Positions 1 to 64,000 of a DNA stretch of 64,000 bases are shown here, in pieces; position 1 is the first letter of the stretch; the number at the start of each line of letters is the position of its first letter. A program made the translations under genes and the position numbers. The DNA comes from Mobula hypostoma. Lineage: Eukaryota. The notes beneath the pieces are model-generated. The model ran no database searches. It was not told where the DNA came from and saw nothing but the letters and a program-made list of their open reading frames with translations. The stretch lies in assembly GCF_963921235.1 (NCBI RefSeq), contig NC_086108.1, positions 48,920,001 through 48,984,000 on the forward strand, read 5' to 3'.

Positions 1-1168
1 CCTTTAGAAAAGATAAAGTGCTGGAAATACTTAATCAAATAACATGCAAAGATTGGCTCGCCTCTATAGACCATCCCCCAAGTAGATGCAAAAATAGATG
101 CAAAAAATCCATTTAAGATCTCACCCATCTCTTTGGCTCCATGCATTGATGTCAGTGCTAATCTTCATGAGGACCAGTTTTGTGCCTTGCTATCCTTTTG
201 CTCTTAATGTGTCCATAGAAGCTCTTGGGAGTTCCCTTCACCCTGTCTGCTAGAGCAACTTCACGTCTTCATTTAGCTCTTCTGATTTTGCCCATTAAGT
301 GTTCTCTTGCATTTTTTATACTCAAATACATGATTTGTTCCTTGCTCGCTATAGCTGCTATTCACCACCACCTTCTTAACTTGGGCCTCAATATCTCTCG
401 AAAATCAAGGTTCCCTAAGCCTGTTGGCCTTGCCTTTTATTCTGTCAGGAACATACAAACTGTATTCTCAAATTTTCACTTTTAAATGCCTCCCTCTTAC
501 TAGCACACCTTTGCCAGAATACAACCTGTCCCAATCCACACTTGCCAGATCTTTTCTAATATTAGCAAAATTGGCCTTTCTCCAATTAAGAATCTCAATC
601 CAGGGAAGAAATTTATCCTACTTCATAATTTAACTAATGTATCTGAAGTGTTCCCCTACACATACTTCTATCACCTCCCCTATCTTTTGTCCAATAGGAC
701 TTCCAGTGACGCACTCTGTCTAGTTGTGACCACCATGTATAGATTAAGGAAATTTTCCTTTCCCATCCAGCCCTTTTCCAGTATGGAAGTCCCAGTCAAT
801 GCAAGTTAAAATCACTTATCACAACCTTGTTTCTTATCTGTGATCTCTCTACAAATTTGCTCATCCAAATCCTGCCAATTGGTGGATGGTCTATAATATA
901 ATCCCATTAATGTGATGCTCCCTTTCTTATTCCTCAGTTCAATTTATGGAGCTTCAGTAGATGAGCTCTCCAGTCTGTCCTGTCTGAGCATTGTCATGAC
1001 ATTTTCCCTGACATAATGCCACACTTCTACCCTTTAATCCCTCCCATTCTATCGTGCTTAAATCAATGGAACACCAGCACATTGAGCAGCCCATCCTGCC
1101 CCACTTTCAAACAGGTTTCACTAATGGCTATAATGTTATAGTTCCACATGCTCAATCACCTTACCTGC
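1..1168 (-). mobile_element. CR1-type LINE, decayed, endonuclease region; continues at 3739-~4730
   Basis: The reverse strand reads as degenerate CR1 ORF2 N-terminus and resumes seamlessly after the Rex insertion (ttacctgc...caatactctgtgcattgaaa). Confidence 0.65.
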
Positions 1169-3738
1169 TGTTGGACTCCGGCCATATTATTTGCCAAGGG
1201 AAATCTCACTTGCAATTGTGGTTGTTGTGTACATCCCTCCCTCTGCCAACCCGTCGTCGGCGTGTAACATCATTTACACCGTCATAGCCAGATTACAAAC
1301 CCAGCACCCGAGTGCCCTCATTACCATCTCGGGTGACTTCAACCATGTTACCATGGCTAGAACACTGCCCAACTTCACGCACAATGTGAGCTGCACGACC
1401 AGAGGGGAGAGGACTCTGGATTTGATGTATGCTAACGTTAAGGATGCATACAGCTTCTCTCCCCTCCCTCCATTGGGAAGGTCAGATCACAACCTGGTGC
1501 ATCTAAAACCCTGCTACGTGCCTCTGGTGAAGAGTAAACCTGCAACCTCGAGGACAGTGAGGAACTGGTCAGAGGAGGCTTATGAGGCGCACCAGGGTTG
1601 TTTTGAGGTGACAGACTGGCAGGCACTCTGTGAGCCACATGGAAAGGATATTGATGGGCTCACAGAGTGCATCACTGATTACATCAACTTCTGTGTGGAC
1701 TACAATGTTCCGACAAGAACTGTCCTTTGTCCCCCATGGCTTGTTATTTGAATAACAAAGGACATTAAGGACATCCTGAATGCTAAAAAGAGGGCGTTTA
1801 GAGATGGAAACAGGGAGGAGCTGAGGGCGATACAGAGGCACCTGAAAGCCAGGATCAGGGAGGCTAAAGACAGGTATAGGAGGAAGCTTGAGTGGACTCC
1901 AGCAGAACAACAGGAGAGAGGTCTGGAGTGGGTTAAGGACCATCACTGGGTTCCGGCAAACTAGCAACAGAGGAGCTGAAGGCAGTGTGGACAGGGCCAA
2001 CGAACTTAAGCTGAACTTTAACAGATTTGACATTGTGGCCCCTGCCCATCCCCCACGAGTCATCTGTTGTCGGCCCCCAACCAACATATATTCCACTCTC
2101 CCTTCCTACCTCTCCTTACAGTTCCCCACCCTGCTTTCATGACTATACCCCTTCCCCACACGAAACCACCACGGGTGGGCTTTACAGCTGAACAGATGAG
2201 AAGACGTCTGAAACGTCTCAACCCAAGCAAGGCTGCAGCCCCGGATGGTGTCCACCAGGGTGCTCAAAGCCTGTGTCCCTCAGCTATGTGGAGTACTTCG
2301 CCATGCCTTCAACCTGAGCCTGAGTCTCCAGAGGGTTCCTGTGCTGTGGAAGACATCCTGCCTTGTCCCTGTGCCAAAGATGCCACGCCCCAGCGGCCTC
2401 AATGACTACAGACCAGTGGCATTGACCTCCCACATCATGAAGACCCTGGAGAGACTTGTTCTCGAGCTGCTCTGGCCTATGGTTAGGCCACACTTAGATC
2501 CCCTCCAGTTCGCCTACCAGCCCCGACTAGGATTTGAGGATGCCATCGTCTACCTGCTGAACCGTGTCTACACCCACCTGGACAAGCCAGCGAGCACTGT
2601 GAGGGTCATGTTTTTTGACTTCTCCAGTGCGTTCAGCACCATCCGCCCTGCTCTGCTGGGGGAGAAGCTGACAGCGATGCAGGTGGATGCTTTCCTGGTG
2701 TCATGGATTCTTGATTACCTGACTGGCAGAGCACAGTACGTGTGCTTGCAACACTGTGCGTCCGACAGAGTGATCAGCAGCACTGGGGCTCCACAGGGGA
2801 CTGTCTTGTCTCCCTTTCTCTTCACCATTTACACCTCGGCCTTCAACTACTGCACAGAGTCTTGTCATCTTCAGAAGTTTTCTGATGACTCTGCCATAGT
2901 TGGATGCATCAGCAAGGGAGATGAGGCTGAGTACTGGGCTACGCTAGGAAACTTTTTTACATGGTATGAGCAGAATTATCTGCAGCTTAATGTGAAAAAG
3001 GCTAAGGAGCTGGTGGTAGACTTGAGGAGAGCTAAGGTACCGGTGACCCCTGTTTCCATCCCGGGGGTCAGTGTGGACATGGTGGAGGATTACAAATACC
3101 TGGGGATACGAATTGACAATAAACTGGACTGGTCAAAGAACACTGAGGCTGTCTACAAGAAGTGTCAGAGCCGTCTCTATTTCCTGAGGAGACTGAGGTC
3201 CTTTAACATCTGTCGGACGATGCTGATAATGTTCTATGAGTCATGTGGTGGCCAGTGCTATCATGTTTGCTGTTGTGTGCTGGGGCAGCAGTCTGAGGGT
3301 AGCAGACACCAACAGAATCAACAAACTCATTCGTAAGGCCAGTGATGTTGTGGGGATGGAACTGGATTCTCTGACGGTGGTGTCTGAAAAGAGGATGCTG
3401 TCTAAGTTGCATGCCATCTTGGTCAATGTCTCCCATCCACTACATAATGTACTGGGTGGGCACAGGAGTACATTCAGCCAGAGACTCATTCCACCGAGAT
3501 GCAACACAGAGCGTCATAGGAAGTCATTCCTGCCAGTGGCCATCAAACTTTACAACTCCTCCCTTGGAGGGTCAGACACCCTGAGCCAATAGGCTGGTCC
3601 TGGACTTATTTCATAATTTACTGGCATAATTTACATATTATTATTTAACTATGTATGGTTTTATTACTATTTAATTATTTATGGTGCAATTTTAACGAAA
3701 ACCAATTTCCCAGGATCAATAAAGTATGACTATGACTA
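1169..3738 (+). mobile_element. Rex1/Babar-type non-LTR retrotransposon, 5'-truncated and frameshifted
   Basis: APE motifs GDFNH, LDLMY and GRSDH (ORF 1191-1751); RT motifs GAPQGTVLSP and FSDD (ORF 2245-3336); C-terminal ORF 3236-3592; tail aataaagtatgactatgacta. Confidence 0.88.
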
Positions 3739-4730
3739 CAATACTCTGTGCATTGAAATAGACAACTAAGAATGTTAGTTCTATCATGCTCAACCTTTCG
3801 ATTCCTGACTGTAGGTAGGCTGAACAACATCTTTCCCTCACAGCCACTTCTCTACCTTCTCCAACACTCTGGTTTCCATCCCCCTGCAACTCTGGTTTAA
3901 CTCCCTACTGCAGAACTAGCAAACCTTTCTGCAAGGATATCAGTTCAGGTGCAAACTGTTCTGCCTGTACCGGTCCCACCTTTCCTGGAAGAGATCCAAA
4001 AATCCTACACTATCTCCTTAGCCATATGTTAAACTGTATTGTCTTCCCATTTCTGGCCTCATGACACGTGGCACAGGTAACAATCTCTGAACTCACTTTG
4101 CAGGACCTTGTCACCCCTCCTACCTTTGTCATTGGTACCCAGATGGAGCACAGCCTCTAGATACTCAGCCTCTCACTGGTGTGATCTTGATCCAAGATGT
4201 CCCTGGCACTGACACCTGAGAGGCAACAAACCATCCGAAGTTTTGTTCTTGTCCAGGGATCCTCATTTCTGTTCTCTAACCAGCAAATCCCTTTCACTAC
4301 AGCTTGCCTTTTCTACAGCCGTCCCCCCCCGCCCCATGTTTCTGAGCCACAGAGCTAGAGACCTAATTGCAGTGTCTTTACACTGCTAGGTCATTCCCAC
4401 ACCCCCTCTTCCCCCCAACAGTATCTAAGGAGGTGTAAGTGTTATTGAAGGGAATGGCCACAGGGTTATTCTGCACCGGCTGCCTATTCCCTCTCCCCCT
4501 TCTGATGGTCATCCAGTTACCTGTGTAATGCACCTTGGGTATTAAAGCCAATTCTGTGTATCACTACCTCCCGATATGCCTTGTCGATCAGCCTCTCACC
4601 CTCCGAAACGATCTGTAGTTCATCCAGCTCCAATATGTTTAACAAGGTCTGTCAGAAGCTGCACCTGAATGCTCTTCTTGCAGCTGCAGTCATCAGGGAC
4701 AGCAAAGGTCTCCAGTGTAGCTATAGCCTG
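3739..4730 (-). mobile_element. CR1-type LINE 5' part (ORF1 esterase region), decayed
   Basis: Continuation of the element at 1-1168; resembles the reverse complement of the ORF1 region of the + copy at 9.8-10.3 kb. Confidence 0.55.
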
Positions 4731-5039
4731 TACTTCTTCCAGATGAAGCCTTTATGAGCCAAAGCTTGAACTCTCCACTATAACACGGGGCCACTCAAAC
4801 AGTAGCAGCTCCCACAATGGCTGCTACACTTAAACCTAACTTTTTTTGGACCTTGCCAAGTATCTTAATTACACATAGTCCAATGTCTCTTAGTGATGTG
4901 TGGGGCTCGAATGCCCTGGATTCACACTGAAAACTTAATGCTTTTCCAAATTGAACTCTATCTACCTCATCTCAGCCCAATTCTACATCCTGCTAATGAC
5001 TTGCCTATAATGACTTGCTGATAATGCCTATCACAACCT

Positions 5040-6710
5040 CTACACTATCCACGTGATGTGGTCTGTAGACATACTAATCCACTCCTGATTTCCCTGTCCA
5101 AGTCATTTATATAAATAAGGGGCGTGGGGCGAGTGGGTCCCAGAACAGAAACCTGCAGTACTCCACTCATCACCAATCTCCAGGCTGAATACATTCCGTC
5201 TATTACTACCCTCTGCCTTTTGTGGGCAAGCCAATTCTGAATCTAAACACGAGGAAATCTGCAGATGCTGGAATTTCAAGCAACACATATAAAAATTGCT
5301 GGTGAACGCAGCAGGCTAGGCTGCATCTATAGGAAGAGGTACAGTCGATGTTTACAAGGATAAGTGCCGGGAGGGAGATTGGTGGGGACAAATGGACAAG
5401 GGAGTCAGTGGGGTGGGGGGGGGGAGGGAAAGATGTGCTTAGTGGTGGGATCCTGTTGGAGGTGGCGGAAATTATGGAGATTTATATGTTGGACCCGGAG
5501 GCTGGTGGGGTGGTAGGTGAGGACAAGGGGAACCCTATTCCTACTGGGGTGGTGGGAGGATGGGGTGAGAGCAGATGTGCGTGAAGTGGGAGAGATGTGT
5601 TTGAGAGCAGAGTTATAAATCCACATAACCAAGTTTCCCTGGATCGCATGCCTCCTGACTTTCTGAATAACCCTATCATGGAGTACCTTGTCAAATGCCT
5701 TACAAAAAATTCCATGCACGCCACATGCTCTTATCTTCATCAATTTGTTTGGTTACTTCCATGAAGAATTCGATCAGGTCATGAGATGCAGCCTTCCCTT
5801 CACAAAACTATGACTTTGCTTCTTCAAATACTCTCAAATCCTGTCTCTAGGAATGCTTTCCAATAGATTACCCACCACTGGCGTAAGACCCACTGATCTA
5901 TAATTCCTATGGTTATTCCTATTTACTTTCTTGGACAAAGAAGTAATATTTTTCTCTCCTCCAATCTTCTGATAATTTCTCCTGTGGCTAGTGAGGATGC
6001 AAAGGTATCGCAAAGGCATAGCTGTCTCATCCCTCGCTGTCCAGAGTAACCTGGTGCATAACTTATCCGGCCCCGGAGTCTTTCTAACTTAATGTTTAGC
6101 AAGGGTTCCCAGCATGTCCTCTTTCTTAATGTCCACATGTTCCAATGAATTAGCCTGTTTGATCATATTCATCAGGTCCTGCTCACTGGTGAATACTGAA
6201 GAAAAGCATTCATGAAAGACCTCTGCTACCTCCTCAGACTCGAGTTAGAGTTGCAGGGGAATGGGAACCAGAGTGCCAATTTACTCAACCTATGCCTGTA
6301 GCTCCAGTCCTTGAGTCCCAGCAACATCCATGTAAATTTTCTCTGCACTCCTTCAAGCTGATTGATATCTTTCCTGTAGGTAGATGACCTGAACTGCACA
6401 CAGTACTCTAAATTTGACCTCACTAATGTCTTATACAATTCTTACTCAGTGCACAGATTAATGAAGGCCAGTGTGCCAAAAGCTGTTTTTCAAGCCTATC
6501 TTCCTGTGATGTCACTTTCAAGGAATTATAGTTCTGTATTCCCAAGTCCCCTTGTTGTACCTAACACCTAGGAGCCTGAGGCTTCACTATGTGCATTTTA
6601 TCCTGGTTTGTCCTTCCAAAAGGTCACACCTTGCATGGCTGCATTAAATTACATCTCCAATTTTCAGTCCATTTCCCTCACTGGACCGGTTACTCTGCAA
6701 GGTTTGATAG
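5040..6710 (-). mobile_element. CR1 RT/3' fragments, rearranged, interrupted by a Penelope fragment
   Basis: Minus-strand peptides KAFDKVLH, NYRSVGLTPVVG and LVRSNLEYCVQF. Confidence 0.75.
5245..5610 (-). mobile_element. Penelope-like element fragment
   Basis: Terminus aaacacgaggaaatctgcagatgctgg shared with other copies; peptide RVPLVLTYHPTSLRVQHI...HIFPSPP, typical of the region before the PLE GIY-YIG domain. Confidence 0.7.
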
Positions 6711-6759
6711 CCCCAATAATCATAGACATGGGTTAATCGTTCAACACCTAACCTAGGCT

Positions 6760-8404
6760 GCAACTATCTGTCTGAGTCCCAAAGATTACCCTTTTTGTTT
6801 TTCTGGCCTCCTAGAATCCGGAGTCCTCTTTATTTCATGAAGACTGGTGCTGCTTTCATTTCTCCTGGTTATCTCTTGACTCTGGTCATTGTAGCTGCTA
6901 TGGAAGTTCTTCACTGCTAATCACCAGGGCAGAGTTATTGCAGCTCATGGAGTTCAACTATACCACTTCTGTGATATTCCAGAAACTTCTCTTGACATGA
7001 ATATTTGGATGGCAAGATGGGAGAGCCAGTACAAAGAATAATGAGTTTAAGGAAAGATTTGAATGCATCCTTCCAGATGAGCGAAGGGAAAGAAACCACG
7101 GCTGTATTCTTTCTACCTCTAAATTGTTTCTCTTTATCTGGAACTTTGTTTATGTTCACTATTCATCCATTAATCAATGGACATACATTGTGATCAGCAC
7201 CTATTGCGGCTATAATGTCAGGACATAATATTTTGCCATAACCTGAGGACATACTTCTGTCTGGCCTAACTCATTTTGTGGATTTGGATCCCAGGCTAGT
7301 CTTGCTTATTTCTTGCTCAGTTATAAAACATTGTTGCTCTAATCCTTTCAGCAATTCACCTGTCAACTTAATTAGCCTGTCAATAGAAAGTCTCTTTGCT
7401 ACAGGAAATTGGATCATACCTTTGAAGGCCCTGGGATGTAAACTTTTGTCAATGACCAGTAACTTGCATCTGTGGGTTCCTGCAGTATTAGAGCAGCCTA
7501 GCAAAGTCACACGATCTCTCGTTGTCTTATACCTTGTTAGCAATTCTGCATCTGCTGTTAGCGTTCTTCTTGGTGTACATCTCCAATACAAAGCAGTCTC
7601 ATCAGCTCTGTACACTTGGTCAGGGCTTAATTTTTCATCGGAGACTAATTTGGCAAACTTGTCAACAAACTCTGCTGCTGCTTCCTTGTCTGCTGAACAT
7701 TTTTCATCACACGCTGCACGAAATTGTAAGCCATGACGCTGCTTGAACTGATGAAGCCAGCCTTCACTATAGTCACACTCATAATCCAGCCCTAGTTCTT
7801 CATGAAACACTTTTGCTTGTTCCTTCACCATATCTCCAGATAGTTCAACACCTTCACTTACACGAAGGTTAAACCATATTATCAGCACTTTATCTAGTTC
7901 CGAACTTCTTCCGTCTTTCATTGTTTTTCTTACACGCATCTGTTTCTTTGAGCCACTATCAGCAAAAAAATGTAGCAGTTTTTCTTTCTGTTTCTTTATA
8001 TCATACACTGTGGAAGAGCCAATGTTGTAGCACTCACACAAGCTTCTCACCAATACACCACTGTCCAATTTTTTCAAGAGTTCAACCTTATCTTTAATGG
8101 ATAATGTGCGGTGTTTTCGCTTCACAGCGTGAGGTGCATTTCCTTTACTCACTGGGGCCATAATTGGGGCTAAAAAAAGAGCCAATGATATTAATAAATG
8201 CAGGAAAACAAGCAGGAGTCACCTGTCTGTGCTTACAAGAGCGTGCCAACACATGAACAGATCTAGCACAACCAAAGCAATGCACAGCAGGTTGGTATGG
8301 TGGCCCGGGAAATTTGAAATTACAGTTACGCAGAAGATTTGAAATCAGTGCTGGATTATCAAAGGAACCGGATTACAGGTAGTCGGATTACTGAAGGTCG
8401 ACTG
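6760..8404 (-). mobile_element. Tigger/pogo DNA transposon, internally deleted transposase (ORF 7271-8185)
   Basis: psq-type HTH (LSIKDKVELLKKL), CENP-B HTH (SEGWLHQFKQRHG), DDE start ADETALYW; end ...ggtcgactg followed by TA; the other terminus was not found. Confidence 0.85.
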
Positions 8405-8828
8405 TAGTAATATTCAAAAAATTCTTAATAGGATTTATGGGGTAGTTATAGCAATAATCTTGCCCTTGTCTGTGGTGTCTAGAGCCTGGGGTCATGATTT
8501 CAAGAGGTTGGCCATTCTGGGTAAGCTTGAGACGGAACTTCTTTAACCAGCAAAGTGAGTCTTTGGAATTCTCCGCCTAACAGGATACTGGAGGCACAGC
8601 CACTGTGTTACAGGTTTTTATGCATTAAGGGAATCTGGGTATAGGTTTACAGAGGAAAGTAGCACTGAAGAAAAAGACCGATTGTCATCCAGTTGGAGCA
8701 GACATAATGCGTCCAACTCCCCCTTTTCACTACTGATGCTCATGCTTAATTGGACTTTTTAATTAAAATCAGAGTTGGTTGGTATCTCTGGAGATCTTGA
8801 GTGGAATATTAAGTTTCATACCCTAATA

Positions 8829-9512
8829 TGGAGGAGGAGAAGATGGCAGCGTGACGGCAGCGCGTGCGGCCTCACCGGTGAATGATATCTGTAATCTATC
8901 AAGTAGGGGACCGTGCACAATTCTGATTTGATGGAGATGGACGTGAGAGTACGGAGGAACATCTGAAAAACTTCTGAAATGCCTGCTTCACTGCCGCTGC
9001 TACTGTGTGGTAACCGGAATCTCTGGAGCAGAAGGCCCTGAATCCTGGGCTTTGCTTGTTTCAGCGGCCAGGGCTAGGTTGAAGGCGCTCGGCAGAGGAT
9101 GGCGCTCGGGAGGCTGTATCGGACGGGCTGGTTGGAGGCTCGAAGTTTTCGGAAGGACGGACTTGTGGTCGGCTGCTTCCAAGGCATCGGCAAGTTGACG
9201 GTGCCTGGAGGTTTATGGCAGGGAGTTTCTCCCTTTTGCCACCTGCTATCGGGGACTCGGGAGTTGATCAACTCGGGTACTTTGAGACTTTTTTTTTTAC
9301 CATGCTCATGGTTTGTTCTTCATCAAATTATGGTATTGCTTTGCACTGCTGTAACTATATGTAATAATTATGTGGTTCTATCAGTGTTAGTCTTTGGTTT
9401 GTCCTGTTTTCTGTGATATCACTCCGGAGAAACATTGTATCATTTCTTAATGCAGGTATGCATTTCTAAATGACAATAAAAGAGGACCGAGTGTTCTCAT
9501 AATCTAAATCTA
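8829..9512 (+). mobile_element. Short non-autonomous retroelement (SINE-like or LINE UTR-derived)
   Basis: CpG-rich head starting gaagatggcagcg; 3' aataaa plus (aatcta)n-like tail; no credible ORF. Confidence 0.55.
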
Positions 9513-9519
9513 ATACCAG

Positions 9520-12500
9520 CAGTTAGTTGCTGTAAGTAGTATTATTAGCTTATTAGGGAGAGTGAACAGGAGATAGAGAGAAGCTACAGGGAGTTAGTCA
9601 CCCCGAGGCTGCAGGAGTTAGGTAAGTGGGTGACGGTCAGGGGAGCGCTCAGATAGTAGGGAGCACCCCTGTAGCCATCCCCCTCAGTAATCATTATCTC
9701 GTTTTGCATGTGGTTGAGGGGGATGACCTGTCAGAGGACGACCACGGTGATTGGGTTTCTGGCACTGAGCCTGGTTCCGTGGTGCAGAAGCGAGGAATGT
9801 GGTAATCATAGGGGATTCCATAGTGAGGGGAACAGACAGGAGGTTCTGTCAGCCTGATAGAGGTACTCGTGTGGTGCATTGCCTCCCAGGTGCCAGGGTA
9901 TGGGATGTTTTGGGTTGGGTGCAAAATATTCTGAAGAGAGAGGGTGAACAGCCAGAAGTCTTTGTTCACGTTGATACCAATGACATGGGTAGATAAAGGG
10001 AGGAGGTCCTGAAGAGAGAATTCAGGGAGTTAGGTAGGAAGCTGAAAAGCAGGACCTCTAGGGCAGTAATCTCAGGGTTGCTGCCTGTGCCATGTGCTAG
10101 CAAGTGCAAGAATAGCATGACCAGTCGTATTCATGTGTGGCCGAGAGACTGGTGTAGGGGGCAAGGCTTCAGATTCCTGGATCATTGGGGTCTCTTCTGG
10201 GGGAGGTACGACCTGTACAAAAAGGATGGGTTACACTGAACCCAAAGGGGTCCAGTATCCTAGCGGGCACATTTAATAGAGCTGTTAGGGAGGGTTTAAA
10301 CTAATTTGGCAGGGGGATGGGAACTGGAGTGATAGGGTTGAGGAAGGGGAAAACAGAAATAAATCAAAGACAGCATGCAACAGAGATTATAGAAAGAACA
10401 GTCAGGAGATGAGGCTTAGTCACAGCCAGTGGCATGAGTTACTGGGCAATATAGGAGTGGTACAGTTAAAACAGAAAGCAACAAATACTGGACTGAAAGT
10501 GTTATATTTGAATGCACGCAGCATAAGGAATAAAATGGACGATCTTGAAGTTCAGCTACAGATTGGCAAGTTGACATTGTGGCCATCTCTGAAAGTTGGC
10601 TAAAGGATGGCTGCCATTGGGAGCTGAACGTCCAAGGATATATGGTGTATTCGGAGAGATAGGTTAATAGATGGAGGGGGTGGTGTGGCTCTGAGAAATA
10701 AAAGTTAAATCATTAGAAAGAGATGACATAGGATTGGAATGTGTAGAGTCTCTATGGGTTGAGTTTAGAAATGGCAAGGGTAAAAGGACCCTAATGGCAG
10801 TTGTATGCAGACCTCCAAACAGCAGCCGGGATGTGGATTACAAATTACAGCGGGAGATAGAAAAGGCGTGTCAGAAAGGCAATGTAATGTTAGTCGTTGG
10901 GGATTTCAACATGAAAGTGGATAGGGAAAACCAGGCCAGGACTGGACCTCGAGAGAGAATTTGTAGAATGTCTAAGGCAGTGGTCCCCAACCACTGGGCT
11001 GCAGACCAGTACCGGGCCGTGAGGAAACGACATGATTTGGCAGTATGAAATGATACAAGTCAGCTGCACCTTTCCTCACTCCCCGTCACGCCCACTGTTG
11101 AACTTGAATGCACGCGAGTTCATCAGTCGGTCATTAACCTACAACTACTCGATGAGTGAAAAGCAAACATTGCTTGAGAGTTTCTTTGGAAGAGGTGGTA
11201 GGGGAAAAAGGCCTAACGATGATGATAACACAGAGACAGCTGAGGCCGAGACTGCAAAAAAAAAGAAAGCTTCCTTCAACAGAAAGTACAACGAGTTGTA
11301 CATATAATATGGCATTAATGCAACTGGTGACTCACACGCTCCAAGCCCCCTGTGTGTGATATGTGGAGACAAGCTGTCTAATGAGGCAATGAAACCCTCA
11401 AAACTGCTTCGGCACCTTGAGTCCAAGAACCCTGAACTTAAAGACAAACCTGTTGAGTTTTTTGAGCGGAAAAAAACGTGAGCAAGCGGGACAGAAGCAA
11501 GTGCTGAGAGTCACCACCTCCACAAATACTGCTGCTCTTAGAGCATCGTACTTAGTGGCTAGCCGTATTGCTAAGGCTAAGAAGCCTTTCACTGTTGGTG
11601 AAGAATTGACTCTGCCTGCTGCCAAGGACGTGCCGTGAACTGTTGGGAGAAGCTGCAGCTAACAAAATGGCACAGGTTTCTCTTGCAGCTACCACAGTTT
11701 CAAGGAGAATCGACGACATAGTGGAGGACATTGAAGCACAGCTGTTGGAACGGCTTAACGAATCACCATGGTATGCTATCCAGGTCGACAAGTCTACCGA
11801 TGTCAACAACAAGGCAATATGTGTGATATATATTTCAAGATGATGTGCACGAGGATATGTTGTGTGCACTGCCGCTGCCAACTAACACAACTGGGGCAGG
11901 ACTATTCAAGTCTTTGAATGACTACATGTCAGGCAAACTGGATTGGTCATTCTGTGTTGGACTGTGCACAGATGGGGCTGCAGCTATGACTGGACGGCTG
12001 TCTGGTTTCACTACCCGAGTCAAAGAGGTTGCTCCTGAATGCCAGTTTACATATATTAAATTCATTAGATAAGCCCTTTTAGAAACAAAATTGAGTGTAT
12101 TAGCCACTTATAAGTGACACATAGTTGACTTATCATCTATATTCCGTTTGTGATTAACACGTCCCCCCTCCCTGGTCGGCCGGTCCGCAAGAATATTGTA
12201 TTAAACTGGTCTGCGGTGCAAAAAAGGTTGGTGACCCCTGGTCTAAGGGATGGCTTTTAGAACAGCTTGTTGAGCCCACCAGGGGATTGGCTGTGCTGGA
12301 TTGGGTGTTGTGCAATAATCCGGAGGTGAGAAGTGAGCTTAGGGTTAAGGAACCCTCAGGAAACAGTGATCACAATATGATCGAGTTCACATTGAAATTT
12401 GAGAGGAAAAAAATAAAATCCAATTTGTCGCTTTTTCAGTGGAATAAAGGAAATTACAATGGCATGAGATGGGAACTGGCCAAAGTTGACTAAGGACAGC

Positions 12501-14582
12501 AGAGCAGCAATGGCTGGAGTTTCTGCGAAAATTGAAGGAAGTGCAATACAGATACATTCCAAATAAGAAGAAATTTTCAAAGGGAAGAAGGGCACTACTA
12601 TGGCTGATAAGTGAAGTCAGAGGCAAAGTAAAAGCAGAAGAGAGGGCATACAAGGAAACCAGAGCTAGTGGGAGGATTGGGAAGCTTCTACAAACTTGCA
12701 GAAGGAAACTAAGAAGGTCATTAGGAAGGAAAAGATGAATTATGAAAGGAAGCTGGTGACTAATATCAAAAAAGATACTGAAAACTTTTTTAAGTATATA
12801 GAAAGTAAAAGAGAGTCAGGGGTAGATATAGGACTAATACAAAATGACACTGGAGATATTGTAATGAGAGATGCAGAGATGGCAGAAGAACTAATGGGTA
12901 TTTTGCATCAGTCTTCACAGTGGAAGACATCTGCAGTATACCGGACATTCAAGAGTGTCAGGGAAGTGAAGTTTGTACAGTGAAAATTATGACTGAGAAG
13001 GTGCTCAGGAAGCTTAATGGTCTGAGGGTGGATAAATCTCCTGGACCTGATGGAATGTATCCTCGGGTTCTGAAGGAAGTAGCTGAAGAGATTGCGGAGG
13101 CATTAACGATGATCTTTCAAGAATCAATAGATTCTGGCATTGTACAGGATGGCTGGAAAATTGTAAATGTTACTCCACTATTTAAGAAGGGTGGGAGGCG
13201 GCTGAAAGGAAACGATAGATCTGTTAGCCTGACATCAGTGGTTGGGAAGTTGTTGGAATCGATTGTTAGGGATGAGATTACAAGAGTACCTGGAGGCACA
13301 TGACAAGATAGGCCAAAGCCAGCATTGTTTCCTGAAAGGAAAATCCTGCCTGACAAACCTACTGCAATTCTTTGAGGAAATTACAAGCAGGGTAGACAAA
13401 GGAGATGCAGTTGAAGTGGTGTATTTGGATTTTCAGAAGGGCTTTGACAAGGTGCCGCACATGAGGCTGCTTAGCAAGATAAGAGCCCATGGAATTACAG
13501 GGAAGTTACTAGTATGGGTGGAGCATTGGCTGATGGGCAGAAAACAGAGAGTGGGAATAAGGAGATCCTATTCTGGTTGGCTGCAGGTTACCAGTGGATT
13601 TCCACAGAGGTCAGTGTTGGCACTGCTGCTTTTTACAATGTATGTCAATTATTTGGACTATGGTATTAATGAATTTGTGGCTAAGTTTGTCGATGATACA
13701 AAGATAGGTGGAGGAGCGGGTAGTGTTGAGGAAATGGAGAGCCTGCAGAGAGACTTAGATAGTTTAGGGGAATGGGCAAACAAGTGGCAAATGAAATACA
13801 ATGTCGGAAAGTGTACGGTCATGCACTTTGGTGGAAGAAATAAATGGGTAGACTATTATTTAGATGGAGAGAGAATTCAAAATGCAGAGATGCAAAGAGA
13901 CTTGGGAATCCTTGTGCAGGATACCCTAAAGGTTAACCTCCAGGTTGAGTCCGTGGTGAAGAAGGCAAATGCAATGTTGGCATTCATTTCTAGAGGTATA
14001 GAATATAAGAGCAGGGATGTGATGTCTCATGAGACCACACGGAATATTGTGTGCAGTTTTGGGCTCCTTATTTTGGAAAGAATATACTGACATTGGAGAG
14101 GGTTCAGAGAAGATTCACGAGAATGATTCCAGGAATGAAAGGGTTACAATATGAGGAACGTCTGGCCACTCAAGCTGTATTCCCCGGAGTTCAGGAGAAT
14201 GAGGGGGAATCTCATAGAAACATTCCGAATGTTAAAAGGCCTGAACAGATTAGATATGGCAACATTATTTCCCATGGTAGGGGACTCTAGGACAAGAGGA
14301 TTGAAGAACGTCCATTTAGAACTGAGATACGGAGAAATTACTTTAGTCAGAGGGTGGTAAATCTGTGGAATTTGTTGCCACGAGCGGCTGTGGAGGCCAA
14401 GTCATTGGGTGCATTTAAGGCAGAGATAGATAGGTTCTTGTTTAGCCAGGGCATCAAAGGGTATGGGGTGAAGGCAAGGGGAGTGGGGATGACTGGAAGA
14501 ATTGGATCAGCCCATGATTGAATGGCGGAGTTGACTTGATGGGCCGAATGGCCTCCTGCTCCTATAGCTTATGGTCTATGGT
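9520..14582 (+). mobile_element. Near full-length CR1 LINE, decayed: ORF1 esterase plus ORF2 APE-RT
   Basis: GDSIVRG esterase motif (9799); LYLNARSIRNK and GDFN APE motifs; KSPGPDG, YLDFQKGFDKVPH and KFVDDTK RT motifs; tail cttatggtctatggt; split by a hAT element. Confidence 0.92.
10978..12240 (+). mobile_element. hAT (Buster/Charlie-like) DNA transposon, internally deleted
   Basis: TIRs cagtggtccccaacc / ggttggtgacccctg; perfect 8-bp TSD gtctaagg (10970-10977 and 12241-12248); peptides CVICGDKLSNEAMKPSKLLRH, YAIQVDKSTD and CTDGA. Confidence 0.93.
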
Positions 14583-14676
14583 ATACACTATTACTGTTTT
14601 CAATGGACAGATACAAAAAAGGCATGAGGAAAAGCAAATCTTTACCTGTTCATCCATCAGACTTTTTTTCTCTTAG

Positions 14677-14817
14677 GTGCGAGTAGATGGATTTAATTAC
14701 ACTGGTATGGGAAATTCTACCAGCAAGAAGGATGCCCAGACAAATGCTGCTCGAGATTTCGTTAATTACCTGGTTAGGGCTGGAGAGATGAAAGCAGAAG
14801 AAGTTCCCAGTCTGAAG
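14677..14817 (+). CDS. DHX9: DHX9 coding exon (human exon 3 equivalent), dsRBD1 C-terminal part
   Basis: ttctcttag|GTGCGA...CTGAAG|gtgagt; 141 nt; VRVDGFNYTGMGNSTSKKDAQTNAARDFVNYLVRAGEMKAEEVPSLK matches DHX9 dsRBD1. Confidence 0.97.
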
Positions 14818-15168
14818 GTGAGTACATTTTGACTAACTCTTCCTTTTCCATATAGAGTTTGTGTTTAAAAAATGAGTGAAACAGACATTTAGAACTTAAT
14901 GTATGTTTTCTGTGTTTGCCCTCTGTTGTAGAAGCAACTCTGAATGATACTAAATTTTAGAATATAGGTAATATAAAGAAAATCAATGTTTTAATTTCTG
15001 TCAGCCATTAAGATACTTCTACCTATTATTTTTCCTTCAACTTGTATATTTTGATAGAAAGTATATTACAGTAGAATTTCTGAGCTTGTTTTTACCTGAA
15101 CTTAATATATAAAACATCTAAAATCAGTACTGTTTGCTGAATATTTACAGTTGATTTAAATTTGATAG

Positions 15169-15259
15169 GGAAATGAACCTAGTGCTGTTGATGGGAGTGA
15201 TGGTGTGCCAAGGGACTCGCCTTCAAGTGTTCCTCAATTAGCTATAAAGCAATCACCTG
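15169..15259 (+). CDS. DHX9: DHX9 exon 4 equivalent, divergent linker
   Basis: tttgatag|GGAAAT...CCTG|gtgagt; 91 nt, phase 0 to 1, which fits the flanking exons; GNEPSAVDGSDGVPRDSPSSVPQLAIKQSP. Confidence 0.8.
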
Positions 15260-15759
15260 GTGAGTCTTTCCTTTTTTCTGGGAGTGAGGCTGGCTGTTCC
15301 AGGATTCTTATAATGTATTATAATTATTCCTGTATGTGTGATTGCTAAAGGAGAGAAAAATCAGATTAAAGCTGAAAGTTCAATTGTTTTATTTAATGTG
15401 AAAGGCTCATAATTTTGATAAGATGGTGAGAAGTAATATATTCATTGGTAAATGTCACTGCTGGTGTCATTTGTATTTCTTATTTAGTATTTGGTTGCAA
15501 TGAGATCAGCATTTTCTGAGATACTCAAGAATATAGAATAGTACAACACAGGAACAGGCCCTTCAGTCTACAGTGTTGTGCCAAATCAAGTAAAAATAGC
15601 AGTTTTCTGTCCTGCCTTCAGAACGTGGTGACAGGTGCTGTTTTCCTTGTGCACAAGCAAAATAAACTGCGTGTGAATTGTAAGAGTGTATGTTCTAGGT
15701 CCAGTTTTGTTTTGTATTTATATATCTATTCATTCATTCATTCATTTTATTATCAGCAA

Positions 15760-16270
15760 TGACACCAGTCAAGTCATGCCTTATTAACTTGGTTGAATTT
15801 CTTGACAAGTTGAAGAGAGTGATTGATGGAGGTAGTGCTGTGGATGGTGCCTACATAGATTACAGTAAGGTATTTGACAAGGTCCCTCATAGGACGCTCA
15901 TCCAGAAGATTAATATAAAAGGAATCTATGGTGAATGGCCATTTGGATCAGAACCTGCTTGCCCATAGAAGACAGAGCACAGGTTGAAGGGACATTCTCA
16001 CTAGAGGTCTATGATTAATGGTGTTCCACAAGAATCTATAGTGAGACCTCTGCTGTTTTTGATGACCTGGATGAAAATATAGATAGATGGGTAGGTAGTA
16101 AGTTTGCAAATGATACCTAGATTAGTGGCACTGTGAATAGCGTAAAAGACTGGCAAACACAGCAAGATATAGATCATTTGCAGATATAGGTGGAGAATTG
16201 GTGCATACAGTTTAACCTCTCCAAATATGAAGTGCTCCACCTTCATAGGTCAAATGTAAAGAGACAAATC
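15760..16270 (+). mobile_element. CR1 RT fragment
   Basis: KSCLINLVEF...YIDYSKVFDKVPH. Confidence 0.75.
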
Positions 16271-16316
16271 AGTACACTGTTTAGGTCAAGGAGATCAGCA
16301 TTTTCTGAGATATTCA

Positions 16317-16520
16317 AGCCACCCGTCTGGCACCAACAGTCATTTCACGGTCAAAGTCGCTTAGGTCACATTCCTCTACCATTCTGATGTTTGGTCTGAA
16401 CAACAACTGAACCCCTTAACTGTGTGTGCATGCTTTTATGCATTGAGTTGCTGTGACAAAATCGGCTGATTAGATATTTGCTTTAACATAAAGGTGTACC
16501 TAATAATGTGGCCACTGAGT
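16317..16520. mobile_element. Tc1/mariner-derived fragment (one terminus)
   Basis: Ends aggtgtacctaataatgtggccactgagtg followed by TA, a Tc1-like terminus. Confidence 0.5.
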
Positions 16521-17890
16521 GTATATTAATGTTTTATTGCTAATGAATTGGTGGTATAGTACACTGTGAACATTTTAACACCAAAACAGTAAATTAATGC
16601 TGTCTTCATAAACATGTGCCTCACACTTTGTCAATCTGTCAGTCTTGAGGCCATCCCACTCAAGAGACGTGGTAATATTATTTTGTAACTGTATGTGCTA
16701 GTTCGTAACTACATTACTTGCACATGTGTATAGCTAGGGTTCCTGAGACTTCTGCACAGTGCCGTATTTGTCAATGTGTAATGGAGAGCAAGTTTATAAA
16801 TCTGGCGTGGACAAAGGATGTTGGGAATGGTGAGGGTAGAGTGCCGTGGGAGGAGTGTGAGACAAGTGGCAGAGGAGTGTTGGGGCAGGGGTTGGCGCAG
16901 GTGCAGACACACCCAGCCCTGAGACACCAGGCAAGGTAATTTGATTCCAAACAATTGGTTTAATGATCATTACAGAATGTCTCTGGTGTTTCCCACTCCA
17001 TTCCCTTTCCCTTCTCCTTTTCCCAACCATGATATATCTCTCCCTGCCCCCTTATCAGAATCAGGTTTATCATCATTCAGTTATGAAATTTGTTTTTATT
17101 TTTTGCAGCCACAGTACAGTGCAATAGATAAAATTACTGCAGTATTGTGTAAAAGTTTTATATATTTTAGGCCTATGTATGTATGCTATGTTTTGTACCT
17201 TGACCCAGAGGAATGATGTTTCATTTAGCTATATTTATGTGTATGGTTGAATGACAATAAATTTGAACTTGAAGAAGGTTTCTAAATTTACCACAGGATA
17301 TAAATCAACTTGGAAGGTTTAATTTGAACAAGTGCAAATTGAGGCATTTTGGGAAGTTAAACCATGCCAGACATATTCAGTAAATGGTAGGGCCCTCTGG
17401 GGCGGTGTTGTTGCTAGGATGCATGTACATAGTTCCTTAACAATTGGGAACACAGGTAGAGAGTGCAGAAAGGAAAGAGTATGGCAGGCTTGTTTTCATC
17501 AGCCGAGGTCTGTGCATGAGTTTTGGGACATAATGTTACACATGTGCATTAGCTAGGCCACAGAGTCACCTCACATAGGAGGGATGTGATTAAACGTGAG
17601 AGGACATAAAAACTCATAAGGATATTATCTAGGTTGGAGGGCTTGAGTTATTGTGAGAGATTTGATTAGATAAGTCTCTTGGCTGGAAAGAAGATGTGAT
17701 TGTTAAAATTCTGGGAGTCATAGGATAGTGTCTATTTTTGTAGTAGCAGTGTCTAAATCTTAAGGGTATGGGTTTAAGGTGAGAGCGAGGCAATCAGAGA
17801 GATTATACTGCATGTGAATAAAAGTATTAGTATCTGGAAAGAGGATCCAGAAGCAAGAACAGTGAAAATTTTAGAGGCGTGTAACAGGTA

Positions 17891-19060
17891 CAGGTTTCCC
17901 TCGCCACCCGAAGGTAGAGCGTTCCTGTGAAACGGTTCGTAAGCGGAAATGTCGTAAAGCGAAGAAGCAATTACCATTTATTTATATGGGAAAACTTTGT
18001 GAGCGTTTGCATACCCAAAAATAACCTACCAAATCATGACAAATAACACATAAAACCTAAAATAACAGTAACATATAGTAAAAGCAGGAATGATATGATA
18101 AATACACAGCCCATATAAAGTAGAAATTCTCAGAGGCGATGCAATCGGAAATCGGCACTGATCTGGGCCAACAATTACGTGTCGGCGGCACCTATTTAAT
18201 TAGCTTGTTTATTTCGGCTTTTTTCTTAAAGATGTGCTGTGTGCCTCCCGGCTACCGTTGCATTCTCCGCGAATCGGTACAGTATCTGTCCGGGGCCCGG
18301 GGCTTGGGGTGGTGGGACACGGGTGTCATCTCATCGTTGATCAGGGCAAGCAGCTCATCTTCTCCTATGACTGCCCGCCTCGATGTCGAAGATCGAGGTT
18401 CGTCGTCTGCTGTGGCTGATGTGGAAGGCTTGCTTGACTGCTGAGTCTCACGCATTTTTCTATCATACAGTTGTTTGTAAGGACTCAAACCATCCTGCAA
18501 ATATCCCCTAAACCTACGTACCCTTTCAAAATTAAAGTCGAACTTTTATCATTGCAGCGAAAATCTCACGCAGCTGCTTCACGTTCAGTTCGCTACTGCA
18601 TTCGGTTTCGATTGTTATCCTTTCCTCTTCCAATTGCATCAGCTCTTCATCTATCAGTTCTTGGTCATGGGATGCCAAAACCTCTTCAACATCATCTTTG
18701 TCAGTTTCCACAAGCCAAACTCACTTTGTCCTTGCTTCGTTCACCACAATCGAAACGCTTAATTATGTCTAGTTTTACACTAAGTGTAACACCCTTACGA
18801 TACCTTAGAACTCATCTTGCTAACGGCTGCTCACAGGCACATGTTAAAGCAATGCCATTCCGAATCCGGGGGAGAGCGACTGCTCGGGGCGCATGCTGCC
18901 TTTTATCGCACACTGATTTTTTCAGTGCTGATTTTTTATTGCGCGCTGCCTTTCTTCGTAACAGTGAAAACACCTTCTGAAAGTGAAAATGGTACCAACG
19001 TAGGTCTTTCGTAACAGTGAGGTTTCGTAAAGCGAACGTTCGAAAAGCAGGGGACACCTG
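17891..19060 (-). mobile_element. Tigger/pogo non-autonomous deletion derivative
   Basis: TA-caggtttccc...gggacacctg-TA imperfect TIRs; minus-strand remnant TLSVKLDIIKRFD (HTH start) fused to C-terminal sequence. Confidence 0.8.
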
Positions 19061-19266
19061 TAGTTGAATGAGCTTGCGGTGGAGTAAATGAAATTAATAT
19101 GGAAAGTAAGGTTAATGCAGATTGACATGATGGTTGGCATAGATGCTCTGAGCTGAAGGGCCTGTTTCTATGCAGTTTATCTCTGACGTTAATGTGGTTA
19201 AATAGTATAAAAAGATATATAACCAATATTGCTTTAAAAATTGTTATCTGGTTTCTGGTTTTGCAG

Positions 19267-19355
19267 GCCATGGAGGAGGATTTGGTGGTTATTGGGAACG
19301 TGGAGCCAATTTAAAGGAATATTATGAAAAGAGAGATGAGCAAGAAGCCCAAGCA
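19267..19355 (+). CDS. DHX9: DHX9 exon 5 equivalent
   Basis: ttttgcag|GCCATG...CAAGCA|gtaagt; HGGGFGGYWERGANLKEYYEKRDEQEAQA. Confidence 0.95.
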
Positions 19356-21006
19356 GTAAGTCATCGTGTTCTTAATGAGAACTAAAAATGGTAATGTGAA
19401 AGGTATTCAGCATCTTCATTATCACAGTTGGATTTTTTTTTCACCAAAAACACAAATACATGACTTGCATGCATTTAGTTTTCAGCTTGAAACAAATCCT
19501 ATTGAAGCAAAAAAATGAAGTACCAGAATGAAGGCTGCTTGTTTGTTTTATTAACACTGTGTTTTCTTTAATTTATTTGTCTTTTTTGTTTTGGTTGCAT
19601 ATTATGAGTATTATATTGCTTGTCAATAAAACAGATGTTTTACAGTGCCTTGGTGAAAAAAGTATTTGCTGATCTGGACTAGAACTTCAGTCTCTGATCC
19701 ATAATAAGGGCTTTGGGTGAATATAATAGATTTTGATAATTTAGGGTTAGGGGAAACTAAGATTTTCACTTAGTTCAAGTTCATGCCTAATTGTCATTCA
19801 ACCACAGATAAATGTAATGAAATGAAACAGTGATTGGGACCAAGCTGCAAAACTCATTGCCAACAGTGCACAGCAGACTACACATTAGCACAAATAGCAC
19901 TTATGGTTGTGTTTTCAGAAAAACATACCCGGCACACACAAAAAAGTATAGCCCAAGTCTTGAGTAGCGTGACTGTAGATTGCTCTGGTCCAGCTTGTTC
20001 TTCCACTGAGCGAACAGTGGAGGGCAGTATTGACAGAATGGGCCAGCCTCCAGCCCAGTACTGGTTCCAGCGTGCCCAACAGAGGCCACTTCTCTCTCCC
20101 ACAGCACCTCGGCCTTTCCTCCCCTGGGCGGCTACAACTGGTGAAACTGTGGCCTCTCTCTAGTCCTTGCCACAAACAATGCAGTGCAGATCCCCAGTTT
20201 TTGGTCTCTTCAGTGGACTGGACTTGCAGTATTCTACATTACCAACAGAGCCTAGTGATCACAATAAAAAAAAAATCAAAGCCAATTACTCACTCCATTT
20301 GTTGGATCGCGTAGCTTCTTGGCAAAATGGTACGCAACAAGTCCAGGTGACAATACAACAGGACGCATTAAGTCCAGCTCTGTCGTTATCGAACAGCTCG
20401 CTGATGGGATAGTCCTGCAGTACTTGTTGTTCTTAGTATCCAACAGTGAATTGCAAATGTAAGAGTCATGCAGGACAAACAAATACAGCTTTGATTGGAT
20501 CCAGTGTCACTGCTGCAACTGAACACATCACCATCTTACTGGCAAAGATATTATGCAATGCACAGAGACAAATTCAGATTTTACTATTAATGAACAAGCA
20601 TAAATGAAAGCATGGGCCATTGACCAACTTCGACTGATGCTTTTCCTTGCTTAGATAATACTGTATGTTGAGACTGTGGTTCATCAAATATTGTGCAGAT
20701 GTTAGAAATTTGAAGTAAAATTAAAAGTTGCCAAAAATACTTAGCAGGCCTGGGTATTTCTGTGGAAAGGGAAGCAGATAATTTTCTTTTTTTCTTTGGT
20801 CCATTGGTATACCCCATAGCACCTTATATTTTCCTTTATCGTGCAAATTAGAACTTATTTTTGACTTTTTCTGCTATTGTTAAAAGGTTATCAGTTATTT
20901 TATCTTTATTTATGTTGCCTATTCATAAATAAATTTCTGATTTTTTTTTTTTGTTTTGTCTTCCTTTATTTTGTGCATGTCTAAAACAAAACTTGATTTT
21001 TCCTAG

Positions 21007-21155
21007 ACACTGGAGTCGGAAGGCTTGGATTTAAATGCTGGTCTTCATGGTAACTGGACGCTTGAAAATTCCAAGGCTCAACTCAACCAATTCTTTCAAA
21101 AAGAGAAGATTCAAGCTGACTACAAATATTCTCAAGTGGGACCTGATCACAACAG
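21007..21155 (+). CDS. DHX9: DHX9 exon 6 equivalent, start of dsRBD2
   Basis: tttcctag|ACACTG...AACAG|gtttgc; 149 nt; TLESEGLDLNAGLHGNWTLENSKAQLNQFFQKEKIQADYKYSQVGPDHN(R). Confidence 0.97.
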
Positions 21156-22139
21156 GTTTGCTATATTTTGGTTGTGGAGTAATCAATTTGAGTAATTCTA
21201 CATTATTCATATTCAAAGCTTTCATTTCATGCAATTTTCTACAGATTGGGTTTCTGTGATAGACGCAATACATCTAATGTCAACTTGTTCACATTGAAGA
21301 TGGTGCTAATTGTCTTGCTTTGATTCAGATAGAATTAATCTGTTTAAAGGAATCTATAGAGATGAATAACTAATACATCCATGTAAGCTAACTAAGCTGA
21401 ATGATTGGATCAAAAATTTAAAAAGCTATATTATATTTCTTGTTTTCCATTTACATGCAGAAGATAACTGTTCTGCATATTCTTAAGACTATAAGAACTG
21501 CATGTTTATAATTGTCATAATCGGTTCTTTGCTAACACATTTACTTTGTTATTAGGAGAGTAGTTTGACATTCCATTCCAGAGATTTATTTTCTTTGTTA
21601 TAACTTTGCTATACTACAAGGATGCTGAAGGGATAGACATTTTGGATGAACTATTGTCCAAGACCCAGAATGAATCTTAAGGTGGGCGTAAAATATTCTA
21701 GCCAACGTGCCTCAACCAATTTAAGAGTGTATCATAAAAAAAGGAGTCAGAGTAGGCCACGTGGCTCACTGTGCTTGATCTGCCATTCTGTAATATAATA
21801 GCTTATTTCTGCTCATATCCTTTGATTCCCTTGATGTTCAAAAATGTAATGATATCCGTTTATAATCCTTTGGTAAGTTATTTGAAACTTCCAGAACTCC
21901 CAGGGTGAAAATATTTCTTCTCATCCTAGTCCTGAATGATCAAGACCATACTTTGAGACTCTTCTGTGCTTCTTGACATTACTAGCCATTGGGAACATCT
22001 CTGCATCAAACATGTTACATTCTTCAAGAGCTTTGTGTTACTCTGAGGCCACCTTTCTGATTCTTTCCATTAACTAATCTTAGTTTTTCAGCTACTCATT
22101 CATCTTGACTTGCAGTTTTAAAGAAGATTTTCCATAAGA

Positions 22140-24745
22140 ATCGGGTTTAGTATTAGTGATATGTTATGAAGCATATTGCTTTGCGGTAGCAGGACATAGT
22201 AATACATAATATTTAAAAAGTAAATGGTGCAAGAAGAGAGCAAAAAGATGAAAATGAGGTAGTGTACATGGGTTCATTGTCCATTGAGAAATCTGATGGT
22301 GGGGAGGAAGCTGTTCTAAAACATTTGAGTATGTGTCTTCAGGCTCCTAAACTACTTCCTTGGTGTACCAATGAGAAGGGGGCATGTCCTGCTGCATTTG
22401 TGATGATTTGAAGATGTCCTCAATGCTGGGGAGGCTAGTGCCCATGTTAGAGCTGGCTGAGTTTGCAATTTGCTGCATCTTTTTCCGATCCTTTGCAGTT
22501 GCCCCTGCATACTAGGTGGTGATGCAACTAGTTAGAATGCTCTGCACAGATAATTGTGTATAGATAATTGTGATAATCTTTGCTGACATACCAAGTCTCT
22601 TCAAACTCCTAATAAAACATAGCTACTGTCATGCCTTCTTGGTAATTGCATCAATATGTTGGGCCCAGGATAGCTCTTCAGAGATGTTGACACCCAGGAA
22701 CCTAAAACTGCTCACCTGTACCATTGCTGTATCCTCAATGAGAACTGATGTGTGTTTCCTGAACCTCTCCTTCCTGAAGTCTAGAATCAATTCCTTGGTC
22801 GTACTGATGTTGAGAGCAAGGTTGTTGTTGTGACACCACTCAACCAGCTGCTTTATTTCACTCCTATATGCCCTCTCATCACCATCTGAAATTCTGCCAG
22901 CAACGGTTGTGTCATCAACAAATTTATAGCTGGCGCTTGAGCTGTGTCTAGCCACACAGTCATGGGTGTAAATAGAGTAGAGCAGTGGGCTAAGCAGACA
23001 TCTTGGAGGTGCGCTGCTGTTGATTGTCAGCAAAGAGATGTTATTTCCCATCTGCACTGACTGGTCTCTCGATGAGGAAGTCAAGGATCCAGTTACAGAG
23101 GGAGGTACAGAGGCCCAGGTTTTGGAGCTTGTTGATTAGTACTGAGGGTATGATTGTGTTAAACACTGAGCTGTACTCAATAAACAGCAGCCTGATGTAG
23201 GTATTGCATGTGGTCAAGGCTGAGTGAAGAGCCAGTGCGATTGCGTCTGCTGTAGACGTATTTGTGGCAAGTTGATTCTCGCCATGACCAGCCTCTGAAA
23301 ACACTTCAACACAATAGATGTGAGTGCAACTGGGCAATAGTTACTGAGGCAGCTCATCTTGCTCTTCTTGGGCCCTGGTATGATTGTCACTGTTTTGAAG
23401 GAGGCGAGAGCCTCTGACTGCAGCAGTGAGAGATTGAAGTTATCTTTGAACACTCCTCCCAGTTGGTAGTGTGACAAGAATACACATAGATTAAGATGTT
23501 AGCTGTCCTGTGCTGGCCCAGTGGGATCAGCAGTTGGTCTGCCACCTGTCTTCAGGAGAGAGAGAGAGATAAGGAAAACAATGGAGCAGCATTTGGAGAT
23601 GTTAATGAAGGGACGGGAGAGAGTAACGGAAGGAGAGCTGTCAAGATCGGCTCCCCCTTTGAACCCTGAACTGTTTGAAGTGATGGACAGGCGATACCCC
23701 AGCAGGGGAATAAAAAGGGACAGGTTCGCTAAGGCAAGACACACATGACACTCCGAGGTAACGAGACCCTGGAAGCGGTGCATCTCCCACAAGCCGGTGG
23801 GAAGCTTTTGGACGGCTGGTCGCGGGATCAAGCCATAGACGCTCAGGGTGGAAAGGCACAATCGGCGGGAACCTGGTGTGTGTCCACCCTTGCCTGGGTG
23901 CCTGGTTCACCGCAGAGAAACGATCGTATCGGGAAACGGAGGGGTCACGGTCGGTGACCTCAGATGACATCACAAAGGACTCGCCCGAAAGCTGACTGCG
24001 AAGGTCTGTGTGGAAGCCGTTGTGAATATTCATTCGTTTTGCTCTCTCTCTCCTTCCCCCCACACTGTCCATCTCCCACGGCAGCGATTACTGCGAACTG
24101 AACTGAACTAAATTGAACTGAACTTTGCGTCACTTTGAAACTGGTCATTTACCCCTAGACAACGATAGAGCTTGATTGATCCTGTTATCTTAATTCTGTG
24201 TACATGTGTGTTTATCATTGCTGAACTGTTGCATTTATTATCCTTTTGATTAGAGTACTGTGTTGCTTGTTTCTTTAATAAAACTTTCTTAGTTCTAGTA
24301 ATCCAGACTCCAACTGAGTGATCCATTTCTGCTGGTTTGGCAACCCAGTTACGGGGTACGTAACAGCAGGTACAGGTTGACAGTGCTCTTTCAGGTGCAT
24401 TATCAGGGCCTGATGCCCTGTGAGGATTTACCTTCATGAAAGATGTTCTGATGTCTGCCTCTGAGACAAAGATGACAGGGTCACCAGATGATGCAGGGAT
24501 TCACACGTGTGGTTTTATTATCTCTTTCAAAGTGTGCATAAAAGGGGTTGAGCTCATCTGGGGGTGAAGAATTACAGCAATTCATGCTTGTTTGGTTTTT
24601 CCTTGTAGGAAGTAATGGTCTACAAATTCTGCTAGTGCTGATGTGCATCTGATTCCATCTCAGAATTGTTTTCTCGCTCTTAAAATAACCCTCTCTAGGT
24701 TGGACCTGGACTTCTTGCACAGTTCTGGATCACCAGTCTTGAATG
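22140..24745 (-). mobile_element. Rex1/Babar-type LINE, decayed, split by a solo LTR
   Basis: Minus-strand peptides [32 protein letters not shown] and YKFVDDT. Confidence 0.85.
23470..24365 (+). mobile_element. Solo LTR (Gypsy-like)
   Basis: TGTGACA...GTAACA termini; 4-bp flanks gtag/gcag; aataaa near 24277; cleanly interrupts the Rex LINE. Confidence 0.75.
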
Positions 24746-25575
24746 CCACATAAGTCGCATGCATCTGTATCGCAGTGGAATAAAGGGAAATACAGAGGCA
24801 TGAGAGGAGCTTACCCAGGTGGATTGGAGGAGGATTCTGGTGGGGATGACGGCAGAGCAGAGGTTGCTGAAATTTCTGGTAACAGTTCACAAGGTGCAAG
24901 ATAGGTATGTCCCACAGAAGATGTGGTTCTCAGTGGCAGAGATAGGCAACCGTGGCTGACAAGGGAAGCTAAGGAATAAAAGCCAAGGAACAGGCATATA
25001 AGGTAGCAAGAGTGGGAAGTTGGATGGTTAGGAAGCTTTTAAAATCCAACAAAAGGCAACTAAGAAAGCTATAAGAAGGGAAAAGATGAAATATAAGGGC
25101 AAACTAGCCAATAATATAAAACAGGATACCAAGAAATTTTTCAGTTATATAAAGAGTAAAAGGGAGGTGAAAGTTCATATTGGACCACTGGAAAATGATG
25201 CTGGTGAGGTAGTAATAGGGGACAAAGAAATGGCTTATGAAAATAATGGGTACTTTGCATCTGTCTTCATTGTGGGAGACAGATGCAAAGGCTTGTAAGT
25301 GTCAGGAAGCAGGAGTTCTAGGCAAACATGAAAGTCACCTGGACCAGATGGACTACATCCCAAAGTCCTGAGAGAGTTGCTGCAGCGATAACGGATGCAT
25401 TGGTCATGATCTTTCAAGAATGACTTGATTCTGGCATGGACCCAGAGGACTGGAAGATTGCAAATGTCACTACTCTTTGAGAAAGGAGAAGGGCAAAAGA
25501 AAGGAAATAATAGGCCAGTTAGCCTAACTTTGGTGGTTGGGAAAGTGTTGAAGTCTATTATTAAGGCTGAGGTCC
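24746..25575 (+). mobile_element. CR1 ORF2 fragment
   Basis: NIKQDTKKFFSYIKSK; NNRPVSLTLVVGK. Confidence 0.8.
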
Positions 25576-25994
25576 TCGATGTCCCTCTTGTACTGCAATC
25601 TTGCTCCGAGGTCTTCAGTTTTACAGAGAATGTATAGTCGTGAGTGGGAGTCTTAAGGCCTCTGCGTTTCAATTGTACCTGTAGCCCAATGTGCCTTCTC
25701 TGCTTCAGTTTTCGTAAAGGAGAATGGCACTCGCGATCTGAGTCTGCTGTCTGGGAGTCCATCAAATTTGAGGATCAATAGGTTTTCAGAAATGACTTAA
25801 AACTATGTTGCTTACTGAAGTATCCATGGTGATGATTCCTATTGGAGCTGCATGCAAAGAGCTGCCACTTACAGCGCCATCTTGAGACAGTGCTTTATTC
25901 CATAAAGTCAGTTGCTAAATGTTTGAGTAATTTCCTTCTGTTTTCCCCGAGTATAATTTCTTGTATCTCAGTCTGTAAAAGTCTGCTTTCCTTT

Positions 25995-26760
25995 ACAACA
26001 CATACAGAATGTTTGAGGAATTCAGCAGGTCAGGCAGCATCTATGGAAATGAAGAAACAAGTTGATATTTCAGGCCGAAACCTTTCTTCAGGTTTGGAAA
26101 GGAAGGGGGAAGTTGCCAAAATACAAAGGGAGGAGGGGAAGGGTGACTAGCAGGAAGATGACAGATGAAGCCCCGTGGGTGGGAAAGTTAAAGGGTTGAA
26201 GAAGAAGGAATCTGAGTGGACTATGGGAGAAAGGGAAGGAGGAAGGGAAGTTATAGACAGGTGAGGAGAAGACCTAAGTTGCTAGAGTGGGGAATAGAAT
26301 AAGGGGGAAGGGTAAAAAAATATTGGAAGGGGAAATTAATGTTCATACCATCATGTTGGAGGCTGTCTAGATGGAATATGAGGTATTGCTCCTCTACCCT
26401 GAGAGTGGCCTCATTGTGGGAAAAGTGGAGGCTGTAGACTAACTTGTGAAAACAAGAATGGGAATAGGAGATTCCACTTTTGATGATGAAATGGAGGTGC
26501 TTGACTGAGCAGACCCCCAATTTATTATCAGGTTTCACCATTATAGAGGAGGCCGCATCCGAGTGTCAGATATAATAGTGGTCCCCAACAGATTTGCAGG
26601 TGAAATGTTGCCTCACTTGGAAGTACTATTTGGGGCCCTGAATGGAGGTAAGGGAGGAGGTGAATGGGCAGGTGTAGCATGACTGTCTCTTGCAGGGACA
26701 TGTGCCAGGAGGAAGATTAGTGAGGAGGGACAAATGGACAAGGGAATTATGGAGGGACTT
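25995..26760 (-). mobile_element. Penelope-like element 3' part (GIY-YIG remnant plus terminal repeat)
   Basis: Peptide LRVEEQYLIFHLDSLQHDGMNINF; terminal repeat with a hammerhead-like core at 26061-26092. Confidence 0.75.
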
Positions 26761-29377
26761 ACTAATTGATCACTTACTGCTATATCTTATAATTTAGTTT
26801 CCTAGTCTACCATTGCCAACTCATACTTAATGCCTCAAGTTTGCTTCATTTTGCATTTAAAACCCTGGAATTTAATATTCCCAAAGTAAAACAGATTGTT
26901 CTTGTTATAATAAAAGTGACACCAATTTTAAATTATTTTTATGTAAAGGAGTTCAGGTGAACTGTTAATGATATTACGGAAATATATTTCATTAGATTGC
27001 ACGAATTTCTTGTATTTCTTAATTGTCAACTGGCACTTGGTTGTGTAGCTGTCCAAGTTGGATTTGTTTCTTGCAGATTTATTTAGCTGTAACTATAGGT
27101 TAGTTACTAAAGGGCAAACTAAATATTTCTGTATTTTGCCAAATTGATTTCAACTGTACCTCAGCAATGATGGGTAGATGTGTAAATAAGCTTCTAGACA
27201 GTTGTAGTGCCACAGTAATAACGTATATTAAGTGCAAAAAAGACTTGAGAATTCTCTGACTGTTTGACTTCCTATCGTGCCACACAATGGTATGTAATGA
27301 TCATCAAGAGGAATGCCAAAGAAAATGGCAGCTTGAGGGGCCAGAAAAAATAATAAGCTTTTGGGGTTGGTTGTGGCAAATCTACTGGTACTGGCACCTC
27401 ACTAAATATCATTAAACTATTGTATGTGGAAGGTTAATATAACGTGAAGTTTATAATGCTAAATGAACGTAGAATAGAGAATGTAGTTTGTCACATTGGT
27501 TTTGTTGAATCGATTTGTAATCTTAAGGAACTATTCTATAATGGATTTTTGTTATTTATGTTACAGTATTTATTAGTTTCACCTAAATTTGATACTTGGG
27601 TTGAAGAGCTACTGTTGACATTCAGCTGTCTCAAGCATGCCTGCAGGTCAGAGGCAGGAGCTTGTGGGTTGTTTGTTGACTCACATAGGTAACTCTCTCT
27701 TAGTCACACATAGTCCTGACTTAAATACTGGAACGCTCTATCGAAGAACATTTAGAAAATCAGAACGCTTAGAAATTTGAAATAAAAAACAGAAGATACT
27801 GGAAGTCTGAAATTTAAGTAGAAAATGCTATTTTCAATCAATATTGGAGACAGCAAAGAGTAACACTTCAGGTCAGAGTTCTGATTGAAGAATCTGTGAG
27901 CTGAAATATCAGCTCTTTTTCTCTGTATACAAATACTGATCTACTCTTATTACTTTCATCAGAAAGGTTGTGGCAGTTTAAGAAGATGACTAATCTTCTC
28001 CTGCAAGGCAGTAAAGGATGGTTAATAGATGCTGGCCCTGTCAGCAATGCCTTCAACCCATTAATGGAAATTGCCTTTTTACTAGATTTTGAGTACGTCA
28101 GTATGAAAACAGAGGATTAAATGTACTGACAATTAAACTCAGAAAGATTTGTCATAGTATGTTTCTCCTAAATTCTATTCCAGAGGAGCAAAACAAGATA
28201 ATATATTTCATACTGATATGTAAAAGCCAGTATAAAGTTTTAAAATTATTTTTTAATGAAAAATAATGTAATGTCTTACCTGTGAAAATTTCTGTTTGCT
28301 TGTCATGGTTATGATACCAGTATGTTTCTCAGCCAGCCTGCCTTGTTGTATACAGCTTTCTAGGGGGTAATTGCCAGGTACCCCTATGAATGCTAAGAAA
28401 AGTTGTATATTGCAGTGAACATCTGCAAATTGGGGAGAATAATCAGCGAACCTTACTTTACTGTTGCATTGCATCCAGGTGACATCCCTGGGGATGGGGG
28501 CGGGGGGGCGGGGGCGGGTTGTAATATTATGACTTTCCTGAGCCAAACAGCAGGAGTCTGCTGACAAATATGATCCTCTAATTTTTATTTTTTAGAAGTT
28601 ACAATGGTTAGTATTTCTGCTTCTCCTCTCAGAAGGTTACAAAATTTGTTCTTTGGAGGCATAGAAAGTGCAAAATGTTCTGAGAACAAGTAAGGGCAAA
28701 ATATTATTGATGCAAGAGACCTGAAACGAAAATGAAAAAATACTGGAAATACTTCGTGTCAGATTGATGACCTTCAAGCTGAATGCTGAAAAGTTAGACT
28801 TAATGAAGTTTTAAGACACTGGGGAAGTAGGTAAAGCAACAAACCTCAAGAGAAATGGAAGAAGTAATTTATAAGTGAATGAAGAGGGTAGTAATGGGAC
28901 AAGTAAAGAAACAAGGTTAACTGAGAAAGTGCATTTAGAAAACCAGTATCACCTGAAATTGCCAGAGAAAAATAGCATGCTAGAAATATAAAATAGAAAT
29001 GCTCATTATCTAAAATTGTTGAATTCATCATTGAATCTGAAAACTTACTGCACAATAGTGGTAAGTCAAAGAAACAAAGAAATGGAAGAATATGTGAAGG
29101 TGAGCAAAGAAGGGAAATTAGCAACAAATTTGATTCGTTGTTCAGTTTGATGCAACTATCCGTGTACTGGAAAGGAGATGTAGAAGTGGGTTCGTGTGTG
29201 ACTTAATGAATGTTTTGTGTAACGCACATAGAATCAGATTTAATATGAAATATGTTGATTTGTGGCAGCAGTACATTGGAATACAATATAAAAAAATTAA
29301 ATTATAGTTAAATACACAGTGCAATAAGAAAGCAGAATAAAGGTAAAATAGAGGTCGTGTGCATGGGTTCATTGTGT

Positions 29378-29383
29378 GTATAC

Positions 29384-29414
<31 letters not shown>

Positions 29415-29433
29415 CTCACTCACTCACTCACTC
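29378..29433. repeat. (CA)n/(CACT)n microsatellite
   Basis: Direct reading. Confidence 0.9.
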
Positions 29434-29489
29434 ACCCCACCCCTGCCGTAATTCTGAATGAAGTGAAATATAAACTAGTGATTGGGGTG

Positions 29490-30150
29490 ATTAGTAGGTT
29501 TGCCGACATCACAAAAATTGGTGGAGTTATGGATGGTGGAGGTTTTCAAAAGTACAGTAACTGTAGATTAGTTGATGTGAACAGGGAAGTGGCAGATGGA
29601 GTTTAATCAAGAGAAGTGTGAAGTGTTGTACTTTTCAAGGTCAGATGTAAGGGGAAGTACATGAAATTACACTGCCCTTAGGAGCATTGATGTACAGAGC
29701 AATCTTGGAATTCAAATCTATATCTGCCTGAAACTCGCAACGCAAGTGGAGTGGTGAAAATGACGTATGGCTTACTTGCCTTCATAAATTGGGGGATTGA
29801 ATATAAAAGTAGTGTCACAGCTTTATAAAAATTTAGTTAGTGTTGTATGCATTCTTGTTATTATATTACAGGAAATTTGTGGAGGCTTTGGAGGGGGTGC
29901 AGTAGTGGTTCACCAAGATATTGCCAGGATAAGAGTGTATTGGTATAAGGCGAAGCTAGACAAACTCAGAATGTTTGGAACTTCGGAAAACAAGGATTTT
30001 TTTTTCCATGTGGAATGTCAAAGACCAGAGAGCATGGTTTTAACATGAGAGGAGGAAATTAGGTAAAGGAGTGACAGGAGGTGTGCGAGACAATTTTCTT
30101 TACACAGAGACTGTAGGTCTCTGGGGATGTGGGGTTGTGGGTGAATGGTG
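29490..30150 (+). mobile_element. Old CR1 RT/3' fragment
   Basis: ISRFADITKIGG; heavily decayed. Confidence 0.65.
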
Positions 30151-30156
30151 GAAGTA

Positions 30157-31693
30157 CAGTGGTGCTTGGAAGTTTGAACACTTTAGAATTTTCTTTTTCT
30201 GCATAAATAAGATCTAAAATGTGATCAGATCTTCACTTGTCCTAAAACTAGATAAAGAATAACCAATTGAACAAATAACTAAAAAAACACTTTTTCATTT
30301 ATTTATTGAGAAAAATGATGCAATATTACATGTATTTGTTTGAAGAAGTATGTGAACCTATGCTTTCAGTAACTGCTATGACTCCCTTGTACAGCAATAA
30401 TTTTAACCAAACATTTCAGGTAACTTGATTAGTCCTGCTTGCAAAACTGCTTCAACTCTGGGATGTTTGTGGGCTTCCTTGCATGAACTGCTTGCTTCAG
30501 GTCCTTCCACAACATTTCTATAGGATTAAGATCACAACATCCACTCGGCCATTCCAAAACATGAAATTTCTTCTGCTTTAACCATTTTTTGGGGTTGTTG
30601 TCTTGCTGCATGGCCCACTTTCTCTTGAGGTTCAGTTCACGGACGGATACCCTGACACTTTCCTATATAATTTGCTGCTACAAGTCAGAATTTATAATTC
30701 CATCAATGATAGCAAACCATCCTGGTCCCAAGGCAGCAAAGCAGGCTCAAACCATGGTACTACCACCACCATGTTTCACAAATGGGGTGAGATTCTTATG
30801 CTGGAATGCATTGTTTGCTTTTCGCCAAACATAATGCTTCTCATTTAAGCCAAAAAGTTCTATTTTGGGTTCACTGTCCACAGAATGTTCTTCCAGTAGC
30901 TTTCTGGCTTATCCACGTGGTCTTAGATGGATAGTAATGTTCTTGGGAGAGTAGTGGCTTTCTCTCTGCAATCCTGCTATGCACACCATTTGTTCAGTGT
31001 TTGCCTTCTGGTAGACTCATGAACACTGACATTAGCCAATGCGAGAGAGGCTTGTAGCTCCTTAGACGTTACCCTGGGTTTCTTTGTGACGTCCTAGAAT
31101 ATTATACGCCTTGCTCTTGGAGTGATTTTTGTAGGTCGACCACTTCTGGGGAGAGTAAAAATGGTGTTGAATTTCCTCTATTTGTACGCCATCTGCCTGA
31201 CTGTGTATTGGTGGATCCCAAACCTTTAGAAATGGTTTTGAGTCCTTTTCCAGCCCGCTGAGCATCAACAGTTTTTTTTCTGAGGCCCTCGGAAATCCCT
31301 TTTGATCTAGGCATGACAAACTTCCAAAAACCTGTGTGGTGAAGATCATACTTTGATAGTGAAGACCCAGGTTTATGTTCTTTAAATAGGGTAGGGTTTC
31401 CCACACTCAAACCTGATTGTCATCCCATTGATTGAAATACTTGACTCTAATTTCCCCTTTAAATGAGCTGATAATCCTAGAGGTTCATGTAATTTTTCCA
31501 ACAAGTACATGTAAATTGGATCATTTTTCTCAAAAAGTAAATGAACAAGTATAATGGTTTTTTGTGCTTTTTGCCTAACTGGGTTCTCTTATCTGTTTTT
31601 AGGACTTGCGTGAAGATCTGATCATATTTTAGGTCATATTTATGCAGAAAGAGAGAAAATTCTGAAGGGTTCACGAACTTTCTGGCACCACTG
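30157..31693 (-). mobile_element. Tc1-like transposon with long (~200 bp) TIRs, decayed transposase
   Basis: TA-cagtggtgc...gcaccactg-TA; TIRs ~30157-30360 and ~31480-31693; peptides MPRSKGISEGLRKK, QQDNNPK and DLNPIEMLW. Confidence 0.92.
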
Positions 31694-32051
31694 TAGATAT
31701 AATAGTAAGATTTAAGAGGTTCTTTAGAAGGTATTTGAACATGCAAGGAATAGAGGGTATGGATCATATGCAGACAGGTAAGATTAGTATAATTCAGCTT
31801 TGTGGTCTGTACTAATTGACCTTCATAGTCAGCACAGACATTGGGTTGCACTATTCTGTGTTCTATTCATTGTATTTTCCTTTAGTAATATCAAATTATT
31901 TTGATAGACCATTTATGACCCCTTTATTTTTCCCTTTCATCCCTAATCATTATTTAATCTCTTGTCACCCAGCCAATCTTTTCTTTCCTTATCTCATCCC
32001 TATTCTTCTTCACCACATCTGCATCTTTAAACGAATTTCTAACTTTTCCAG

Positions 32052-32821
32052 CAACACACATAAAAGTTGCTGGTGAACGCAGCAGGCCAGGCAGCATCTC
32101 TAGAAAGAGGTACAGTTGACGTTTCAGGCCGAGACCCTTTGTCAGGACCAACTGAAAGAAGAGCTAGTAAGAGATTTGAAAGCGGGAGGGGGAGATCCGA
32201 AATGATGGTAGAAGACAGGAGGGGGAGGGATGGAGCCAAGAGCTGGACAGTTGATTGGCAAAAGGGATATGAGAGGATCATGGGACAGGAGGCCTAGGGA
32301 GAAAGAAGGGGAAGGGGGAGCCCAGAGGATGGGCAAGGGGTATGGTTGGAGGAGCAACACCTTATATTCCGTCTTAGTAGCCTCCAACCTGATGGCATGA
32401 ACATTGACCTCAAACTTCTTCTAATGCCCCACCTCCCCCTCGTACCCCATCTGTTATTTATTTATATACACTCATTCTTTTTCTCTCTCTCCTTTTTCTC
32501 CCTCTGTCCCTCTCACTATACCCCTTGCCCATCCTCTGGGCTCCCCCCCCCCTTTTCTTTCTCCATAGGCCTCCTGTCCCATGTTCCTCTCATATCCCTT
32601 TTGCCAGTCCACCGTCCAGCTCTTGGCTCCATTTCGGATCCCCCCCTCCCACTTTCAAATCTCTTACTAGCTCTTCTTTCAGTTAGTCCTGACGAAGGGT
32701 CTCGGCCCGAGACGTCGACTGTACCTCTTCCTAGAGATGCTGCCTGGCCTGCTGCGTTCACCAGCAACTTCTATGTGTGTTGTTTGAAATTCCAGCATCT
32801 GCAGATTTCCTTGTGTTTGCG
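32052..32821 (+). mobile_element. Penelope-like insertion with inverted terminal arms and a 15-bp TSD
   Basis: Arms ~32052-32344 and ~32517-32782 are inverted; spacer encodes EEQHLIFRLSSLQPDGMNID; TSD ttctaacttttccag at 32037-32051 and 32822-32836. Confidence 0.88.
32685..32720 (+). ncRNA. Minimal type I hammerhead ribozyme motif (PLE-borne; GAAA mutated to GAGA)
   Basis: agtc-CTGACGA-a-gggtctcggccc-GAGA-cGTC-gact. Confidence 0.65.
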
Positions 32822-33103
32822 TTCTAACTTTTCCAGTTCTGATAGATGGTCATTGATCTGAAAAGTTAATTATCTCTCTTTCCACAGATGCTTCCTGATC
32901 TGCTGAGTATTTCCAATATTTGCTAACTTAAAATCATTATAAATTAATTGTAAAAGCCTATTGGGGTAAAGTTTCAGAGATATGCTTTAATAAGGTGCAG
33001 TATTTACTGACTTATTAAATTACAGTTTATTATGTGGCAGGTATGTTGATATAAATTTTCTGGATTTAAGTGACAAACCTGTCGCTCCTTTATTTAATTT
33101 CTC

Positions 33104-33252
33104 ATGGGAGTGTGGTGACACCAGAAATCTCTTTTGCAAACATGTGACGTTGCTTAGGCTGCACTAAGCTGTCACATGGTATCCTTCCATTGTAGGAATG
33201 ATGGTTGAAGCAATCATACACAGCTATTGATTTCTGGTGTCACTTTTCCTGT
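33104..33252 (+). promoter_or_regulatory. Predicted multibranch RNA structure covering the branch point and pyrimidine tract of the candidate poison exon
   Basis: gtgacaccagaaatc (33115-33129) is the exact reverse complement of gatttctggtgtcac (33229-33243); nested hairpin at 33141-33178. Confidence 0.6.
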
Positions 33253-33254
33253 AG

Positions 33255-33418
33255 GTATTCTGGGGGACCTAGGGCTGATGGAGATTGGATCTTTATTTTG
33301 AGCTTGGCAGAGAAACATACTGGCATCCAAGAATGGTCGATATTGGGCCTATAAACAGGCTCCTCTGAATCGTGAAGTTGCAGTGCTTGATCTCAGTTGA
33401 CCAAATATAGGATCAGAA
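33255..33418 (+). other. DHX9: Candidate DHX9 poison (PTC/NMD) cassette exon in intron 6
   Basis: cttttcctgtag| acceptor and GAA|gtgagt donor; 164 nt; in-frame TAA at 33352-33354 when joined to exon 6; TE-free context. Confidence 0.65.
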
Positions 33419-34862
33419 GTGAGTTGGACAGATTTAAAAAAAAATGCATGTTACATATCAATGAAAACTGTGTATACCAAGAACTAGATTCCTGGACAGA
33501 GCAATAAATTGAAAATTAATTCTTTAGGCACACAATTTGCTGTATTCTGAACTGCATGACCAAAATTTGTCTGTCAGTGCATATGTATAAAGTATGGAGC
33601 ATTTGAATACTACGACAATACCATCTTTAATTCTTAGATGAGATTTTCTGGAAAGGAAACTAGTTCCAGCACAACAGTTTTCCAATTGAATGCTAATGTG
33701 TAGTTGAAGAAATTAATCACTTAGAAAATGCTATCGCCAATGTTACAAGACCTTTTATTTCATATTAAATGATGAATGTGTTTTTCTAATATTTGTCCCA
33801 CTGACATTTTGTTAAGTGATGGGTTGTAGCAACTTAATTAAGAAATTCTTTATGCAACCTAATTTCTTTATTTGTTTATCATAATTTTATTTTTATCTGC
33901 ATGTTTTAAAGCTTGTATTTATAATTTAAGTCTTTATTAATTAATTATGTGGGTTAATGGACAATTTGTTTCCAAATTATTATGCCTGCAAAGTTTTGAG
34001 CACCAGTAGTAAGAGTACATAGTTCTTTAAAAACCTATGAAACTCTGTGTTTTCGGTTAGTTTTCATTTATTCACTATATCAGTTATCCAGCTTAAAGAA
34101 AACATGGATTCTCAAAAGCTTACAGAGTCTATTAAACACTTCTTCACCCAAATGAAAGCAGCTGCTTTTATTTTACAAGAGACAAATATCAGCATTAATT
34201 TATAACAGCACTAGACTGTGCATTGGACATTTAAAGTGTATTTCAAAATGCAGTTAATAATGTATTTGATTCAAGTTCAAAAAAGCTGATTTTTGTTTTT
34301 ATTTGTGGATCAAATTTCTTTTATGCTATTCAATAATTTTACATTGAATAGTAGCTATGTGCTGAAGTTTCTGCTAATGTTACACACAGCTATCCCCTTA
34401 GTGTTTATAACTGGTTTATCCCTGGATTTTCTTCCTAATTCCGTATTTCAAATTAGAAAGTCACCTTGAGGGCAGTTATGAGCTTAAACATTTCATCTTT
34501 AAATACCTTTTGTGTCAATAGTGCCATCTATTGTGCACTATTCTGAATATTTCTTCTACTTCATTGAAATTGATTTTGCTTGTTTTGGATTTGGTCTGGT
34601 TTACTAAAAGATAGAATACATTGGATGTGTTAAACCTCCCTTAAAAATTTGAGACCATGTCCTTCTCTGAAATGAGAAGTTCAGCAAGAACCTTCCACGT
34701 CTCCTTCATTAAGTCATTAATTTAAAGATATTCAAATCTATTCCCCTTAATCAAAATGTCTTGTAAAAAAAAATCCACAAAATAATGCACATTTTGGTAA
34801 TGCCAATAATGTGTAAGTGCTAAAACGATGGAGTTAATTTGATGTTGTGCATGTCATTGCAG

Positions 34863-34909
34863 GAGTTTTATTGCAGAGATGACTATTCACGTGAGACAGC
34901 TGGGAAGAA
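34863..34909 (+). CDS. DHX9: DHX9 exon 7 equivalent
   Basis: cattgcag|GAGTTT...GAAGAA|gtaagt; 47 nt; SFIAEMTIHVRQLGR. Confidence 0.96.
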
Positions 34910-35109
34910 GTAAGTAGCACTTACATGTAGATGTGAACAGCTTTTGATGGTAAAGTTTGCATGGAACTATTAAAATAAGGGATGATCTGGGCTTGACTGC
35001 TGTATAAATGTTCCAAAAGGACTTGAGCTTCTGTATTAACAAATGAAGCATGTTGAGAATGAAACTGGGAGAATATTGCCACAAGGCAATTTAGAAGTTT
35101 TAATTTCAA

Positions 35110-35385
35110 TGAAGGTGATATGCGGTGCGGAATAAACCCTTGCGGCCTTTTGAGCTGTGCCGCCCAACAAATCCCGATTTGACTCTAGCCTAATCATGGG
35201 ACAACTTAGTGACCATTTAACCTATGAAGCGGTACATCTTTAGACTGTGGGAGGAAACTGGAGCACCCAGAGAAATTCCTCCCACAGTCTAAAGACGTAT
35301 TCTACAGGGAGGACTTACTCCTCACAGATGACGTTAGAATTCAACTCTAACCTCAGGTTCCCCAAGCTGTAATAGCGTTGCGCTA
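35110..35385 (-). mobile_element. V-SINE-like element with an internal inversion
   Basis: gactgtgggaggaaactggagcaccc is the reverse complement of the V-domain core. Confidence 0.55.
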
Positions 35386-36704
35386 AAAGAGGATAAAAAA
35401 ACCGTATATTTTGAGATGATTACCAATTCGCAATAAAGATATTTTGCAAAAGTTGATAAACATTAGTATATAACTATGAGTTCTTGTTGTCTTATTCTTT
35501 TGCTGTTTAAGTGCTGAAGTATTTAATTGCAACTTTTCTTTAATAAATTTAGAATTGGAAACTGCCCGACAGAATAAAATGCAGATGATTAGCATAACAT
35601 TAGGAGTAAGCCTGAGGTCTGAAATTTGGGAAGGAATACACATGTATACTCTGTTGAGAAAATATTTTTCTAAGCACCAGTAACTTGAAGATGAGAATAT
35701 TGTTGGAGGGAGGTTTTATACTGTCGATCCGTAATTTATCTTAGCGGTTTTTGTTTTAAGGTGGAATTTTGATAGGGGTTTATCATAAATGTGAGTGCGT
35801 GTCTGTTCCACAGTGGCATGAGGCACTAGCAAATGAAACAGGAAACCATGTGATAACCCAAGTAATTGGAAACATTCTGATCCAGGAACAAAATCTTCTG
35901 AGTTCCGGCCATCATTCAATTCAGGATTGGTTTCCTGAAGTGTCTTTGAATTTTGGTCTGGACAAATTCATAGCAGTATTTATTTGGCATTGGAGAATTG
36001 CAAAATAAGAAACGTGTGCTTTTTCTGTACACTTTTTTTCAATACTCTGTTCTACTCCTACTAGATGCATAAGGTTACAAAGAACGTCAAGTTTCCATTC
36101 ACTGGTCAGTCTTATTTAGAGCACCAACTTACTAATTATATTGCATCCTTGTCAATCACTTCCAATAATCTAATGATAACCACAAAATGTCCATATGACT
36201 GATTTTATAAAGCAAGCTGCTGTAAGCCAATGCAGGTAAAACACACTGTAGGGTTAACTAGTACATTATTATATGTTTAACATTCAACATTTAGTAAGCC
36301 AGCTGCTATATATTTTTAAAAGAATGTAATTTTTTTTGTATAGTCTTAGAATCATACAATACAAAAACAGGGCCTTCAGCTCAACTGGTCCATGCCAACC
36401 AAACTTCTCTTCTAAGCAAGTCCCTAAGCCCTGGGAAAAAGATTGACATCACCTTATCTAACCCCCTCATGATTTTATGCACCTCTAAGACTGTGCTTCA
36501 TTACCCTACACTTCAGTAAATGAAATTCTAACCTCTCTCAACTCTCCCAACAGCATCCTCAAATATCTACTCTGCATTCTTTCTAGCTTAATGGCATCTT
36601 TTCTTTCGCAGGGTGCTCAAAACTCTCAATGATATAACAGTTGCCACCCCAACAACATCTTGTACTATTGCAGTGTAACATCCCAACTTCTATACTCAAT
36701 CATA

Positions 36705-38115
36705 AACACATGAGATTCTGCAGATGCTGGAAAACCAGAGCAACAAAAAGAAAATGCTGGAGGAAGTCAGCAAGTCAGGCAGCATCCATGGATAAAGAAT
36801 CCAAGAATAAACAGTTGACATTTTGGGCTGAGACCCTTCATCAGGACTGGAAAGGAAGGGGAAAGAAGCCAGAATAAGGTGGGGGAAGGGGAGGGGTACA
36901 AGAAGGTAAGGACAGGTGAAACCAGATGAGGGGCCAGTTAGGTAGGTGAGAAGGGGAGGTGATAGGTGGAACAGGTTGAAGTGGTGGAACAGGTGGATAG
37001 GCTGAAGAAGAAGGAATTTGATAGGAGAGGACAGTGAACCATGGGAGAAGGGGAAGGAGCAGAGGCACCAGAGGGAAGCAGGTGAGGAGAAGGGAAGGGA
37101 TATGAGGAGAGCCAGAATGGGAAATGAGAGAAGAGGAGGGGGGAGAAATTACTTCTTCCACGTAACCAGCGAAAAATTAGACATTGCTGGGGCCCATGTG
37201 AGTGTACCTTTGGAGGAAGTGGGAGGAGCTGCTGAAAGAAATTGTCGAGGGTGAGGATCGATTCTGCCAGATGTAGGAGGGAAGTGCTAGACGGAAACTG
37301 GTTAGGTCTGCTGTATAGAAAAAAGTGCAGAAAATGGGGGATAGAAGTGTATAGGGACCGGACATCCATAATGAAATTGAGACGATCAGGGCAGAGGACT
37401 TAAAAATGAATGAAGAGTTTGAGAACATATGAAGTGTCATTTATATAGGTGGAAAGGGACTGAACCAAGGGGGACAAAAAGCAGTCAAGGTGTATGCACA
37501 AGTGTTCAGTGGGGCTGGAGCAGTCAGAAATAATGGCCCTGCCCAGGCAGTCAGGTTTGTGGATCTTGGGTAGGAAGTAGAAACAGGTAGTGTAGTATAA
37601 GGGAACTATGAGGTTGGTGGCAATGGATGGGAGATCTCCAGAGTCATTGAGGTTGGTGATGGTACAGGAGACAATGGCCTGATATTCCTGAGTGGGATCT
37701 TTTTCAATGGGAGTATAAAGGAAGTTGCCTGGGAGATGCCGCCTGGTCTAAGCAAGATAGAGGTCAGTCTGCCTGTCTGTCAGACTCCACTTGTCTACAG
37801 GTTTGATGGTGAGCTCGTGATTGGTGGAGGGAGAGTGGAGAGTAGTGCATTTTGAGGGAGTGAGGTTCAAATATAAGAGAGGAGTGTTGAAGTCAGAACG
37901 GTTGATGGCTTGTCAGCAGTTAGAGATGAAAATATCCAGAGTGGGCAGAAGACCAGAATAGGATAGTTAAGAAGAGGAAGAGGGTTGAAAATGGGAGAAG
38001 GTGGCATTGGTGTGGGGTGGGGAGTCCTTGCTAAAGAAGTAGGCTCATAGACGGAGGTGACTGAAGAAGAGGTCATTGTCCTTGGATACATGAAGTACCA
38101 CATGCCAAAGACATT
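36705..38115 (-). mobile_element. Penelope-like element (RT remnant plus terminal repeat) nested in a CR1 fragment (~36350-38790, minus)
   Basis: Peptide MDVRSLYTSIP (PLE RT motif); terminus aaacacatgagattctgcagatgctgg; degenerate hammerhead at 36812-36849. Confidence 0.75.
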
Positions 38116-39225
38116 CACCTACCTGTGACACCACTGTCAGGGAACCATGTATTTGTATTCCTGGATCACTCCACAGGGCCTTAAAGCTCCTAACCTCATT
38201 TTTCTTCCCAACACCTCACACTTAACACAATTAAACTCCATTTGCCATTCCTCGTCTAGCTTGCCCAGCTTACCAAGATTGCTCAGTTGATCTTGTTAAC
38301 AATCTTCATTGTCTACACCACCACTTAATTTAGTACCATCTGCAGATTTGTGTGTCTTGTACATTCTCATCCAAATCTTGATGTAGATGACAAATAGCAA
38401 TGGGCTCAGCACTGATCTAAATGGAACAGCACTAATCATGTGCTTCCAATTCAAAAAAAATTTCTGCCATCACCCCCTGCTTCATCAAGCCAATTGTGTA
38501 TCTAGTTAGCTAGCTCTGCATGGATCCATTTGGTCTAATTCTCCACAGCAGTCTACCATGTAGAACCTTACCAAAAGCTTTACTGAAGTTTAACGCTTTG
38601 CCCCTATTGACCACCTTGGTTACTTCTTTTTAAAAAAAAAAGTCGCTTAAATTGTTGAGGTGTCTTTCTAAATGTGTGCATGTCTTATCAGTCAAAATCC
38701 TCTCATAATTACCTACCACAGATCTTAGACCTACTGGTCTATACCAGTTGCTTTTCTTAAGCAAAGGAATAACATTAGCCACCCTCCTGTTCACTAATAA
38801 TGATAACATGATGGTTGAAAATTAAGTTACAGTTCCAGCTGGGTCAAAATCATGGAATTCCCTCCCTAGCAGCACTGTGGGTGTACCTACATCTCAGAAG
38901 GCAGCTCATCACCACCTTCTCAAGGGCAACTAGGGATGGACAATAAATGCTGGCTTAGCTGGTGACACCCACGTTCCTGTAAATGAATTTTTTTTTAAAT
39001 TAACTCTTCCTGCTTGTCACCACCACATTCTAAAATGTGTTTTTGAAGTTGTGTATTCAAATATGCCTGGAGTCAGAAAATTATGTACCAAGTAACTCAG
39101 CGGGTGATGAGATATCAGGGTATTGTAGTCTGACATGATTCTTAATCATTTAGATTGAGAAATCTGAATAATTAAAAATAAACAATGCATGCTGAACTTG
39201 TAAATGTATCATTCCCTTCCTTTAG

Positions 39226-39362
39226 AAATCACAGCCCGTGAGCATGGTTCAAACAAGAAACTGGCTGCACAATCGTGTGCACTGTCATTGGTCCGACAGC
39301 TTTACCATCTAGGAGTGTTTGAAGCTTTCACTGGACATACAAAAAAGAAAGAGACAGAAAAA
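39226..39362 (+). CDS. DHX9: DHX9 exon 8 equivalent, end of dsRBD2
   Basis: cctttag|AAATC...GAAAAA|gtaagt; [45 protein letters not shown]. Confidence 0.97.
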
Positions 39363-40429
39363 GTAAGTAACTTGATGACTTGCATAGAGTAAGATTACTT
39401 ATGAATATTGGTATTTGGGAAAAATGCAGCAATTTACAAAAAGGATTAGATATTTGTTCATCAAATTTTCCTTCTATGCTGAATAGTTAGATTGCTTTGT
39501 AAATTATCCTGTAATGTAACCATAAATGTAATAATTACAATATTTAACCCTTGTAAATATTTCCTTCTTCACCTGCAATATTCATTTGAGCAGATCAAGG
39601 AAATTACATCCCAGATTTCTTGGACTCAGCTGTGTTAGATTTTCAGTCAGAGAGGCACTACAACTGTGCTTCGATTGCTCCCAGCAAAGGAATGACATTA
39701 ATGTTTCTGTTCTTGCATCATTATTCATTTGCTTATGTAAATGTGAATTTTGAATGAGAATAGGAAAAGGGAAGGCATCTGAATTCACACATGAAGAATG
39801 CTATAAGGACAAGATTTTGGAAGATGCTCAACACATGGAACATTATGCCATTTAACAGTTTGTCACTTAATGAGAGCACTGATGTGATTGGGAAAATGAA
39901 CGGTGTTGTCTTGGCTTCAAGAACATACATGGAAGTAGTTGTGCAATTCAGTGCTTTTTGCATTAAGTACAACACCATTTACCCTTGCTGAGGAATATGA
40001 GCAATGAAAAGTTCCAGTAAAAGAAAATGATAAAAAACCGTAATGCTCAAAATCAGATCCAAAAACAGAAAATGCTAGAAACATTTAAACATTAGGCAAC
40101 ATCTGGAAGGAAAACCACTTAAAGGGGATTTTGCATCAAGATTAGCATGTGATTCTGGAACCAAAATGTTAATTGCTTCTTCCACAATTACTGTTTTACT
40201 AGTTTATTTCCAGCATTTCCTACTTTTGTCCCAGATCTGATAGTTTGAAATAATGTGTTTGTCTGCAGATATTCTAATCCTTGTAGTTCTCTAATCGTTG
40301 TGTTTCAAAATCCATCTGAAATCAAGTTTGTAATGTCCTAATGCACACCCAGGATTATATGGACTGTAAAACTTTTAAGTTCCTGCAAATTGCATATCAG
40401 AAAACTACTGAAAGAATAGTTTTGTGTGA

Positions 40430-42370
40430 TACTGTTTCTGATAGAATTTTTTGAAAGGGTAACAAAGAAGATTCAAGAGGGCAGGACAGTTGATGTTGTC
40501 TACGTGGATGTTATTTTGCAAGGCCGTTGACAAGGTCTGCTTGGTAGGCTAGTCTGGAATATCCCATTGGATGCTGATTAGCTAGTCAATTCAGATAAAA
40601 ATTTGGCTTAGTGGAAGGAGACACAAAGTGACAGTTGTGCTGTTATTCTGATTGGACACCTGTGGCTAGTGGTGTGCCACAGGGGTTAGTGCTAGGTTCA
40701 CTGTTTGTTATTTATATTAACAATTTGGATAACAATGTTGTTAATATGGTTGTTAATACTGTCCTGAAGAAGGGTCTTGGCCCGAAACGCCATTAAAGGT
40801 CATGGGGAGAAGGGCAGAGAGTGGGGCTGAGGAGGGAAAAAAGGATCAGCCATGATTAAATTGTAGAGCAGACTCGATCGGCCAAAAGGGCTACATCTAC
40901 TCCTATGTCTTATGGGCTTTTGGAAATGTTGACTGTGTCGACCTTTTACTCTTTTCCATAGATGCTTAGTTCCTCCAGCATTTTGTGTGTGTTGCTTTGG
41001 CTCTCCAGCATCTGCAGATTATCTTGTATTTATTAACATGGTTAGCAAGTTTGCAGATGACTCCCAACAGTTGATGGTGTAGTGCACAATGAAGAAGGTT
41101 ATCCAAGATTGCCAGCAGGACCTAGGTGAATTGGGGAAATGTGCCAAGGCATGGCAGGTGGAATTTAATTTGGACATGTGCAAGGTGTTGCATTTTGGCA
41201 AGTTAAACTAAAACAATATGTGCACAGTAAATATTAGGTCTCTGGAGAGTGTTGTAGAATGGAGAGAACTCTGGGTAAAGGTAACAAAATGGAGACATGG
41301 AGATTGCAAACTCTTGAATCTGAAGCAACGAACGATGTGCTGGATGAGGTTAGATGGCATCTATGGAGAGAAACTCCACATGAAGGGCCTCAATCCAAAA
41401 TATTGACTGTATTTCCCTCTACAGAAGCTTCCTGACATGTTGAGTTCCTCAGTATCTTGTTTGTTGCTTGGAGTACGGGAACATAGTTTCCTAAAAGCAG
41501 TTACATGGGTAGACAGTGTGGTGGGAAAAAAAGAGAGAAAGCACTTAGCATTCTTACATTCATCACTGAGTACAGGAATTGGGAAACCACTACGTCATTG
41601 GTGACACCTAGCTTAAGAGTATTGTGCGCAGTTCTAGTCACTCACCTAGAGGAAGGATATTATTAAGCTGGATAGGATGGAGAAAATGTTCACAAGGATG
41701 TTCCCTGGACTGGTGGGCTTAAGTTGTAAGGAGAGACTGCATATGCTGGGACTCTTTTTCTCTCTCTGGAGTATAGAAAGCTGAGGGGTAACCTTGGAAA
41801 GGTACAGAATATCATGAGGGGCATAGTCAAGAGAGAATCTGCAGATGCTGGAAATCCAGGCAATGCACAAAAATGCTGGAGGAACACAGCAGGCCAGACA
41901 GCATCTATAGAAGAAATTACTGTTGACATTTTGGTCTGAGACCCTTCAGCAGGATCCTTTGGCCAGTCCTGCTGAAGGGTCTTGGCCTGAAACGGCGACT
42001 GTATTTTTTTTTCCATAGATGCTGCCTGGCCTGCTGAGTTCCTCCAGCATTTTGTGTGTGATGGGTGGCATGGATAGGGTGGGTGGTCAGCCTATTTCCC
42101 AGGGAAGGGGAGTTTAAAACTAGTGAAACAAGAGTTAAGTAAGAGGAAGAAGATTTAAGCAGGACCTGAGAGGCATCTTTTCATTCAGGTGGTGGTACGG
42201 AGACAGACACAATTACAATGCTGAAAAAATATTTGAGCAAATACATGGAGGAAAAAAGTTAAGACAGATGTGGGTAAACACAGGCCCTTGGGACTAGGTT
42301 AGGTAGCTATTGTGGCCGGTATGGACAAGTTGGCTAAAGTCTCTGTTACCCTGCTGTATAACTCTGTGAC
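40430..42370 (+). mobile_element. CR1 RT/3' fragment carrying several PLE-derived mini insertions
   Basis: CR1-like gtgccacagggg and agcaagtttgcagatgac segments and a 3' tail; inserts at ~40760-41020, ~41290-41470 and 41830-42060. Confidence 0.7.
41830..42060. mobile_element. Palindromic PLE-terminus mini-element
   Basis: Inverted arms ~41865-41954 and ~41966-42058; degenerate TSD atgaggggcatag/atgggtggcatgg. Confidence 0.75.
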
Positions 42371-42461
42371 ACTCCAGAATGTAATTTTTCTTTTGTTTCA
42401 AGTTGTGGTTGTTTTGCTTTTGACAGGTGAACACATTTTTAAGTTAGTGTTTATACTTTAG

Positions 42462-42551
42462 GTGGAACCATATGAAGTGAATATTGCAGGAGATCTGGAA
42501 TCCCAGCTTGAGTCTGTTGTCACTGACCTGGGATTGGAACTGATCCCACCA
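42462..42551 (+). CDS. DHX9: DHX9 exon 9 equivalent
   Basis: ctttag|GTGGAA...CCACCA|gtaagt; VEPYEVNIAGDLESQLESVVTDLGLELIPP. Confidence 0.95.
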
Positions 42552-43197
42552 GTAAGTATATGTAATTAAAATTTAATAGATGCATTGAATAAAAACTCAT
42601 CTTCAGAATCTAACTTGTTAGATTAAAATATTAAAATATTACATCAATGCTTTCTATATTATGGTATCAATGTGAGCTATCATTTTTTGATGCTGGTGAA
42701 AGCTGTGATGCAACACTGTTTTTTCACACTTGCTGCTGTGTTTCTAGTGTCATTCAGCTCATTGGTGAGAGATGAAAGAGGGGAAGAAGTAAACATTACT
42801 TGTAGCAGAGCTTGTACTTCAAAGACTGCTTGTTGTTTTAGGCTGAATTAATTGTAGAACTTTTAATTTGTATTCTGCACGAACTGTCCACCTTGTATCC
42901 CTGCTTCCTTGATTATTCTAAAATCAGAAATATATTTATGTTCTCTATCACTACCAAATAAGTGTTTGGAATTCTTCAATAGTTAGTGAATCTTTGAAAT
43001 AATTCATAATTAGAGCCATTACTTGTATCAAGAGACAATGTAGATTTGATGCTCCAACCCCTTACCTTTTTGGATGGTTATTTCCCATGGATGATCTTTC
43101 CCAAAGCAATCCTTTTTCATAGTTCAAAATAAGTTTGTTTCTTGGTGCATTTAAAGTCAAATTGTCATTATTGATTTGCAACTCTTTTATCTAATAG

Positions 43198-43359
43198 CCA
43201 GAAGACCCAACTAGTCCAGTTTCACTTACAGTTGGAAAGCTTGCCCATTTTGAGCCATCAATTCGACAGAGCTTTGCAGGAGTTGTACCATGGTCACCTC
43301 CTCAGGTGAACTGGAACCCTTGGACCAGCAGCAATATAGATGAAGGACCACTTGCTTTT
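43198..43359 (+). CDS. DHX9: DHX9 exon 10 equivalent, MTAD region
   Basis: ctaatag|CCAGAA...GCTTTT|gtaagt; [54 protein letters not shown]. Confidence 0.97.
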
Positions 43360-45170
43360 GTAAGTGAAGCATATGAATTATAAACATGTAATTTTCTAAT
43401 GAAAATGTCCATTAAAGAATGTTTTTTGCTTTTAAACAAAACCATAATGAATTGGCAAGTGTATATTTGATAAATTGATTGTGTATGTGAGGAGTATTAA
43501 TTTATTTCACATTCTAAAGGACTCAATATTTAAGTTTATTTATTACACGTATATCAAACCATACAGTGAAATGTGTCATTGTGTTAACAATCACACATCT
43601 GAGGGTATGCTGGGGGTGCAGTCTGCAAGCGTTGCCATATTCTAGTACCAATATAATATGTCCACAGTGCTCAGCAGAAAAACACAGCACACAACAAGCA
43701 ACAAAACAACAGCAAAACAATCCCCATTCTGCTCTCCCACCCGTGCACGTACGCAGTCCTTTAATCCCAGAACAGGCTGTCACTCTTTGGCCTTTGTCCT
43801 CCAGCAGACTCTGACTTGGGCCTGCAGACATCAGATTTTGACTTCCCCAGCCGACTCGCAGAGATCCTCAAACTCAGCTCCGTCCAGTAGGCCTCTACTT
43901 CTGATTTAACTATCGGGCCTTGATCCTTAGCATCAATCCCAGGACATGCTAGGCTTCAAACTCCGGACTCACTGATGATGATATCCAAACACTGGGCCTG
44001 GAGCTCTGGTCTCACTGATTTGTGAACCGGGGTGGGGGTGGGGGTAGGGGCGCAGGGGGTTTTGTCAGAACTTGTTCCATCAGAACATGGAACTCCGACT
44101 CTGGACTCTGCCAACGACTCACTTACATTGATGGAGCAGGGGAGGCCTTCATCCACTTTTGGTCGTCCGACATCTTATCTCAGGTGCCCCACGTCCATGC
44201 TACTGCCCTTCAAATGTGAAGCGAAGACCGACTCCCGCCTGACTTGCCTGACCTTTAATTTCCCCTACATCCTTTTTCCTAAACAGTAACCTGCCCCGCC
44301 CCCAAACTCCTCTCTGTCCCCAAAACTACCATACAAATCTGAAAGACAATGAAAAAATTACCTACGTCTGAGCTACGACCCAATGGAGGTCACAGCTAAC
44401 TGCAGTCGTGGAATTTTTCCACTTCAAATATTCCTCTTCATTTGTGGTGTTCCTCTGGCTTTGATTAAGAAAGCATTGACTTCAATGTGCGAGTTGGATT
44501 TTCCAATCAAAACTGCTACTCATGATGCAAGATATTCCTTGTGTAGTGTGAATTCCTGGGTACTCGAGAAATACTTCTATTTTAAAAATGTTCATTATAT
44601 TAATTTAGTTACTTTAAATGTGCAGAATGAAGCTTGAGAGTAGGTTCTAAGGTACAGCATTTCATTAGGTGTTTTTTTATGGTAGGTGGACATTCTTTAT
44701 ATTGGAAAATTTGAGATTATTGTCATAAAGGCAAACTATCGTAATTAAATGTAATGTACGTTACTACCTTAAATGGTGAGGAATATCATGGTCCGTTCTG
44801 CAAAACAATCAAAGCCACAGCTGAAAATGGCCAATATTGTCACTCTTGCCATCCTTAAAAGTATTTGTCACCCTTGTTTCATTGAATTTATTTTACCTTA
44901 TTGGATCACCACACATTACAATTATCTTTCATTCAACTGTTAAATCTGACAAGAAACTACTCAACAAAATTGCTTTAAAGCCAAGGATATCACCTGCCTA
45001 CGAAAGTAAAAAAATCAACGGTGCAAAATTAACTCAACAATATTATTTTTTTTTATTGATTTCGTTTAAGACTGAGTGAGAAATTAATACAAAAGGCACT
45101 TTTCAAATATACATTTCTTTTGTCATTTAGTAAACTAAATGTTGCAGTGTAATGGTTATTTTTTTTACAG

Positions 45171-45248
45171 GCAACACCAGAGCAAATCAGTGTGGATTTG
45201 AAGGATGGATTACAGTATCAGATGCAGAATGATAGCAACCTACAAAAA
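45171..45248 (+). CDS. DHX9: DHX9 exon 11 equivalent
   Basis: ttttacag|GCAACA...CAAAAA|gtatgt; ATPEQISVDLKDGLQYQMQNDSNLQK. Confidence 0.95.
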
Positions 45249-47791
45249 GTATGTAACTTTTTATTAAATGTCTTAACTTAATTGTATTTTTAAATACTGA
45301 CCACTTACTGAATCATTTGGTCGTTTTAAGTATTGTCTTTTGTAGCATGTTGATATATTGCATTAATTTAGTACTCTCAGATTTGATACAGAGATTGAAC
45401 TCAAGCCTTTGTGAATATTTGTACCTGGTTTTGCGCTGATACTTTTCCATATAGTATTCTGGAATGGTGCAGTATTGTCAGAAGTGCTGTCAATATCATT
45501 TTATGAAATCTGTTGCTTTCTTCAATCTTAATACTGTTACCAGATTATCTTCAATCTTAATACTGTTTCCAGATTATAAATGTATTTACGTAATTTCATT
45601 ATCAGTATGTTTGAACATTATGCCCACATGTTTCTATTTGGATACATAGAAATACATTTTTTGTACTGTCAAAATCTTGAGCTGCCTGATCCAGTAAACA
45701 TTGGGGCAATATAAATCAATTTTTTGCTCTAAACTAGAATTGAATCTATTGTTAATCCTATGATGGTGAAATGTTTGTTAATTAATTACCCTGCAAATAA
45801 ATTCAGCTGTTTTGTGTATAGATGCGTACAATCAATGTTGCAAAATCATACTGAATTCTATTAAGAGATGCTACACTTATTTTGAAACCTTCCATCTTTG
45901 TAAACCAGTCACTTAATCAAATTTGCTAAGTTAAATGAACTTAAACTAAATAGATTACTTGGCATTGACATGGGCAACACATTCTAAGACTGAATTGTTC
46001 TCAGTCCATTTAGTTTGCAAAGTTCGTTTCTTTAGACACAAGGTTTGTGGTATAGGACAAAGGCAAAAGGCACATGGGAGCATCACAGCCTGCAGATTAC
46101 CAAGTATCTCAACATTATGAGTTGGAAATACATTACCATTTTTTTCATTGTTACTGTGTCTGAACCTGGAGCTTTCTATAAAGCAATACTGAGAGTATAT
46201 TCACCGCTAGTTCAAGAAGATTGCACGCTACTGTTTTCCCTATGGCATTTAGAAATGCAGGGTAAATGGTTGCCTTAGCAACAACATCCACATTCTGTAT
46301 GTGGATGTTATTAAACAGAGATCCATCCATGTCTTCTGCTAGCATATTCTTCATTCATCCTCCCTCTTTTTAGGAGTTAAATCTTCATTTTAGTGTTTTT
46401 CTAAATGGTTGAAAATCTTGAATTTAATGTAACTTGCAAATGCTGCATGGTAGTGTTTTAAGATCTCTGTAAGCATTTCCACGTTTGTAGATTTAATGAA
46501 ATTTGATCACCAAATTAACCTGCAGAATAAGATAAGGATATAAAGTTTGCAGACCATGGTATTAGTTCTTGCCCCTGACTGATGAAAGCTATGTCCAAAG
46601 ATGCAGGAATATCAGTGGAATAGATTTCCATTTTTCTGAAGTTGGTTGCTGTTGAGGGGCAGTTTTATCGGAAGGCGGCAGTAATTTACCATGAATTGGA
46701 ATGTGAAGATAAATTACGTAAATTAACAAATTTGAATAAGATTTCAGACCTCTTGCTTGTTTACTTGAACACAAAGGAAAATTAAATTGTGATGTAGAAC
46801 AAATGTGCAGTAAAGGCTTGCCTAAGCATCAAAAGAAATTAGATGTGCTAAATAATATAGCAAACGTTGAAAGAGACCAACTGAGTATTGGAGATGTTGA
46901 AGATTGAGAAATTGCCTTGGACTTCAGAATTCATGTCCCACAGTTTTATGAGATGTGGATTCATAAGTGATAATTTTTCAAAATTCCCAAGATAGTGTAG
47001 ACTATATAAAACCTTAAAAATTCAGATATGCTAAGGTATAACTGAAAAGTTTGTCACCTGAAACAAATGTCTATGGGGTCATGGGTAATGCATTGGCATA
47101 CATAAGGTTTTGGTTAAAGAAGTAGAATATCAAGAAAATGAATTAATGGACATTTTTTTCAGGCTAGCACATTGTCTTTAACTTGCTGCCACAGTAATGT
47201 GATCAATCTGCAACCCTCAGATGTTCGTAAGTTACAACTTAACTGGCGGGGGGAAGGTTGTCCTGTGAGAAGAGATGAATAAGACGCACTCATAGATGTT
47301 AAAACTTTGAGCATGTAGTGGTAATTTTACAGAGGCAAACAAGATTCTGAGGTAAACAGGAGTAGATGGACAATGGTTCAATTTTAAACTTCAAATCTCA
47401 TTGGGTATGCATCTTTCATTATCTCCCTCAACTTCATCAAATTTGTAATCTAGCATGCATTTGCTATTTGCAATCTTTTGCATCCTGACTTCAATCACTC
47501 CATTATTACCAATCTTGCTTTTGAGTACTTGGGACCAGCACTAAAACTCTGCCTGTTTCTCCTTCTAAATTATTTCTTTAAAACTTAGCAGTTTAACTAA
47601 GCTGTTACTTCACTATCTTTATATCTCATTATATACTCAATATGAAATATTTTAGGGTATTTTAATATTTCAAAGGTGGCATTTTTTTTCCTCTAACAGT
47701 GCAACTTTGGAATAGAGATATACTTGTTACTTGTCTTTTCAAATGGGCAATTATTTTTGAATTGACAACAGGATTTTGTATCTTGCCACAG

Positions 47792-47983
47792 ATAATCAGC
47801 GAAAGAAGCCAACTGCCAGTCAAAAATTTTGAAGAACAAATTCTTGAAGCAATCAATTCCCATTCAGTAATTATTATTCGAGGTCAAACTGGATGTGGTA
47901 AAACTACCCAAGTTCCTCAATACATTCTAGATGATTACATCAACAAAGGCAGAGGTTCTGAGTGCAACATTGTAGTGACACAG
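47792..47983 (+). CDS. DHX9: DHX9 exon 12 equivalent, helicase motif I (Walker A)
   Basis: gccacag|ATAATC...ACACAG|gtgcgt; contains GQTGCGKTTQVPQ. Confidence 0.98.
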
Positions 47984-48816
47984 GTGCGTGAGAAATAGTT
48001 GCAGAAAATGAGCCAGCGGTTTACTTGTAATACACAAGATAATTTCTGCTTGTTCATTTAATGTAATTCAACTCTTGCTACAGAAGAATGGACTTGTTCA
48101 GTTGTTTACAGATAATCCTATAATGGACGGGTGAATCTTGTTGGGTACATGATTAAACACTGAAATGGCCTGTGATGGGTATCAGGATATTTCTGAATGT
48201 GTGCTGCTGATACCATCCATGTCCCAGATACTTGTCTGAAGCTGAATTGGATTGTTAATAAACCCAAACTGAGTTTTGAATTATGTTTCCATTTCACCAC
48301 AAGGAGCATTTCCAACAATACTCACATCCACCCTTCCTCAGCTCACTTGCTGATAAAAGTTCATCCACATAATCTCTGATCTGACTATTTCAACATATTC
48401 TATTATTCATAAATTCTGGTCACGCAGAGTTCTTGAAAAATCCATCCAAACATCTTGAGTTCTTGAAACATCTACCAGTCACAAAAAAATTAGTGTACAG
48501 TAATTTTATGTTCATTGGTTACAAGTTGTGCATTTGTGACAAATGGACAAAAAACAATTATAATGTGAAATCCAAATTAATAAACTTTTTTTGCGTGGAA
48601 GTATATTCATGTATTTTAACGTGATGGTTAAGAATTATTTTTTAAAGACTAGAATTGCAAATGAATAAATGGATTTTTTGTCATTCGCTATAAAATACAT
48701 CACTGGTTAGATAGTGTCTGTTGCGATAAAGTATATTGAGTTAATCCTTATGCAGTACTGCAAGGTATGCCTATATGCACTTTTATTACTTAAATTCTTG
48801 TCTTTTACCTCCTCAG

Positions 48817-48958
48817 CCTCGACGTATTAGCGCTGTGTCAGTTGCAGAGCGTGTTGGTTGTGAACGAGGAGAAGAGCTGGGCAAGAGCTGTGGTTACAGT
48901 GTTCGATTTGAATCCATATTGCCAAGACCACATGGCAGTATAATGTTCTGTACTGTAG
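48817..48958 (+). CDS. DHX9: DHX9 exon 13 equivalent, motif Ia/Ib
   Basis: cctcag|CCTCGA...GTAG|gttagt; [13 protein letters not shown]...GYSVRFE...IMFCTV. Confidence 0.98.
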
Positions 48959-48994
48959 GTTAGTATATGCATGACAGCTGACTTGCAGTAAAAT

Positions 48995-49290
48995 TGCACA
49001 CCAGGGTGGCATAGTGATTAACTTGACACCATTACAGATCAGCATGATCCAGAGCTCAGCATTAAATTCTGGCGCTGTTCTGGAAGGAGTATGGTCTGTT
49101 CTCCCTGTGGAATGAGTGGGTTTTCCCTAGGTGCTCAGTTTTCCTTCCACAGTCCAAAGGCATACTGATTAATGGGTTAACTGGTCATTACAAATTGTCC
49201 TGTAATTGCGGTTATCGGAGATTGCTGGGGCCAGCGTGGCTCAAAGGGCTGGAAGGGCCTACCTAGCACTGTATTGCTAAATAAATAAAA
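48995..49290 (+). mobile_element. V-SINE (tRNA-derived SINE)
   Basis: A-box-like ggtggcatagtga; V-domain gggttttccctaggtgctcagttttccttccacagtccaaag; (taaa)n tail. Confidence 0.7.
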
Positions 49291-49951
49291 TTAACCATCA
49301 TCAGTCCTCATGGACAATGCTGTTCTTGCTTCTATTTTAATCATTATGATTTGACAGAGAGAGATACTGTAAAACTTGTTAAAGATATTCATACCTAAGG
49401 CAAACGAGAATGCGACATTTATTGGGGAGTGTTAGTGGGGAATTAAATTTTATCAAAGTTCAGTTTTGATTAGAATTGTCCCAAATCAGAATGTATAAGC
49501 CTGTTTTATTACTGAACTACCCTGTCTCAAAATAAGAATAAGACATAGCTGAGAAGCAACTTCTTCACTTGCAGGGCAGTGATTCCTTGGATACTCTAAC
49601 TTAGAAGACTGTGGGGGCTCGGTTATTTGATTACATTCAAAGCAAAGATTAATTGATTTTTAAATATTAGTTACATCGAGAGATGGAGAATTCCCACTCT
49701 ATGTTGGAATTTTTTGAGGAAATAACAGGCAAGATAATCAAAGGAGAGTCAGTGGATGTTGTTTACTTGGATTTTCAGAAGACTTTTGACAAGGTGCTTC
49801 ATGAGGCTGCCTGACAAGTTGAGAGTCCATTGTATTGCAGGAAAGATACTGCACGGATAGAAGATCGGCTGACTGGCAGCTGGCAAAGAGTGGGAAGAAA
49901 AGGGGCCTTTTCTGGTTGGCTGCCAGTGACTAGTGGTATACTGTAGAGGTT

Positions 49952-50168
49952 CGTAAGCACAAAATAATCTGCAGATGCTGGGGTCAAAGCAACACTCACA
50001 ACACGCTGGAGGAACTCAGCAGGTCGGGCAGCGTCCGTGGAAAAGATCGGTTGACGTTTCGGGCCGGAAACCTTCAGTCCTGATGAAGGGTTCAGGCCCG
50101 AAATGTTGACCGATCTTTTCCACGAATGCTGCCCGACCTGCTGAGTTCCTCCAGCGTGTTGTGAGCGT
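49952..50168. mobile_element. Palindromic PLE-terminus mini-element with a 13-bp TSD
   Basis: TSD tactgtagaggtt (49939-49951 and 50169-50181); ~85-bp near-perfect inverted arms. Confidence 0.85.
50077..50110 (+). ncRNA. Minimal hammerhead motif with intact core
   Basis: gtc-CTGATGA-a-gggttcaggccc-GAAA-tGTT-gac. Confidence 0.6.
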
Positions 50169-51306
50169 TACTGTAGAGGTTGGTGTTGGGACTGCTTCTT
50201 TTCACATTATACACAGTTTGTCAATGATTTGGATGATGAAATTGATGGCTTTGTGGCTAACTTATGGATGATGCAAAAATAGGTGGAGAACTGGCAACAT
50301 TGAGGAAGCAGAGAGTCTGAAGAAGGACTTAAGACAGATTAGGAGAATGGGTGAAGAAGTGGCAGATGAAATATAGTGTAGAGAGGTGTATGGTCATGCA
50401 CTTTGGTCGAACGAATAAAGGTGTAGACTATTTTTCAAATTGGTGGAAAATTCAGAAATTGGAGGTGCAGGGGAACTTCGGAGTCCTCGTGCACAATTCC
50501 CTGAAGGTTAATTTGCAGGTCGAGTCAGTGGTAAGGAAGGCAAATGCAATGTTAGCATTCATTTTGAATGGATTAGCATGTTAAAGCAAGGATGTAATTA
50601 TGAGATTTTATAAGATGTTGGTCAGACTGCATGGAGTATTTAGCAGTTTTGGGCCACTTATCAAAGAAAGTATGTGCTGGCATTGTAGAGAGTCCAGAGG
50701 AGGTTAATGAGGATGATACTGGGAATGAAAGGGTTAACATATGAGGAGCATTTGATGGCTCTGGGCATGCTGTCACTGGAGCTTAGAAGAATGAAAGGGG
50801 GATCTTATTGAAACCAATTGAATGTTGAAAGTCATAGATGGAGTGGATATGGAGAGGGTGTTTTCTGTATTAAGGTAGTTTAGGGCCAGAGGGCCTGCTT
50901 AGAACTCTGAATGCCCAGGTGTCTGCGAAGTAAATTCTGGGATTTTCTGTCTTTGAAAGTTAGTGATAGTTTTATTACAAGGAGTATCTTTCAATATGGT
51001 GAGCCTTTGAAAGTTAGTAGAATTGTAAGGATATGTGCTTGGGTATTTATTATCATAGTTGTCAACCACACTCACATCCACAACCCCAGGTTATGAGTGT
51101 CCAAATTGACACTAATGTGTACAAACTGTAATATTAAGTTCAAAGTGGAGCTTGTTTGTTATCTACGGACAATCAGTATGCAGGTAAGTAAAACTACGTG
51201 ACTAATTGGGTCAGGGTCAAACCATGCAGTCAGCCCAAAGATCACTATAGACATCAAATATAATGTTTTGTGCTTAGTAAAAATGATGACTTTTATATTT
51301 TTTCAG

Positions 51307-51389
51307 GTGTACTGTTGAGGAAGCTAGAGGCTGGCCTTCGTGGTATAAGTCATGTAATTGTGGATGAAATTCATGAGAGAGATATTAAT
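51307..51389 (+). CDS. DHX9: DHX9 exon 14 equivalent, DEIH box
   Basis: tttcag|GTGTAC...ATTAAT|gtgagt; [27 protein letters not shown]. Confidence 0.98.
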
Positions 51390-52319
51390 GTGAGTAATTG
51401 AACTCTTTATTATCAAAAGGGTATTTCAGTTATGGTTCTGTTCAATAATGATACTGTTTATTGACATTTACTTATTTTCCTGGAGGCATTGATTTTTCTT
51501 TCCTCTTACTCACCTTAAAATTTACCATATGTATTTTCTATAGCTCAAAATGTGTATGCTTCCATTTGCCACCATTCCTATTTGATTTCCCATTGTGTTG
51601 ATATCATTTGCCAGAAAACTTTTTTTCAGGTACTCTATTAATTTCAGAAACAACCAGTATTGCTTCCAGTGTCTATCCCTTTGTCTTTTTAAGCATTCTC
51701 AATGTTGTAGACTGCAGTTAATGTAATCTTGCAGTAATACTACAATTTTCTAATTTTTTTGGTTGCTTGTGAGGTTAGAATTTAGCTATAGAAGCTTGTG
51801 TATGAGATTGATTTATTATTTGTGCCAATCTCAATTCATAAATTTCCTTCAAAGGCTGAAAAGCACTTTTTTTTTGGTAAATCTTCATTCCTCTACATTA
51901 TGATCAAATATGCACAAGCTTGAAATCTGTAGATGTCAGTTACCTGTTAATCCCCACAGTGTTGTGGATAATAGAGATTGTTGTTCTATCATACAAGTTT
52001 TCTTTCTCGAAGTGTAAAAACCACAAGAATTTTGTTTTATGAGAATTTTGCAATAAGAGCTTGGGATTTGTGTGGATTGAATTTCAAGATTTCAGACTTG
52101 ATTGAAGACACATCCATAAGTACTTTAAGATTTTCCCTCCTTTGCATTTTTCAAAGAACAGAAAGAAGTATGCACAATATTTGTCTCTGAGTGTGCCCAA
52201 ATTTGTCTCAACACAAGACATTACACATAATGTCTTCAATGACTCTTTTTGAAAATTTAAAAGTCTTTGTATAGAACTGTTTGTTAGAGTAAATCAAAAT
52301 GATCTGTATTCTCTTTCAG

Positions 52320-52476
52320 ACTGATTTTCTTCTTGTGGTTTTACGTGATGTTGTCCAGTCATACCCTGATATCCATGTTATTCTCATGTCTGCCACCATT
52401 GACACCACCATGTTCAGAGAGTACTTTTTTAACTGTCCAATAATCGAAGTTCATGGAAGAACATTCCCTGTTCAAG
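52320..52476 (+). CDS. DHX9: DHX9 exon 15 equivalent, motif III (SAT)
   Basis: ctttcag|ACTGAT...CAAG|gtatgt; [12 protein letters not shown]...LMSATID...GRTFPVQ. Confidence 0.98.
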
Positions 52477-53401
52477 GTATGTAGGAATTGCTTCAATTTT
52501 ATATTTTTAATAGTTTATGTATAATTTAAGCCACATCCTAATTATGCATGTTATTTTAATTAACAGCGAAATGTGTTTAATAATTTAAGATAAACTTTAT
52601 AAAAAATGAGTTTCTCAGCAGCACTAATAGGTATATATTCCAAATTCCATTGGCGACTTTGGTCCTCTGTGGGACTTTTATTAAATACCTTCAAAAAATC
52701 CAAATGTATCACATTCATTGGTTCTCCTTTAACTATTCTACTTATTGCATCTTTAAAGCTCCCCAGTGGTTTATTCAAAACATATTTCTTTCATAAATTG
52801 ATGTTGACTCTGCTCAGTCTTATGATCCATTTCATAGTACAGAGGATTCTGGTTAACTTGGCCCAATTAAGTGGCTGCCCAGTTAGCCCAAGTTTCGTGG
52901 AAATAGTTTAATTTTTTTTTTAAAGACAAATGTCGTTTAACTGAGTGACAAATTATGTATTTAAATGAAATGGAGAACGAATTAGAACATTATTAATTCT
53001 ACTACAGTACTAGCTTATAATTGTTACTGACAGGAATTCATTCAGTGTATGCTACTGTATTCTTTTGACTGTAAATGAACAGAATAAGCACAGACACTTA
53101 AGGTATCTTCTTCAGCTAGCGTCAAATCTTTTTGTGGCATCTTAGCAAGGGTCTGAAATGTTTTAAAGTCAAAATAAAAGACAGCTTAATCAAATATCAC
53201 TGCTTTTTGAATTGGTACCCATGGGCCCAAATGGATAAAGTAACATACGCCCACATAACTGGCACTATTTAAAAACAGTTCACTCTAAGCATGGTGTAGT
53301 GTCTCCAACAGTCTTTTGTCCCTGTTGAGTGGCACAGTGTCCGTAATAAATTAAGGATATCCCAGCTATTTTCTCAGTGACTTTTTGATCTTTAAGAGTT
53401 A

Positions 53402-54764
53402 CTAGACAATGGGGTGACCCGTTGGGGCACCCTTTGAGAGAAGAGTAGTGCAGTCTGATGTGACCAGAATGAACATTAAATTTCTCTGAATGCTATTGGT
53501 ATCGCTTTACTTTGGAAACTGAAGTAGAAAACCTTCGTTTATTAAAAAAGAACGACGTGTAGCAAAGCAAATATAGCTCCTCCTCATTTAACGAAGGACA
53601 CTTTTGATGGCATCATTTCTGGTTTATCTGCCACCCTCGTGCCTCTCGTTGTCATTCTGGAGACATGCAGTCCTTTCATCCCCTGTCTCTTCATCTCTTC
53701 TACTGTTTGTTCTTTGTCTCTGATCCTGGAGACGTGAATTTCTCAGCTCCTTTGTCTCTTCCTCTCTCCTCCTTCTGTGCCTGTTTTTGTCTTCTGGAGA
53801 CGTGCAGCCCTTTCATCCCCCATCTCTTCAGCTCTTCTGCTGTTTGTTCTTTGTCTCTGATCCTGGAGACGTGCATGCCTCTCCTCCTCTGTCTCTTCTT
53901 CTCTTGTCTTTTTTTGTTCTGACTCTTTGATCCTGGAGTCGTGTGGCCCTGGCCTCATCCGATTCTTGTTCTCTCCTTCTCCTTGCCGCTTCCTGACGAC
54001 GTTTGGCGTCATCTCTTGACCATAATGTCCCCTTCCCTTTCCACATGGCATAATTAGCCATTTTTATCCAAAATGATAGAATCCCTTTTGCCAATCAACT
54101 GTCCAGTTCTTGGCTTCATCCCTCCCCCTCCTGTCTTCTTCTATCATTTTGGATCTCCCCCTCCCCCTCCCACTTTCAAATCTCTTACCATCTCTTCTTT
54201 CAGTTAGTCCTGACAAAGGGTCTCGGTCCGAAACGTTGACTGTACCTCTTCCTAGAGATGCTGCCTGGCCTGCTGCGTTCACCAGCAACTTTGATGTGTG
54301 TTGTGTGATATAGTCACCACTGTCCTTTCACTGCAGCAAAGGGTTTTATGGGTGTCTCGAAGTACATCATTACAATAAGATTTAATTATCTCTTATTGAT
54401 GGGTGGCAGTTAGATCTGTCCCAATCCTGCAGATGCAGATTAGCAGATTGTGACCTTTCGAAATAGAGCTGCCCTGGCCTTTTGCTCTGGTAGGAGTCGC
54501 TGCTGAGGCTGGCTGTGCACATGCATCAGGCTGTCGCGTCCCGATTTCCATGATGGCCGATTGGGTCTCGGGTGAAAGCCAGCCTGTTGATTTTTGGCGA
54601 ATGAGCAATTTTATATGAATATATAACCCTGAACTTTGCCTGCATTCTGTAAGTTAGCGCATTTTAATTCGATTTAGCCAAAAAAAAGTGCCGCTGTAAT
54701 GTACCATTTGTGCTAATTGGAGGTCACAGACAGACAGAGCATGAGAGTTTTAGTAGTATATAGA
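53402..54764 (-). mobile_element. Non-autonomous Helitron with an STPR-like repeat remnant
   Basis: Minus strand: 5' TCTATATACTACTAAAA; 3' hairpin ggtgccccaacgggtcacc followed by CTAG; inserted between A and T with no TSD. Confidence 0.85.
54078..54305 (+). mobile_element. PLE terminal-repeat insertion inside the Helitron
   Basis: Near-identical to the arms at 32.05-32.8 kb; hammerhead-like motif at 54206-54241 (CTGACAA variant). Confidence 0.8.
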
Positions 54765-54913
54765 TCCCAAATAAGTGGCTGCCCTGCTAAACCGATGACC
54801 CAACTAATTGGATGGAATCTACTGTAATATGTATTGCAGCTTTCATTATAGTTTACAATATTTTCTCAATCACTTGTATTAGGTTAGGATGGGTGCATGT
54901 ATACTTTAAATTA

Positions 54914-55728
54914 CTGTGGATTCCAGTTAATTCGGACCAGTACATTTTGGTCCAATTAATTGGCTGTACAAATTAGGTGAAACTTCATGGAAGTAGATAA
55001 AAAGGTATAAAAAAGACCAACTACAGTTTAACTGAATAACAGATTATGTATGTAAATGAAATGCAGAGCAAATTAGAACACTACTAATACTTAATAGTAG
55101 TATAAAACTTTATTAGTTTGTTAATAGATATCGATGGAGGAATTAATCCATTCTATGCTGCCATGTTCTTTTGATTTACTGCAACTGAGCAAAATCAGTG
55201 CAGACACCTAGTGCGGGTATTAGACTGTCTTCAAACAATGTTTTTAACAATTACATCCTCCAGATATTCGTTTTCATTATAACATTCAAGATGATTGTCA
55301 AACCTTTAAATTCTTCATAGTTCCTAATTTGCTGAAGTAGTGAAATTGTGTCATTTTCACTCCCAGCCACTTCTGACATTTCTGACATCTCTGACATCTC
55401 CCAAGTATGAATGCCTGAAACCACAGTGAGCAAAGCAGTTATGAATTGTCTTAATGCTTATTACTTGCTGACTATCAGTGACAAAAATCACTGCATTTTG
55501 AACAGAAACACATACAAATGACACTTTTTTAAAAAAGCTGTTCAGTCTAATGGCCCCACAATGTGGACACAACTGATGTTAATTAGAAACTGGCAACAGT
55601 CTCCCATCCTAATTAAACAGCCTAGTGTCCCAAGTAAATGAAGGGAATCCTAGTAATTTTCTCAATTAGCTGTCCCAAATTAGCAGCTCCCTCAATAAAC
55701 TGATGGCTCAGTTGATTGGAATCCACTG
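54914..55728. mobile_element. Tigger/pogo-type MITE, second copy
   Basis: TA-ctgtggattcc...ggaatccactg-TA. Confidence 0.8.
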
Positions 55729-55846
55729 TATATAGTTGAACAGTCCTCTACCATACAGTCCTGCTTTGACGCTAAACACTAAAGTGAAATTGGTCCTTCT
55801 GCTTTGATGAATTTAATACTTCAAGAATCTGTCCTGTTTATTTCAG

Positions 55847-55947
55847 AATATTTTTTAGAAGACTGTATACAGATGACTGGGTTTGTTCCTCCTCCAAGAG
55901 ACAAAAAGAAAAAGGACAAAGATGAAGAAGGTGGTGATGATGAGGAG
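55847..55947 (+). CDS. DHX9: DHX9 exon 16 equivalent
   Basis: tttcag|AATATT...GAGGAG|gtataa; YFLEDCIQMTGFVPPPRDKKKKDKDEEGGDDEE. Confidence 0.96.
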
Positions 55948-56259
55948 GTATAAACAAACATGGAATTTTATTGGGCATATTTAAGCTTTCAAGATCAAAC
56001 TCCACAATGTTCTCTAAAACTAGTATTTGTCAGAAAGAATTGGGTGGATTTGCTGATTTTTAAAAAATAAATATTGAACAAGATTTGCTGGATTAAAACC
56101 AGATTTCAAGATACAGTTCTTTGAATCTATTCACTGTTTTTGATTTACCTATACAAAGAGCTAATCGAATTTTAGCATCAGGTGAACTCTCATGCAGTGT
56201 GGTTCTGAGTATTTTATACAGCAGCTTGGGCTACAAGAAGATTTGGTTAATTTGCCTGA

Positions 56260-57812
56260 AAGGCATCTGTAGAAAGGGAGAATAAAACTACATCTGTGAA
56301 AGTCCCTGTGGTATTTCGTGATCCTATGATCTCTGTCTTGGAGGCTGACATCAGAACATCTTTCAAGAGCATGAACCCTCGCAAGGTGTCAAGCCCTGAT
56401 GGAGTACCTGGTAGGGCACTAGAAACCTGTGCCAACCAACTGGCTGGAATGTTCAAAGATCTCTTCAATCTTTCATTACCACAGTCTGAGGCTTCCCCCC
56501 GCTTCAAAAGGATGACAATCAGAGCAGTCCCCAAGAGGAGCAGGGTGAACTGCCTCAACGATTGTCACCCTGTTGCACTCACATCTACCGTGATGAAGTG
56601 CTTTGAGAGGTTGGTCATGGTCAGAATCAACTCCTGTCCAAGCAAGGGCCTGGACCTACTGTAATTTGCTTATCACCAAAGTAGGTCTACAGCGAATGCT
56701 TTCACTGGCTTTGGATCACCTGGAATACCTACGTCAGGCTGCTGTTTATTGATTATGGCTCAACGTTCAACACAGTCATTCGCTCAGTTCTAATCAAAAA
56801 TTTCTAAAACCAAGGCTTCCGTACCTCTGTCTGCAACTGAATTCTTGACTTCCGCACCAGGAGAATATAGTCATTGCAGATCAAAATAACATCTGCTCAT
56901 TTCTGATGATCAACACCAGCGCATCTTAAAGATACATGCTTAGCCCACTGTTCTATTCTCTGTCTACTCCAACGACTGTGTGACTAGGCGCAACTCAAAC
57001 ACCATCTGTTAATTTGCTGAGCACACAGCTATTGTTGGTAGAATTTCAGATGGTAACGAGGTGTACAAGAGCAAAATAGATCAGCTAGTTGAGTGGTGTT
57101 ATAACGCACTTAACATCAGTAAAATCCAGGAATTCATTGTGGACTTCAGGAAAGGAAATCTGAGGGAACACAAACCAGTCCTCATCGAGGGATCAGCAGT
57201 GAAAAGGGCGGGCAGCTTCAAGTTCCTGTGTGTCGCTGTCTCTGAAGATCTATCCTGGGCCCAGCAAACAGTTGGACATGGCAGCAGCTATGTTTCATTT
57301 GGAGTTTTGAGGAGGTTTGATATGTCACCAAAGACTTGCAAATTTCTGCGGATGTTCCACAGAGAGCATTCTAACTGGTTGTATTACCATCTGATCTGGA
57401 AGGGCCACTGCACTGGATCGGAAAAACTACAGAATTTGTAATCTAAGCCAGTTGTATCACGGACTTTAGCCTCCATAGCATAGAGGACACCTTCAAGGGG
57501 TAATGCCTCAAAAAGGCAGCTTCCATCATTAATTACCCCCATCATCCAGGACATGCTTTCTTATTGCTACCATCAAGAAGGAGGTGCAACAGCCTGAAGA
57601 CACAGTTTCAGGAACAGCTTCTTCCTCTCTGCCATCAGTGAACCCATGAACATTACCTTACTATTGTTTTGCTCACTTTTTGCATTACTTTTTTATATAT
57701 ACACTAATTGTGTTTTTTATTGTTTATTAAATTGATGTATTGCAATGTACTGTTGCCGCAAAACAGCAAATTGCATAACACATGCCAGTGATATTAAACC
57801 TGATTCTGATTC
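56260..57812 (+). mobile_element. Rex1/Babar-type LINE 3' half, decayed
   Basis: SSPDGVPGR, CHPVALTSTVMKCFERLV; tail attaaacctgattctgattctg. Confidence 0.85.
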
Positions 57813-57844
57813 TGGCCTGGTCAGGTCAGGGCAATAGTAAAAAG

Positions 57845-58215
57845 GAACTCACAAAAGATGCTAGAGGAACTCAGCAAGTCGGGCAGTATCTATGGAAATG
57901 AATAATCTATCGGCCGTTTTAGGATGGGAGTGGAAGGAGGAAGGTGCCAGAATAAAAAGGTGGGGGTCGGGGAAGGAGACTAGCTAGAAGGTGGTAGGTG
58001 AAGCCAAGTGGGTGCGAAAGGTAAAGGCTAGAGAAGAAGGAATCTGATAGGAGAGGAGAGTAGACCAAGGGAAGGAAGACGGGACCCGGGGAGGTGATAG
58101 GCAGGTGAGAAGAGGTAAAAGGCCAGTATGGGGAATAGAAGAGGGGAGGGGAAATCTATATTCATGCATCAAGTTAGAGGCTACCCAGGTGGAATATAAG
58201 TTTATAGTTCTGCTG
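57845..58215 (-). mobile_element. Penelope-like 3' fragment
   Basis: Same terminal repeat family (gatgctagaggaactcagcaag...) followed by purine-rich UTR and a GIY-YIG-end remnant. Confidence 0.65.
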
Positions 58216-58479
58216 AGTACAATAAGTTCTTCTTGGATATTAAAGTTACAGCCAGCTGGCATTGGGGTGAAAGAAGCTAAGGTCGCTTTTTGCAGCTTAG
58301 ATTGCTGAGAACACGTGTTAATGAAGTTTGAACTGTGATAATGGGCTGAATTTATTAAGAAAATATAATTGAAAGTGATTTTTTTAGATAAACAATTCCT
58401 AGGATTGGCTATAGCCTAAAATAAATATTTGATCATTTGAAATCAGATTTGTTGAATTGTAATATCTGCATTGTTACAG

Positions 58480-58693
58480 GTTAACTGCAACAGCATTTGT
58501 GGTGATGATTATAGTCCAGAAACCAAACGTGCTATGGCGCAGATGAGTGAAAAGGAGACCCCATTTGAACTGATAGAAGCGTTACTCAAGTATATTGAAA
58601 CATTGGATGTCGAAGGAGCAGTTCTTGTTTTCTTGCCTGGGTGGAACTTGATTTTTGCTATGCAAAGACATCTGGAAATGAATTCTTACTTTG
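58480..58693 (+). CDS. DHX9: DHX9 exon 17 equivalent, motif IV
   Basis: gttacag|GTTAAC...TTTG|gtttgt; ...ETPFELIEALLKYI...GAVLVFLPGWNLI... Confidence 0.97.
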
Positions 58694-58834
58694 GTTTGTG
58701 TTTCCTTACTCTTATGTAATTTCATTTATTTGGTTTATTTTGCTGATCTTTAAACACTGCTTTTCATTCTTATTCAAGAGAAAATCTGCAGGTACTGGAA
58801 ATCCAAACAACACATTCAAAGTGATGGAGGAACT

Positions 58835-58872
58835 CAGTCCTGATGAAGGGTCTCGGCCCGAAACATTAACTG
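58835..58872 (+). ncRNA. Hammerhead-like motif in a short PLE palindrome (~58780-58935)
   Basis: cagtc-CTGATGA-a-gggtctcggccc-GAAA-cATT-aactg; core intact, stems I and III degenerate. Confidence 0.55.
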
Positions 58873-59557
58873 TACTCCTTTTCATAGCTGCTGTCTAGCC
58901 TGCTGAGTTCCTCCAGCATTTTGTGGGTGTTGTTTTTCTCATTCGTGGTTCTATGCACGTGGCTTGAGAGTAATTGTTTTTGTACTCTTCATAATATCTC
59001 AACTTGTCAGATAGGAGAGAGTTGTTGATTTGAACCTTTAATCACATACAAGAAAGACTTAATTTGCTTCTAAGGTTCTGATTAAACATAAAAACTTTCA
59101 GGACATTAGGTCAGGATTACTTCCATTATCTTCCCAATTTTAATGTGTCTCAAATTTTCTTTTATTTTACTGAGGTTTTCTTCTTGATGTTTACTCCCAG
59201 TTATTATACTTTTCCATCCCCAGATTTAAAATCCTGTGAAATTGTATGTGCTTTCATGCAGATTCTCACATTTTTCTTGCTGGATTGTGATTCAAACACT
59301 TTGAATTTCCTAGCCTAAGAAAATGCTTGTGTAATATTATCATCTGGTACCATAACCTATACACCATGTAACCTAAGTGTTTTAGTCTTCTGATCTTCAA
59401 TTATTGGGTGAATATTTAAACTATTTGTGAACTGCAAAATTTTAATGTTGATATTAATGTTACCATACGTTAGCATTTTACAGAACAATTTGTTTTAAAG
59501 TTAGAGTATGTTTTTTATTGAGGAATTTGAGCACTATAACTTTTTTTTACTTAACAG

Positions 59558-59652
59558 GAAGCCATAGATACAGAATTCTGCCATTACACTCACAGATTCC
59601 AAGAGAGGAACAACGCAGGGTGTTTGATCCTGTACCAACAGGAGTCAGAAAG
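59558..59652 (+). CDS. DHX9: DHX9 exon 18 equivalent
   Basis: ttaacag|GAAGCC...AGAAAG|gttaga; [31 protein letters not shown]. Confidence 0.97.
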
Positions 59653-59980
59653 GTTAGATTGGGAATTCTAATTTAGATCTGAGGGTGAATTTAAAGCAAA
59701 AAATAAATTTACTTGATTGGTTCCATTTGTAGTACAACCACAGTTTTGGGGAAAAATCTTGGATCATAGAAAGGATGGAATGGGGAAGGGAAATACAATG
59801 GCCTACTCATAATTTGCAGACACACTTTATATTTTGAGTCATAGTAGATTGTTCCAGCTAAATCTGCAAGGTAAATGAAGCTTTAGCACTACATATGCAA
59901 GAAATATTCAGTAGTATGAAATTTAACTGAGAATATTTGAGTATGTGAGCAATGATCCCGATTTTAATTTCTACTACCAG

Positions 59981-60054
59981 GTCATTTTGGCTACAAACAT
60001 TGCAGAAACGAGCATTACCATTAATGACGTAGTTTATGTCATTGATTCATGCAA
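59981..60054 (+). CDS. DHX9: DHX9 exon 19 equivalent, motif V
   Basis: taccag|GTCATT...TGCAA|gtaagt; [24 protein letters not shown]. Confidence 0.97.
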
Positions 60055-61271
60055 GTAAGTGATCTTATAAACATGATTTTAAAAAAAAATATGCATTTAT
60101 AATTATTTAAATACTCAAGCTCATACATATATACCAACTTTGATGTTTCAGTATTTTCTTATACTGGTTCTGGGATGACTTTTGTAATATAGGAAATGAT
60201 TTTTGAAAAGCGGATACAGTATCCAGTTTGTGTTACAGCCAGTGGCAAGAAATTAATGGTCATTAACTCTGTTTGTGGAGGAGAGGGATATTGGCCAGCT
60301 AACACTGAATATCTGGGTATTTCTAACTAAAATAAGTAGAAACAGGAGCAAGCCATTCATTCAGCTGCTTTTGCCTACTCTGTTTCAGTAAGATTGTGGC
60401 TAATTTCTTTCCTCAGTTCTGGCACTAACCTTAATATTGATTAATATGATTCTATTGATATTTTCTGATTTTTGTCTTAAATATACTTGAGGGCTGAGCC
60501 TTACAGCCCTCTTGGTAAAGAAATCCAAAGATTTTGGGGCCCTGTGGTCAGGAAATGTTTTTCTCATCAGTCCTGATTGATTGATACCTTGTTTTGTAAG
60601 TTAATGCAAATAGGTATAAGATATTGGCCTTGACAGGAAGCTAAATGTTTTTCTTTCAGGGTGTGGAGAAAATCTTTTTAGATATTCTGGGTACTATTTT
60701 GGCAGAAAGTCAGGACACAAAGAAAGGTCTTCAGTAAGCAATTATTCATGGAAGACAATATCCAGCTTATATCTTTTGCATTGACTGTAATAAAATCTCT
60801 ATCTTGGCACCTAAAGGTCAAGAAATGTTACTTCAGGCTGTTGAATTGTCTATTCCAAGAGGATTAGGACCTAATCTGTACCCTCATCGTATCAGAGTAT
60901 TACCAAAGAACATCAGTTCTGGCATGGATCTCTTCAGTAATTCAATAGAAATGATCTTACTCTAAAGAAAACCGTGATATAGTATTGTAAGTCTTATATA
61001 CAGCTATGACCTATCAGCACTTTTAACAGATCTTTAAAATTGGATAAATATGGGATCTTTTGTTTGTAATTGAAGAATTTATAAGTAGTTGATCAATGGC
61101 ATTAATTAAATTGTTAGTTCAGCTGAATGTTATTGCTCAAGGAATCAAAGAATCAATTCCTTTGGCCAACTAGAGTTGTATATTCAGAAATCTCATTTCA
61201 TTAACAAGTTTGAATTGGTCATTCCCATGTCAAGTGTTGAACTCTACACCTTATTTGAATGTATTTTTCAG

Positions 61272-61424
61272 ACAGAAAATGAAGCTGTTTACGTCTCACA
61301 ACAATATGACCAATTACGCCACAGTGTGGGCTTCCAAGACCAATTTGGAACAGCGCCGGGGTAGAGCAGGCCGTGTCCGACCTGGCTTCTGCTTCCATCT
61401 CTGTAGCAAGGCACGATTTGAGAG
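61272..61424 (+). CDS. DHX9: DHX9 exon 20 equivalent, motif VI
   Basis: ttttcag|ACAGAA...GAGAG|gtatga; ...[26 protein letters not shown]... Confidence 0.98.
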
Positions 61425-61673
61425 GTATGAATTAAATAATAGATCTTTAAAATCTAACGTGTGCAGGTACATTTATGAGTAGGTTGTCTTGCAGTCTATG
61501 TCACTAAGTTGTCATCTTCAATAAATTTGAAATCAAATTTTAACTTGTTGAATTTGATGTAAAATTTGCATGGTTAATTAGACATTTGTTTGGAAAAGAT
61601 AACTTTCTGGATAATGATATAATGATTAGTTTTGTTGTTGTTTCATGAACAATCTAAATTTGTCTATGCTCAG

Positions 61674-61834
61674 ACTTGAGACCCACATGACTCCCGAGAT
61701 ATTCCGTACACCTCTTCATGAAGTGGCTCTAAGCATCAAACTTCTTCGTCTGGGAGGAATTGGACCATTTCTGGCTAAAGCTATTGAACCCCCACCACTG
61801 GATGCAGTTATTGAGGCAGAACACACTTTGCGAG
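61674..61834 (+). CDS. DHX9: DHX9 exon 21 equivalent; the gene continues beyond the window
   Basis: gctcag|ACTTGA...CGAG|gtgaat; [53 protein letters not shown]. Confidence 0.97.
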
Positions 61835-62199
61835 GTGAATCCTGATTACATGATACTGAGCTACTTCATAGATCATAAAAAACATTGACAAACTTTGAAA
61901 TTCTTAAAAGACAAAACTCCCTCGTAGTAAATTACTGATGATTTTTTTTTAACAATTATGTTACTTTGAATAAGAAATGTTGAAGGAAATTAAGATACAT
62001 ATCCTTCCATTGTGGTTTGTATTGTGAGATTCTATTCTACTTTGAAATCATCAGGAAATCATTCAGTTGCATTGAAGCAATGGAATCTAAATAGATGTTG
62101 AAGTTGGTTTAATCTCAATACTGATTGAGTATTTAATTTGACCAAGCTACAGTGCTATTCAGCCTTTCGCCATAATTCAAATTACTAATTTACTGCAGT

Positions 62200-63140
62200 T
62201 AGAGGGACGAAATGAGAAAGATGGTTAATTGAGAAGGTCAAGAAAAATATTAAATGAAAAATAGTGAATGCTAAGTGATTAAAGCTAGTAATAGACCAGA
62301 AAGCAGTGGATCTTTCAGGACCCATCTACAACTGGTGGAGGAAATTGATCTGAAAACTGGCAAGTCATAGCAGCAGGAGCTTCTGTAGACATATTAATAG
62401 GAAGAGGGCAGCTTGGGTAAAAAATCATTGGAGGCCAAGATGAAGGAATTAATAATGGGAAACAAGGAAAAGGCAGGGAATCAGAACTTTGCATCGTTCT
62501 TTGTGGGGGAGACAGTAGAAATATCCCACAGATATGATAGGTTGGTTTCATTTAGAATAGGAAAATTTGTAATAACTCATATCCCAAAGGCACGGGTTGG
62601 TAGATTGGCCACTTAAGATTGCGCATTGTGTGTAGATCTGTGACAGAATCTTTTAGGTAGAATCCAGAGGTTGATGGGAGTAAGGTGGGTAAAGGTTACA
62701 TTGATGTAAAAATTGGTGCTCGATGTTTAGTATGGTCTCTAGGCTGAAGGACCTCCTTCCAAGCTATATCTGTGATTTTCTTCCCTATCACAGTGTTTAA
62801 GATCTGAAAAAGTAATGGGACTGCAATGTTCCAAGGGTTCTGAAGCATGTGGTGAAAAGATGTGGCTGCAGATTTGTTTGAAGTTTTTCAAAACTCATTG
62901 ATTTCTGGGAGTGTATCTGTAGATAACAAAACTATGAATGTGATGACTTTGTTCAAGAAGAAAACAATAGGCCATTTAACACCTGTTGGCAAAATTCTGG
63001 AAGAAACTAGCTGTTTACTTAGAGAAGCTTATTAATCAAGTCAGCATGGATTTTTGAAAAGAAATTTATGTTTGACTAATGTTCTGGAGTCCATTTGTGA
63101 AAACAGAAGGAAACGTGTAGATGTAGTGTTTGTATTTTCA
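62200..63140 (+). mobile_element. Old CR1 ORF2 fragments
   Basis: Degenerate cagcatggatttttgaaaagaaatttatgtttgactaat (QHGF..SCLTN-like). Confidence 0.5.
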
Positions 63141-64000
63141 GAAGGCATATCATGATGCTGCTTTTTTGCCGGTGGTGGGGTGGGGGGGATTGTTGCTTGC
63201 TGCTGCTTCACGTGGCGGGGGGGGGAGCTGGGAGGACTTTTAGATTCTAGCATTTAACTGTCGTTCATTGTTTGCGAAGAAAAAGCATTTCAGGATGTAT
63301 ATTGTCTGCATTTCTCGGACGTTAAATTGTACCTTTGAAGCAGGCTAGTGCACACGATGAGCTCACTGTCTTGGAGGTACATGTCAACATTCACAGAAGA
63401 CTGGCCTTCACTGATAAAACAGAATTGGAATAAATTAATCTTTTTTTCAGGCTGGATAGATGACATTAGTGGATTGCCATGAAGATCAGTTATTCTCAAA
63501 TATTTACCACCTTTTTAAATTCATTCAAATGATGTGGATTGTGTCGGCTGAGTTGCTGTTTACTTGCTCATCCCTCTTTGCCCATGAGAAGGTAGTGGTG
63601 AACTGCTGTAAGCCCTGAGGTTTGTGCGTACCACAATACTGTTCAGGAGAGAGATCCAGAAATAATGAAGTAATGGCAATATATTTCCATGGCAAGGTGG
63701 TGTAATGCTTGGAAAGCAACTTCCATTTGGTGCTCGTCCCATCCTTTTGCTGTTGTCCATCTAGCTGATAGAGGTACTAGGTCTGGAAGGTGCTGTCTAA
63801 GGAATCCTGGAGAGTTGTTGTAGTGCATTCTGTTATTGGTACTAATTGCTGCTACAGTATGTTGGTGATAGTAGAAATGAATGATTGTGGATGGGGTGCC
63901 TATCAAGTAGACTGCTTGTTGTTGGAACTGTACTTATCTAAACAAATAGATGTATTCCATTACACTCCTGACTTGAGCCTTGTAGAGATTGGATAGACTT

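Follow-up and report, generated by a model that had tools for sequence, protein, structure and literature searches.

A predicted RNA hairpin over the putative 3' splice site of a stop-carrying exon in a vertebrate DHX9 gene

Could the pre-mRNA of an RNA helicase fold so as to hide the splice site of an exon that would end its own reading frame? The question is raised by an intron of the DHX9 (RNA helicase A) gene of Mobula hypostoma, where a long perfect inverted repeat lies directly upstream of a stop-carrying exon. The window, by which we mean the whole 64-kb stretch analyzed, is 48920001-48984000 of its contig within a 3.48-Gb assembly, and all positions below count from its first base. The initial annotation had taken the gene for DHX9, and our searches agree: the 44-residue translation of 39228-39359 matches solved DHX9 chains (E = 6e-18), with a weaker match to Drosophila MLE, and the human exon 6/6A junction primer matches as well. 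The gene lies on the + strand and, judged from its DHX9 matches, is of the vertebrate type. Stop-to-stop open reading frames and a three-frame motif search place three DHX9 exons in the window, at 21007-21155, at 34863-34909 and from 39226. The features relevant to splicing are as follows.

21007..21155, + strand: DHX9 coding exon ending ...GPDHNR, phase 2, with final bases AG; equivalent of human exon 6, from its open reading frame and boundaries and a 16-nt match to the human junction primer
33253..33254, + strand: putative poison-exon acceptor AG, from the start of an organism D contig (a weak hint, one run)
33255..33418, + strand: poison-type exon, 164 nt, with stops in each of the three frames, among them an in-frame TAA (33352-33354), from RNA-type contigs in runs X1 and X6
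33419..33424, + strand: poison-exon donor GTGAGT, from the contig joint 33418->34863
34863..34909, + strand: constitutive DHX9 exon, 47 nt, SFIAEMTIHVRQLGR, joined in contigs to the poison exon as well as to the upstream one

Evidence for splicing comes from public contigs aligned to 32900-34950. Runs X1 (organism A) and X6 (organism D) were treated as RNA-type because their contigs carry a GT..AG joint. This joint connects 33418 to 34863, skips 1444 nt and is found in one contig in each of the two runs, which belong to two studies; the donor is therefore used in RNA. The productive junction is also present in X1 and X6, where loose ends of contigs ahead of 34860 carry the last bases of the upstream exon and so join the 3' end of 21007-21155 to 34863. 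Read from the phase-2 end of that exon, the TAA is in frame and lies 64 nt before the end of the poison exon. This places a premature stop more than 50 nt before the downstream junction, and the 164-nt length shifts the frame as well. The exon had been called a poison exon at the outset, a description that the stops in every frame and the donor joined to the next exon in two other organisms uphold; its product would presumably be broken down through nonsense-mediated decay (NMD).

For use of the acceptor at 33253-33254 there is a weak hint, the start of a single contig in a single run. This X6 contig, of depth 69.7, begins at 33253 without a loose end, and an overlapping, intron-containing contig (33043-33282) has a depth of 5.62; starts of this kind hint only weakly at splicing, and depth is a poor guide in contigs. 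Since AG closes the upstream exon as well as the intron, a contig break two bases before the exon fits competing spliced and unspliced paths. The site does not look tightly shut in organism D, as far as so poor a measure can be read, when the depth of the exon contig is set beside the roughly 476-498 of the next exon's contigs. In X1, the contig that holds the exon and the joint continues back through the acceptor, aligns as far as 32900 (at least 355 nt of upstream intron) and runs some 300 letters beyond; its depth is 9.81, and those of the next exon's contigs are 51.7 and 57.9. The RNA behind it has the downstream intron spliced and the upstream intron kept. Such a molecule fits an active donor beside a blocked acceptor; an intronic transcription start would look alike. 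Taken as an observation in its own right, this organism A contig (32900-33418 joined to 34863-34892) could be a detained-intron-like intermediate or the product of an intronic start.

Immediately upstream of the exon, the predicted structure comprises the following parts.

33043..33103, + strand: upstream flank of the hairpin, within the alignable block, with a pyrimidine-rich run at about 33076-33103 (the organism D contig alignment starts at 33043)
33104..33110, + strand: 5' strand of a 7-bp extension with three G-U pairs (atgggag), in the minimum free energy (MFE) structure, pair probability 0.44-0.92 by context
33115..33129, + strand: 5' arm of a perfect 15-bp helix, pair probability at least 0.99 in four contexts of 166-1301 nt
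33141..33178, + strand: nested hairpin in the multiloop, 8 bp plus 6 bp with a 6-nt loop, in the MFE structure, pair probability at least 0.98
33229..33243, + strand: 3' arm of the 15-bp helix, holding the motif-based branch-point candidate ttgAt (A33230)
33246..33252, + strand: 3' strand of the G-U extension (ttcctgt), the core of the short pyrimidine tract, in the MFE structure, with the last 26 intron bases paired at 0.92

Bases 33115-33129 are the exact reverse complement of 33229-33243 (15 nt, 100%), with 99 nt between the arms. In the MFE structure, the closing helix consists of these 15 perfect pairs and one G-U pair, 16 in continuous succession, followed by the 7-bp extension. Inside the loop, the nested arms 33141-33148 and 33171-33178 are complementary over 8 nt (100%) and enclose gcttag/ctaagc, and two smaller stems complete the fold. 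The perfect helix, the extension with its G-U pairs, the nested hairpin and the two small stems had all been described in the initial annotation, and every one of them is recovered. Folded in contexts of 166, 451, 901 and 1301 nt, the extension has a mean pair probability of 0.92 in the shortest and 0.44-0.53 in the larger ones. The proposed comparison with dinucleotide shuffles also came out in favor of the structure: the MFE of 33095-33260 (166 nt) is -63.3 kcal/mol, the shuffles have a mean of -39.87 and a standard deviation of 4.11 (z = -5.70), and 0 of 200 were as stable as the real sequence. The antisense strand reaches -52.5 kcal/mol, so that the sense strand is better by 10.8 kcal/mol. 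We infer that the 15-bp helix would form in vivo. Separately, 33068-33075, upstream of the hairpin, perfectly complements the 8 nt of 33238-33245; by pairing with the 3' arm at its outer end, it could compete weakly with the 15-bp helix.

The position of this helix gives it its interest. The motif ttgAt, put forward from the beginning as the best branch-point candidate and as lying within the helix, matches yUnAy; its A33230 is the second base of the 3' arm and stands 24 nt before G33254, and the intervening sequence contains no AG upstream of the one at 33253-33254. Going by the motif, A33230 may be the branch point. In the predicted fold, the helix takes in this motif, the best candidate for a branch point, together with most of the short pyrimidine tract; the AG alone is left free. 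Prediction thus yields what defines a splice-site-occluding hairpin, namely a stable helix that encloses the branch-site motif and the pyrimidine tract. Averaged over the last 26 intron bases (-26..-1), the paired probability is 0.92 at the poison-exon acceptor and 0.55, 0.76 and 0.38 at the constitutive acceptors (n = 3). Over -40..-1 it is 0.75, and random intronic AGs have a mean of 0.56 and a standard deviation of 0.12 (n = 60), with 2 of the 60 reaching 0.75. Counting against occlusion, E7, the constitutive acceptor that follows, is itself predicted to be paired to a fair degree (0.76). That acceptor belongs to the 47-nt exon at 34863-34909, whose pyrimidine tract is broken by purines. 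Double-stranded RNA that includes the pyrimidine tract is known to block U2AF65 (PMC7005744).

Related organisms provide a comparison at shallow depth; the word shares of 0.19-0.94 in nine further organism codes do not count toward it. In organism L (run X18), one contig covers 33043-33435 with five substitutions and no gaps, at 33067, 33092, 33208, 33290 and 33362. One of these (33208, first in a triloop) falls among the 149 bases of the hairpin, two among the 164 of the exon and two among the 61 of the upstream flank; in the flanking intron, represented by four other contigs, 64 of 1237 positions differ (5.2%), plus indels. Set against this flanking rate, the hairpin (1/149) gives a binomial P of 0.003 and the whole block (5/393) a P of 4e-5, and the upstream 61 nt (2/61) are not significantly below flank divergence in this organism (P = 0.38). 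The stem itself is unchanged in organism L. Organism A differs at 15 of 519 positions in 32900-33418 and at 41 of 381 in 34196-34576 (Fisher P = 1.4e-6), 4 of the 15 being listed by position. Organism M shares with L the five listed differences of this block, though it may have others of its own beyond the listed ones, and the two are not independent because nearly all listed differences are common to both. Organism D, over 33043-33282, has 13 substitutions and 7 gap letters, with 33067 alone among the listed positions, and is unalignable upstream of 33043. Its exon carries a 2-nt deletion at 33296 and measures 162 nt. With the listed changes applied, an approximate procedure, an in-frame stop is kept.

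The divergence of the hairpin block is 4-8 times below that of the flanking intron in two lineages. At the level of sequence, and at a shallow depth where flanks differ by 5-11%, this shows that the hairpin is conserved above the intron background and that the hairpin block is under purifying selection. Compensatory changes were not seen; organism L, the sole fully resolved comparison, has no stem change at all and is therefore uninformative on pairing. A point against occlusion is that the organism D differences (13 + 7) and 11 of the 15 in organism A are unplaced, among 98 substitutions and 14 indels beyond the listed ones, and these could break the helix.

How readily would such a hairpin arise by chance or from a repeat? 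By GC-adjusted MFE, the segment at 33081 is 5th of 1596 sliding segments of 166 nt; counted by locus it comes third, after those at about 50000 and 41880. The 64 kb contain six places with perfect inverted repeats of at least 15 bp and a spacer of at most 150 nt (33115, 35237, 41939, 49995-50018, 50036 and 54066), so the background of a real genome is not negligible and lies far above that of random sequence. In the 3.5-Gb genome, the 166-nt hairpin and the surrounding 801 nt each have one match, these counts being lower bounds. The comparison hairpins are high-copy repeats, with 2604 first-look candidates for that at 35237 and 3079 for that at about 50000. On the single genome match for each of the two queries we reject a transposon, MITE or SINE origin of the DHX9 hairpin. 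No Rfam 15 family reaches its gathering score in 32800-33600; five matches lie at E <= 10, the best with 17.6 bits against a gathering score of 45. These scores rule out a snoRNA or a pre-miRNA, and a 15-bp closing helix around a branched 99-nt loop fits neither. Two scans of metagenome contigs for both arms with a variable gap returned 0 matches.

Several other elements of the window deserve record. The most stable fold, at -144.6 kcal/mol per 166 nt, belongs to a near-palindrome in a DHX9 intron at 49988-50172, with 89-nt arms that are 90% complementary and 7 nt apart; among its 3079 first-look candidates, copies are 91-94% identical. The second most stable locus, 41870-42053, has inverted 47-nt arms (91% complementary), and its word content recurs at about 32040-32120 and 32700-32800, which marks it as probably a dispersed repeat. 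About 330 nt 3' of the 47-nt exon, 35237-35300 holds a 20-bp perfect inverted repeat within a high-copy SINE-like repeat, and 54066-54154, in a DHX9 intron, holds a 16-bp perfect inverted repeat with a 57-nt spacer. On the - strand, 22629-23135 is an open frame of 168 aa that by eye resembles a fragment of a LINE-type reverse transcriptase.

The human gene has a poison exon of its own. Human DHX9 exon 6A is an NMD-linked cassette; hnRNPM and SRSF3 repress it, and slow RNAPII favors it (Fidaleo 2015, PMC4741636; Palombo 2020, PMC7072589). It corresponds to transcript NR_033302, is UPF1-sensitive (PMC4741636) and is also given as an NMD or poison exon in PMC8501971. For DHX9 among other genes, inhibition of SMG1 brings the stabilities of PTC and non-PTC isoforms together (PMC13651330). 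The regulators named for exon 6A are hnRNPM, SRSF3, SRSF1, SRSF10, hnRNPK, FUS and RNAPII speed (PMC4741636, PMC7072589). The human exon 6/6A junction primer (PMC7072589, Suppl. Table 2) matches 16 nt at 21140-21155, with its exon-6 part alone matching, and the exon at 33255-33418 therefore lies in the same intron as human exon 6A. Both are stop-carrying cassettes of the same gene and the same intron, but they share no sequence similarity at the other four primer sites: across the window, two exon-6A and two intron-6 primers, together some 80 nt of human sequence, never rise above background, with scores of 10-12. Common descent with human exon 6A and an ancient origin of the element are consequently not supported, and the region is not ultraconserved to human. 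The initial annotation had counted on an orthologous human site, an assumption that these scores render doubtful. The two exons also differ in that the exon 6A passages of PMC4741636 and PMC7072589 report neither RNA structure nor self-regulation, and the word stem 'autoregulat' has 0 occurrences in PMC4741636.

We favor a model, to which we give about an even chance, in which the hairpin is a cis-acting structure that limits inclusion of the poison exon by hiding its branch point and pyrimidine tract. Under this model, a hairpin in the DHX9 pre-mRNA, in the intron after the exon ending GPDHNR, would pair the A33230 motif and nearly the whole pyrimidine tract in its closing helix, and the folded helix would hinder the binding of SF1/U2 snRNP and of U2AF. 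The folded state would give low inclusion of the 164-nt stop-containing exon; were the helix opened or prevented, inclusion would rise and the mRNA would pass to NMD. Candidate openers include a helicase, a competing protein and the elongation rate. If the helix limits the acceptor, as the model has it, the known splice-site-occluding hairpins would gain a further example, located at the poison exon of a dsRNA helicase gene. A close likeness is exon 3 of RELL2 with ADAR2, where pairing of the pyrimidine tract beside a regulated exon hinders recognition of the 3' splice site (PMC7005744). There, however, the partner strand is exonic and GA-rich and the bound dsRBP, ADAR2, is needed (PMC7005744), whereas the DHX9 partner is intronic, about 100 nt upstream, and the predicted helix also covers the branch-point motif.

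Other explanations share part of this evidence. The hairpin could act in the opposite sense, by looping out about 150 nt and bringing the upstream pyrimidine run and branch-like motifs (~33070-33103) to the AG at 33253-33254, so that folding would promote use of the site and hide the AGs within the hairpin. Structures in yeast do shorten the distance from branch point to AG; here, pyrimidines are denser in the run at 33076-33103 than in the tract of the 3' arm, the block still alignable in organism D includes this run, and inclusion in that organism is not negligible. We nonetheless regard looping-out as very improbable, given that the upstream flank is not significantly conserved (2/61, P = 0.38), that its yUnAy motifs stand 6-11 nt from the base of the stem, short for a branch-to-AG distance, and that the organism A contig reads through the acceptor; with DHX9 as the opener, moreover, the loop would be one of positive feedback and not homeostatic. 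What is conserved might instead be linear protein-binding motifs, for example a GU-rich silencer bound by hnRNPM, with the complementarity of the arms incidental. Both arms are GU-rich (gtgtggtgac and ttctggtgtcac), and hnRNPM binds GU-rich elements, is the sole tested factor crosslinked to the human upstream intron 6 and represses exon 6A (PMC7072589). A perfect 15-bp complement with three nested stems and a z of -5.7 would be unexpected from two linear motifs, however, and in organism L conservation of the loop region equals that of the arms, which leaves this explanation quite unlikely.

The structure might also be incidental, a lineage-specific palindromic insertion or a chance inverted repeat beside a cryptic exon, its apparent conservation due to the closeness of the species or to hitch-hiking with exon-definition signals. 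The six inverted repeats of this size in the window would allow it, as would a shallow comparison without covariation and the lack of similarity to the human region at the primer sites. We find it very unlikely all the same, because the element is single-copy, unlike the repeat-derived hairpins tested, diverges 4-8 times less than the flanking intron in two lineages, and sits exactly over the branch point, the tract and the AG.

Occlusion leaves the opener unspecified, and a special case of it names DHX9 itself. DHX9 would bind the helix through its dsRBDs and unwind it, so that high activity would expose the 3' splice site, raise the poison exon and lower the mRNA, a homeostatic arrangement. 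This form we consider rather unlikely. In its favor, the gene that harbors the element encodes the helicase itself, the position is the acceptor of a stop-carrying exon, and the helix offers 16 continuous pairs and 7 more, with a single-stranded exon 3' of it. A helix of this kind with a 3' single strand suits dsRBD binding and 3'-to-5' loading. DHX9 promotes the recruitment of U2 snRNP/SF3B1 at sensitive exons (PMC11826090), and the same circuit has been reported for the plant helicase DRH1, which also has an RGG tail (bioRxiv 10.64898/2026.01.23.701338). Against it, the helix could be the target of any nuclear helicase or dsRBP, and the human papers name other regulators of exon 6A, among them hnRNPM, SRSF3, other SR and hnRNP proteins and slow RNAPII (PMC7072589, PMC4741636). 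The siDHX9 event table of PMC11826090 holds no exon-6A event; it has 7 rows with the merged label NPL//DHX9 at chr1:182.76-182.80 Mb, none of them named exon 6A. As a counterargument this absence is weak, because siRNA knock-down confounds it. By their coordinates, the 7 rows are presumably NPL exons. A full-text literature search returned no report of DHX9 self-regulation through exon 6A.

The plant system is the nearest parallel to such self-sensing. In the 'DEAD' hairpin of DRH1/RH46, an alternative 3' splice site lies at the base of a 20-bp stem; opening the stem shifts splicing to non-coding variants, and the motif is proposed to sense helicase activity in a negative feedback (bioRxiv 10.64898/2026.01.23.701338). 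As predicted, the DHX9 hairpin shares the hallmark of that system, namely that the helicase's own pre-mRNA carries a hairpin whose stem has an unproductive 3' splice site at its foot, and DRH1 has an RGG/RG C-terminus, as DHX9 does. The two differ in several ways: DRH1 is a DEAD-box, DDX5-like protein of land plants, whereas DHX9 is a vertebrate DExH helicase with dsRBDs; the plant motif is a single 20-bp stem-loop, whereas the DHX9 element has a 15+7-bp closing helix around a branched 99-nt loop; DRH1 uses an alternative 3' site and DHX9 a cassette exon; and the plant feedback is experimental, whereas that of DHX9 is hypothetical. A second likeness, to Frezza 2025, is that DHX9 acts at the branch-site step of exon recognition, the step that the hairpin would obstruct (PMC11826090). 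The portions of that paper on its sensitive exons, however, describe no structure there, and DHX9 exon 6A is absent from the events given.

By analogy, then, a helicase-sensing loop is plausible as a mechanism; that the hairpin is in fact a sensor of DHX9 unwinding activity, an animal, DExH-helicase counterpart of the plant DEAD motif, is a tentative reading that we hold to be more doubtful than not by some distance. If it were so, DHX9 would dock through its dsRBDs, melt the helix from its 3' side and free the branch point and the pyrimidine tract, upon which its own pre-mRNA would be committed to the poison exon. The intron-retaining, donor-spliced RNA of organism A would then be a paused intermediate, and the human intron would hold a structurally analogous gate of different sequence. 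Taken as a whole, the interpretation in the initial annotation is partly supported. It had also presented the loop as one not known to have been described; this stands for DHX9, for which our full-text searches gave no such account, and falls for the principle, since the same logic has been described for plant DRH1 (bioRxiv 10.64898/2026.01.23.701338).

DHX9 is the main nuclear helicase resolving double-stranded RNA, and its level matters for tumour cells (PMC7072589, PMC4741636). A helix that hides the poison-exon acceptor would offer a concrete mechanism for DHX9 dosage that can be tested by mutation, and the arms of the helix would be targets for antisense oligonucleotides to raise or lower DHX9. 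The measurement by a helicase of its own activity through RNA structure has so far been reported, in a 2026 preprint, for a plant DEAD-box helicase alone. Should DHX9 prove to open the hairpin in its own pre-mRNA, this would be the first animal case.

What the first reader, a model, noticed from the sequence alone, without database searches (positions are those of the whole stretch)
33255..33418. Candidate poison exon in DHX9 intron 6
Seen: a strong acceptor (cttttcctgtag|G) and donor (GAA|gtgagt) define a 164-nt exon in a TE-free stretch of intron 6. Joined to exon 6 (phase 2) it reads R-YSGGPRADGDWIFILSLAEKHTGIQEWSILGL-stop. The TAA at 33352-33354 lies 64 nt before the exon end and upstream of many further junctions, and the exon length also shifts the frame. 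Known (from memory): human DHX9 has a PTC-containing alternative exon '6A' between exons 6 and 7 that triggers NMD. Inference: this may be the orthologous switch, which would make it as old as jawed vertebrates.
Basis: partly seen in the sequence, partly recalled or inferred. Interest (0 to 1): 0.85.

Follow-up and report, generated by a model that had tools for sequence, protein, structure and literature searches.

The report
Stop-carrying extra exon in DHX9
A 164-base extra exon with a built-in stop codon lies in the same intron of the RNA-helicase gene DHX9 as a known human "poison exon", and RNA assemblies from four related animals indicate it is really spliced in, so this brake on DHX9 output exists outside mammals.

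Summary
At 33255-33418 an AG|G acceptor and a GAA|GTGAGT donor bound a 164-nt single-copy stretch. Entered from DHX9 exon 6, it reads 33 codons to TAA (33352-33354) and shifts the frame.

Motifs alone are not beyond chance. Seven decoy pairs on the + strand score as well on both sites, three of them in this intron.

Transcript assemblies decide it. In 4 of 4 laid runs (four organism labels, four studies) a contig's fitted part starts at 33253 and/or stops at 33418 and then runs on for 27-30 letters. Those lengths match de Bruijn overlaps with exon 6 and exon 7. The overhang letters were not shown, so the partners are inferred.

Published human primers place human intron 6 at the identical codon position, and human exon 6A also begins with GT. 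The 42 internal bases of human 6A have no counterpart anywhere in the window, whereas coding-primer controls find theirs.

Verdict: a real, lineage-conserved stop-carrying cassette exon, probably coupled to nonsense-mediated decay (NMD). It matches human exon 6A in position, but orthology is unproven. NMD sensitivity was not tested.

The parts
21007..21155 (+). DHX9 exon 6 (first half of dsRBD2). It ends with 2 bases of an Arg codon and has a weak donor, CAG|gtttgc.
   Evidence: 3vyx_A, E 1.2e-24. Contigs of X1, X4 and X8 fit 21007/21010/21011-21156 and end there. Donor score 4.6.
33235..33254 (+). 3' splice site of the cassette exon: tggtgtcacttttcctgtag.
   Evidence: Score 9.5, matched or beaten by 51 of 4447 AG sites. 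The fitted parts of contigs from X1, X4 and X8 begin at 33253, which is the AG shared with the end of exon 6.
33255..33418 (+). 164-nt cassette ('poison') exon. It starts with GT, has stops in all three frames and shifts the frame by +2.
   Evidence: Contigs: X1 record 7 (0 differences), X8 record 31 (2 substitutions plus 9 gap letters), X3 record 14, X4 record 23. Single copy in the own genome.
33352..33354 (+). In-frame TAA, 64 nt before the exon's 3' end.
33419..33424 (+). 5' splice site GTGAGT (GAA|gtgagt).
   Evidence: Score 7.7. The fitted parts of contigs from X1, X3 and X8 stop at 33418, each with 30 further letters.
34863..34909 (+). DHX9 exon 7 (47 nt, ..SFIAEMTIHVRQLGR..). Its acceptor is a CAG|GAG tandem.
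   Evidence: The reverse complement of human primer E6FjE7R finds this place as its top hit in the window. The X8 exon-8 contig has exactly 47 letters left upstream of exon 8.
39226..39362 (+). DHX9 exon 8 (second half of dsRBD2).
   Evidence: mRNA-like contigs X4 record 24 (3463 nt) and X8 record 32 (3220 nt) fit here for only 139 letters.

Best explanation
33255-33418 is a genuine alternative cassette exon of DHX9. It lies 12.1 kb into the 13.7-kb intron that splits the second dsRNA-binding domain.

When the exon is spliced between exon 6 and exon 7, translation stops at its TAA after 33 foreign codons. That stop lies 64 nt upstream of the next exon junction, with at least 8 further DHX9 coding exons downstream in the window alone. 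By the established 50-55-nt rule (recalled), such a message is a substrate for nonsense-mediated decay. Inclusion therefore lowers productive DHX9 mRNA. This is splicing-coupled NMD, the mode of action shown experimentally for human DHX9 exon 6A.

Shown here: the sequence anatomy, use of both splice sites in transcript assemblies of four organisms, and the identity of the host intron with human intron 6.

Inferred: that the joined partners are exon 6 and exon 7, that the isoform is degraded by NMD, and who regulates inclusion.
For: (1) Anatomy.

(2), table 8.
- X1 record 7 (223 nt, mean word depth 44.9) fits 33253-33418 with 0 differences and has 30 + 27 further letters.
- X8 record 31 (214 nt) fits the same span, also with 30 + 27 further letters.
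- X3 record 14 stops at 33418 with 30 further letters.
- X4 record 23 starts at 33253 after 27 letters.
That is 4 of 4 laid runs, from 4 organism labels and 4 studies.

(3) The overhang lengths are what a 31-mer graph gives for these junctions. Exon 6 plus a G is shared by the exon-7 and cassette paths, and the exon-6 contigs of X1, X4 and X8 end at 21156. A 30-letter overlap minus the 3 letters AG+G that also fit the window gives 27. The X8 exon-8 contig has exactly 47 letters (the length of exon 7) upstream of exon 8. That indicates a branch at the first base of exon 7 whose preceding letter is not G, which fits ..GAA|G. The X4 contig, which reads through the donor, has 76 = 47 + 29 letters there.

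(4) The runs behave as RNA. The X1 exon-6 contig (596 nt) fits for only 150 letters. The 3220- and 3463-nt contigs fit exon 8 for only 139 letters. X1 exon contigs have depth 45-152, against 3.7-5.5 for X1 contigs on unique intron.

(5) Conservation. Sampled 31-mers of the exon are held by 14 runs of 10 studies under 10 organism labels. In organism E the exon shows 2 substitutions in 157 aligned letters, against 17 in 285 for coding exons 6 and 8 (Fisher one-sided p = 0.014). Its 9-letter gap keeps the length at 2 mod 3.

(6) Human precedent in the same intron.
Against: - The overhang letters were not displayed, because tables 5 and 7 were swamped by transposon joints. The overhangs are 27-30 letters, below the tool's own 31-letter rule for 'bridging'. 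The exon 6 and exon 7 partners are therefore inferred from geometry.
- No run is on record as RNA. The tool's 'RNA?' is a guess, and it flags X8 as 'probably DNA'.
- The X3 contig runs 380 nt into the upstream intron and the X4 contig runs 288 nt into the downstream intron, so part of the signal comes from partly processed RNA.
- Contig depth cannot measure inclusion.
- For organisms C and D, exon and flanking intron together differ by 2.8% and 3.5% (15 of 544 and 16 of 454 letters). Coding exons differ by about 2%. There is no sign of extra constraint in those two.
- Equally good splice-site pairs occur by chance (7 decoys).
- NMD was not tested.
Confidence: 0.8

Rival explanations
1. Independent origin. 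The exon arose within this animal's lineage and only resembles human exon 6A by sitting in the same long intron (convergence on a permissive intron).
For: No similarity between the exon and the 42 internal nt of human 6A. The share of 775 control windows scoring at least as well was 0.29 and 0.285, and 0.19 for the joint score. There were 0 matches with 3 or fewer mismatches in the whole window, while human coding primers score 29 and 34 against a median of 12 at their true places. The first four bases also differ in the last two (GTAT against GTGG). The tail peptide has no relative in the protein collection.
Against: Only 46 nt of the human exon were available. Non-coding exon sequence can turn over completely across deep vertebrate divergence while the switch persists. 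The two exons share the same intron, the same phase, a GT start and a UAA/TAA stop.
Confidence: 0.5
2. True orthologue of human exon 6A. This would be an intron-6 poison exon inherited from the jawed-vertebrate ancestor, with its sequence diverged beyond recognition.
For: The host intron and phase are identical. Both exons start with GT directly after the acceptor AG, and only 305 of 4451 AG dinucleotides in the window are followed by GT. Both carry a UAA/TAA stop.
Against: The same negative similarity tests as above. No intermediate taxa were examined. The shared features were picked post hoc.
Confidence: 0.25
3. Recursive-splicing exon. The exon mainly helps remove the 13.7-kb intron in two steps. 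Ligation of exon 6 to the exon regenerates a 5' splice site (CAG|GT...), which normally removes the exon again. Inclusion is then the failure mode.
For: The exon begins with GT. The regenerated site scores 4.15, close to exon 6's own donor at 4.62. X4 record 23 (27 letters, then the exon, then unspliced downstream intron) has the form of the first-step product. The definition of an RS-exon comes from the abstract of PMC6224609, seen in the listing.
Against: The exon's own donor is much stronger (7.72), so inclusion should win once the acceptor is used. The X1, X3 and X8 contigs show that own donor in use. There is no lariat or sawtooth evidence. The scores rest on a recalled matrix.
Confidence: 0.12
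4. Productive isoform. The exon makes a stable mRNA for a truncated protein (dsRBD1, the linker, half of dsRBD2 and a 33-residue tail) rather than a decay substrate.
For: Contig depth relative to the exon-6 contig is not small (44.9 against 151.7 in X1, 8.2 against 43.9 in X8), although the tool warns that depth is a poor measure. The 9-letter gap in organism E is a multiple of three.
Against: The stop lies 64 nt before the next junction, with many junctions downstream. The protein would carry a half dsRBD2. The tail has no relatives.
Confidence: 0.08
5. Splicing noise: a pseudo-exon used at a low level without function.
For: Decoy pairs of equal motif quality are common.
Against: The same boundaries appear in 4 organisms from 4 studies. 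In organism E the exon carries fewer substitutions than the neighbouring coding exons. X1 shows 0 differences in 166 letters against 25 in 1221 letters of X1 intron contigs (p = 0.04).
Confidence: 0.05

Closest known systems
Human DHX9 exon 6A (transcript NR_033302). Sources: Fidaleo et al. 2015, PMC4741636, and Palombo et al. 2020, PMC7072589 (passages and primer tables read).
   Same: A cassette exon between exons 6 and 7, in an intron at the identical codon position and phase. It has an in-frame UAA stop. It starts with GT. The host gene is the same helicase. In human it is stabilised by UPF1 knock-down, raised by slow RNA polymerase II, and repressed by hnRNPM and SRSF3.
   Different: No detectable sequence similarity in the 46 nt of human exon that I could see. 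The regulators, NMD sensitivity and stress response are untested here.
Ultraconserved poison exons of SR-protein and hnRNP genes
   Same: Unproductive splicing in an RNA-binding-protein gene. In one species comparison (organism E) the exon has fewer substitutions than the adjacent coding exons.
   Different: No conservation to human was shown. Autoregulation by the encoded protein is not known for DHX9: 42 papers hold 'DHX9', 'autoregulat' and 'nonsense-mediated', and none of the 15 listed titles addresses it.
Recursive-splicing exons (RS-exons). Source: Blazquez et al. 2018, PMC6224609 (abstract start seen in the listing).
   Same: An AG|GT junction at the exon start regenerates a 5' splice site after ligation to the upstream exon. 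The exon lies deep in a long intron.
   Different: The regenerated site (4.15) is weaker than the exon's own donor (7.72). No intermediates were proven.
Structure-gated poison exons in DDX5/DDX17/DBP2-type helicase genes
   Same: A helicase gene with a stop-carrying exon in a long intron.
   Different: No significant local structure masks the splice sites here: z = +1.33, and 187 of 200 shuffles fold at least as well. The big hairpin 465 nt upstream is a multi-copy foldback transposon.

Membership tests
Poison (NMD-coupled) cassette exon | Both splice sites are used in vivo. | tested here: met
   Fitted parts start at 33253 (X1, X4, X8) and stop at 33418 (X1, X3, X8), followed by 27-30 unlike letters. 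Caveat: the overhang letters were not shown, and the overhangs are shorter than 31 letters.
Poison (NMD-coupled) cassette exon | Alternative: the mRNA without the exon is the productive form. | tested here: inconclusive
   The coding frame requires exon 6 joined directly to exon 7. X4 record 24 has 76 = 47 + 29 letters upstream of exon 8, as a direct exon 6-7 junction would give. The letters were not shown.
Poison (NMD-coupled) cassette exon | An in-frame stop more than 50-55 nt upstream of a downstream exon junction. | tested here: met
   The TAA at 33352-54 is 64 nt before the exon end. Exons 7, 8 and at least 7 more coding exons follow in the window.
Poison (NMD-coupled) cassette exon | The isoform rises when NMD is blocked. 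| not testable with these tools
   This needs a cycloheximide, SMG1-inhibitor or UPF1 knock-down experiment.
Orthologue of human DHX9 exon 6A | Same host intron and phase. | tested here: met
   Human primers E6jE6A-F and E6FjE7R compared with window positions 21155 and 34863.
Orthologue of human DHX9 exon 6A | Sequence similarity of the exon. | tested here: not met
   against the coding controls. Only 46 nt of the human exon were available.
Orthologue of human DHX9 exon 6A | Presence in intermediate vertebrate lineages. | not tested
   No other vertebrate genomes are held. The protein searches and the metagenome scan found nothing.
Orthologue of human DHX9 exon 6A | Repression by hnRNPM and SRSF3; inclusion on slow RNA polymerase II or DNA damage. 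| not testable with these tools
   Experimental.
Recursive-splicing exon | The acceptor AG is directly followed by GT, regenerating a 5' splice site. | tested here: met
   tag|GTATTC. The regenerated site scores 4.15.
Recursive-splicing exon | The regenerated site competes successfully with the exon's own donor; intermediates or lariats exist. | tested here: inconclusive
   The own donor (7.72) is stronger than the regenerated site (4.15). X4 record 23 is compatible with a first-step product but equally with ordinary stepwise splicing.
Known structured RNA gene in the intron (snoRNA, miRNA and the like) | Match to an Rfam family. | tested here: not met
   Over 32800-35000 on both strands there was only a chance hit, E = 0.47 at 34550-34653.

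The most novel reading that the evidence does not exclude
DHX9 has carried an intron-6 unproductive-splicing switch since the common ancestor of jawed vertebrates. Its architecture is conserved: the same intron and phase, an exon that begins with GT so that ligation to exon 6 regenerates a splice donor (a recursive-type exon), and a UAA stop. The exon sequence itself has turned over between this lineage and human.
Probability: 0.25. Interest if true: 0.75.

Novelty: new member of a known kind. Interest (0 to 1): 0.55.

Why it matters
DHX9 is an abundant dsRNA/R-loop helicase. In human its level is set partly by exon 6A, and that exon has been studied only in tumour cells. A used, conserved, stop-carrying exon in the very same intron of a distant vertebrate says that dosage control of DHX9 by unproductive splicing is not a cancer-cell or mammal-specific oddity.

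It also makes an open question directly testable: was the switch inherited, or was it invented twice in the same intron? Intron-6 alignments and RNA-seq from a handful of vertebrate lineages would settle that.

My searches found no paper on a DHX9 poison exon outside human. 'Poison exon' + 'shark' gave 5 papers, 4 listed, none on DHX9 by title. 'DHX9' + 'poison exon' gave 26 papers, 20 listed. 'DHX9' + 'exon 6A' gave 11 papers.

Tried and rejected
- No RNA holder listed: the look-up of sequencing runs gave no run that is on record as RNA. All 'RNA?' labels are the tool's guesses.
- Runs X15-X19 hold next to none of the sampled words. This is no proof of absence.
Small shares in unlaid runs are not used as evidence.
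- Tables 5 and 7 did not show the joints or loose ends at 33255 and 33418. A further 1167 joints and 5250 loose ends were not shown, and transposon joints filled the lists.
- Whether the three decoy pairs in intron 6 (24609-24839, 28633-28689, 32888-33040) are used cannot be told. No contig bounded by them is listed, but 44,926 pieces were not shown.
- The structure-gating idea (DHX9 as a sensor of an RNA helix over the splice sites) is rejected for local structure. Positions 33205-33468 fold at -57.3 kcal/mol, z = +1.33.
- The -537 kcal/mol hairpin at 32045-32789 is a foldback repeat with at least 3706 first-look candidates in the genome at 89-95% identity. I therefore do not count it as a dedicated element.
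- Protein searches with the open frame 33202-33351 found no homologue among proteins of 27-88 aa or 89-2000 aa.
- An exact scan of metagenome contigs with 27 nt across the donor gave 0 hits.
- Earlier notes of this scan: no look-alike stretch by sequence and no note near this place.
- Rfam: nothing on the exon.
- The organism was not identified.

Full report
**1. The observation**

- The acceptor is ...cacttttcctgtag|G, so the exon starts at 33255.
- The donor is ...GGATCAGAA|gtgagt, so the exon ends at 33418.
- That bounds 164 nt.
- The upstream exon (21007-21155) ends ...GATCACAACAG|gtttgc with two bases of a codon.
- The downstream exon starts at 34863 (cattgcag|GAGTTTTATTGCAGAG...).

Entering from exon 6, the frame reads R-YSGGPRADGDWIFILSLAEKHTGIQEWSILGL and stops at TAA 33352-54, 64 nt before the exon end. 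Because 164 mod 3 = 2, the frame is also shifted, and the exon has stops in all three frames.

The translation of 21007-21153 matches human RNA helicase A dsRBD2 (3vyx_A, E 1.2e-24), so the gene is DHX9. Further DHX9 coding exons are visible along the + strand up to about 58.7 kb.

The stretch 33155-33518 occurs once in the 3.48-Gb genome and holds no tandem repeat.

One correction outside the finding: exon 7 is 34863-34909 (47 nt).

**2. Is it more than chance?**

Not by motifs alone. I used a weight matrix typed from recalled consensus frequencies. The candidate's acceptor (9.5) and donor (7.7) are good: exon 6 scores 5.9 and 4.6, and exon 8 scores 9.8 and 7.9. However, 14 acceptor-donor pairs 50-300 nt apart on the + strand of the window equal or beat it on both sites. 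Of the 14:
- 1 is the candidate;
- 4 are true exons;
- 2 share a true exon's donor;
- 7 are decoys without coding sense, three of them inside intron 6.

**3. RNA evidence**

The 164-nt exon (13 sampled words) is held by 14 runs of 10 studies under 10 coded organism labels. No run is on record as RNA.

I laid four runs on 20900-39500 at 88% likeness: X1, X3, X4 and X8, labelled organisms A, C, D and E, from four studies.

They behave as transcriptomes:
- The X1 exon-6 contig is 596 nt long but fits only 21007-21156.
- Contigs of 3463 nt (X4) and 3220 nt (X8) fit exon 8 for only 139 letters.
- In X1, exon contigs have mean word depth 45-152, while contigs on unique intron have 3.7-5.5.

The key rows of table 8 are:

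| Run, record | Length | Fitted part | Differences | Further letters |
|---|---|---|---|---|
| X1, record 7 | 223 nt | 33253-33418 | 0 | 30 at one end, 27 at the other |
| X8, record 31 | 214 nt | 33253-33418 | 2 substitutions, 9 gap letters | 30 and 27 |
| X3, record 14 | 851 nt | 32875-33418 | 15 substitutions, 1 gap | 30 beyond 33418 |
| X4, record 23 | 481 nt | 33253-33706 | 16 substitutions, 1 gap | 27 before 33253 |

So in 4 of 4 runs a contig leaves the genome exactly at one or both predicted splice sites.

**4. Who are the partners?**

The overhang letters were not shown, because transposon joints filled tables 5 and 7. At 27-30 letters they are also below the tool's 31-letter rule for bridging. 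The partners are therefore inferred from geometry.
- In a 31-mer graph neighbouring contigs overlap by 30 letters.
- Exon 6 plus one G is common to the exon-7 path (G AGT..) and the cassette path (G TAT..). The exon-6 contigs of X1, X4 and X8 end at 21156, as this predicts.
- The cassette contig should then begin with the last 29 letters of exon 6 plus G. The letters AG+G also fit the window at 33253-55, which leaves 27 unfitted letters, as observed three times.
- The X8 exon-8 contig has exactly 47 letters upstream of exon 8, which is the length of exon 7. A branch therefore sits at the first base of exon 7. A branch against unspliced pre-mRNA would share CAG and give 50 letters. A branch against ...GAA| gives 47.
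- The X4 cassette contig reads through the donor, and its exon-8 contig has 76 = 47 + 29 letters there, as expected if no second path enters exon 7.
- The fitted part stops at 33418 rather than 33419, although exon 7 also starts with G. That would follow if the G was assigned to a separate exon-7 piece. I could not see this.

**5. Conservation**

- Organism A: 0 differences in 166 letters of the exon, against 25 in 1221 letters of X1 contigs on intron (p = 0.04).
- Organism E: 2 substitutions in 157 aligned letters, against 9 of 146 (exon 6) plus 8 of 139 (exon 8) in coding sequence (one-sided p = 0.014). Its 9-letter gap leaves the length at 2 mod 3.
- Organisms C and D: exon plus flanking intron differ by 2.8% and 3.5%, and coding exons by about 2%. 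I cannot separate exon from flank in these two, so they add no sign of extra constraint.
- The three exon-6 differences that were displayed (21090, 21096, 21123) are all third-position synonymous changes by my reading.
- If X8 is a mixed sample, the contrast for organism E would be unsafe.

**6. Relation to human exon 6A**

PMC4741636 and PMC7072589 (passages read) show the following for human exon 6A:
- It lies between exons 6 and 7.
- It carries a UAA premature stop.
- It is stabilised by UPF1 knock-down.
- It rises with slow RNA polymerase II and with DNA damage.
- It is repressed by hnRNPM and SRSF3.

Their primer tables give a junction primer E6jE6A-F, whose exon-6 part ..CCTGATCACAACAG is identical to the window's exon-6 end, followed by GTGG. 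They also give E6FjE7R, whose reverse complement puts the start of human exon 7 at the same codon position as 34863. The host intron and phase are therefore the same, and both exons start with GT.

The two internal human 6A primers (22 and 20 nt) are no more similar to the exon than to control windows. The share of 775 windows scoring at least as well was 0.29 and 0.285, and 0.19 for the joint score. They have no match with 3 or fewer mismatches anywhere in the window. Human exon-6 and exon-7 primers find their true places as the top scores (29 and 34, median 12).

Positional equivalence is shown. Sequence homology is not. None of the passages I read mentions conservation of the human exon.

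**7. Mechanism**

The best reading is splicing-coupled NMD. Inclusion places a stop 64 nt upstream of the next junction, and many junctions follow.

A secondary idea is recursive splicing. Because the exon starts with GT, ligation to exon 6 regenerates a donor-like site that scores 4.15, similar to exon 6's natural donor (4.62) but weaker than the cassette's own donor (7.72). This fits the definition of a recursive-splicing exon (abstract of PMC6224609 in the listing). It could allow the exon to be removed again. The evidence is only compatible with this, not supportive.

A structure-sensing model is not supported. The exon plus or minus 50 nt has no unusual fold (z = +1.33). The giant hairpin 465 nt upstream is a multi-copy foldback element. 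No Rfam family lies on the exon.

**8. Verdict**

This is a real, lineage-conserved, stop-carrying cassette exon in DHX9 intron 6. It is a new member of a known kind and the positional counterpart of human exon 6A. Whether it is inherited or convergent remains open. I put inheritance at about 0.25.

Noticed in passing
window 32045-32789: A near-perfect foldback hairpin: arms 32045-32318 and 32544-32789, 90-93% complementary, RNA fold -536.7 kcal/mol, z = -35. It ends about 465 nt upstream of the cassette exon's acceptor. One arm has at least 3706 first-look candidates in the own genome at 89-95% identity, and one other place carries both arms, so it is a foldback/MITE-like transposon. It is a very long dsRNA-forming element inside the pre-mRNA of a dsRNA helicase. 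Whether it influences the neighbouring exon is unknown. The X3 contig stops fitting at 32875, which suggests the insertion is not shared by organism C.
   Followed up: partly
window 34857-34868: The exon 7 acceptor is a tandem CAG|GAG (NAGNAG-type). Use of the second AG would delete the Arg codon in frame. No evidence of such use was seen.
   Followed up: no
window 21153-21161: The natural donor of exon 6 is weak (CAG|gtttgc; score 4.6 against 7.4-7.9 for exons 7 and 8, by a recalled matrix). It stands in front of the 13.7-kb intron that hosts the cassette exon.
   Followed up: partly
window 32888-33040: A decoy exon with stronger motif scores than the candidate (acceptor 11.5, donor 9.6) lies 215 nt upstream of it. 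It has stops in all frames. Its use in RNA could not be judged.
   Followed up: partly
window 21123: The window has C where all four laid runs, including the near-identical organism A, have T (a synonymous TAC/TAT change). This is a private allele or a lineage-specific change of the assembled individual.
   Followed up: no
window 2212-3333, 13233-14087, 56260-57438 (+ strand frames): Long open frames that look like reverse transcriptases by eye (LINE-type fragments) lie in the DHX9 introns and upstream region. Bins over 22-27 kb and 35-37 kb collect thousands-fold contig depth in all four runs, so these are expressed or highly repeated transposons.
   Followed up: no
window 33430-33510: Downstream of the cassette donor lie an A9 run (33436-33444) and an AATAAA (about 33504-33509). 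The X4 contig reads through the donor to 33706, so an intronic polyadenylated end is not indicated. It was not tested.
   Followed up: no
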